A stretch of DNA of 32,000 nt from Acaryochloris thomasi RCC1774 (GTDB taxonomy: Bacteria > Cyanobacteriota > Cyanobacteriia > Thermosynechococcales > Thermosynechococcaceae), in NCBI RefSeq assembly GCF_003231495.1, contig NZ_PQWO01000012.1, positions 1 through 32,000 on the forward strand, in the 5' to 3' direction. A program made the translations under genes and the position numbers. This document shows, in pieces, positions 1 through 32,000 of the stretch. A model generated the notes under the pieces. That model saw only the letters and a program-made list of their open reading frames with translations, made no database searches and was not told the DNA's origin. The stretch's first letter is position 1, and each line of letters opens with the position of its first letter.

Positions 1-654
1 TGTCATTTGCATCACCAATGAGGTTGTCGTTGCCATCCCCCGTGATAATGTGCTCAAAATTCTGAAACGATTGCCCCCCTGCCTGGCGATCTCCAACGCC
101 CCCTTGCTCCACAAAGATTGTGAGGTTGCGTCCATCGCTGGGTTCAAATCTGATGGTGTCTTGCCCTGCACCGCCGTCAAATGAGTCTAGACCACTGAAG
201 TTATTGACGATGACCGTATCATCACCAGAACCGCCTGTGAGTGTGTCATCACCCGCACCACCTGTGAGCGTGTCGTCACCTGCACCGCCAGTGAGTGTAT
301 CGTTCCCGGCACCCGCGCTCAGGCTATTGTCATTTGCATCACCAATGAGGTTGTCGTTGCCATCCCCCGTGATAATGTGCTCAAAATTCTGAAACGATTG
401 CCCCCCTGCCTGGCGATCTCCAACGCCCCCTTGCTCCACAAAGATTGTGAGGTTACGTCCATCACTGGGTTCAAATCTGATGGTGTCTTGCCCTGCACCA
501 CCGTCAAATGAGTCTATACTGCTGAAGTTATTAACAATGACCGTATCATCACCCTCACCACCCGCTAGCGTGTCATCACCCGCACCGCCGGTTAGGGTGT
601 CGTTTCCAGCTTCCCCAAGCAGAGAGTCATTTCCTGCTAAGCCACTGATGGTGT
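1..654. repeat. Intragenic tandem duplication with a 327 bp (109 codon) period inside the RTX gene
   Basis: Positions 1-127 are identical to 328-454. The first mismatches are 128 vs 455 (g/a) and 137 vs 464 (g/a). Identity stays high to about nt 190 of each unit, then falls to protein-level GGxGxD similarity. Confidence 0.85.
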
Positions 655-763
655 CTTGGCCGGCTTGGCCGCAAATCACATCTGCACCAGGTGTACCTAG
701 AAGGTCGTCATCACCTTCGGTTCCATTCAGTAAAATTTGATCTGTCGTAGTGGGTGAAGTCAT
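1..763 (-). CDS. RTX-type calcium-binding repeat protein. Only the N-terminal 254 codons are in the window; the ORF runs off the left edge, so it is missing from the supplied ORF track.
   Basis: The reverse-strand frame starts at ATG 761-763 and reads MTSPTTTDQILLNGTEGDDDLLGTPGADVICGQAGQDTISGLAGNDSLLGEAGNDTLTGGAGDDTLAGGEGDDTVIVNNFSSIDSFDGGAGQDTIRFEPSDGRNL... It carries many GGxGxDxUx nonapeptides and has no stop down to position 1. The + strand ORFs 120..392 and 447..740 (SPAPP low complexity) are its antisense shadow. Confidence 0.8.
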   Translation of the reverse strand, partial: MTSPTTTDQILLNGTEGDDDLLGTPGADVICGQAGQDTISGLAGNDSLLGEAGNDTLTGGAGDDTLAGGEGDDTVIVNNFSSIDSFDGGAGQDTIRFEPSDGRNLTIFVEQGGVGDRQAGGQSFQNFEHIITGDGNDNLIGDANDNSLSAGAGNDTLTGGAGDDTLTGGAGDDTLTGGSGDDTVIVNNFSGLDSFDGGAGQDTIRFEPSDGRNLTIFVEQGGVGDRQAGGQSFQNFEHIITGDGNDNLIGDAND

Positions 764-1736
764 GGGAGTTGCTTAATAGATATCGTTTTAGAAAGCTTGC
801 GAGGATCTTCAACCCGAGTTCATCTGAGTCACCTGCCTCTCAAACAAGACTGCAGGAAAAACTTGCCCTTCTTAGAGCTTTACCAAAGCAGAAGGATCGC
901 GATGTCCGTAAGGCTAAAGGATATCCTCACAGGAATTGGGTCTCGGTGCAAATCTGAAGCTACAAGACAGCAGAAATTAATGAAGGTTTGGAAACGGAGT
1001 AGTAGAGCAGAAAGCCAAGTAACGGCCATTTCGCCTAGATATCCCGACATACTTTAGGAGCTATCAGAATAATCTTTCTAACGTAAACCATAAGAAATGC
1101 TTGATAGATCAACGTCTCAAAAAGTGAAGTTATCTGCTAGAGGTGGGATGCCATACTCTGAAATTGGCTTTCTAGGTCGTAGATCGTTCTTCAACCCATT
1201 TCCTGCAGAGCTCTTGCCCAATCGTAGGTTGACCCACCCCATAATCCATGTCAGCAGTCAAGTTTATGCTCTGACCAGAGAAAATTTTAATACAGATTGA
1301 TGGAAAAGACAAATTCTAGCTGTCTTAGGAGGCTCTAAAGAAATGCTGCAAAATAGAGATATGAATTCCAAATTGTTTCTATAAGCTCGATGGACTTAAG
1401 TTAAGGCAAGAAATATCAAGATGCCGCAGCACTCATTGAGGTCGCGTTGCCTTGAGTTTATTGTAATGAAACGTCAATTTTCTGAGAATAATGTGCCTGC
1501 TGGCCTTTCTTGCGTAGCTCAAGCGACAGCACCCTTAGTTGCTATGAACTCTATCCCGCAGTGGGTTCAGCTAGGGACTTAAATCATTGGAAGCACTCAT
1601 GCTTTAGTTCAGCAAGCAGAAGCAGAGTAGCATTGCACAATACTTGCAGCGCTCTAATGGGTAACCGTCTTTAGCCGTTAATCTGTTAAGACAGTAGGCA
1701 GCATATTGAGAAACAGAACATCTATTTACTTTTGGC

Positions 1737-1755
1737 ATTCTTAGGCTCTAAGAAT
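1737..1755 (-). terminator. Weak AT-rich hairpin just downstream of the multi-GAF gene
   Basis: ATTCTTAG-GCT-CTAAGAAT forms a perfect 8 bp stem with a 3 nt loop, 19 nt beyond the stop at 1774. There is no clear U-tract on the minus strand, so terminator function is doubtful. Confidence 0.25.
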
Positions 1756-1773
1756 TAGGCCTATTTTCTGTCT

Positions 1774-4575
1774 CTACACTCTCAAAGACGATTTCAAAGG
1801 CAACATCAGTCGACTGAGGACGCGGCCATCATCAAGCTGGGCAAACTCTAGCTGTCCCCCCAGTCGCTTCATTAATGTTTGACAAGCTCTTAAATGCTTC
1901 CCGGGAGGAGATTTTAGCGTTGGAGCATCTACGTCGCTACGGTTGGTCAGGTCCGCAATCATCTGAGGATTTATAAGTCCCTGATCTGTGATGGATAACT
2001 CTAGCCACTGAGAATCTGCAAGCCGACACCAAATATCTATCCGCTGGCCTGCTTGAGAGCGATAGCAGGCCGCTAGCAAGAGTTCATAGAGTATCTGTTC
2101 TAGCTTGGGGTTAACGCCAGTTGCCGTGGAATTAGACGTGAGATTATGAACCTGGGTCCAGAGTTGGCGTTGATTGGCGAGGGTAGAGACCCTCGCCAAC
2201 GACTGTCTGAGCAGCGAAGCGATAGGGAGTGAGGTTTCCTCAAGAGGGAACTGCTCACTATCGATCTGCATCAACTGCTCGATTTTTTCAATGGCAGCTT
2301 GACTCTTTGCTAACAATGCCTGAGCGGCAGGTGACGCTGCCCCTTGAACTTGCGGGTCTCGCTGGTAGGTTAGTGCCGTTTGGCAGTGCCGTTCGATCTG
2401 TCGGTACTGGTACCAGTTCAGGCAATTCAAAGACTGTAACTGCTTTCTGTTGCGCTTGAGTGACACCATGGAGCGATAGCGACTCGCCAAATGACGGACC
2501 AGCATCGCCGCCCCACCCACAAGCTGAAGATCCCAGGTGCGCGAGTCGCCTCCCGGCCTAAAGTTATTGCCAAAAATGACAGCACCCAGCGACTGATGTT
2601 GATCACTCTCTAGAATTGGTATGGCCAGCACCTGCTCTAGGGCACGACAGTTGAGCCATAGCCGTGTTTCGGGCGTCAAATCCTGAACCGGCACGGCCAC
2701 AATATTCTGCAAGGCATCTTCCTGGATTTGCGGTGGTCCCAGTGTTAGGAGGCTTTGCAGTAAGGCATCCTGGGCCATATCAATAGGCGTATTTTGCGCT
2801 AGATCAAAATCAGGGGGTGAGGCGACGCAGGCCGCAATTTCCGCCTGCCCTCCCTCCCAGAACACCACGGCTGCGGCCGGGACAGACAGCATCTCCACCA
2901 TGTCCTGTAGCGCGTCTGTAACCAGTTGTTTAGGATTAGCGGCCTGATCCTGTCGGATCAAGCTCTGCGGCACAATCGTATTCAGCCTTTTCTGCTGCTG
3001 ATTTTCGACCTGGAGTCGGTGTTGCTGCCGCCCTGCATTCAGAGCCTGACCTACGCGGTCGAGTAGATCACAGTCTGCCGTAGTCCAGGAGCGTGGGGTA
3101 AGACCACCCAGGAGCAAAATCTGATCGAGCTGCTGATCTTGAGTCGTGTGAGATAGCAAAAGTGCTTTGATACCTAAGGCATCAATCTTGGGTTTCCAGG
3201 CCAGTAGCCGTAAATCATCGGTGAGGTTATCAATGGCGATCGCCTGCTCACTGCGTCGGATCATATTCCGGTCCACCTCACTGAGGGGCTGGAATGGGTC
3301 TGTGGAGGGCTTGAGCTTGGGTGTATGGATTTGCTGGACAATTTGAAACTGGCCCGTGCGGGGATCAGGACTTAAAACAGCCATCCACTGAGACTGGAGA
3401 TGGAGACAGACCTGTTCCATGATCTGCTGCTGTGTTTGTGTCCAATCTTGGGACTGGGCGACGGACTGTAGAGTTTGAAAAATCAGGCGATTATGATTAT
3501 TGTTCGATGCACTGGGCAGTCCTTCCTCCATCATGGTTGGAGAAGCGAGATTAGCAAGCTGGGCAAAAGCTTGAATAAGCTGCTTCTCCTGATCCCGCCA
3601 GACTCGAGGCTCTGTACCTTCGACCGCTAAAAATCCACAAAGCTGCTGATTAATCATCAATGGCGCACTGAGGAGCGATCGCCGCCTCATCTGATGCATC
3701 AGTCGAGCGGGAGCTTTTGTACTGACAGTACCCTGAATTTCACTGACGGCCACTACCGGTTCGGTCCGCAGTGCTTGGTGAAAGTGCTGAATATCTGACA
3801 GCGGTACTTCAATCGGGGTTGACCGTTTCCCCCGTGAACGTTTGCTCATTTCAGCTCGATAGAAGAGTCGCTGCCAAAAACATTGCTGCTGGGTGTCTAA
3901 CCAATACAGACTGGTCTGCGCGGGCGACAGAGCCTGATGCAGAAACTGAAGCACGACCGTCAATCGTTCCTCAAAACCGCTGATCAACGTTAGCTGGCCG
4001 ATGGCGGCTTGCAAAGATTGATGTAACTGTCCCGGAGATTGCCCCTGCGGCTGTAGGTCGTGCAGGGCGGCTCCCAATGCACCACAGAGGATAGAGAGGT
4101 GGGTCATCTCTTCCGGGCGTGGGTTGCCACCCCAGTGATGAGATCCCATCAGGATCACGCCGTAAGGCTGATTGTGGTGCCACAGCGGGTAGATTAGGGC
4201 GCCTTCAATCTCTGTGCGGCTGGCGATGGTTTGCCACTGACCGGCTCGCTGATCTTGCTGCAGATCCGCGATGACGGCGGGCTGACCTGTGAGTAAAACC
4301 TGATCAAAGTAATCTCCTGGTAAGACCTTGAGTCCTTGCTGTGCCCAGGCTGTTTTTTCTGTTTTGGGCATGGCGCCATGCACCCCTGTTAGTTCACGCC
4401 GATCGGGGTTGTACGTGGCAATCCAGACTAAAGGATAGGAAAAGACCGCCTGAATAAATTCCAGGGCTAACGCCAACAGCGGTTCTATCTGCTGCTGTAG
4501 CCGAATCTGCTCTAAAGTGGATTGAAGAGCCACGAGCCGCTGTGCGTGTCCGAGCCTTTCTGTACTGAGGGTCAT
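1774..4575 (-). CDS. Multi-GAF sensor protein with a C-terminal histidine-kinase-like core whose ATP-binding motifs are degenerate
   Basis: 933 aa ORF with an ATG start. About 700 aa show repeated GAF-like architecture, followed by a DHp-like helix (YRQIERHCQTAL) and a HATPase_c-like end (RIDIWCRL...LELSITDQGLI...GKHLRACQTLMKRLGGQLEF...GRVLSRLMLPL). The N-box reads ELLLAACYRS instead of NLxxNAxKY, G1 reads DQGLI and G2 reads GKHLRA. Confidence 0.8.
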   Translation of the reverse strand: MTLSTERLGHAQRLVALQSTLEQIRLQQQIEPLLALALEFIQAVFSYPLVWIATYNPDRRELTGVHGAMPKTEKTAWAQQGLKVLPGDYFDQVLLTGQPAVIADLQQDQRAGQWQTIASRTEIEGALIYPLWHHNQPYGVILMGSHHWGGNPRPEEMTHLSILCGALGAALHDLQPQGQSPGQLHQSLQAAIGQLTLISGFEERLTVVLQFLHQALSPAQTSLYWLDTQQQCFWQRLFYRAEMSKRSRGKRSTPIEVPLSDIQHFHQALRTEPVVAVSEIQGTVSTKAPARLMHQMRRRSLLSAPLMINQQLCGFLAVEGTEPRVWRDQEKQLIQAFAQLANLASPTMMEEGLPSASNNNHNRLIFQTLQSVAQSQDWTQTQQQIMEQVCLHLQSQWMAVLSPDPRTGQFQIVQQIHTPKLKPSTDPFQPLSEVDRNMIRRSEQAIAIDNLTDDLRLLAWKPKIDALGIKALLLSHTTQDQQLDQILLLGGLTPRSWTTADCDLLDRVGQALNAGRQQHRLQVENQQQKRLNTIVPQSLIRQDQAANPKQLVTDALQDMVEMLSVPAAAVVFWEGGQAEIAACVASPPDFDLAQNTPIDMAQDALLQSLLTLGPPQIQEDALQNIVAVPVQDLTPETRLWLNCRALEQVLAIPILESDQHQSLGAVIFGNNFRPGGDSRTWDLQLVGGAAMLVRHLASRYRSMVSLKRNRKQLQSLNCLNWYQYRQIERHCQTALTYQRDPQVQGAASPAAQALLAKSQAAIEKIEQLMQIDSEQFPLEETSLPIASLLRQSLARVSTLANQRQLWTQVHNLTSNSTATGVNPKLEQILYELLLAACYRSQAGQRIDIWCRLADSQWLELSITDQGLINPQMIADLTNRSDVDAPTLKSPPGKHLRACQTLMKRLGGQLEFAQLDDGRVLSRLMLPLKSSLRV

Positions 4576-4739
4576 GCGATCAACTTTCAGGTATCGCCTG
4601 CGATGGGGATGCTCGGTCAGAGGAAACGGACCGATTTAACTTTTGCCTAGTGTTGGCTATTCGCGCCCAAACTCTAACAATGAGCTGAAAATTTCTTGAA
4701 AATGACGCTAAAAATGAAATTGTCTACCTTGATGTCTGC

Positions 4740-5666
4740 CTACGAGCCAACTGCTTCAGCCGTAGCCCCCTGATCATCAATCTGGAGAACGGCAGTCTCG
4801 GCGCTCAGTTCTGATGCCCATGCCGATTTCATTGCAGTTGCGATCGCATCTCCCCTCACAACTGGCCCCAGTGCTAACAACGTTGGCCCCGCCCCGCTAA
4901 TGACCATTCCATAGGCCCCCGCCTCAGCTGCCGCATGAGCCACCGCCCCATAGCCTGGAATCAAACCCTGCCGATAGGGCTGATGAAGCCGATCCTGCAG
5001 CGCCGCCCGCAGCCAGTCTGCATGACCTGCCCCTAAGCCCCTAATCAACAGCCCCAGATGAGCGGCGTTGAAAATAGCGGTACTGTATTCACAGGACTTG
5101 GGCAGCACCTGGCGAGCAGAGCAGGTCGGCAGCTCAAAATCAGGAATGGCTACAATCGGGACAACCTCGGGGGACCAAGGCACATCACACAGCGTCCACT
5201 GCTCTGTTTGCTGATCTTTCGCCGCCAGTTGGCAGTTGCCTAGCAGAGCAGGTGCAACATTATCAGGGTGACCTTCTAGGGCGATGGCCTGCGGTAAAAG
5301 CTGTTGCCTCGTCAGGGGCGAACCCGCTAGCGCATTGGCTCCCATTAACCCTGCCACAATGGCCGTTGCCGAACTTCCGAGTCCACGGGCAAGCGGCACC
5401 CCAAGCCGGATCTTGATCTGTACAGGCGGGACCGGTCGGTCTCGGAAATAAGCCACAAAGGCTTTATAAACCAGGTTGCTTGCATCCGTTGCCACCTGTT
5501 GAGCCTCAGCTCCCTGCACCTGAATCTGCAGCGGGCCAACCGCCGGATCAAGAGCTGTAAATTGAAAGCGATTGTAGCGCGTCAGCGCAGCCCCCAAACA
5601 GTCAAAACCAGGACCAATGTTCGCACTGGTGGCAGGCACCTTGACATCAAAGGTTGGATTAGACAT
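4740..5666 (-). CDS. thrB: Homoserine kinase (GHMP kinase family)
   Basis: 308 aa with an ATG start. The N-terminus [21 protein letters not shown] and the GHMP motif [16 protein letters not shown] are classic ThrB signatures. Confidence 0.9.
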
Positions 5667-5933
5667 CTGGTTCTTAATCGCTCAGGCAACGACGGCTCAT
5701 CCGTTCCGCTTTGAGCTTGATCTCAAAGGAGTGGTCGAGGCTGCTTTTTATTAGACCATTAATGTCCCCTTGATTGTGAACCCGCAGCAGCGATTCTCGC
5801 GTGCGCGAGGCTGTCGCGAACAATATTGAACGATCTGCGTCATGGACTGGGCATCACATCCCGTAACTTTCATAGGCCAGTCGCTATGATAATTGGGTAA
5901 AAAACTGTAGGGTATCGATGTCATAGCCGTCTC

Positions 5934-7274
5934 TTGACAGCAATAAGGACTCTTGATGTAGTGTTTCAACGTTTTTCGCCACCCGCTAATCAGCCCAAGT
6001 ATCGCTTTCGCTGTCTATTCTGTGGCGCAGAATATGCCCCCGATCCGTTTCGACTGCACTGCGATCAAGAACATGAACCCTCCCTGCTGCGGGCCGTTTA
6101 TGCCAGCCAGCAGCTCACCGTCAGACCACAGCTTCCTGGACTCTTTCAATTCATTGATTGGTTACCGGTTGAGCAGTACCTATCGAATGTTGGCAAGCCG
6201 ATCACCTACCAAAGTCAAGGTTTAGCTCAGCACCTTGGACTAGAACAGCTTTGGATTAGCTTCAGCGGCTACTGGCCCGAGCGCAATGCTCGCCTATTGA
6301 CCTGCTCGTTCAAAGAACTAGAAGCCGTCACTGTCTTGGCCCGAATTCCCCAAGAGAATCAGCAGGTGCTGGCGATCTCTTCTGCAGGCAATACCGGCAG
6401 GGCCTTTGCTCAGATCTATTCTCGCCACGGCATTCCCCTGTGCCTCGTGATTCCCGAAAAGAGTCTGCCCGCCATCTGGGCCTCTGAATCGTTCAATCCC
6501 TCTGTTCGGCTCGTGATCGTAAACAAGAGCGAAGATTATTTTGACGCGATCCAGCTCGGTCGCTTAATTAGCAAGCTTGACGGTTTTTTCCCTGAGGGCG
6601 GAGCCGCCAACATTGGTCGTCGTGACGGTATGGGACTGACGGTGATTGATGCCGCCGTCACCCTGGGTCGCATTCCTGACCACTATTTTCAGGCCGTCGG
6701 GTCGGGAACGGGCGGCATCGCAGCTTGGGAAGCGAATCTACGGCTGCTCCAGGATGGTCGATTTGGCGAGCAGGCGATGACGCTGCATCTAGCCCAAAAC
6801 GCGCCCTTTACACCGATGGTCGATGCCTGGAAGGCTGGTGAACGGGAGATTGAGGAAATGACAGCCTCCGTTGCCAAGATGCGCATTAATCAAGCCTCTG
6901 CGAAGGTGCTCACCAATCGCCAGCCAGCCTACTCAATTGCGGGGGGTGTTTATGACGCACTAACGGCATCGCAGGGGAGCATGTATGCTGTCACCAATGC
7001 AGAGGCGCAGCAGGCCAGGGCATTGTTTGCAGAGCTAGAGGGTATTGATATTTGTCCTGCTTCAGGGGTGGCCGCCGCCGCTCTATTGCAGGCGGTGCAG
7101 TCTGGTAAGGTGCATAAAGCAGAGACCCTGCTGCTAAATATTACCAGCGGCGGATTTGAACGTTTGCAAACAGAGTGCAAACTCCACTACTTAAAACCCT
7201 CACTGGGAATAGACGCCCAGGCGATTAGCCCTGAGTTCGTGGCCTCGCGGCAAAGCGATTTCTGCCCGGATTAA
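5934..7274 (+). CDS. Threonine-synthase-fold PLP-dependent enzyme, cysteate-synthase-like
   Basis: 446 aa ORF. It has an N-terminal Cys-rich ribbon (YRFRCLFCGAEY...HCDQEH), then WLPV, a putative PLP-lysine motif LTCSFKELEA (not the SFKDRG of canonical ThrC), SSAGNTGRAFA and a phosphate loop AVGSGTGG. The start is uncertain: TTG at 5934, or GTG at 5961 preceded by AAGGA at 5946-5950. No in-frame ATG lies nearby. Confidence 0.75.
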   Translation: MTAIRTLDVVFQRFSPPANQPKYRFRCLFCGAEYAPDPFRLHCDQEHEPSLLRAVYASQQLTVRPQLPGLFQFIDWLPVEQYLSNVGKPITYQSQGLAQHLGLEQLWISFSGYWPERNARLLTCSFKELEAVTVLARIPQENQQVLAISSAGNTGRAFAQIYSRHGIPLCLVIPEKSLPAIWASESFNPSVRLVIVNKSEDYFDAIQLGRLISKLDGFFPEGGAANIGRRDGMGLTVIDAAVTLGRIPDHYFQAVGSGTGGIAAWEANLRLLQDGRFGEQAMTLHLAQNAPFTPMVDAWKAGEREIEEMTASVAKMRINQASAKVLTNRQPAYSIAGGVYDALTASQGSMYAVTNAEAQQARALFAELEGIDICPASGVAAAALLQAVQSGKVHKAETLLLNITSGGFERLQTECKLHYLKPSLGIDAQAISPEFVASRQSDFCPD

Positions 7275-7326
7275 GTTAGAGTTTCGCTGGATGTGTTGGA
7301 GCTGGTAAGGATTTGAGAGGAGACCT

Positions 7327-9033
7327 ATGGCAAATTTTGCTCTGACGATGTTGGGTCTGGTCACCCAATGGTCAAAGAAGAACTTCACTCGTAAAACTCA
7401 AAATATTATTGAGGTGCAGACTGGTTTTTTGCGATCGCTACTCCAGGCTCATCAGAACACCGAATTTGGCCGAGAGTACGGCTTTTCCGAGATTCAGACC
7501 GTTGAACAATTCCGGCAGCAGGTCCCCGTTCAGCCCTACAGCGGCTTTGAACCCTATATTCAGCGGATGGCTGACGGTGAAACGAATGTGCTGACAGCAG
7601 AGCCGCTCATTTACTTCAACATTACCAGCGGTTCTACGGGGCGCAAGAAGCTGATTCCGGTGACGAAGCGATCGCGTCAGATACTCTCTAGAACCAATCG
7701 TGTCGCGGTCGGGATTGTTACAGCCGCCGCAAGACGAGAACAGACGCCCCTTGGCACGGCCCTATTTCCAGGCTCTGTCAATGCCTTAGGCAAAACTAAG
7801 GGAGGTATTCCCTATGCACCTGTGAGTACGAGCGATCTACGTCTAGGCGAGTTCTTGTATCGCCAGGTCGTTGCTTATCCTTCTGACGTGTTCAAAATCT
7901 CAGATATTGCCACTCGACATTATATCTGTCTGCTCTTTTCACTCCGCGATCCTGATATTCGGATTGTCTGTGCAACTTTCCCGGCCCTAGCACTGCTGAT
8001 GTGTGACTATTTAGAGCGGTATTCAGAGTCTCTGATTCGTGATCTAGAGACAGGCCAGCTTGCCGATCACTTGCGGCTTGACCCGGAGTTGCGGATCAAG
8101 CTGGAAAAAGAGTGGTCCGCCGCTCCTCAGCGCTCAGCTCAGCTTAGGCAGATCTTTAAGACCCACGGACGCCTGACGCCGCAGCATGTTTGGCCCCAGC
8201 TGTCCTTTTTGGTGACGGCGCGGGGGGGCACTTCTAATTTCTATTTTCAACGTTTTCCTGAATACTTCGGCGACATCAAAATTTATGGAGGTATCTACTC
8301 CTCTGCAGAAGCGACCTACGGCGTTCATCGAGACTTCGATACGGATGGCGTGATTTTGGCGATTGAAAGTGGCTTCTATGAATTTATCCCAGAGGACCAG
8401 TGGGACGTAGAGCAACCCCAAACGCTCCTGCCCTGGGAGGTTGAGGTGGGGCAGTGCTATCGAATTGTGTTCAGCAACTTTAGTGGATTCTATCGCTATG
8501 ACCTCGGGGACGTGGTCGAAGTCGAAGGGTTCTATGAGCAGACGCCGCTGCTGATTTTTCGCTATCGACGGGGGGGCGTTATGACCTCTGTGGGGGAAAA
8601 AATTACGGAATTTCACGCGCTACAGGTGATGCAAAAACTGCAGAGTGATTTCAACCTCCAGCTAGAGAACTTTTGCTTTACGTTGACCTATGACGCTCCG
8701 GCGCAGTATCTGATCAATATCGAACTGGCGTCTGGTGAGACGTTGACCGATCCGGTTGCGTTTCTCGGTGCGTTTGACGCTACGCTCAAGGAGCTGCACA
8801 CGATGTATGCCCTCAAGCGACGCGATCAGGTGCGGCCGCCCCACCTGCGAATTTTGGCTGCCGGAAGTTTTGAGCAGGTCCGGCAGCGGATGGTTCAGAA
8901 TGGTGCCGCTGAAAGCCAACTCAAAATGCCCCACGTTACTGAAGATCGGGAGTTCCTGGCTGGGGTTACCGTCGCCCAAGAAGTTGACGGCAGTAGAATC
9001 CAGCCCGTTCAAGCTGCTGATAGCAGACGATGA
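7327..9033 (+). CDS. GH3-family acyl-acid amido synthetase (ANL adenylating superfamily)
   Basis: 568 aa with an ATG preceded by GAGAGGAG. All three GH3/ANL motifs are readable: FNITSGSTGRKKLIPVT, YSSAEATYG and YRYDLGDVVEV. It sits 52 nt downstream of the PLP enzyme on the same strand. Confidence 0.85.
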   Translation: MANFALTMLGLVTQWSKKNFTRKTQNIIEVQTGFLRSLLQAHQNTEFGREYGFSEIQTVEQFRQQVPVQPYSGFEPYIQRMADGETNVLTAEPLIYFNITSGSTGRKKLIPVTKRSRQILSRTNRVAVGIVTAAARREQTPLGTALFPGSVNALGKTKGGIPYAPVSTSDLRLGEFLYRQVVAYPSDVFKISDIATRHYICLLFSLRDPDIRIVCATFPALALLMCDYLERYSESLIRDLETGQLADHLRLDPELRIKLEKEWSAAPQRSAQLRQIFKTHGRLTPQHVWPQLSFLVTARGGTSNFYFQRFPEYFGDIKIYGGIYSSAEATYGVHRDFDTDGVILAIESGFYEFIPEDQWDVEQPQTLLPWEVEVGQCYRIVFSNFSGFYRYDLGDVVEVEGFYEQTPLLIFRYRRGGVMTSVGEKITEFHALQVMQKLQSDFNLQLENFCFTLTYDAPAQYLINIELASGETLTDPVAFLGAFDATLKELHTMYALKRRDQVRPPHLRILAAGSFEQVRQRMVQNGAAESQLKMPHVTEDREFLAGVTVAQEVDGSRIQPVQAADSRR

Positions 9034-9054
9034 CAGTGATTTTCTGAGCTGTAA

Positions 9055-9136
9055 TGCGGATGAAAGGACTTGAACCTTCACACCTCTCGGTACTAGAACC
9101 TAAATCTAGCGCGTCTACCAATTCCGCCACATCCGC
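9055..9136 (-). tRNA. trnL-UAG: tRNA-Leu (anticodon UAG), class II with a long variable arm; CCA is not encoded
   Basis: The reverse complement is GCGGATGTGGCGGAATTGGTAGACGCGCTAGATTTAGGTTCTAGTACCGAGAGGTGTGAAGGTTCAAGTCCTTTCATCCGCA. It folds with acceptor GCGGATG/CATCCGC, anticodon stem CTAGA/TCTAG around loop TTTAGGT, variable arm ACC-GAGA-GGT, and T arm GAAGG-TTCAAGT-CCTTT. Confidence 0.92.
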
Positions 9137-9265
9137 GTGCCGTAGCGTCTTAAATAATAGCATCCGCTAGAAGAATGCGCCCGTCTTTGCCGAGAAATTA
9201 CCTTGCGCGCGTTCGCAATCGGCGTACACTGGATCCGATATAACAGAGATGCGATCGCAACCCTC

Positions 9266-10564
9266 ATGATTTCGCCAAGACCTTGGAAACGCTTCACCCT
9301 ATTTGCTCTGCTGGGCCTGATGCTGAGCCTGCTGATTAGCTGTGCCCCTGGCCCCTCCAGCTCAGAGAGCGATGACGGGAGAGCCGAAGTCGAATTCTGG
9401 ACCATGCAGCTGCAGCCCGAATATAACGATTACTTCAATGAGGTGATTGAGACGTTTGAATCCGAGAATCCTGAGCTTAAAATTCGCTGGGTAGACGTGC
9501 CTTGGTCAGCGATGCAAACTCGGATTTTGTCGGCAGTCTCAGCGAATAAGGCTCCCGACGTTGTCAATCTCAACCCTGACTTTGCCTCTCAGCTCGCCAG
9601 TCAAGATGCTTGGTTGAACCTCAACGACAAGATCTCAGAAGAGGTGCGATCGCAATATCTCCCCAACATCTGGAAAGCTACTACCTTGGGGGATAAGAGC
9701 TTTGGCTTTCCCTGGTATCTCACCTCTCGGATCGCCATCTACAACGAAGATCTGCTCGAACAGGCGGGCGTCGATAAGCCCCCCACCACCTACGCAGAAC
9801 TGGCTCAAGTCGCCAAGCAAGTCAAGGAAAAAACTGGCAAGTATGCCTTCTTCGTCACCGCTGTCCCCGAAGACTCGGGCGAACTATTAGAGTCCTTTGT
9901 GCAGATGGGGGTTGAGCTACTAGATGACCAAGGTAAAGCCGCCTTTAACAGTCCCGAGGGCAAAGCCGCCTTCCAGTACTGGACCGATCTTTATCAGCAG
10001 GGACTCCTGCCGCCGGAAGTGATTACCGAAGGCCATCGCCAAGCCGTTCAGCTCTATCAGTCCGGCCAAGCAGCTATCCTCACGTCCAGCCCCCAATTTC
10101 TAAAGTCGATCTCGACAAATGCACCGGATATTGCCAAGGTCTCTGTGCCTGCACCCCAAATTTCTGGTGAGTCAGGCAAAACCAACGTCGCCGCGATGAA
10201 CCTTCTTGTACCCAGCGGCACCGACCAGCCTGAAGCCGCACTGAAGTTTGCCCAGTTTGTCACCAATCCTGAAAACCAGCTCACCTTTGCCAAAGCAGCC
10301 AACGTTCTGCCCTCCACCCAATCATCGCTAGCCGATCCGTACTTTAGCGAAGTGCCCACTGACGCCAGTGCCCTAGATAAAGGCCGCGTGATCAGCGCTA
10401 GCCAGATGGAAACAGCAGAAGTCCTGATTCCTGTGGTTGAGGACGTGAAGAAGCTGCAGAAGATTATTTACACTAACCTGCAGGAAGCCATGCTGGACAA
10501 AAAATCTGTTGATCAAGCTGTCGCAGATGCAGAAAAAGAGTGGAACCAAGAAGTTTCTGGGTAG
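9266..10564 (+). CDS. ABC transporter extracellular solute-binding lipoprotein (family 1, sugar-type)
   Basis: The ATG at 9266 gives MISPRPWKRFTLFALLGLMLSLLISCAPG, a lipoprotein signal with an LLISC lipobox. The track start at 9203 is TTG. The body (EFWTMQL...IRWVDVPW...FGFPWY...) is typical of sugar-type SBPs. Confidence 0.85.
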   Translation: MISPRPWKRFTLFALLGLMLSLLISCAPGPSSSESDDGRAEVEFWTMQLQPEYNDYFNEVIETFESENPELKIRWVDVPWSAMQTRILSAVSANKAPDVVNLNPDFASQLASQDAWLNLNDKISEEVRSQYLPNIWKATTLGDKSFGFPWYLTSRIAIYNEDLLEQAGVDKPPTTYAELAQVAKQVKEKTGKYAFFVTAVPEDSGELLESFVQMGVELLDDQGKAAFNSPEGKAAFQYWTDLYQQGLLPPEVITEGHRQAVQLYQSGQAAILTSSPQFLKSISTNAPDIAKVSVPAPQISGESGKTNVAAMNLLVPSGTDQPEAALKFAQFVTNPENQLTFAKAANVLPSTQSSLADPYFSEVPTDASALDKGRVISASQMETAEVLIPVVEDVKKLQKIIYTNLQEAMLDKKSVDQAVADAEKEWNQEVSG

Positions 10565-10574
10565 TGGTTCAGAA

Positions 10575-11246
10575 CTAAGGCTGAGAACTCGGATCGTCTT
10601 TGGCTGAGTCTTGATGCCCCGGCAACACCTCTTTTACCTGATCTACGGCATTTTGAGCACCGTGCTTAATGGCCGCTAGATCCTCCTTGGTTTGCCGATA
10701 GTCTTCTTTAAAGAACTCCGCAACGCTACCCGCTTTGTGCCCTAAGCCTTCTTGATACTGCTGAGGATTTTTCATCATGGTTTCGAGGGCAATGATGCGT
10801 TTACTGCCAATGCTCGAAATCGCTACGGGAGGCAGTAGATAGGTTCCATCCACTACACTGTGCCACCCCTTAGAGGTAAACACATAGTGAGTGACCTTTC
10901 CGGTTGCCGGATCAAAAAGGAGATCCGTCACTTTTCCCATTTGATTGCCGGTATCGGTCCATAGCTCGTGTCCAATGGGAGCTTCCATCGGTCCGGTCCC
11001 CTCGAATTCAGGTTCCCACTGCTTGCCGGTGACCACGATGCTGTCGTCGCCAATGCTCTCAATTTGATCCCAGCTAAAGGCTTGCCGCCCGCCCCCGAAA
11101 AGGCCACCGCCACAGTAGAAACCTACAATCTTCTGTGAGGGGGCATCGAGCAAGAGCTGAGACAAATGACCCACATTCTCTGAAGTTTGTCGATCGATGA
11201 CGAGACGCTTATGCAACTCGCTGCGCTTGACGCTGGATTGAGGCAT
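10575..11246 (-). CDS. PRC-barrel domain protein with two PRC-barrel-like halves
   Basis: VIDRQTSENVGHLSQLLLDAPSQKIVGF and a second half (LWTDTGNQMGKVTDLLFDPATGKVTHYVF) resemble PRC barrels. I prefer the ATG at 11246, which has a GGAG about 11 nt upstream, over the longest ORF start at 11330. Confidence 0.65.
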   Translation of the reverse strand: MPQSSVKRSELHKRLVIDRQTSENVGHLSQLLLDAPSQKIVGFYCGGGLFGGGRQAFSWDQIESIGDDSIVVTGKQWEPEFEGTGPMEAPIGHELWTDTGNQMGKVTDLLFDPATGKVTHYVFTSKGWHSVVDGTYLLPPVAISSIGSKRIIALETMMKNPQQYQEGLGHKAGSVAEFFKEDYRQTKEDLAAIKHGAQNAVDQVKEVLPGHQDSAKDDPSSQP

Positions 11247-11328
11247 GGGAAGGCTCCGCTGAAGGGAATAGAGGGTATAATCTGACGGGGCAGAGTCGCT
11301 GCCTGAAAGCGTTCTAAGGTTAACCGGC

Positions 11329-11661
11329 ATGCGTACTTCTCTAATCCTAGCGCTGATAATTGCGCTTTTAGCGATTATTTTTGCTTTTCAAAATCCAGTC
11401 GTCCTTGTGATTCGCTTCGGCATCTGGGCTGTACAGGCTTCATTGGCTTTCATTCTGCTCTTTACCCTTGCCGTGGGCTTCCTGGTGGGACTCCTCGTTT
11501 CCATGCCGGCCATTTTGAAACGGGGCTGGAAGTCTTCTAAACGCAAGCACACGATTCAAGAACTAGAGCAGGAGCTGCATCAACAAACGCAGCTCGCGGC
11601 CGATCAAAAGCGCAGAATTGAGTTTTTAGAGCAGAATCTGCCCCAGGAAACAGAGCGGTAG
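11329..11661 (+). CDS. LapA/DUF1049-like small membrane protein with a C-terminal coiled coil
   Basis: 110 aa with an ATG start. It has two hydrophobic helices (LILALIIALLAIIFAFQN...FILLFTLAVGFLVGLLVSM) followed by a charged helix (IQELEQELHQQTQLAADQKRRIEFLEQ). Confidence 0.7.
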   Translation: MRTSLILALIIALLAIIFAFQNPVVLVIRFGIWAVQASLAFILLFTLAVGFLVGLLVSMPAILKRGWKSSKRKHTIQELEQELHQQTQLAADQKRRIEFLEQNLPQETER

Positions 11662-11694
11662 AGAAAAGACTAGAGAGAGAAGAAGCACAACGCG

Positions 11695-12516
11695 TTAGCC
11701 AAAACGTCCAGAAACGTAGTCGCGGGTGTAGTCTTCTTTGGGATTGGTAAAGATATTAACGGTGTCGTCATACTCCACGAGGTAACCGCGCTTGCTACCT
11801 TGATCGGTGGCCTCAGCGTTAAAAAATGCTGTTTTGTCAGACACACGGGATGCTTGCTGCATATTGTGCGTCACAATCACAATTGTGTATTGCTCTTTCA
11901 GTTCTTGCATCAATTCCTCAACGCGAAGCGTAGAAATGGGGTCAAGCGCTGAGCAAGGTTCATCCATCAGGATGACTTCGGGTTGAACCGCGATCGCACG
12001 GGCAATACAAAGCCGCTGCTGCTGACCACCCGATAGAGACAAACCACTCTCATTGAGCTTGTCTTTAACTTCATCCCACAACGCAGCGCGGGTCAAAGAG
12101 GTCTCCACTAACTCATCCATATCCCCTTTGTAGCCATTAATTCTGGCTCCGAAGGCAATGTTGTTGTAGATAGATTTAGGGAAAGGATTTGGCTTTTGAA
12201 ACACCATCCCGATCCGACGACGAACCTCTACCGGATCGACCTGTTTGGCATAGAGATCAATTCCCTGGAACGTAATATTGCCCTTGACTTGAGCACCAGG
12301 TATCAAGTCATTGGTGCGATTGAAGCACCGCAACAGCGTACTTTTACCACAGCCAGAAGGACCAATAAACGCTGTGATTTGATATTGAAAAATATCGAGA
12401 AAAACATTACTCACAGCAACGGTCGAGCCGTATAGGATCGAAACATCCTCGGCACGGAGTAGAGGTTGAGTTGCCTTGAGATTAGGGGAACCAGTTTGAG
12501 AGGGTGAAGCAGTCAT
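11695..12516 (-). CDS. pstB: Phosphate ABC transporter ATP-binding protein
   Basis: 273 aa. It has Walker [10 protein letters not shown], the PstB-typical [13 protein letters not shown], signature LSGGQQQRL and Walker B ILMDEP. It is the last gene of a pstS-C-A-B array. Confidence 0.93.
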
Positions 12517-12562
12517 AGTTCAGAGGTAGCAAGACACGTCATGGGAAAGGGATAACAGTGAC

Positions 12563-13465
12563 CTAAAACACTTTTCTTCGAGTCAAATAGCGAGACATGA
12601 TGCTGATGAACAGAATCAGTAGAATAATAACCAGTGAAGCAACCCAGGCCAGCTCCTGCTGATTCTGATACGGAGAAATTGCAAAGTTATAGATCAGTAC
12701 AGACAGCGTTGCAACAGGTTCCCAAGGGCCATTGAAGCCAAACTGGCTAAACAAAGCCGTGAACAAGAGTGGGGCGGTTTCTCCAGCGGCCCTTGCCAGC
12801 GATAACGTTATCCCTGTTGCAATAAATGGCATCACGGCGGGTATAACAACTCGGCTGATAGTCTGAAAATCATTGGCTCCCACACCAATAGAAGCAAGAC
12901 GAATCTCTCGGGGGATAGATTTAAGACCTTCTTCAACGGTACGGATCACAATCGGCACCATCAGCACCGACAGCGCGACTCCTCCAGCAACCGCAGAAAA
13001 GTTACCCGTCGTCAGTACAACAATGCCGTAGGCAAACAGACCCGCAATAATGGATGGCACGCCGCTCAAAACATTCGTGCAAAACCGAACGATCCCTGCT
13101 GCCTTCGTGCCTCGGCCAAACTCCACGGTATAAATTGCTGTCAGGATACCGATCGGTACGCTTAAGAGAGAACCAATCAGCAGTGTAATGAGGGTGCCAA
13201 AGAACGCATTCCTCATCCCTCCGCCCTTCACCAGCGGTGGCGGTGGCAGCTCCGTGAAAATATCAACATCGAGCCGACCGCCTCCCTTGATGAAGACATT
13301 CAGCAGAATGGCCACCAGAGGAATCAATGCAATGAGGGTGCAGCCAACAACTAAGGCCGTCATTATGCTCCCAAAAAATCGACGACGAGCATCGGCAGGC
13401 GCATATAACTCGGCAGTCGCTCCCTGCCCAAGAGTGGAATTAGATTGTTGCGGAGAGTCGGCCAT
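12563..13465 (-). CDS. pstA: Phosphate ABC transporter permease
   Basis: 300 aa polytopic membrane protein with an EAA-like loop (LARAAGETAPLLF). It lies between pstC and pstB. Confidence 0.88.
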   Translation of the reverse strand: MADSPQQSNSTLGQGATAELYAPADARRRFFGSIMTALVVGCTLIALIPLVAILLNVFIKGGGRLDVDIFTELPPPPLVKGGGMRNAFFGTLITLLIGSLLSVPIGILTAIYTVEFGRGTKAAGIVRFCTNVLSGVPSIIAGLFAYGIVVLTTGNFSAVAGGVALSVLMVPIVIRTVEEGLKSIPREIRLASIGVGANDFQTISRVVIPAVMPFIATGITLSLARAAGETAPLLFTALFSQFGFNGPWEPVATLSVLIYNFAISPYQNQQELAWVASLVIILLILFISIMSRYLTRRKVF

Positions 13466-13505
13466 AATTGATTCGCAGTAATGTTGCTCGCCCGTAATGA
13501 AGGAA

Positions 13506-14471
13506 CTATTCGACCTGTTGGAAGCGGTTAATAACCACTTCTGCCAACATATTGACGCTCAGCGTTATCAGCATCAAAATCAGAGCAGAATACATGAGAG
13601 AGGCCACCTGCAGTCCTGTTGCCTCTGCGAACTGATTTGCAATCAGAGACGCAATGGTTGCCGCAGGAGCCAAAATAGAACTTTTGATTTGGTTGGCGTT
13701 GCCAATGAGCATGGCCGCCGCCATCGTCTCGCCTAGCGCCCGTCCTAAGGCAAGCATCACTGATCCAATAATGCCGGAGAGTCCGGCAGGAAGCAAAACC
13801 TTGAGGATGGTTTCCCAGCGAGTTGCGCCTAGAGCTAATGAGCCTGCTCGCAACTGTGGCGGTAGAGAAGTAAGAGTATCCCGAGATAAAGAGATAATAA
13901 TCGGTGAAATCATCACCGCTAAAACCATTGCCGTGGGCAGCATGGCCCGCGTTTGTGGTGGCGTGTTGAACAGCGGTATCCAGCCCAGAGTGTCGTGAAA
14001 CCAACCGAGCACCGGCAGGATGGCCGGGACTAGCACAAAAATGCCCCACAAGCCGTAAACAACGCTTGGAATGGCGGCCAACAGCTCGATCATGAAGGCG
14101 ATGGGAGTACGAACCTTAGTCGGCAGGAAGTCTTCACTGAGAAAAATCGCAACCCCAACCCCCAGCGGAACCGCCATCAGAAGGGCCAAAATCGCACTCA
14201 CCACTGTTCCATATATTTGAGGCAGCATCCCGTAGATACTTTCGACGGGATTCCATCGGGTTGTGATCAAGAACCCTAAACCAAATTCTTGGACGGCAGG
14301 TAATGCTGTTGTAAATAATTCAACTGTGATCCACAGCAGAATCAGGGCGATACTGGCTGCGCTGATAGCCGTCATGCCATAGAAGACCCGATTGACAAAC
14401 CAAGAGAAATCTCGATTTTGAGCGAGTTGCGGCTGAGATTGAGCTACAGATTTGTCTGCTAGCGAGTCCAT
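13506..14471 (-). CDS. pstC: Phosphate ABC transporter permease
   Basis: 321 aa polytopic membrane protein with an EAA-like loop (LALGRALGETMAAAML). It lies directly downstream of pstS. Confidence 0.88.
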   Translation of the reverse strand: MDSLADKSVAQSQPQLAQNRDFSWFVNRVFYGMTAISAASIALILLWITVELFTTALPAVQEFGLGFLITTRWNPVESIYGMLPQIYGTVVSAILALLMAVPLGVGVAIFLSEDFLPTKVRTPIAFMIELLAAIPSVVYGLWGIFVLVPAILPVLGWFHDTLGWIPLFNTPPQTRAMLPTAMVLAVMISPIIISLSRDTLTSLPPQLRAGSLALGATRWETILKVLLPAGLSGIIGSVMLALGRALGETMAAAMLIGNANQIKSSILAPAATIASLIANQFAEATGLQVASLMYSALILMLITLSVNMLAEVVINRFQQVE

Positions 14472-14515
14472 AATGATCGTCTATGTAATAACGGCTATAT
14501 CAGTTAGCAGCTATC

Positions 14516-15613
14516 TTAGCCTTCGCCGAGATAGCTGATTCTTTCCTTAACACGCTCGATCAGGTCAGCCTCTAAAGGAATGTAGCCCAACTCTTCTGCG
14601 AACTTTTGTCCGTCGGTGAGAGACCAATCCATTACCGCCTTGAGGGCTTTGGCTTTGTTGGCATCTTCATACTTTGGATACAGCAGTAGCCAAGTCAGTC
14701 CTGCGATCGGATAGGCATCAGGATTTTCTGGGTCAGGAACCACGAGTGCAAAGTCGTCGGGTACGGTCTCGCCTTGGAATACCAGGGCGGCTGACTCTGG
14801 CGTTGGTGCAATAATGTTTCCGGACTTATTCTCAATGGCAGCCGCTGGAAGGCCGTTTTCTTTGGCGTACGCATATTCAACGTAGCCGATCGCACCTTCG
14901 GTTTGCTGAATCTGAGCCGTAATTCCTTCGTTGCCTTTGGCACCCGTGCCCACGGGCCACTCGACTGACTTACCACTGCCGGCAGGCCAGTCTGAGCAGG
15001 CTGCTTCTATGTGGGTGGTGAACAAAAAGGTTGTACCACTACCGTCGGAACGATGAACCCAACTGATGGGTTGACTGGGCAGAGTGGCGTCAGGATTGGC
15101 TTTCGTGATAGCAGGGTCGTCCCAAGTCTTGATTTTGCCTGTGACGATGCCGCAGTAGTCTTCTCGAGAGAGTTTCAGCTCTTCAACACCCGGTAGGTTG
15201 AAGGCGAACACAACACTTCCTGAGGTCATCGGAACCTGAACCGGCCCCTCTGGATACTGTTCAGTAAACTTCGCGCGCTCTTCATCTTTGATAGGCGCAT
15301 CACTAGCTCCAAAATCTACGGTGCCAGATAAGTATTGCTCAACACCCGCACCACTACCAACAGATTGATAGCTGACTTGAACACCAGAATTTTCTTTATT
15401 GTACTCAGAAAACCAACGCTGATAGAGCGGGGCTGGGAAGGAAGCTCCGGCGCCACTTAAGCTAGCGCTCAAATCGCTGCCAGCACTGTCGCCGCCTGCG
15501 TCAGATGTTGAGGGGGCCTCGCTTACATCACCACCACAGGCAGTCGCACCTAGCGCTACCAGTAACCCGAGAGCCCAGGATAGGCGTCCCGTTGATCGAA
15601 CTTGAAGGCTCAT
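14516..15613 (-). CDS. pstS: Phosphate-binding lipoprotein of the Pst system
   Basis: The ATG at 15613 gives MSLQVRSTGRLSWALGLLVALGATACGG, a lipoprotein signal. The track start at 15637 is GTG. It carries the PstS motif GAGASFPAPLYQRWF. Confidence 0.9.
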   Translation of the reverse strand: MSLQVRSTGRLSWALGLLVALGATACGGDVSEAPSTSDAGGDSAGSDLSASLSGAGASFPAPLYQRWFSEYNKENSGVQVSYQSVGSGAGVEQYLSGTVDFGASDAPIKDEERAKFTEQYPEGPVQVPMTSGSVVFAFNLPGVEELKLSREDYCGIVTGKIKTWDDPAITKANPDATLPSQPISWVHRSDGSGTTFLFTTHIEAACSDWPAGSGKSVEWPVGTGAKGNEGITAQIQQTEGAIGYVEYAYAKENGLPAAAIENKSGNIIAPTPESAALVFQGETVPDDFALVVPDPENPDAYPIAGLTWLLLYPKYEDANKAKALKAVMDWSLTDGQKFAEELGYIPLEADLIERVKERISYLGEG

Positions 15614-15665
15614 AGATTTTCCGAAGCTATACACCACATTGATGGCTTGATATTAAAGCTTTTGC

Positions 15666-15707
15666 GGGAACATCATGGTAAAGACCGGGTTAACGTTTCC
15701 ATAACCC
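15666..15707 (-). promoter_or_regulatory. Candidate Pho box (SphR/PhoB site) upstream of pstS, with a probable -10 at 15650-15655
   Basis: The minus strand reads GGTTATGG-AAA-CGTTAACC-CGG-TCTTTACC-ATG-ATGTTCCC. That is four 8 bp units at an 11 bp period, resembling the cyanobacterial PyTTAAPyPy(T/A) Pho-box repeat. A TAATAT hexamer lies 10 nt downstream. Confidence 0.5.
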
Positions 15708-15871
15708 TTGGTTTTTGATGAACCCAGCTCCCAGGGCGGATTTGCGAAAATCTCTCAAAAAAGGATTATATTCTGGCTCAGGGGCAGATTGATGACGATC
15801 AATGTTTGCAACCTTCACAGAACGATAATTTCTACGGTTCTGTTGTTTGCAACCGATGTATTTTGGCTACA

Positions 15872-16183
15872 ATGGGAAAAGAAAATTCTCTTGAGGCAAG
15901 TGGTTATATCGTGTCCAAATCCGATTCACCACGACGAGACGACAGGGACCGGCTTCTCTATCCCCAAAGTCGCTATCAGGGAAAGTTTACACCCGAGAAT
16001 CTAGCGTTTAACTCAAATCTGCAGGAATTTGCCCAGAAAGTTAGCTATATTTGTGCGCTAGAAACGGGCGGCAAAATTTCTCCAGACCAAGCCTATCGAG
16101 ATGTAAAAGCCCTTTGGAAAGAGCTAAAGGTTAGTAAAAAAGAGCTGAAAATTCGTGAGGATTCTGCTGAAGAAGAGAGTTAA
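15872..16183 (+). CDS. Small conserved hypothetical protein (103 aa)
   Basis: The ATG at 15872 gives MGKENSLEASGY...YQGKFTPENLAFNSNLQEFAQKVSYICALETGGKISPDQAYRDVKALWKELK. The track start at 15806 is TTG. From memory the FTPENL..N.NLQEFA...LE..GKISP..AY core resembles small proteins conserved in cyanobacteria. I could not search to confirm this. Confidence 0.6.
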   Translation: MGKENSLEASGYIVSKSDSPRRDDRDRLLYPQSRYQGKFTPENLAFNSNLQEFAQKVSYICALETGGKISPDQAYRDVKALWKELKVSKKELKIREDSAEEES

Positions 16184-16265
16184 AGATTTTGCAGGGTATC
16201 ACTGACTAAGCTATCTCTTTCGAAAAGATCGGGGCATGAATCGGCTGAAACGAATTTGAAGATTC

Positions 16266-17291
16266 ATGAAAACAGAAGCTCTACAAGTGAGAAAGACAAG
16301 CGGTAAGGGGCGGGTTACACAACCCATCCCAACATTTGGTGATTGTGCTCATCAGGCGATTCAGAAACATTTCAAAAAATCTGTCAAGTACAAAGCGGAT
16401 GTGTTGCGTGATCTTGATCCTGAACCCCTACACCAAATGCGGGTGGGGATGCGGCGATTGCGGACGGCGTTACAGGTTTTTGCGCCTGCGATCACCGAAG
16501 GTGGGTCAGAGGCCATCGCGGCTCCCATAGAAAACCGCAAGATCTCCAAAATCGCCAAAGAGTTAGGGCGTGTGCGAGATTTAGATGTGCTCTACATCTG
16601 GTTTCAGCAGTACCTACAGCAAACCTCGTTGACACCTGCCGAGGCGCTGGAGCTGCAGCTATTACTCCAGCGCTTGCAGATACGACGTGGGGCGCAGTTC
16701 GCCCAGATGCAGCGGCTGCTGAAGAGTAAGCAGTATCGTGCCTTTGTGAGCATGCTTAAGGGCTGGCTGCAGCACCCGCAGTACACAGCCATTGCCCAGT
16801 TGCCGATCCAGACTGTTTTGCCAGATCTGCTGCTGCCATTGATTTCTGAGCTGCTCCTCCATCCTGCCTGGATGGTGGCGGTTACTGTGCAGCAGGGAAC
16901 GGTCGTTCCTCAAGAGATCTCAGATCTATCTACCCTCAACCAAAATTTTTACCGTTGGGAGCCGTTGCTGCACGATCTGCGAAAGCAGATGAAAGGGGTG
17001 CGGTACCAAACTGAGTTTTTTATGGATTTTTATGGTCAGGACTTCAGGCAGCAAACACGTGAATTTCGGCTGATTCAGGATCAGTTGGGCCACCTACAGG
17101 ATCAGATGGTTCTCGATCAGTTCTTGACCCAGGATTTAGGGATAGACTGGGCGCAGAAGATCCCGTCTTTGGCGCAGTATTTTCAGCAGGAACGCTGGCA
17201 GCTTTGGCAGCAGTGGCAGGCCCATCAGCGGCAGTATCTAGATTCGGGGTTTCGGAAGGAGTTGCGATGGTCTCTGACCCACCTTCGGTGA
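16266..17291 (+). CDS. CHAD domain-containing protein
   Basis: 341 aa, all-helical and basic. CHAD-type His/Arg motifs appear twice: LHQMRVGMRRLRTALQVF and LHDLRKQMKGVRYQTEFF. Confidence 0.8.
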   Translation: MKTEALQVRKTSGKGRVTQPIPTFGDCAHQAIQKHFKKSVKYKADVLRDLDPEPLHQMRVGMRRLRTALQVFAPAITEGGSEAIAAPIENRKISKIAKELGRVRDLDVLYIWFQQYLQQTSLTPAEALELQLLLQRLQIRRGAQFAQMQRLLKSKQYRAFVSMLKGWLQHPQYTAIAQLPIQTVLPDLLLPLISELLLHPAWMVAVTVQQGTVVPQEISDLSTLNQNFYRWEPLLHDLRKQMKGVRYQTEFFMDFYGQDFRQQTREFRLIQDQLGHLQDQMVLDQFLTQDLGIDWAQKIPSLAQYFQQERWQLWQQWQAHQRQYLDSGFRKELRWSLTHLR

Positions 17292-17319
17292 TCGCAACTC
17301 CTAGACTTCAAGTCCTAAC

Positions 17320-18009
17320 TCACCCAAAGGTCAATGGCAGAAAATCCAGAGCGGCATGGGCAACCAGTAGGGGCCAGAGTTTGCGCCACCGACAGTAAAC
17401 CAGGGCAAATATTAAACCCATCGGTAAGATTCGGACAAAAGCCATCGGCCCTTGGTAAAGGTGATAGATCAGACGAAGGATGGTGCTAAATGCGATCGCA
17501 ACTCTCACGTTGCTCAATCCCTCTACGACTGGTATCGCGTAGCCCACTACAAACAGTTCTTCAAATAAAGGATTAACAATCGAAAGCAGCGCGGCTATGC
17601 CTAAGCTGACATGATACTCAAACTGCACAGACTCCAGCATTTGAACGCCGAAGACTAGCCCCGCCAGAAAATGACTGGTGTTATACAACGCATAGTCTGC
17701 CGCCACCAGCAAAAACCCCACTGCCGTCAGCTTCCAGCTTGGGCGCAGATGAAAGTCGCTCAAGGTCCAGCCCCGAGCAGCCAGAATTGTGCAACAGAGT
17801 AGACCAACGACAATCTCGTAGCCGATCAGGTTAATGAAGAGCTCATCTGTAAAAACAATCGGCTGCTCAGCACCAGGAATCTGAAAAACACGATAGAAAA
17901 AGCTCTGCAGAGAGACTAGGATAAACTGGCCGAAAGCTAGTCCTAAAACAATGACCAGCTCTGCGACAGAATTCTGCCGTTTAGAAGTAGTGGGTGTGTT
18001 GGAAAGCAT
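17320..18009 (-). CDS. CPBP-family intramembrane metalloprotease (CAAX protease/Abi-like)
   Basis: 229 aa polytopic protein. Motifs appear in the expected order: NPLFEELFVVGY (EE motif), RLIYHLYQG (FxxxH-like) and VAHAALDF (HxxxD/N). Confidence 0.75.
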   Translation of the reverse strand: MLSNTPTTSKRQNSVAELVIVLGLAFGQFILVSLQSFFYRVFQIPGAEQPIVFTDELFINLIGYEIVVGLLCCTILAARGWTLSDFHLRPSWKLTAVGFLLVAADYALYNTSHFLAGLVFGVQMLESVQFEYHVSLGIAALLSIVNPLFEELFVVGYAIPVVEGLSNVRVAIAFSTILRLIYHLYQGPMAFVRILPMGLIFALVYCRWRKLWPLLVAHAALDFLPLTFG

Positions 18010-18153
18010 CGACCGAGCGCTAATTCAAGATCATCTCAATACTTAGGATGACCCTCTAAGCTCATAGATGTGTCAGCAGAAGCCTAAAAACAGCCCTCAA
18101 CTCCTAAAGATATGAGGGCAAACGCATAATAGTCTCAGGATTTAGCACAGCAG

Positions 18154-19401
18154 CTACCGAAGCAGCCGCGAAATTTTGTCATTCTGATCGTATTCCTTCA
18201 CGATCGCTTTGGAATAGCCGGGAATGTGCTGGTCTGCCTTTGTGCCCCAGTGACGCTTCACAAACAGATAGTTTCGGATCGTGTGGTAGTCAATGGAATA
18301 TTTCGCAAACTCTAGCCCCTGCGGTCCAAACTTCGTCAAAGCGGCCGCCAACCATTTGCCGATAAACTTGGGCAGCCTGGAATTGCTGGCTCTCTCTTCT
18401 TGAAAAACGGTTTGCAGCACAAAATTGCGGCAATCGCCTTCCATTTCAACCGACTCAATCGATGCCTTCGGCTTGATTAACTCAAACATCTGCACGCCCT
18501 TCTTATTGCGGATCGTGACTTGTTGGTAATGCTCCGTCATCGGCACATTTTGATAGGGCACCCCCATATAGCCCACCACCAGATCCGCCAGACCATTCAT
18601 ATAGTCAAAGCAGCTATAGCAAGAGGGAGCAATGACGTTGTTGAGTTCCTTTGTAGGCAAACAGAAATAGGGCACCTTCTCCGTATGACCATCGGTGTGC
18701 TTCAGATGCACCTGATAATCTTGCATAAACTCATAGTGCTTGACGGTCTCTGGGCTATCGCTGGTGGTCTCTAAGAACTTATCTAGCCCCTCTCGTTTGC
18801 CGTTATCGACGCAGTGGGTGCCAATAACGTAAAGCTGCTCCAGATTGAGGTGATGTTCGACGCTGCGGAGTGCCTGAACCTGACACCCAACGCCGCAGAA
18901 CAGGATGCGCTTTAGGTTGCTTTCCTCCAGTAGGGCCAAGATATTGAGGTTAGGGGATAACGTTGGCTTGACCCCTCTAGCCGCCATAATCTCTTCGACG
19001 GTGGTGGCTATGACGGGCTTGGGCTTAAAGCGATCGTCTGGATCACTCTGAACGCAGATGACGCCATCAACCCAGTCGTTTTCGAGAAGTGCGATCGCAA
19101 GTGAGGTCACCACCCCCGTCCACTGAGCGCCTGCCACGGGCGGATCCATTTTGACGGTGTGCATGGCAGTACAGACACCAAATCGCCGCTCTAGATTATC
19201 TTTGCGGCTGCGGCCATGCACCTGAGGCTCTAAGGTCTCAACCTTCTGCATCCCATCCCCTAAAAAGGCACAGGCATCTTTAACATGAGCCACGTAGTAG
19301 GTATCACATAGACCACAGTGACTGCAGTAGTCCCCCGCAGGATAGCGACCACCGGGAGGGATCGGCTGACTTTTCGTGCGCCAATCATCAGTCATGCTCA
19401 T
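18154..19401 (-). CDS. bciB: FrhB-family Fe-S flavoprotein: ferredoxin-dependent divinyl chlorophyllide 8-vinyl reductase / 7-hydroxymethyl chlorophyll a reductase family
   Basis: 415 aa. YPAGDYCSHCGLCDTYYVAHVKDACAFLGDGM...AQWTGVVT...CVQSDPDDRFKPKPV...ARGVKPTLSPNLN...FCGVGCQVQALRSVEHHLNLEQLYV...APSCYSCFDY...LEFAKYSIDYHTIRNY matches my recollection of Synechocystis Slr1923 and plant HCAR over the whole length. Confidence 0.8.
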   Translation of the reverse strand: MSMTDDWRTKSQPIPPGGRYPAGDYCSHCGLCDTYYVAHVKDACAFLGDGMQKVETLEPQVHGRSRKDNLERRFGVCTAMHTVKMDPPVAGAQWTGVVTSLAIALLENDWVDGVICVQSDPDDRFKPKPVIATTVEEIMAARGVKPTLSPNLNILALLEESNLKRILFCGVGCQVQALRSVEHHLNLEQLYVIGTHCVDNGKREGLDKFLETTSDSPETVKHYEFMQDYQVHLKHTDGHTEKVPYFCLPTKELNNVIAPSCYSCFDYMNGLADLVVGYMGVPYQNVPMTEHYQQVTIRNKKGVQMFELIKPKASIESVEMEGDCRNFVLQTVFQEERASNSRLPKFIGKWLAAALTKFGPQGLEFAKYSIDYHTIRNYLFVKRHWGTKADQHIPGYSKAIVKEYDQNDKISRLLR

Positions 19402-19513
19402 GATTTTCCCTCGCCAGTTAGCCTAGTGAAAGTATTTCCAGGAACACCCCCAATCGTCGGGACTTTCCCCCCAGAATTAGGGGGTAGGGCAATGCAGCGT
19501 TGAATAACTCGGA

Positions 19514-19981
19514 CTATAGTTCACCCGTGATGTCTTCAATCACACCATCTCGGAGCAGCACTTCCACCTGCATTCTGCCGATCAGGTTGTCCCCTTTTTT
19601 GGCGTAGAAGAAGCTGTCGATTTGTCCCTGCTCGACCTGTTCTTCCATTTGGAGGCTTTGTACCTGGTTGAGCTGCTGCAGAACTTGGTTCTTTTTCTCT
19701 AGCAGTTCGCTCTTGGCATTGTTGGCCTGAATCTGAATGTTCTGAATTTGAGCTTGGGTCTCGTCGGACGAGGGGGTCTCGGCTCCAATAATTTGGACCT
19801 TCTGCTTCTGCAGTTCACCAATCATCTGCTGTACTTGCTGATCTAACTGCTGTAGTTGACCATCAAACTGATTAATTTGAACTTGAAGCTGTTCTTGCGC
19901 TTCATCTTTCCAGCGAGGCGTGACGACAACCTTCACCGCAATTGAACGACGTAGAAGAAGCTGACCAGCAGGAATGTCCAT
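19514..19981 (-). CDS. YlqD-family protein (Gln-rich coiled coil)
   Basis: 155 aa. The N-terminus LLLRRSIAVKVVVTPRWKDEAQEQLQVQINQFDGQLQQLDQQ and the C-terminus GRMQVEVLLRDGVIEDI fit the YlqD layout. Confidence 0.6.
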   Translation of the reverse strand: MDIPAGQLLLRRSIAVKVVVTPRWKDEAQEQLQVQINQFDGQLQQLDQQVQQMIGELQKQKVQIIGAETPSSDETQAQIQNIQIQANNAKSELLEKKNQVLQQLNQVQSLQMEEQVEQGQIDSFFYAKKGDNLIGRMQVEVLLRDGVIEDITGEL

Positions 19982-20227
19982 AGCAATTAGGTAAGAGGTT
20001 TCTAGTGGTGGTTAAATGACCCGTCGATCATATCGTGGCAGCGGTCAATGATCACCCCATTTTGGATTTAAAAGCCAATCGGGTCTCTGAAACTTGCGAT
20101 CACCGTTAGCAACGCTCCTCCTGCGGAGGCAGGTGGGTCAGGGACCATCGTAACTGGAACCTGGACAACAAGGGAGATCGTCACAGACAACTATGATGGC
20201 CCTAGACTTTTTGCATCTCGGAGTTTT

Positions 20228-21892
20228 ATGAAGCGAGTCCTGCCCCCTTTTCCCACTTTCCTGCTGTGGACAATGAGTTTCGGAATAGCCTCCTTTGGCA
20301 TCACGTCTGCTCAGGCGGCTGAGCGTATCTATGCTTCCTATGGTTCTTTCGAGCGATCGGTTTCGGTCAAAGCGCTGGAAGTCTACGCCAAAGAGGGCAG
20401 GGTCACGGGCGATCTCGGGATCTATCTCCGCTATCTTAAGCCTGAACGCCGACGCCAGTTCCGGGCCGCTCTGCAGCAGCGAGCGACGCTAACCCCCGTC
20501 TCGATTGCCCAGTTTCTATATGCTCCCGTTGGTGAACAGCTCCTAAAGCGGGCTGAGAAAGTGGTACAGCCCAAGTCTGGCGTCGGTGGATTCTTTGCCC
20601 TACGTGCTGCGTTAATTTTGGCGGCGGCGGATCCCGAAGGGCTAACGTTTCTCAATCTGCTCAAGGCCTACCCCACTGAAGGGATTCAAGTTGACCTGGC
20701 CGAAGGCTTAAGCACGTTTTCCCAAGGGCGCAAGCTGATCCAAAAGACAGATCAGGCCGTGGCCTCAATTGAAGCCACCGCTGAGGTTACACCACCCCCA
20801 GCGCTGACGGCTGCAGGCCGCAGTCTCGCCACAGCCGGTGCGTTTACCTCGAAAAAAGTCTCCCTTAATCTAGAAGACAGTACACCACTGCGGCTCGATT
20901 ATGCGGGCAAGTCTCGCCCGTTTCCCGTTGATGTGTATCTGCCCCAAGGTACCCCTGGTCCCCGCCCCGTAATTGTGATTTCCCACGGGCTAAATTCCGA
21001 TCGTCAGTCCTATGCTTATTTAGCTGAACATCTAGCGTCTCATGGGTTTGCAGTGGCGGTCCCGGAACATACCGGCAGCAATACGGACCAGCTTTTAGAT
21101 TTGCTGGCGGGCCGCGCCAGCGAGGTGCCCAGTGCCACTGAATTTGTCGATCGTCCGCTAGATGTTAAGTTCTTGCTCGATGATTTGCAGATGAGATCGC
21201 AAACTGACCCCACTTTCAAAGACAGGCTCAACCTCAAGCAGGTGGGTGTTATTGGCCAATCGTTCGGGGGCTACACCGCCCTAGCGCTGGCGGGAGCACC
21301 GCTCAACTTTAATCGACTGCAGCAGGACTGCCGCCAGAATCTTGCAGACACACTCAACCTGTCGCTGGTGCTCCAGTGTCAGGCGCTGCGACTCGCGGGC
21401 CGAGACTATCAGCTTGCTGACCCACGCATTAGGGCGGCGATCACCATTAACCCTGTCGGCAGCAGTTTGTTCGGCCCCGCGAGCATGGGAAAAATTCAAG
21501 TTCCGATCATGGTGGTAACGGGGAATGCCGACACCATTGCCCCTGCATTACCGGAGCAAATCCGGCCTTTCTCTTGGCTGACTAGCCCCCAGAAATATTT
21601 GGCCTTGATTAGGAAAAGCACGCATTTTTCCACCATCGACGAGCCAGAGGAAGCAGCAGCAGAACCGATTCCTACGTCCCCTCAAATTATTGGACCGTCC
21701 CCAGAACTGGCCCGCACCTATATTGGGGCGCTGAGTACAGCGTTTATGCAAACCCATGCCGCCCAGCAGCCGCGCTATCAAACGTATCTCTCATCTGACT
21801 ACGCCGCCGCGCTGAGCCAGTCTTCGCTGCCCCTCAGCTTAATCGAGGCGCTGCCTGAACCCGGGGAGGGTGAGCTGGAAGATCAGACGTAG
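20228..21892 (+). CDS. Secreted DUF1400-domain / alpha-beta hydrolase fusion protein
   Basis: 554 aa. A signal peptide (...GITSAQA|AE) is followed by a DUF1400-like N-domain (AERIYASYGSFERSVSVKALEVYAKEGRV...). The hydrolase core has VIVISHGLNSDRQSYAYLAEHLASHGFAVAVPEH and the nucleophile elbow GQSFGG. Confidence 0.8.
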   Translation: MKRVLPPFPTFLLWTMSFGIASFGITSAQAAERIYASYGSFERSVSVKALEVYAKEGRVTGDLGIYLRYLKPERRRQFRAALQQRATLTPVSIAQFLYAPVGEQLLKRAEKVVQPKSGVGGFFALRAALILAAADPEGLTFLNLLKAYPTEGIQVDLAEGLSTFSQGRKLIQKTDQAVASIEATAEVTPPPALTAAGRSLATAGAFTSKKVSLNLEDSTPLRLDYAGKSRPFPVDVYLPQGTPGPRPVIVISHGLNSDRQSYAYLAEHLASHGFAVAVPEHTGSNTDQLLDLLAGRASEVPSATEFVDRPLDVKFLLDDLQMRSQTDPTFKDRLNLKQVGVIGQSFGGYTALALAGAPLNFNRLQQDCRQNLADTLNLSLVLQCQALRLAGRDYQLADPRIRAAITINPVGSSLFGPASMGKIQVPIMVVTGNADTIAPALPEQIRPFSWLTSPQKYLALIRKSTHFSTIDEPEEAAAEPIPTSPQIIGPSPELARTYIGALSTAFMQTHAAQQPRYQTYLSSDYAAALSQSSLPLSLIEALPEPGEGELEDQT

Positions 21893-21973
21893 TGCGCTGA
21901 CGCTTCTCACCAGAGCATTTCAGGGTTTTACTGAGTATGCCCAAGGGTGCCCAGGAAGCATCGTCCAGAGGTT

Positions 21974-22615
21974 TTACTGGGGTGTGGGCTGCGAGCGACT
22001 CGGTGCCGAAGCGCCTGGGTTGCAGTCGCAAACAAACGTTTCAATCAGATCAGTTGCGATCGCAAGTGGCACCTTCAGGTCTTCTTCTGCACTGCTAATG
22101 AACCGATTGACTCGCCCCGCCGTTTGCGCCAACTGAAAGCCATCCACAACCAGATCGTTGGTGGGATAGCGCTGCAGAAACTCAAGAAACGAAATTTCAC
22201 CATCGTCGCTCAAAGACAGCAGAATCGAAGATCGCAACGCCTGAATATTGCTCCGCCGCGTTGGCGTATGGAGAACTTCACCCGTTTGGAACAAGATGTA
22301 CTCGCCCGGAATCTTGTGCAAGAGGTTGTCGGCCAGCGTCAGGCTAACCTTGGCCTCCTGCGTCATAAACTTACGGGCTTGCTCAGGATCCTGACCTGAC
22401 GCCCGTAACAAGAACTTCAGATTAGGAGAAGTCTTACCGGTTTCAACAAACGTCTCTAGCTCATTGAGCGTCAGCGTCCGGCCAAAAGAGCCAAAGGTCA
22501 GCACCACTTTCTCTGCCGCAGCAGCAGGACGAGGCATCGTAACGGCTGAGATGGCCAACGCTGCCGCTGCTGAAAGTCCCCACAAACGCACGATATTCGA
22601 GCGCAGAAATGACAT
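21974..22615 (-). CDS. Secreted stand-alone DUF1400-domain protein (paralog A)
   Basis: The ATG at 22615 gives a signal peptide MSFLRSNIVRLWGLSAAAALAISAVTMPRPAAA|AE. The track start at 22630 is TTG. AEKVVLTFGSFGRTLTLNELETFVETGK... aligns by eye with the hydrolase N-domain. The C-terminus carries FVCDCNP. Confidence 0.7.
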   Translation of the reverse strand: MSFLRSNIVRLWGLSAAAALAISAVTMPRPAAAAEKVVLTFGSFGRTLTLNELETFVETGKTSPNLKFLLRASGQDPEQARKFMTQEAKVSLTLADNLLHKIPGEYILFQTGEVLHTPTRRSNIQALRSSILLSLSDDGEISFLEFLQRYPTNDLVVDGFQLAQTAGRVNRFISSAEEDLKVPLAIATDLIETFVCDCNPGASAPSRSQPTPQ

Positions 22616-22667
22616 GATTAAACTCCGCAATATAGGATTTTGTCACCAAAGCTGGCCGATTCAGGCA

Positions 22668-23459
22668 CTACTGATCGACCGGCTGAGGGTCTAGAGACTT
22701 GAGCAAAGACTGAAACGTCTCCTCCGTCAGAGCGGTCTCATCTGTCAGAACGGTCTCATCCGGGAGCGGAACCGCTTTAGTCAGAGTTGTCGCCTTATTG
22801 CAGTTCGCATGGGTGGTCGCGTCACGGTAAGAATGCGCTCCATCTTTGACCGGCTGAACGGTAGACGTGTTAGACGCCTCTTGAGCAGGATCGCAGTCAC
22901 AAACGATATCTTGCAGAACGCCTTTCGCTACTTCTAAGGCCGGTAGAACCTTCTCAACAAAACCACTGACATCGTTGTAGGTGCTCTCTAGGTTGGTGAG
23001 ATCGACTCGAATCGTATCCATAGGGTGCCGATCGATGATCTCAAGAAAGGAGACTTGGCGATCGTCGATTGAATCTAAGACCGCTGACTTCAGCGCCTCT
23101 AGATCTGCCTCTGTCCGACCGGAGGAACTGCTAATGGCCTTGTCGAGCTGCAGGAACAAAAACTCACCATTCTTGCTCTGCAAAAAGTTCTCCACGAATG
23201 TCGGAATCTGAATGTCGCGGGTCAAGATATTGCGGAACGTGGTGGGTAAAGCCTCGTCAGTATTCAACAGATCTTGCAAAGCCGTCGGAATCGTTCCAGT
23301 TTCAGAGAAAGTATTAATCTCTGACTGGCTGACGGTGACCTCTTCACCTTTGTAACTGACGCGAATGTTCTCAGCCGCTTGTGTCTTGTTTGCCAGCAGC
23401 GGAATGCTAACAGCGCTGGCCAGACCGACGATTAACCAGGAAAAGAATTTAGGCTTCAT
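22668..23459 (-). CDS. Secreted stand-alone DUF1400-domain protein (paralog B) with an acidic Thr/Glu-rich tail
   Basis: The ATG at 23459 gives a signal peptide MKPKFFSWLIVGLASAVSIPLLANKTQA|AE. The longer track ORF starts at GTG 23747, and its extra 96 aa do not look protein-like. AENIRVSYKGEEVTVSQSEINTFSETGT... is DUF1400-like and is followed by IVCDCDP. Confidence 0.7.
   Translation of the reverse strand: MKPKFFSWLIVGLASAVSIPLLANKTQAAENIRVSYKGEEVTVSQSEINTFSETGTIPTALQDLLNTDEALPTTFRNILTRDIQIPTFVENFLQSKNGEFLFLQLDKAISSSSGRTEADLEALKSAVLDSIDDRQVSFLEIIDRHPMDTIRVDLTNLESTYNDVSGFVEKVLPALEVAKGVLQDIVCDCDPAQEASNTSTVQPVKDGAHSYRDATTHANCNKATTLTKAVPLPDETVLTDETALTEETFQSLLKSLDPQPVDQ
22726..22761. repeat. 18 bp tandem repeat, two copies, within the paralog B tail
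   Basis: gtcagagcggtctcatct (22726-22743) is followed by gtcagaacggtctcatcc (22744-22761), with 2 mismatches. On the minus strand it encodes DETVLT-DETALT. Confidence 0.85.
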
Positions 23460-23734
23460 GAGACTTTTTCCTACAGTGAAACATTGAATTGACCGTTGAG
23501 TTTGAGGCGAAGAAAACTTCAGCGATACCTCAGCTTCAGTAACAAACCCGTAATCTCTACTCAAGCATTTTGGGGTCTCTCTGTCATCTACTTCAGGGCT
23601 GAAATTGAGGCGGTGGACCCAAGCCCGTCGCGAGGGATCCCTTTCGCTGTCGAGCGTCACGATGGGGAGCAGAGCGTCAATACGAATTATGTCTATCGGC
23701 GGGCGATTTCTGTTCATAGCGTTAGAACAGAAAT

Positions 23735-24268
23735 ATGGGTACCTCACATCGCATCTATTGGCTATTGGGAATCACGGCTGTCTTCAGCGGTGTCGCTTTG
23801 TTCGTGACCCAAATGGGGTTAATCAAACCCGGCATTGCTAGTCCCGAGGGGCTTCGCGCTCCAGGGGGCATTGCAGCTGCCATCGAAGACCGCTCCTTAG
23901 CTTTGCATTCTGAGGGCATTAAAAAAGCACTTCTGGGCGACTATCCCAGCGCCATCTCTGACTATGATCGGGCCTTGATGTTGTCTCCCAAAAACCCTGA
24001 GATTTACTACAATCGTGCCGTTGCGCATTACTCAGCGGGCCACTCTGAGCAAGCAGTACAGGATTTTGACCGTGCCATTCAACTCCAGCCGACGATGGCC
24101 GAAGCCTATGCCAATCGCAGCACGCTGCACCTAGAGATCGGCGACCCGGCTAGAGCGCTGGCAGATGGGCAAAGGGCGGCAGATCTGTTTGAGCAGCAAG
24201 GTGAGCCTGGTCTAGCCACAGAGATTCGAGACTGGCTACGGCAGCATAAAATTAGGGCCATCCATTAG
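23735..24268 (+). CDS. TPR-repeat protein with an N-terminal membrane anchor or signal sequence
   Basis: 177 aa with an ATG start. The hydrophobic N-terminus (YWLLGITAVFSGVALFV) is followed by three TPR units (AISDYDRALMLSPKNPEIYYNRAVAHY..., AVQDFDRAIQLQPTMAEAYANRS...). Confidence 0.8.
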   Translation: MGTSHRIYWLLGITAVFSGVALFVTQMGLIKPGIASPEGLRAPGGIAAAIEDRSLALHSEGIKKALLGDYPSAISDYDRALMLSPKNPEIYYNRAVAHYSAGHSEQAVQDFDRAIQLQPTMAEAYANRSTLHLEIGDPARALADGQRAADLFEQQGEPGLATEIRDWLRQHKIRAIH

Positions 24269-24327
24269 CTTTCTGCAGAAGACTGAAGAGAAGCTGGCGA
24301 ATAGAATTCGCGCCTACTAAGAACGAA

Positions 24328-24343
24328 GTCTGCCTCCGCAGAC
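24328..24343 (-). terminator. Terminator-like hairpin on the minus strand
   Basis: The minus strand reads GTCTGC-GGAG-GCAGAC followed by TTCGTTCTT. It lies about 205 nt downstream of the bestrophin stop and inside the dubious 60 aa ORF 24252..24434. Confidence 0.35.
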
Positions 24344-24549
24344 TATACACATTAAGGCTTTCGATAATCCGCGCAGCGATTTTGTCTTTGTAGCTGCGAT
24401 GCCCACCGCCAAAGGAGAAAGTGTTATCAGCCAACCCGATATAGCGGTACGCATATTGATGAGGATATTAAAATGGTTGAACACCATGTCCGCTCAGGAA
24501 GGGCTGCCCTAACTCAGACGCGTATTGCTCTATATCAATGTCCTAGGCT

Positions 24550-25488
24550 CTAGCTTGCGGCCTGCAGATTTGGTTCCACTATCGGTGAGTCAGTATTGCC
24601 ACCCAAGGCCAGAACGCCTTCGACATTGTTAACAATGGTGGTGCAGATGTCGTCCAGCGGTAGGTCATTAGCGTTGCACCCAAATGGATTCTCTAGCTCA
24701 CGCCCCACTTCTTCTACGCCCAGCAGCAAGAAGCTGACAATAGCCATAATGGGGACCGACCACCAGGTTAATTCAGGAACGGTTCTGAAGGGCAGACCAA
24801 TGCAGTAAATCAAAATCAAACGCTTCAGAAAAACACGATAGGCAATGGGAATAGGAGTGGTAATAATCCGTTCGCAGCTGCTTACGCCTTCAATAAGGCT
24901 GTTGAGCATGGCGTTGGCATTGGCCACTAGCGTCTCGGTTACTTGACCTGCCTCTAGCTGCTGCTGGAGATAGCTGCGAATCCAAAACGCAATGTCGAGG
25001 GGACAATGCTTTGAGGTCTTGAGCTGTTCTGCTTGCGCGGGGGTGATTAATGCTTTGAGTTCATCGCTGGGGGCTTCGCCACGCAGATGGAGTTTGGTTG
25101 CGATCGCAAAGGCAGACAGCAGCCGAATCGCGTCCCGTTTCTCAGCCGGATCGGCATCCACGCCAATCTGTAGTTCACGGGCTAGGTTGCGAATGTTAAC
25201 AACCAACGCCCCCCAAGCCTTGCGACCTTCCCAAAAGCGGTCGTAGGAGGTGTTGGTGCGAAAGACAATCAGGAGGCCAAGGACGAGGTTGAAGATCACA
25301 TTCGTGGTCAGGCCGCCCAGCTTTTCTAGGTAAATTGGATACTCTAAGGCATTGATGAGGGCAATAAAACCCGCAAAGCCACAGAAAGCAAGAATTCGCG
25401 GCAAAACCATCAGCACGACTGAGCCCTGAAGCTGAAAGGTCGTGGCAAACCAGTTGGGTTTCTCTAACTTATCGGCGGCGATCGCCAT
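24550..25488 (-). CDS. Bestrophin-family (UPF0187/YneE-like) ion channel
   Basis: 312 aa with the family motif VFRTNTSYDRFWEGRKAWG after two N-terminal TM helices. Its ATG overlaps the upstream MscS stop (TAATG). Confidence 0.8.
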   Translation of the reverse strand: MAIAADKLEKPNWFATTFQLQGSVVLMVLPRILAFCGFAGFIALINALEYPIYLEKLGGLTTNVIFNLVLGLLIVFRTNTSYDRFWEGRKAWGALVVNIRNLARELQIGVDADPAEKRDAIRLLSAFAIATKLHLRGEAPSDELKALITPAQAEQLKTSKHCPLDIAFWIRSYLQQQLEAGQVTETLVANANAMLNSLIEGVSSCERIITTPIPIAYRVFLKRLILIYCIGLPFRTVPELTWWSVPIMAIVSFLLLGVEEVGRELENPFGCNANDLPLDDICTTIVNNVEGVLALGGNTDSPIVEPNLQAAS

Positions 25489-26387
25489 TAATTTTCTCCT
25501 TGCTGAGCGAGAGTCTGATCACCGCTTTCCATGTGATCATCAAATTTCTCTTGGTCAAACATATACACCGTCCGAATCGGGTAGGGAATCGAGATGTTGT
25601 TGCGATCGCAAGCCTGCTTGAGTGCAATCATCACCTTCGTCTTAATTCGTCGTACCTGGGCAATTTGGGGCGCGGTCCAGTAGCGAACCACCAGATCAAT
25701 CGAGCTATCGCCGAATCCCACAATATCGACTTCAGAAGACGGGTCGAGATGGATTCCTTCAATATCATTGAGGGCATTTAAGAGCGTATCCCTCGCCATT
25801 GGCAGAGGCGTATTGTAGTCCACGCCAATTTCTAGATCCGTCCGGCGCTGCGGCTTTTTCGTCAGCACCTGCACCGGACTCGTGAACACAATGGAGTTGG
25901 GCATCACAATCAGCTCACCTTGATAGGTGCGAATCTGAGTTGAACGCAGCGCGATGCCCTCTACGGTGCCTTCGTAGTCTTCAACGATAATCTGATCGCC
26001 TAAAGAAAACGGCTCCTGTAGCAAAAGCAGAATCCCGGCCAAAAAGTTTTTGAAAATATCCTGGAAGGCAAAACCAATGGCCACAGAACCTAAACCCAGC
26101 AGGCCAATGATGTCTCCCAGCGCTAGCCCAGGAAATGCTGCGATACAGGCAACGAGGATACCCACGGTCCAGGCCAATACGAAGCTCGTCTGTGAGATCA
26201 GCAGCCGTAGCGATGTGCTTTTGATCGCCTGTGCCGCCACCCGCGAGGCCACCCGTTGGGCGACACCGGCCAGATACCGTGTGGCCACCAAAATGAAGAT
26301 GCCGAACAGAAAGCCAGGTAAGGTGGCAACGCCTTTCCCTACTAGCTCTAGCAGGGTTGTCTTGATCTCTGACAGAAATTCGGTCAT
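25488..26387 (-). CDS. Small-conductance mechanosensitive channel (MscS family), 299 aa
   Basis: The pore helix and beta domain read LGLGSVAIGFAFQDIFKNFLAGILLLLQEPFSLGDQIIVEDYEGTVEGIALRSTQIRTYQGELIVMPNS. Confidence 0.85.
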   Translation of the reverse strand: MTEFLSEIKTTLLELVGKGVATLPGFLFGIFILVATRYLAGVAQRVASRVAAQAIKSTSLRLLISQTSFVLAWTVGILVACIAAFPGLALGDIIGLLGLGSVAIGFAFQDIFKNFLAGILLLLQEPFSLGDQIIVEDYEGTVEGIALRSTQIRTYQGELIVMPNSIVFTSPVQVLTKKPQRRTDLEIGVDYNTPLPMARDTLLNALNDIEGIHLDPSSEVDIVGFGDSSIDLVVRYWTAPQIAQVRRIKTKVMIALKQACDRNNISIPYPIRTVYMFDQEKFDDHMESGDQTLAQQGEN

Positions 26388-26410
26388 GGGGTTTTAAAAA
26401 GAGGACAGAC

Positions 26411-26764
26411 TTACGACTTTGCGATTGCTCTTTCCAAGAGTAAATTGAGAGCAGTCCGAACGCCAATGATAATGGCTAAGCGTCCGATATCTTCCCACTG
26501 ACTCGAAATCATGGTTTTGAGAATGGTGGCTCCAATTAAAAAGCTGAGTCCCAAAGAGAAGGAGTAGCCCATTTCTAGACGACTCTGCTGAAAAGCAGTT
26601 TGAGTGTGGGGCTGCAGAAAAGCATTTTTAAGGAAGATAAAGAACGCTTTGACCACACCCGTCAAAATCACGAATAGAGCCAATAGCTGACACACGCTGG
26701 TCAAAATACCATTGAGGATAACAACAGTAATCTCTAAACTCATCGAAACGGATTCAATCGTCAT
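26411..26764 (-). CDS. Small polytopic membrane protein, DUF1622-like
   Basis: 117 aa with an ATG start and 3-4 hydrophobic helices (VVILNGILTSVCQLLALFVILTGVV...YSFSLGLSFLIGATILKT...). It is embedded between MscS genes with gaps of 23-27 nt. The DUF1622 assignment is from memory. Confidence 0.65.
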   Translation of the reverse strand: MTIESVSMSLEITVVILNGILTSVCQLLALFVILTGVVKAFFIFLKNAFLQPHTQTAFQQSRLEMGYSFSLGLSFLIGATILKTMISSQWEDIGRLAIIIGVRTALNLLLERAIAKS

Positions 26765-26791
26765 GGCTTATCGCTGTCCTATACGCTGTGC

Positions 26792-27727
26792 CTACTGACC
26801 CAGATATTGACTATTCCCCTGATTGGTGAGGCTCACGTTAAAGGTTGGTGTTTCGACTAGATGGAATGTCGCAGAAGCCAAAGCAACCTGCCCATCTGTC
26901 TTGTCAATCTCATCTAAGATTTGGGTAAACAAGAGATCTTTCGTGATGCGGCGCTTCTTGAAGTTGACAACGTAGCGAATCGTGAACTCCATCCAGTTAT
27001 CGTTGGCCAGCAGAGTGACGGTGGGTTCGACTTGGGCATCTTCAATCAAAAACTTTTTGACCATCTGATTCCAGTGCTTTTGAGCTTTGGCTGAGTATTC
27101 GCCGACCTGCTCTTTAGCAACCTGCTGCAAGATTCGACGGGCCAAACGATGGTCGCAGCCATATTTGACCGGAATTGTAATCTCGTCCCACAGAAACGGG
27201 AAGTCTCTAGAGTAGTTGTAGACGGGTTCCTTGAAGACAAAGCTATTGGCCACTCGGACAATCCGGCCACTGTAGAGATCGGCCTTTACCCAGGCTCCAC
27301 ACTCCATGAGCGTCGTGCGCAAAATGCTGATGTCAATCACGTCTCCGGTAATGCCGCCAACCTGAACGCGATCGCCCGGTCGGTAGAACTGCCCCAGCGA
27401 AATCGCGGACCAGCCCGCTAAGCTGGCAATCACCTCCTGTAGTGCAAAGGCAATTCCGGCACCCACGACGCCAAAAATCACCGTCAACTGGCCAAGACTG
27501 TCGCTAAATACGCTGGCCGCGAACAACAGCATCAGCAGATAGCTCACTAAAGTAACTAGCTTACGAGAGCGATAGCGGGTATCAGCACCTCGAATGTAGT
27601 GAGAGAGTGAGGCGCTAATCGCTCGAAAGATAATTGTGATGACGATGATGCCAATTAGAACCTCTGCAAGCTGGGGGAGAAAGGGGTGAGCGAGAAGCGG
27701 CCTCAATGGTTCAAGAAATTGCTGCAT
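26792..27727 (-). CDS. Mechanosensitive channel (MscS family), 311 aa
   Basis: GAGIAFALQEVIASLAGWSAISLGQFYRPGDRVQVGGITGDVIDISILRTTLME is an MscS pore-helix/beta-domain signature, preceded by three TM helices. Confidence 0.85.
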   Translation of the reverse strand: MQQFLEPLRPLLAHPFLPQLAEVLIGIIVITIIFRAISASLSHYIRGADTRYRSRKLVTLVSYLLMLLFAASVFSDSLGQLTVIFGVVGAGIAFALQEVIASLAGWSAISLGQFYRPGDRVQVGGITGDVIDISILRTTLMECGAWVKADLYSGRIVRVANSFVFKEPVYNYSRDFPFLWDEITIPVKYGCDHRLARRILQQVAKEQVGEYSAKAQKHWNQMVKKFLIEDAQVEPTVTLLANDNWMEFTIRYVVNFKKRRITKDLLFTQILDEIDKTDGQVALASATFHLVETPTFNVSLTNQGNSQYLGQ

Positions 27728-27750
27728 TGTGAGGTTGAGTAATATATCAG

Positions 27751-29532
27751 TTACGGAGAGGGGGGATTGGAAGACTCGTCGACCGGCGGATGATGATCCT
27801 GTTTGAAGAAGTTTGCCAGCGGCGAGATCCGAAATCCAGGGACTTGATAGTCCTTCGGGAAATACTCTTCTGGGACCGCCAGTTGATTGCCATCGCGGGC
27901 GGCAGAATAGTGCGGCGACAAAATTTCGATGCCGACCTCATTGCACTGATCCTGTAGATGCTGATGCAGCTCTGAGTAAATCTTCGCCATGATCGCTGGG
28001 TTTCGGGTGTAGGCGTTGAGTTCATAGCTGACGTAAAAGTCATCCAGGCTCGTCTGGAGCACAAAGGGAAGCGGATCTTCCAGGATGTGTTCGGTGGCCT
28101 GAGCCGATTTGATCAAGACCTTATGTACTTTACGCCAGGGCACGTCGTAACCCAGCGTAATCGTCGTGTGCAAAATCAGCGGGGGCGTCTTGGGATCGCG
28201 GACCGAGCCACTGTAGTTGATAATGTGGCTCCCCAACACCATGGCGTTCGGGATAGTGACGATCACGTTCTTAATGGTGTTGATGCGGGTGACCAGCAGG
28301 GTTTTTTCCACCACATCGCCGATAGAGTCGCTAATTTTGACGCGATCGCCCACCACGAAAGCCCGCGAATAGGTCAAGATGATCCCGGCTACAAAGTTCG
28401 CCACCGCGCCACTGGAACCTAGGGAAAACAGCACGCCGATGAAGACTGAAATCCCCTGAAAAGCTGGCGTTTGGGCACCTGGCAAGTAGGGGAAAGCAAT
28501 GGTGGCGGCGAGGGCAATCACTACAAAACGCACCAGGTTGTAGGTCGGCTTTGCCCATTCAGGATAAAAGCCTGGGATATTGATGACACCACGGCGAATT
28601 TGAGTGAAGAAGAACCGGATCAGCCGCAGGGTATAGTTCGTTAGGACGATAATCAGCCCCAAGAAGAATAGATTGGGTAGGTAGGTGACAATCTGCCCCC
28701 AAAATCGCTCCAGAGTCCAGCCCATGAACTTAAAGAGTCGCCGTGCCGCTCCCTGAGTCCAGGGGAAAAAGCTCAGAATCAGGTTGAGGTAGATGATCCC
28801 GAGTAGTACAAAGACCGTGAGCCTTAGAAGCTTGAGTACCTCTGTTAGGACATCAACCACGCGGTCAGCCGGAACGATCTCAGCCCTGAACAACCGCAGT
28901 CCCCGGATGCGATTGCCCTGCCAGGTTCTGAGATTACGGTTGAGGATGGCGATACTGCGGTTGGCGAGGGTGAAGAGGCCCACGGTGACGATGGTGAGCA
29001 GCGTGGCATACAGCAGCCCCAGCAAAATGTTCTGAAGTTGAAAAGACTCTCGGTAGGCTTGGACGGCGGCTTTAATATCGCTCAGATTGGTCTCTGCAAG
29101 CTGCTGCCGGGTGGTGTTGGCGGCTTTTGCATCGGCATCTAAAATCGTGACGAGGGTTTCGTTGTCGATTCTGATATCTGTGGTTTGCGTCTGCTGGTTG
29201 TCAACAATCGTCAGCGCGTCAACTTTGAGATCGTTGCGTTTTGCCAGCTTTAGTAAGCGTTCTGAAATAGTTTGGGCCCGAAACTTGGGCGAAAAAGACC
29301 CCACCCCGGCTTTAATTTCAAAGAGCTGCTTCCCCTGCAGAACCACCCAAGACTCTAATGACTCTGGCATTGTGATTACGCCCGTGGGTACCGGTTCTGG
29401 CGAGATCGCAGGTGCCGCAGAGGGCGAGGGGCTAGGGTCGGACTGAGCTAAGGCCGGAGGGCAAAGGGTGAGTGCGATCGCAAGTAAAGCACCCCAAAAT
29501 CGAGCACGACCGAGCCAGGAAGGAAGCATCAT
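27751..29532 (-). CDS. Large mechanosensitive channel (MscS family), 593 aa, with a signal peptide and an N-terminal periplasmic domain
   Basis: The signal peptide MMLPSWLGRARFWGALLAIALTLCPPALA is followed by a Pro/Ser linker, a soluble domain of about 150 aa, TM helices, and the MscS core GSSGAVANFVAGIILTYSRAFVVGDRVKISDSIGDVVEKTLLVTRINT. Confidence 0.85.
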   Translation of the reverse strand: MMLPSWLGRARFWGALLAIALTLCPPALAQSDPSPSPSAAPAISPEPVPTGVITMPESLESWVVLQGKQLFEIKAGVGSFSPKFRAQTISERLLKLAKRNDLKVDALTIVDNQQTQTTDIRIDNETLVTILDADAKAANTTRQQLAETNLSDIKAAVQAYRESFQLQNILLGLLYATLLTIVTVGLFTLANRSIAILNRNLRTWQGNRIRGLRLFRAEIVPADRVVDVLTEVLKLLRLTVFVLLGIIYLNLILSFFPWTQGAARRLFKFMGWTLERFWGQIVTYLPNLFFLGLIIVLTNYTLRLIRFFFTQIRRGVINIPGFYPEWAKPTYNLVRFVVIALAATIAFPYLPGAQTPAFQGISVFIGVLFSLGSSGAVANFVAGIILTYSRAFVVGDRVKISDSIGDVVEKTLLVTRINTIKNVIVTIPNAMVLGSHIINYSGSVRDPKTPPLILHTTITLGYDVPWRKVHKVLIKSAQATEHILEDPLPFVLQTSLDDFYVSYELNAYTRNPAIMAKIYSELHQHLQDQCNEVGIEILSPHYSAARDGNQLAVPEEYFPKDYQVPGFRISPLANFFKQDHHPPVDESSNPPSP

Positions 29533-29919
29533 AGTGTCAGCTCATACGGGGCACAAAATCTTACTTTAGCGTCCTACAACACGCACCTGAATCCAACTCT
29601 ATCCTGGTCTGCTAGAGCCAAGTAGACATCAAGTGTCGTCAGCGCTGGCTGCTGCCCCATATGCGTTAAACAGAAGAAATCCTTAAATTCGGCTATCCAA
29701 GCCCTGCTCTATCTCAGGACTGATGGCAGATCACAAATTTCTACGTTTCAATAGAGATAAGGGCTTTGACTTGTGAGTAGTCAGGGCGCATCTTTCGCTT
29801 ATTCTTCTCTAACTTTTCGTCAAACGAACGGTCGTTTTCTCTACTGAACGCCACTCCCCTACGGGTACCTCATCATGACCTACACCATCCCCCAGGCAGC
29901 TGGCTGGGACTCGCCAGCC

Positions 29920-30972
29920 ATGCCATCTAAATCTCGATCTTGGCTGCAATCTCTAAAACGCTTCGGTCGACTATCCTATGACATTGGGATTGATTTAGGA
30001 ACATCAAACACGGTGATCCATATTCCTGAGCAGGGCATTGTGGTGCGCGAGCCGTCGATCTTGGCGATGCAGGCAGAAACGCAGGAGCCACTCGCCATCG
30101 GTGCCGGTGCGCGGCAGATGCTGGGACGCAATGCCAGCGATGTGAGGGTAGAACGTCCCATCTGTAATGGTGTGGTGGCTGAATTTGATCTGGCTAAGCT
30201 GATGCTGCAGCACTTCTTGGAGCGGGCTGGCGCTCGCGTCTTGAATCCGCGCATTGCCGTTGGCTGCTCCAGTGGCGCTACCGAGGTCGAACGCTGGGCC
30301 TTGACTGATTTAGTACTACAGACCGGCGCGCGCAAAGCCTATCTAATTGACGAGCCAATTGCCGCCGCAATCGGAGCGGGTTTGCCGGTTAATCAACCCA
30401 TGGGTAACTTGATTATTGATATGGGTGGGGGAACTACTGAAGTCTCCGTTGTCAGCCTGTTGGGCATCGTGGCCAATGCTGCGATCCCGATTGCGGGGAA
30501 CAGTCTGGACCAAGCAGTTAAAGACTATTTTCGACACACCCACGACCTGCGTATTGGGGAGTTGATGGCTGAGAGTCTGAAGATCAAGTACGGCTCTGCG
30601 GTGCCGGATAATGCCCTCGACAATACCCCTGTTGAAGTCGTGGGCCTGCTGTTGCGTACGGGGCTTACAGGAACCGTCAAAATTCAGCGCGGGGATCTAC
30701 GGGCTGCCCTAGCTAAACCCTTATCGGCCATTGTGAAGACCGTTAAACAGGTTCTGGGTCAAATTTCGCCAGAGCTGATGTCTGATATTTGCGATCGCGG
30801 TTTGTTATTGACTGGGGGCGGCGCTCTGATCCCCGGTCTTGACGCGCTGCTGCGTCAAGAGATGGGCCTGATGGTTCACATTGTCGAGAATCCGCTCGAC
30901 AGCGTGGCGATTGGAGCTAGTTCGGCTCTGCAAAATCGTCACTACGAAAACGTTCTTCATTTGGCCTCTTAA
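29920..30972 (+). CDS. mreB: MreB/Mbl-family actin-like ATPase
   Basis: The ATG at 29920 gives MPSKSRSWLQSLKRFGRLSYDIGIDLGTSNT, a typical MreB N-terminal length. An alternative ATG lies at 29875. Phosphate-1 DLGTSNT, phosphate-2 DMGGGTTE and adenosine motif LTGGGALIPGLD are all intact. Confidence 0.8.
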   Translation: MPSKSRSWLQSLKRFGRLSYDIGIDLGTSNTVIHIPEQGIVVREPSILAMQAETQEPLAIGAGARQMLGRNASDVRVERPICNGVVAEFDLAKLMLQHFLERAGARVLNPRIAVGCSSGATEVERWALTDLVLQTGARKAYLIDEPIAAAIGAGLPVNQPMGNLIIDMGGGTTEVSVVSLLGIVANAAIPIAGNSLDQAVKDYFRHTHDLRIGELMAESLKIKYGSAVPDNALDNTPVEVVGLLLRTGLTGTVKIQRGDLRAALAKPLSAIVKTVKQVLGQISPELMSDICDRGLLLTGGGALIPGLDALLRQEMGLMVHIVENPLDSVAIGASSALQNRHYENVLHLAS

Positions 30973-31672
30973 CTTGAGGGGAGCGCAGTTTCTGGAGCTT
31001 CAGCAGCGTGACGCAGATGCTTAACCACAGAAAGCCAATGCCATAGCCGCCCATAATATCGGTGGGCCAGTGAACCCCGAGATACAGCCGACTGAGGCCA
31101 ATAGTGCTGATCAAGAGACTGGCAAGACTGTAGAAGACCACTGAAAATCGAGGGTAGAGGGTGGCTAACACATAGGCAAGAAATCCATAGAGGATCATCG
31201 ATCCCAGTGCATGACCGCTGGGGTAGCTAAAGGTTGTTTCGTTGATCAGCTGCGGCCATAGCTGAGGACGAACTTTGCCGAAGACGAGCTTGAGTCCAAT
31301 ACCCAGAATGGCTCCACCGATGCAGTTCAGACCAAAAACATAGGCTTCAGCTCGATGGCGCTGCCACCAGAGCCATGCAAAGCTGCCCACTGAAACCGGC
31401 ACGACAATCACAGGATTGCCAAGGTGGGTAATCGTGAGCATCACAGCATCCAATGTTGGATTGGCAAACTGGTGAATCCAGAGCAGTGTGGTTTGATCAA
31501 AGGCAAAAGCTTCTTGCTCTAGCACTTCGTTAGAGAGCTTTGCGATCGCAACCAGAACGAGCAAACAAGTGCCTAGCCCCACCGTGCCCAGTGTCGCGAC
31601 CAGAGTTCTCAAAGGGGAATGAAAGCTGCGGACCCAAATATTGGCAAGCCTCTTCAGCACTTGTTCAGGCAT
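30917..31672 (-). CDS. PAP2-family membrane phosphatase (phosphatidic acid / undecaprenyl-diphosphate phosphatase-like)
   Basis: 251 aa with the three PAP2 motifs KLVFGKVRP, YPSGHA and SRLYLGVHWPTD. Its 3' end overlaps the mreB-like 3' end by 56 bp. Confidence 0.85.
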   Translation of the reverse strand: MPEQVLKRLANIWVRSFHSPLRTLVATLGTVGLGTCLLVLVAIAKLSNEVLEQEAFAFDQTTLLWIHQFANPTLDAVMLTITHLGNPVIVVPVSVGSFAWLWWQRHRAEAYVFGLNCIGGAILGIGLKLVFGKVRPQLWPQLINETTFSYPSGHALGSMILYGFLAYVLATLYPRFSVVFYSLASLLISTIGLSRLYLGVHWPTDIMGGYGIGFLWLSICVTLLKLQKLRSPQVKRPNEERFRSDDFAEPN

Positions 31673-31771
31673 TAATCAGTAGAAATCTCTTAACGGCAGC
31701 CTTGACGCACTCATATCAGGCAACCCCCACCCTAACAGGATTTTCAGAAAGGATAAAATCGCCACAGGACT

Positions 31772-32000
31772 TTATCCACGGCGCTGGGGGTAGGGTTCGT
31801 TCACTAGAATCACAGAGCCAGAGAGCTGCTCTAAAAGCGTTCGGGTGCTGGTTCCCATGCGAAAACCGTTGCTGAATTGACGTTGCGATCGCAACATCAC
31901 TAAATCATAATCCTCTGCAACCCGAGCAATTACAGCCATCGATGCATCTTCTACAATCACTTGAATCTGCAGTTCACCCCCGGCAGTCGGTAACCGCGCC
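31772..32000 (-). CDS. Universal stress protein (UspA-like) C-terminal part; the ORF is open at the right edge
   Basis: The frame is open from 32000 down to the stop at 31772. ...VIVEDASMAVIARVAEDYDLVMLRSQRQ...GTSTRTLLEQLSGSVILV resembles a USP C-terminus (DLIVMGSRG...GSVS...PVLIV) with a degraded glycine motif. Confidence 0.5.
   Translation of the reverse strand, partial: ARLPTAGGELQIQVIVEDASMAVIARVAEDYDLVMLRSQRQFSNGFRMGTSTRTLLEQLSGSVILVNEPYPQRRG

Follow-up and report, generated by a model that had tools for sequence, protein, structure and literature searches.

Cysteate synthase (CS) has been characterised experimentally in the lineages of Methanosarcina and Alistipes/Marinilabilia, and the characterised enzymes use O-phospho-L-serine and not O-phosphohomoserine, the product of ThrB (as cited from Graham et al. 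2009). In the coenzyme M (CoM) route of Methanosarcinales (MA3297-ComDE-MMP16; PMC11844431), cysteate is transaminated and decarboxylated to sulfoacetaldehyde, and the CS gene is clustered in a conserved manner with those of the enzymes consuming its product. In bacteria, cysteate produced by CS is known to be turned into a lipid, capnine. In the capnine/sulfobacin pathway of Bacteroidota (CapA/Cys, CapB/CFAT, CapC/KCR; PMC11211663), CS acts on L-phosphoserine and a PLP-dependent alpha-oxoamine synthase condenses cysteate with acyl-CoA/ACP, a reaction in which CO2 is lost and a C-C bond is formed to give a sphingoid-like base. The sulfur-containing aminolipid (SAL) of marine roseobacters (PMC8319176, PMC11631085) has as its headgroup cysteinolic acid, a C3 aminosulfonate that is N-acylated and is the reduced relative of cysteate; the O-acyltransferase SalA is assigned, the N-acylating enzyme is not. 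Among GH3 enzymes, those of plants (JAR1/AtGH3.11, GH3.5/3.6, PBS3/GH3.12) conjugate hormones to proteinogenic amino acids. The sole characterised bacterial member, OlsH of Singulisphaera acidiphila, couples free fatty acids to the alpha-amino group of the non-proteinogenic amino acid ornithine with ATP/Mg2+ (PMC12493201). With the characterisation of OlsH in 2025, an earlier note on the DNA studied here is no longer current where it calls the bacterial GH3s essentially uncharacterised.

The DNA analysed, called the window below, is a 32-kb stretch of Acaryochloris thomasi RCC1774 in which a PLP enzyme gene is followed by a GH3 gene (Table 1). The reading frames, the 52-nt gap between these two genes and the protein motifs were all found where the earlier note had placed them. 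Its length of 446 aa for the PLP enzyme and its 267 bp between thrB and this gene hold for the reading frame, which is open from TTG 5934 (5934-7274), but the true CS start is almost certainly GTG 5961, giving 437 aa. The public record (PZD72035.1/WP_110987350.1) starts at this GTG and contains the exact 437-aa product, and the nearest relative retains the AAGGA-N11-GTG context, with the AAGGA ribosome-binding site at 5945-5949, but not TTG 5934. With this start, the divergent gap to thrB is 294 nt. Alignment with the closest related locus, L005, revealed a conserved block upstream of CS (~5880-5930) with a -10-like GATAAT at 5888-5893, and a putative promoter may be placed in this intergenic region. 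A consensus sigma-70 scan of the region yielded no full promoter, and neither an Rfam element nor a Pho-box-like repeat was found in it. The terminator scan of the CS-GH3 spacer gave nothing, a terminator-like hairpin being absent, and the spacer contains a strong ribosome-binding site for GH3. CS and GH3 probably form one transcription unit, the 3' boundary of which is a convergent tRNA-Leu gene.

Table 1. Features of the CS-GH3 locus in the A. thomasi RCC1774 window
Feature	Position	Strand	Details
thrB (homoserine kinase)	4740-5666	-	308 aa; TIGR00191 283 bits vs cutoff 168
Divergent thrB/CS intergenic region	5667-5960		aligned with orthologous region of L005
Cysteate synthase (CS)	5961-7274	+	437 aa from GTG; TIGR03844, 9k3c, RefSeq name
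CS-GH3 spacer	7275-7326	+	52 nt; GAGGAG Shine-Dalgarno at 7317-7322
GH3-family acyl-acid amido synthetase	7327-9033	+	568 aa; PF03321, PF23571, PF23572
tRNA-Leu (anticodon TAG)	9055-9136	-	Rfam tRNA 58.9 bits; ARAGORN

The PLP enzyme belongs to PF00291 and matches the CS model TIGR03844 with 521.6 bits (cutoff 324.9), residues 23-424 covering profile positions 1-396 of 398. Its score against the solved cysteate synthase 9k3c was 440 bits (51% identity over 401 aa), compared to ~40 bits (best 42 bits) against threonine synthase (ThrC) structures, and it is 48-52% identical to the proteins of the Methanosarcina, Alistipes and Marinilabilia CS loci (48-51% for the Alistipes/Marinilabilia ones). 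C27/C30/C43, WLPV and SFKELEA are present and conserved in 106-113 of 113 homologues. SFKELEA, SAGNTGRAF and GSGTGG are invariant across the 113 sequences and align with CSFKETEA, SAGNTARAF and GSGTGA of 9k3c, so that the enzyme has the SFKE(T/L)EA lysine motif as well as the PLP/substrate loops (SAGNT.RAF, GSGTG). The PLP lysine is K127 in the 446-aa numbering (codon about 6312-6314), located in SFKELEA. Threonine synthase was rejected: TIGR00260 reached 33.8 bits (cutoff 167.1), the best ThrC model, NF006050, reached 83.6 (cutoff 303) with the other ThrC models scoring lower, and SFKELEA stands where ThrC structures carry SFKDRG. The GenBank product name was originally 'Threonine synthase', and RefSeq now uses 'cysteate synthase'. 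By homology, the enzyme is very probably a cysteate synthase (EC 2.5.1.76). The matches to TIGR03844 and 9k3c support the suggestion of the earlier note that a cysteate-synthase-type enzyme would make a non-canonical, possibly sulfonated amino acid here, and as no curated ThrC model reaches its cutoff, the identity with threonine synthase that would have spoken against this suggestion was not found. The profile searches it had listed were positive with PF00291 and TIGR03844 for CS and with PF03321 for GH3, and TIGR00260 stayed below its cutoff.

In the GH3 protein, which is 100% identical to A. thomasi C1752_03947, the Pfam N, M and C domains were detected with 273.5, 86.4 and 72.8 bits (cutoff 23.6 each; E values 3e-81, 1e-24 and 5e-20). 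It aligns over its full length with JAR1 (E 1e-35) and with 10 plant GH3 structures in all. Motif 1, TSGSTGRKK (T100-K108; nt 7624-7650), shows a one-residue deletion compared to JAR1 SSGTSQGRPK (S100-K109), and its S101 is the equivalent of the motif-1 serine essential in OlsH (S115). In motif 2, YSSAE (Y324-E328; nt 8296-8310), the second Ser of JAR1 YGSSE (Y330-E334) is replaced by Ala and the Glu is retained. Motif 3, YRYDLGD (aa 389; nt 8491-8511), lies in GFYRYDLGD (G386-D395) and corresponds to GLYRYRLGD (G397-D405) of JAR1, the core YRY-LGD being the same. The protein is thus assigned by sequence to the acyl-acid amido synthetase family, all three nucleotide-binding motifs being present. 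Orthology to OlsH was rejected, as the OlsH model NF052613 gave 94.8 bits in two partial stretches (cutoff 620).

CS and GH3 were found at 15 distinct cyanobacterial loci, invariably in this order and on one strand, with unrelated flanks. These loci come from Thermosynechococcaceae, Elainellaceae, Oculatellaceae, Leptolyngbyaceae, Coleofasciculaceae, Chroococcidiopsis and Phormidium, and the gap between the genes ranges from a short overlap up to ~250 nt. A comparison of 13 loci showed no shared genes besides CS and GH3. With 15 distinct loci differing in their flanks, the adjacency is far beyond chance, and CS-GH3 is a conserved, self-contained two-gene module. The two-gene cassette proposed in the earlier note was hence borne out, as was the conservation of the adjacency across several cyanobacterial families. 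thrB adjoins CS in two of the 15 loci, the window and L005; it is outside the module, a divergent neighbour by coincidence without a specific role.

The linkage to CS is specific for certain GH3s. All 42 GH3s sharing a contig with CS fall into two clades (bootstrap 99.5% and 92.5%), and 24 GH3s outside these clades are located on long contigs without CS, five of them checked directly. One metagenome-assembled genome contains both a CS-linked and an unlinked GH3 (L017 and L092). CS distances correlate with GH3 distances (r = 0.76; 0/2000 permutations as high). No GH3 was detected near about 57 non-cyanobacterial CS genes, profile HMM searches included, and for one linked-clade GH3 (L090) no CS was found within 6 kb. 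CS-linked and unlinked GH3s are about equally distant (57-59% identity) and are set apart by no more than some 12 modest positions, and a residue comparison of the two groups revealed no gained basic residue suggesting sulfonate binding in the CS-linked proteins. At positions 326, 329 and 330, which align with the acyl pocket of JAR1, the residues of one CS-linked clade differ from those of the other.

These observations suggest a two-step pathway, which we regard as an evenly poised proposal when taken as a whole. CS would convert O-phospho-L-serine via an aminoacrylate intermediate and with sulfite to L-cysteate and phosphate. GH3 would then adenylate a carboxylic acid with ATP/Mg2+ and move the acyl group onto the free alpha-amino group of cysteate with release of AMP, yielding N-acyl-L-cysteate. 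CS would have to act before GH3, because PLP catalysis needs a free alpha-amine, which N-acylation blocks. The conserved, clade-specific linkage makes it likely that cysteate is a GH3 substrate, which would be the most economical reading of this linkage.

The acyl donor would most likely be a fatty acid, as for OlsH, or another membrane-lipid acid. By analogy and from the neighbouring genes, a lipid-type acyl group has about an even chance of being correct. Unlinked cyanobacterial GH3 paralogs adjoin OlsC-like acyl 2-hydroxylases at three loci (262-270 bits), and further ones adjoin fadE/fadA/fadB-like genes or CMAS plus a desaturase. Immediately upstream of CS-GH3, an OlsE-like di-iron hydroxylase is encoded in L002 and L086; a PAP2 gene is present in L003 and L004, and CS-GH3 follows co-directionally after shc-ABC (hopanoid) in L014 and after a GT21-polyprenyl synthase in L012. 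Each of these neighbours is limited to two to three loci, and the window has none.

The strongest alternative retains the cassette logic, but the acid activated by GH3 is a small non-lipid one, such as indole-3-acetate, phenylacetate, a benzoate, a jasmonate-like oxylipin or another metabolite. The two enzymes would then yield a sulfonated conjugate that is soluble and, like those formed by plant GH3s, serves in storage, inactivation, export or signalling. The nearest structures are indeed those of plant JAR1 and IAA-amido synthetases (E 1e-35 to 1e-30), the score with the OlsH model is low, and lipid genes are missing from the vicinity of most CS-GH3 loci. Moreover, in its three nucleotide motifs the window GH3 is nearer to the plant consensus than OlsH, whose motifs are divergent, and nearer to plant GH3s than to OlsH, so a small or aromatic acid is conceivable as substrate. 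However, the jasmonate-pocket residues F113, L117, L124, F125 and W336 of JAR1 are replaced by V, S, T, N and T, all small or polar, the recurrent neighbours of the GH3 family are of lipid type (OlsC-like, OlsE-like, beta-oxidation, PAP2, hopanoid), and aromatic-acid or hormone pathway genes were not among the recurrent neighbours of cyanobacterial GH3s. We therefore consider a small acid unlikely, though worth keeping in view.

It is quite improbable that the carboxyl group activated by GH3 is that of cysteate and that another amine (amino acid, polyamine or peptide) is ligated to it, which would leave the amino group free in the resulting cysteate-containing amide or dipeptide. The linkage points to cysteate as a substrate without saying which one, and an anionic acyl substrate might in principle be accommodated by the basic segment IPVTKRSR that follows motif 1. 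This segment, however, is family-wide and equally conserved in GH3 clades without CS, and all characterised GH3s, those of plants and OlsH, adenylate acids that have no alpha-amino group, the amino acid serving as the nucleophile. Still less probable is that the PLP enzyme converts ThrB-supplied O-phosphohomoserine to homocysteate or another gamma-substituted amino acid for GH3, although CS evolved from threonine synthase according to the title of Graham et al. (2009). The adjacency of thrB, from which the earlier note had derived its role as precursor supplier, is confined to one shallow clade, and the PLP enzyme passes the CS equivalog model and shares the invariant motifs of CS enzymes using phosphoserine, so this role was not upheld. 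A housekeeping threonine synthase, or an otherwise independent enzyme, lying next to GH3 by chance is very improbable: the first GenBank name would fit, but the ThrC models fail, SFKDRG is replaced, RefSeq has renamed the protein, and the adjacency persists across families despite otherwise unrelated flanks.

Acylation of cysteate by GH3 would resemble the OlsH reaction, and homologues of the ornithine lipid-modifying hydroxylases OlsC and OlsE adjoin cyanobacterial GH3 genes. In contrast to OlsH, whose operon partner is the O-acyltransferase OlsI, the partner here is an amino-acid-supplying CS, and the predicted headgroup is anionic cysteate instead of cationic ornithine; the orders reported with OlsH homologues do not include cyanobacteria. 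No O-acyltransferase partner was identified. CS is the only conserved neighbour of the window GH3, and the alpha/beta hydrolases that come closest to it in the window, OlsI being of this fold, are DUF1400 proteins at 20228-23747, at least 11 kb away. With the capnine pathway the locus shares an orthologous CS, the solved 9k3c being of Bacteroidota type, and it would share a sulfonate-lipid headgroup derived from cysteate, but no GH3 is found near Bacteroidota CS genes, and since the GH3 that accompanies CS in cyanobacteria would form an amide with ATP, the carboxylate of cysteate would be kept. An Aminotran_1_2-type ORF, as expected for an AONS-type cysteate fatty-acyltransferase, was not present among the genes scanned in the window. 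SAL offers the nearest known product chemistry, but it occurs in another phylum, its headgroup lacks the carboxylate of the proposed product, and a SalA-like gene was not seen beside CS-GH3. The plant GH3s, which would share the two-step adenylation and amidation mechanism, differ in their pocket residues and are not gene-linked to an amino-acid synthase. The CoM route has an orthologous CS (about 50% identity), but comDE/MMP16 homologues are absent here and A. thomasi is an oxygenic phototroph.

The searched literature reports neither an acyl-cysteate compound nor such a product or pathway, and cyanobacteria are not known to contain an aminolipid. The CS-GH3 unit probably builds a hitherto undescribed acyl-cysteate conjugate. 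This conjugate would most likely be a sulfonate lipid, an anionic, phosphorus-free lipoamino acid that may be elaborated further to an aminolipid.

The arrangement read from the sequence in the earlier note, with a gene for a PLP enzyme followed by a GH3 gene and thrB on the opposite strand, was confirmed in its ORFs, coordinates and gaps. thrB is separated by 267 nt from the start of the PLP enzyme ORF at position 5934, and the PLP enzyme gene by 52 nt from the GH3 gene, whose ATG is preceded by the Shine-Dalgarno sequence GAGGAG (7317-7322). A terminator scan revealed no terminator-like hairpin in the 52-nt spacer. Translation from GTG 5961 gives a 437-aa product that matched PZD72035.1/WP_110987350.1 of strain RCC1774 exactly, and the GH3 protein shares 100% identity with C1752_03947 of Acaryochloris thomasi RCC1774. 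The sequence AAGGA (5945-5949) precedes GTG 5961, and this context is kept in the nearest relative (locus L005), in which TTG 5934 is not conserved (CTG); judged by sequence, GTG 5961 is likely the true start.

Features of the window and of comparison loci in other genomes (L numbers)
Location	Feature	Coordinates	Strand	Remark
Window	RTX-type repeat protein	1-742	-	interior of the protein
Window	"proline-rich" ORFs	120-740	+	antisense shadows of the RTX-type protein
Window	thrB	4740-5666	-	ORF call
Window	PLP enzyme (CS)	5934-7274	+	ORF call; 437 aa from GTG 5961
Window	GH3 protein	7327-9033	+	ORF call
Window	tRNA-Leu	9055-9136		convergent with GH3; bounds the CS-GH3 unit
Window	pstB, pstA, pstC, pstS	11695-15637	-	followed by DUF7219 and CHAD-domain (polyphosphate-associated) proteins; cluster span 11695-17291
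Window	Two DUF1400 alpha/beta-hydrolase proteins	20228-23747		11-14 kb from GH3
Window	Bestrophin-family channel, three MscS-type channels	24550-29532	-	
Window	PAP2-family homologue	30917-31672	-	
L003	PAP2 phosphatase	3384-4115		
L004	PAP2 phosphatase	2806-3507		
L012	GT21, polyprenyl synthetase, CS-GH3	4310-9686		co-directional
L014	shc, ABC transporter, CS-GH3	6298-13066		co-directional
L083	OlsC-like Fe/2-oxoglutarate acyl 2-hydroxylase	7772-8530		NF052565
L084	OlsC-like Fe/2-oxoglutarate acyl 2-hydroxylase	9379-10092		NF052565
L092	OlsC-like Fe/2-oxoglutarate acyl 2-hydroxylase	8009-8722		NF052565
L085	Tandem GH3 genes	6001-9480		

In the HMM searches that the earlier note had proposed as a check, the PLP enzyme passed the cysteate synthase (CS) equivalog TIGR03844 with 521.6 bits (cutoff, 324.9), failed the threonine synthase model TIGR00260 (33.8 versus 167.1 bits), and remained far under the cutoff of all other threonine synthase models (best ThrC model, 83.6 versus 303). 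It matched the solved "cysteate synthase" 9k3c/9k3o at 440 bits and ThrC structures at ~40 bits. The 9k3c/9k3o enzyme, to which the window enzyme is 51% identical, is of the Bacteroidota type and shares 65-69% identity with the Alistipes and Marinilabilia loci. Among 113 homologues, the motifs SFKELEA (containing the PLP lysine), SAGNTGRAF and GSGTGG were invariant, and three N-terminal cysteines were near-invariant. PZD72035.1 is still called "Threonine synthase" in GenBank, whereas the RefSeq name is cysteate synthase; the former is a legacy misannotation that may spread. A canonical thrC was found neither in the window nor in any comparison locus examined.

All three GH3 Pfam domains were present in the downstream protein, which aligned at full length with ten plant GH3 structures, JAR1 among them, and retains the three nucleotide-binding motifs as defined previously (PMC12493201). 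These motifs resemble plant GH3s more than OlsH, the GH3 of Singulisphaera acidiphila, and an orthologous relationship with OlsH was ruled out by a score of 94.8 bits (cutoff, 620). By sequence, the family membership of both the PLP enzyme and the GH3 protein is unambiguous. A model match identified thrB as a bona fide homoserine kinase.

The CS protein was scanned against one genome per species, and the best 80 loci were kept. Among these, a GH3 gene lay directly downstream on the same strand in 12 distinct cyanobacterial loci; direct look-ups added two more (L086 and L089), giving 15 CS-GH3 loci with the window. The adjacency, whose conservation across cyanobacteria the earlier note had proposed to test, is conserved, and it occurs between unrelated flanks: all-against-all ORF clustering of 13 loci gave CS and GH3 as the only common genes. 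This result supports the earlier proposal of a two-gene cassette in which GH3 conjugates a sulfonated amino acid made by the PLP enzyme. The further suggestion that thrB supplies the precursor was not borne out, as thrB adjoins CS in only two of the 15 loci, the window and L005, whose CS is 86% identical. No GH3 was found, even by profile HMM, near the ~57 non-cyanobacterial CS loci examined, which came from Spirochaetota, WOR-3, Aminicenantes, Bacteroidota and Methanosarcinales. A scan of metagenomes with GH3 returned only two loci.

The reverse direction, from GH3 to CS, was analyzed by placing 120 cyanobacterial GH3 homologues in a tree, by contig-length matching and by eight direct locus look-ups. 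All 42 GH3s sharing a contig with CS fell into one of two clades, A1 (bootstrap, 99.5%), which includes the window protein, or A2 (92.5%). The other 52 sequences lay outside these clades and included 24 on long contigs, not one of which co-occurred with CS; five of these were checked directly (L083, L084, L085, L091 and L092). In the Oculatellaceae MAG bins.114, a linked GH3 (L017) occurs together with an unlinked one (L092), and the A2 member of L090 had no CS within 6 kb. A1 and A2 formed one clade in 41% of the neighbor-joining bootstraps, which is the support that a single origin of CS linkage would have from these sequences, and the unlinked sequences were not monophyletic. In locus L085 of Timaviella obliquedivisa, two GH3 genes are arranged in tandem, the second (587 aa) being more divergent.

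Pairwise distances of CS and GH3 were correlated (r = 0.76), a value reached in none of 2,000 permutations; this co-variation fits inheritance as a unit, and shared vertical descent alone would suffice to explain it. A comparison of linked and unlinked GH3s yielded no sequence signature for sulfonate recognition: only L/I393 separated the groups under strict criteria, some 12 positions differed modestly under looser criteria without any gain of a basic residue, and the basic segment IPVTKRSR is common to the whole family.

The GH3-linked genes occupied the deep grade of the cyanobacterial clade in the CS tree. A derived clade nested there (Moorena, Symploca, Nostocaceae) carries CS-TauD-methyltransferase-PLP decarboxylase in place of GH3. 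A conserved cassette of CS, TauD, one or more SAM methyltransferases and a PLP decarboxylase, with GH3 lost, was present in seven loci of Moorena and Symploca (L001, L007, L009, L011, L013, L015 and L020); in L001, an OpuAC binding protein is encoded close by. Such a gene set suggests conversion of cysteate to taurine, N-methylated taurine-type compounds or a natural-product precursor.

Upstream of CS, no riboswitch or other Rfam element was found, a scan detected no consensus sigma-70 promoter, and the thrB-CS spacer contained no Pho-box-like repeat. A pst phosphate cluster lies near the pair in the window, and synteny of pstSCAB with CS-GH3 was seen in L005 only. Since the spacer lacks a Pho-box-like repeat and matches across the whole window are at chance level (16 versus 14 expected), we take this proximity as coincidental. 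One such repeat with three mismatches is located just upstream of pstS (15676-15694), among window-wide matches that equal chance.

Several CS-GH3 loci have neighbors of lipid type, each found in few loci only. A PAP2 phosphatase gene is located directly upstream of CS in L003 and L004, both Thermosynechococcaceae; the window homologue (68% identity) is 22 kb off. Directly upstream of CS-GH3, L002 and L086 encode a di-iron hydroxylase that matched a single curated family, the ornithine-lipid headgroup hydroxylase OlsE (112-114 bits). In two loci CS-GH3 closely follows isoprenoid or hopanoid lipid genes: in L014 these are the squalene-hopene cyclase gene shc and an ABC transporter, and in L012 genes for a GT21 (hpnI-like) glycosyltransferase and a polyprenyl synthetase. 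L004 has a GT21 homologue as well. CS-GH3 may be linked to hopanoid or membrane-lipid metabolism. In L022, a TauE/SafE sulfite/sulfonate exporter-family gene lies 0.8 kb upstream.

The unlinked GH3s of L083, L084 and L092 adjoin proteins with OlsC, the ornithine-lipid acyl 2-hydroxylase, as best curated match. Their full-length scores of 262-270 bits (NF052565) are roughly double those for LpxO and under the cutoff of 450. L083 also contains CMAS and a desaturase, and beta-oxidation genes adjoin GH3 in L091. The OlsC-like neighbors hint at a second, CS-independent GH3-based pathway of aminolipid-like type in cyanobacteria. The OlsC/LpxO and OlsE family assignments were confirmed in an aminolipid review, according to which cyanobacteria have yielded no ornithine lipid.

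Other genes were recorded in the surroundings. Two DUF1400 proteins are encoded in the window, and a DUF1400 gene lies 4.6 kb from the CS-less A2 GH3 of L090. A bestrophin-family channel followed by three MscS-type mechanosensitive channel paralogs in a row looks like an osmotic-stress channel cluster. The RTX-type calcium-binding protein at the window edge is built of GGAGNDTLxGGxGDD nonapeptides, in tandem modules of 327 bp with 92% identity to one another.

GH3 enzymes activate a carboxylic acid by adenylation and then attach it to the alpha-amine of an amino acid, and OlsH, the single characterized bacterial member, joins C14-C18 fatty acids with ornithine (PMC12493201). In the pathway proposed here, CS would supply cysteate, which GH3 would then N-acylate to acyl-cysteate; CS must precede N-acylation, since a PLP-dependent reaction requires the alpha-amine to be free. 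To our knowledge cysteate is not a general metabolite, and a dedicated synthase is encoded right upstream of the ligase, which therefore marks cysteate as the probable ligase substrate. We infer the acyl partner and all chemistry of this pathway; the neighboring genes and the analogy to OlsH suggest an acyl group of lipid type. Counting against this reading are the more plant-like motifs of the window GH3, the few loci that have each lipid-type neighbor, and the lack of a residue pattern pointing to sulfonate binding in linked GH3s. The pathway would combine N-acyl amino acid synthesis of the GH3/OlsH type with headgroup supply of the CapA type. Our tentative reading, a serious possibility that we place somewhat short of probable, is that many filamentous and some unicellular cyanobacteria make an N-acyl-L-cysteate "cysteate lipid" via a dedicated CS-GH3 operon, that is, a phosphorus-free lipoamino acid or aminolipid with a sulfonate headgroup. 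A hopanoid-derived acid as acyl partner, which the shc and hpnI-like context of L014 and L012 might suggest, is more speculative and very improbable.

Literature searches on cysteate with GH3, on acyl-cysteate names, and on cysteic acid with cyanobacteria and N-acyl returned nothing on the pair or its product. Each gene by itself already carries a public annotation; what appears undescribed is the conserved module of CS and GH3, together with the acyl-cysteate predicted as its product. CS-derived cysteate leads to coenzyme M in Methanosarcinales (PMC11844431) and to capnine sulfonolipids in Bacteroidota (PMC11211663), and an acyl-cysteate would be its third biological use. The nearest known chemistry is the roseobacter lipid SAL with its cysteinolic-acid headgroup, whose N-acylating enzyme has not been identified (PMC8319176, PMC11631085); by extension, GH3 enzymes are candidates for this step.

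The CS-GH3 model is open to direct test, as both enzymes are soluble, the substrates are cheap and a sulfonate has a diagnostic MS signature. N-Acyl amino-sulfonates are surfactant chemotypes of commercial relevance. The analysis also mends the legacy "threonine synthase" and the uninformative "auxin-responsive promoter" labels. If correct, the model would widen the bacterial GH3 chemistry known from OlsH to an anionic sulfonated headgroup, and no GH3 ligase before it would have had a non-proteinogenic amino acid supplied by a dedicated partner. It would also represent the first cyanobacterial aminolipid pathway and a second sulfolipid type beside SQDG, and it predicts an unrecognized metabolite or lipid class in cyanobacteria, a globally important phylum of phototrophs without a known aminolipid.

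Follow-up and report, generated by a model that had tools for sequence, protein, structure and literature searches.

Three diverged MscS-family channel genes, a DUF1622 gene and a bestrophin gene in one compact array of Acaryochloris thomasi RCC1774

The analyzed DNA (32,000 nt of contig NZ_PQWO01000012.1 of Acaryochloris thomasi RCC1774, hereafter the window) harbored five contiguous minus-strand ORFs, encoding in order of reading a 593-aa MscS, a 311-aa MscS, a 117-aa DUF1622 protein, a 299-aa MscS, and a 312-aa Bestrophin_2 protein. The intergenic gaps were 23, 27, and 23 nt, and the fourth and fifth genes overlapped by 1 nt (TAATG). The five packed genes, with their coordinates and gaps, had been proposed by a first-pass annotation and were matched exactly by the ORF map; the proposed gene identities (three MscS, DUF1622, and bestrophin) were confirmed by Pfam, and Pfam families together with hydropathy bore out that all products were integral membrane proteins. 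The array and its surroundings displayed the following features:

24327..24344, minus strand: terminator-like hairpin, weak (7-bp stem, 4 G-C pairs, weak T-tail)
24550..25488, minus strand: 312-aa bacterial bestrophin-family channel (PF25539), its ATG sharing 1 nt with the stop of the preceding 299-aa MscS gene
25488..26387, minus strand: 299-aa canonical small MscS (Pfam; three TM segments, beta-domain, C-terminal domain)
25496..25501, minus strand: Shine-Dalgarno-like AAGGAG in the 3'-terminal part of the 299-aa MscS gene (junction sequence)
26411..26764, minus strand: 117-aa DUF1622 small polytopic membrane protein (PF07784)
26792..27727, minus strand: 311-aa MscS-family channel with three TM segments (ORF; PF00924)
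27751..29532, minus strand: 593-aa MscS-family channel (ORF; PF00924, PF21082; hydropathy)
29533..29874, no strand assigned: 342-nt intergenic region between the first array gene and a divergent MreB-like gene (ORF map)

The three MscS proteins all matched PF00924 (MS_channel_2nd; MscS family, TC 1.A.23; gathering cut-off 20.2 bits) and displayed different profiles of Pfam domains: (i) PF00924 (1.1e-17, 64.3 bits) plus PF21082 (1.4e-13, 51.5 bits) in the 593-aa protein; (ii) PF00924 alone (1.2e-09, 38.6 bits), with no PF21082 match, in the 311-aa protein; and (iii) PF00924 (1.5e-19, 70.3 bits) plus PF21082 (6.2e-12, 46.2 bits) in the 299-aa protein. Hydropathy gave topologies of about 5, 3, and 3 TM segments, respectively, odd numbers as in the family (N-out, C-in); the hydrophobic segments ended at about residues 394, 101, and 111, and PF00924 started at residues 377, 99, and 110. 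The beta-domain directly followed the hydrophobic pore helix, as in E. coli MscS, YnaI, MscK, MscM, and YbiO, and alignments of the three proteins to solved MscS/MscK chains spanned pore, beta, and C-terminal regions, with those to E. coli MscS beginning at its residue 71 or before.

The 593-aa MscS contained a signal-like hydrophobic segment (residues 12-30), a Pro/Ser-rich linker after this signal-peptide-like N-terminus, and a hydrophilic stretch (about 130 aa by hydropathy, with the domain itself put at about 110 aa), followed by about five TM segments and then the beta-domain and C-terminal domain. The hydrophilic domain is probably periplasmic, and hydropathy was consistent with the signal peptide and periplasmic domain that had been proposed for this protein. 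Its PDB matches were E. coli MscK 7uw5 (5e-16) and MscS 2oau, covering query residues 331-540. It was of an intermediate architecture (signal peptide, small extracytoplasmic domain, and about five TM segments), neither MscK nor MscM. The 311-aa MscS had homologs 62-81% identical in Rivularia, Anabaena, Crocosphaera, and Fischerella, and it represents a highly conserved, widespread cyanobacterial subfamily with a putative C-terminal domain that would be too divergent for PF21082. Its AF2 model was poor (pLDDT 61) and included a beta-alpha-beta-beta-alpha unit at residues 179-275 (pLDDT 75-86); the top Foldseek matches of this poor model (TM ~0.3) were all E. coli MscS, over 280-294 columns at E~5e-9. 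The 299-aa MscS was the nearest to E. coli MscS among the three paralogs, and it matched PDB MscS chains at 1.5e-25 over residues 41-274. No NCBIfam equivalog cut-off was reached: the 593-aa protein scored at best 56.2 bits (MscK model, cut-off 991) and the 299-aa protein 124.6 bits (Helicobacter-type MscS model, cut-off 400). These proteins were therefore assigned as members of the MscS family, not as orthologs of named channels.

Pairwise identity among the three MscS proteins was about 24-26%, indicating ancient paralogs and not recent tandem duplication; judged from their sequences, they would be functionally diverged channels, not duplicates. E. coli MscS-family channels are homoheptameric tension-gated osmotic release valves, and several MscS paralogs of unequal size per organism are the norm for this family. 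The E. coli paralogs are scattered around the genome, whereas those of the window lay in one co-oriented 5-kb array. Under a density of 10 MscS genes per 5 Mb, or the background density measured over 1.6 Mb of flanking sequence, a given MscS gene would have at least two more within 5 kb with a probability of about 2e-5 to 5e-5; the triple cluster is thus far beyond chance.

The 117-aa protein matched PF07784 (1e-23, 83.5 bits against a cut-off of 24) over profile positions 1-77 of 78, and it was thus a true DUF1622 protein, previously labeled DUF1622-like. Its 386 homologs were almost all cyanobacterial. Hydropathy displayed three to four hydrophobic segments, and the AF2 model was composed of three long helices (pLDDT 72.8); this model had no match better than E=0.5 among PDB folds, and a profile search of PDB sequences gave no relative. 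The literature search found no description of DUF1622 function and a single passing mention of the family.

The 312-aa protein matched Bestrophin_2 (PF25539; 3e-87, 293.2 bits against a cut-off of 27) over profile positions 5-287 of 288. It matched structures 4wd8 and 6iv1 of KpBest, the pentameric bestrophin of Klebsiella pneumoniae, at 2e-38 over residues 11-289, and chain 7ek1 (deposited as 'Bestrophin-like protein'), which we take to be plant VCCN1, at 1.6e-27. The window bestrophin and KpBest aligned over their full length and shared PF25539, a helix motif around VFRTN/GFRNS, and a C-terminal motif ELE(N/D)PFG...NDLPL; the VFRTN and NDLP motifs were invariant across 23 cyanobacterial bestrophin homologs. 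KpBest is reported to be cation-selective, and its plant and algal relatives to be anion or bicarbonate channels. For KpBest, no overlap with a preceding MscS gene like that of the window has been described. The plastid bestrophins (Arabidopsis VCCN1/Best and the Chlamydomonas and diatom BSTs) have the superfamily and a photosynthetic lineage in common with the window protein, but the 7ek1 match was weaker than the KpBest match, and the plastid genes are not known to adjoin MscS genes.

On the model of the bestrophins (VCCN1, BST1-3) and MscS-like proteins of plastids, the array might serve ion homeostasis of the thylakoid or another internal membrane, and not osmotic release at the plasma membrane. 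The 7ek1 match would fit such a role, as would the conduction of Cl- or HCO3- across thylakoid membranes by plastid bestrophins that two articles report (PMC5074266, PMC11142338). The closer relationship of the window bestrophin to an enterobacterial channel speaks against it, and the signal-peptide-like N-terminus and extracytoplasmic domain of the 593-aa MscS are compatible with either membrane; we consider an internal-membrane role improbable.

The sequence around the array was also searched for expression signals. AAGGAG lay 7 nt 5' of the bestrophin ATG; this site and the TAATG overlap point to probable translational coupling between the 299-aa MscS and bestrophin ORFs of the window. The gaps inside the array were all too small for a full promoter, and the 342-nt region was the sole non-coding space 5' of the array sized for one; a consensus scan of this region gave no sigma-70-like site, and the promoter-like sites over the whole region (n=4) were not above the shuffle expectation (5.4). 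The terminator-like hairpin lay in the convergent gap between the bestrophin gene and a TPR gene, about 205 nt 3' of the bestrophin stop; terminator-like sites overall (n=10) were within the shuffle expectation (7.3 +/- 2.4), and those predicted within the array were all in coding sequence and not above chance. The GC content of the array matched that of its flanks and no mobile-element repeats bounding it were found, and thus the array was not an obvious imported island. The five proteins had no match to PADLOC-DB defence-system models at E<=1e-3. The first-pass annotation had known of no described module of this composition, and our literature search likewise found no published description of such a channel-gene cluster.

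The gene order was then compared across relatives. The five genes had been put forward as a module, either a coordinated release system or a heteromeric assembly, with a survey of the MscS-DUF1622-MscS-bestrophin order in cyanobacterial genomes as a check; this order was not conserved. A near-complete order was found only in locus L081, with DNA 94% identical and four of the five genes visible before the contig end, and it was broken in L168, L002, L083, Acaryochloris marina, and Synechococcus PCC 7336. The conserved five-gene module thus largely failed in the comparison, while two smaller recurrent pairs remained within a narrow Acaryochloris/Thermosynechococcaceae-like clade: unit A, large MscS followed by 311-type MscS (with or without DUF1622 behind it), in at least four other lineages; and unit B, 299-type MscS followed by bestrophin, in two further contigs.

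Orthologs of the 593-aa MscS lay directly 5' of a 311-type MscS in L001, L002, L168, and L172 and directly 5' of DUF1622 in L068 (Leptolyngbyaceae MO_188.B28), with modular variations across these loci: (i) L001 had large MscS, 311-type MscS, and DUF1622 in this order; (ii) L002 had MscS-MscS-DUF1622 with 12-nt and 26-nt gaps and a convergent gene after DUF1622; (iii) L168 had the same three genes (93%, 81%, and 71% identical, respectively) plus a 299-type MscS (84% identical), which was inverted relative to them, would thus require its own promoter there, and had no bestrophin beside it; (iv) L172 had large MscS and 311-type MscS (61% and 71% identical) without DUF1622; and (v) L068 had large MscS, DUF1622, and a second large MscS, and it additionally encoded a 590-aa protein containing four PF05552 repeats. 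As for unit B, L082 harbored the pair at 87% identity with the same 1-nt overlap, and L083 harbored the pair alone (80% and 73% identical) with a 79-nt gap; the 299-type MscS and bestrophin genes of Acaryochloris marina were 5 kb apart on opposite strands, and no MscS was found near the bestrophin of PCC 7336.

Broader sampling gave sparse associations. The fetched flanks contained an MscS gene at 5/80 DUF1622-anchored cyanobacterial loci (none nearby at the other 75), and a 299-type MscS or bestrophin at 0/80; among 80 metagenome loci anchored on bestrophin homologs (33-57% identical), one had an MscS nearby, on the opposite strand, and none had an adjacent co-oriented MscS. The neighbors of DUF1622 elsewhere were usually unrelated housekeeping genes; on Acaryochloris plasmids it came after a cation:proton antiporter gene, and on a Neorhizobium plasmid a distant DUF1622 (31% identical) had an MscS gene about 1.5 kb away. 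Three MscS genes per cluster were present in each of the window, L068, and L172. The clusters of L068, L172, and L169 (Acaryochloridaceae CSU_3_4) resembled the window in having several paralogs within a few kb and DUF1400/alpha-beta-hydrolase and PRC-barrel genes nearby, but they contained no bestrophin, and their composition and order varied by lineage. The cyanobacterial group of the window has a real tendency to cluster MscS paralogs.

These patterns bear on whether the five genes are mere neighbors without meaningful functional coupling, i.e., rearranged independent channel genes with internal promoters or unrelated roles. The fluid gene order among close relatives (the inverted 299-type MscS of L168), the absence of bestrophin beside DUF1622 in L002 and L168, the dispersed or missing partners in Acaryochloris marina and PCC 7336, and the solitary 311-type MscS of Rivularia PCC 7116 and Crocosphaera ATCC 51142 would all be expected of such neighbors. 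However, the 23-27-nt gaps, the Shine-Dalgarno-like site, and the TAATG overlap favor co-transcription in this genome, the triple MscS clustering is far beyond chance and recurs independently in L068 and L172, and units A and B are each kept at 60-80% protein identity; uncoupled neighbors are therefore a rather unlikely explanation.

Physical interaction would be a stronger form of coupling: large and 311-type MscS might form mixed heptamers, and/or DUF1622 might be an auxiliary MscS subunit, with bestrophin maybe functionally coupled to the 299-type MscS. Translational coupling, probable for the unit B ORFs of the window, is often found for subunits of one complex; moreover, the tight tandem of large and 311-type MscS occurred in at least five lineages, DUF1622 directly followed MscS in the window, L001, L002, L068, and L168, and the Neorhizobium plasmid placed MscS close to even a distant DUF1622. 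Set against this, the identity of about 25% and the differing TM number and C-terminal domain make mixed heptamers unlikely, the matched MscS structures were deposited as a single chain repeated seven times and those of KpBest as one repeated five times, the 311-type MscS was commonly solitary, and DUF1622 mostly lacked a nearby MscS or, on the Acaryochloris plasmids, followed the antiporter gene. We accordingly rate physical interaction as improbable, and we give an equally low chance to unit A (with or without DUF1622) being a true functional unit with co-assembly or cooperative gating and/or DUF1622 as auxiliary subunit. We know of no heteromeric or accessory-subunit MscS system described in bacteria. 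If unit A were such a functional unit, its fusion with unit B in the window would create one multi-channel unit for osmotic and ionic release.

The explanation that we favor, and regard as somewhat probable, is a co-transcribed array of separately assembling osmotic/ionic-stress channels that arose by recent, lineage-specific joining of the older units A and B. We infer that a single promoter, in the 342-nt region 5' of the 593-aa MscS gene, probably drives all five genes, although promoters within coding sequence may also act. The products would most likely form separate assemblies, namely three homo-oligomeric tension-gated MscS channels and one bestrophin-type channel, next to a small DUF1622 protein, with MscS heptameric and bestrophin pentameric by analogy with solved family members. 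Since the three MscS proteins differ in architecture, they probably differ in gating threshold and conductance, and co-expression would equip the cell for osmotic downshift and ionic stress with a graded series of release valves and with an ion conductance. The full arrangement was unconserved beyond the 94%-identical contig, and thus selection for co-expressing all five genes would be weak or very recent.

No new kind of system is required by the present evidence. Co-transcription of the five genes, if it holds, would make the locus a compact natural set for studying the division of labor among differing MscS architectures, and the locus would help to learn what a cyanobacterial bestrophin conducts. 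The tandem of large and 311-type MscS, conserved in this cyanobacterial group, is a concrete pair for testing cooperation between MscS channels. For DUF1622, its co-orientation with ion-transport genes (MscS or cation:proton antiporter) in some lineages, a minority association, offers a weak first lead.

The five ORFs of the channel-gene array (24550–29532) were all on the minus strand, and the ORF map reproduced exactly the coordinates, gaps, and overlap proposed in the first-pass annotation.

Five-gene array, in order of genes
27751–29532, minus strand: first gene, MscS, 593 aa
26792–27727, minus strand: second gene, MscS, 311 aa
26411–26764, minus strand: third gene, DUF1622, 117 aa
25488–26387, minus strand: fourth gene, MscS, 299 aa
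24550–25488, minus strand: fifth gene, bestrophin, 312 aa

The successive spacings were 23, 27, and 23 nt, followed by a 1-nt overlap (TAATG) at the junction of the fourth and fifth genes, where AAGGAG was located 7 nt 5′ of the bestrophin ATG; translational coupling of these two genes is probable in the window genome. Because of this probable coupling together with the tight packing, the five genes are likely to be co-transcribed in the window genome, as judged from gene layout. Promoter and terminator scans of the window gave counts at or below shuffle expectation and were uninformative either way, and an Rfam search of the window recovered no regulatory RNA, its sole match being a tRNA.

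Every component of the array came from an already known family. In Pfam, the 593-aa and 299-aa proteins matched both the MscS beta-domain and the C-terminal domain, the 311-aa protein matched the beta-domain and no other domain, the 117-aa protein matched DUF1622 (83.5 bits; cut-off 24), and the 312-aa protein matched Bestrophin_2 across its full length (3e-87); in NCBIfam, the three MscS proteins were family members falling far under every equivalog cut-off. Hydropathy agreed with the architectures predicted earlier for the MscS and DUF1622 proteins: (i) in the 593-aa protein, a signal-like segment followed by ~130 hydrophilic residues and ~5 TM segments; (ii) ~3 TM segments in each of the 311-aa and 299-aa proteins; and (iii) three to four hydrophobic segments in DUF1622. 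The three MscS proteins shared pairwise identities of ~24–26% and are therefore old paralogs; for any given MscS gene, the probability of two more lying within 5 kb was ~2e-5 to 5e-5. The AF2 model of the 311-aa MscS, which had pLDDT <50 across beta-domain residues 101–174 and came from a shallow alignment with every row at least 62% identical, served solely as a check of overall MscS likeness. In PDB sequence searches, the MscS proteins aligned with E. coli MscS, MscK, MscM, and YnaI chains, and the bestrophin aligned with Klebsiella pneumoniae bestrophin KpBest (2e-38) and with 7ek1, deposited as 'Bestrophin-like protein' (1.6e-27). As in solved family members, the array products would most likely each assemble separately; the heteromeric assembly raised in the first-pass annotation was not supported, and physical hetero-complexes, or a role of DUF1622 as an accessory subunit, are very unlikely.

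The sequence comparison was applied to loci anchored on the bestrophin, the 311-aa MscS, and DUF1622, with orthologs of the three MscS proteins designated 593-type, 311-type, and 299-type. The nearest relative recovered was the MAG 'Cyanobacteria bacterium P01_A01_bin.17' (L081, GCA_039814705.1; 94% DNA identity), and protein relatives were found in Acaryochloris and in Thermosynechococcaceae MAGs. L081 (bestrophin 96% identical) carried 311-type MscS, DUF1622, 299-type MscS, bestrophin, and TPR genes in the window's order, its contig stopping inside the 311-type gene. The 299-type MscS–bestrophin pair was present in locus L082 (bestrophin 87%), with the same overlap as in the window, and in locus L083 (bestrophin 73%; 299-type MscS 80%), where BrkB followed, DUF308 and two-component genes lay close by, and neither DUF1622 nor a further MscS was found in the flanks. 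No MscS was found near the bestrophin of Synechococcus PCC 7336 (68%), the 299-type ortholog of Acaryochloris marina (54%; bestrophin 57%) was 5 kb off on the other strand, and among 80 metagenome loci with 33–57%-identical bestrophins a single one (L100) had an MscS gene, on the opposite strand. In Acaryochloris-like genomes (L083:2334–7602 and L086/L087:1902–12482), the 299-type MscS and bestrophin genes were situated among response regulator, histidine kinase, PP2C phosphatase, DUF308, BrkB, and Usp genes, which suggests a stress-signalling neighbourhood that is absent from the window.

The 311-type subfamily was very conserved and widespread in cyanobacteria. Locus L168 contained the order 593-type (93% identical)–311-type (81%)–DUF1622 (71%), followed by a 299-type ortholog (84%) in reversed orientation, and no bestrophin was found there; locus L172 contained a divergent MscS followed by 593-type (61%) and 311-type (71%) genes; in locus L169 the latter two were separated by 6 kb; and Rivularia PCC 7116 and Crocosphaera ATCC 51142 had a solitary 311-type gene.

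The DUF1622-anchored scan covered 80 cyanobacterial loci (L001–L080; one genome per species), 66 of which had ≥2 kb of sequence downstream, and was screened for MscS by tblastn with the window proteins and by a sensitive jackhmmer search. Only five loci (L001, L002, L068, L076, and L080) had an MscS gene, and in none of the 80 was a 299-type MscS or bestrophin found downstream of DUF1622. L001 and L002, both from Thermosynechococcaceae MAGs, displayed large MscS–311-type MscS–DUF1622 with 12–26-nt gaps and then a convergent gene, and L068 displayed large MscS–DUF1622–large MscS. L068:1–10883 (Leptolyngbyaceae cyanobacterium MO_188.B28, JASJDH010000172.1) constituted a second MscS-channel cluster, all of whose genes share a strand. 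It comprised a partial MscS gene, DUF1400 and alpha/beta-hydrolase genes, a gene for a 590-aa protein carrying four repeats of PF05552 (MscS conserved TM helix), a 262-aa unknown ORF, and genes for a PRC-barrel protein, 585-aa MscS, DUF1622, and 592-aa MscS.

Taken over the three anchors, the window's order was confined to L081, and the conserved five-gene module proposed earlier was not supported; what found support was its weaker form, an operon-like, lineage-specific channel-gene cluster, and the clustering of MscS paralogs was borne out as a tendency within the window's cyanobacterial group (multi-MscS clusters of L068 and L172). These gene orders indicate that the array is a joining, limited to the window's own species-level lineage, of two older units: (i) unit A, which would comprise large MscS and 311-type MscS, often followed by DUF1622, and (ii) unit B, which would comprise 299-type MscS and bestrophin. 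Both units appear in a narrow clade only and are rearranged even inside it. Mere juxtaposition of the five genes is an unlikely account of the array.

On one side the array was bordered by a TPR gene and a trio of DUF1400 genes, of which one carries an alpha/beta-hydrolase fusion; on the opposite side lay PAP2 and a divergently oriented MreB-like gene. A mobile-element or island origin was rejected given uniform GC and no repeats bounding the array, and an anti-phage defence role was rejected since none of the five proteins matched a PADLOC defence model. The DUF1400 trio (20228–23747) consisted of the 554-aa fusion on the plus strand and proteins of 218 aa and 359 aa on the minus strand; DUF1400 and hydrolase genes also lay beside the MscS/DUF1622 cluster of L068, which hints at an older neighbourhood common to both. 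The 359-aa ORF (22668–23747, GTG start) probably starts further downstream, because its DUF1400 domain did not begin before residue 124, its L082 ortholog was called as 258 aa, and it shared 13 nt with the beginning of the divergently transcribed TPR gene (23735–24268). The 3′ end of the MreB-like gene (365 aa, 29875–30972, plus) ran 56 nt into that of the PAP2 gene (251 aa, 30917–31672, minus), with which it is convergent. Elsewhere in the window, a phosphate-type ABC transporter operon (11695–15637, minus; PBP_like_2 binding protein, two permeases, and ATPase) and a tRNA-Leu gene (anticodon TAG, 9055–9136, minus) looked ordinary.

Inference of DUF1622 function from conserved neighbours was rejected, since the commonest neighbour cluster was present in at most 17 of the 80 loci and the frequent neighbours (pentapeptide-repeat, ABC ATPase, cobyric-acid synthase, CarA, SDR, CysS, and FolB) were unrelated housekeeping genes with no shared theme. 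The structural route was likewise rejected: the AF2 model (pLDDT 72.8) was a bundle of three helices that had no PDB fold match under E = 0.5, and a PDB sequence search gave no match. Literature searches found one passing mention of the family, none of its function, and no MscS–bestrophin cluster; exact-protein database look-ups returned no record for the window's DUF1622 or the Acaryochloris thomasi bestrophin P0125. On Acaryochloris plasmids, a cation:proton antiporter gene was followed after 9 nt by DUF1622.

Antiporter and DUF1622 genes on Acaryochloris plasmids
L173:5486–7453: Acaryochloris sp. 'Moss Beach' pMB01
L177:3561–5453: A. marina S15 plasmid

PAP2, PRC-barrel, and MreB-like genes near DUF1622 on these plasmids echoed the window's PAP2 and MreB-like neighbours. 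Outside cyanobacteria, DUF1622–MscS proximity was seen in a single, alphaproteobacterial case (L174:3513–7320, Neorhizobium petrolearium plasmid), where a convergent gene for a 652-aa MscS-family protein lay two genes away from a distant DUF1622 (31% identical); further rhizobial contexts contained transporters or small membrane proteins. Occasionally DUF1622 is co-oriented with ion-transport genes, which offers a weak lead to its function.

A role of the array in thylakoid or other internal membranes is very unlikely. By analogy with the characterised families, we lean towards separately assembling products, in which MscS-type channels of differing threshold plus one ion conductance would together serve osmotic and ionic stress.
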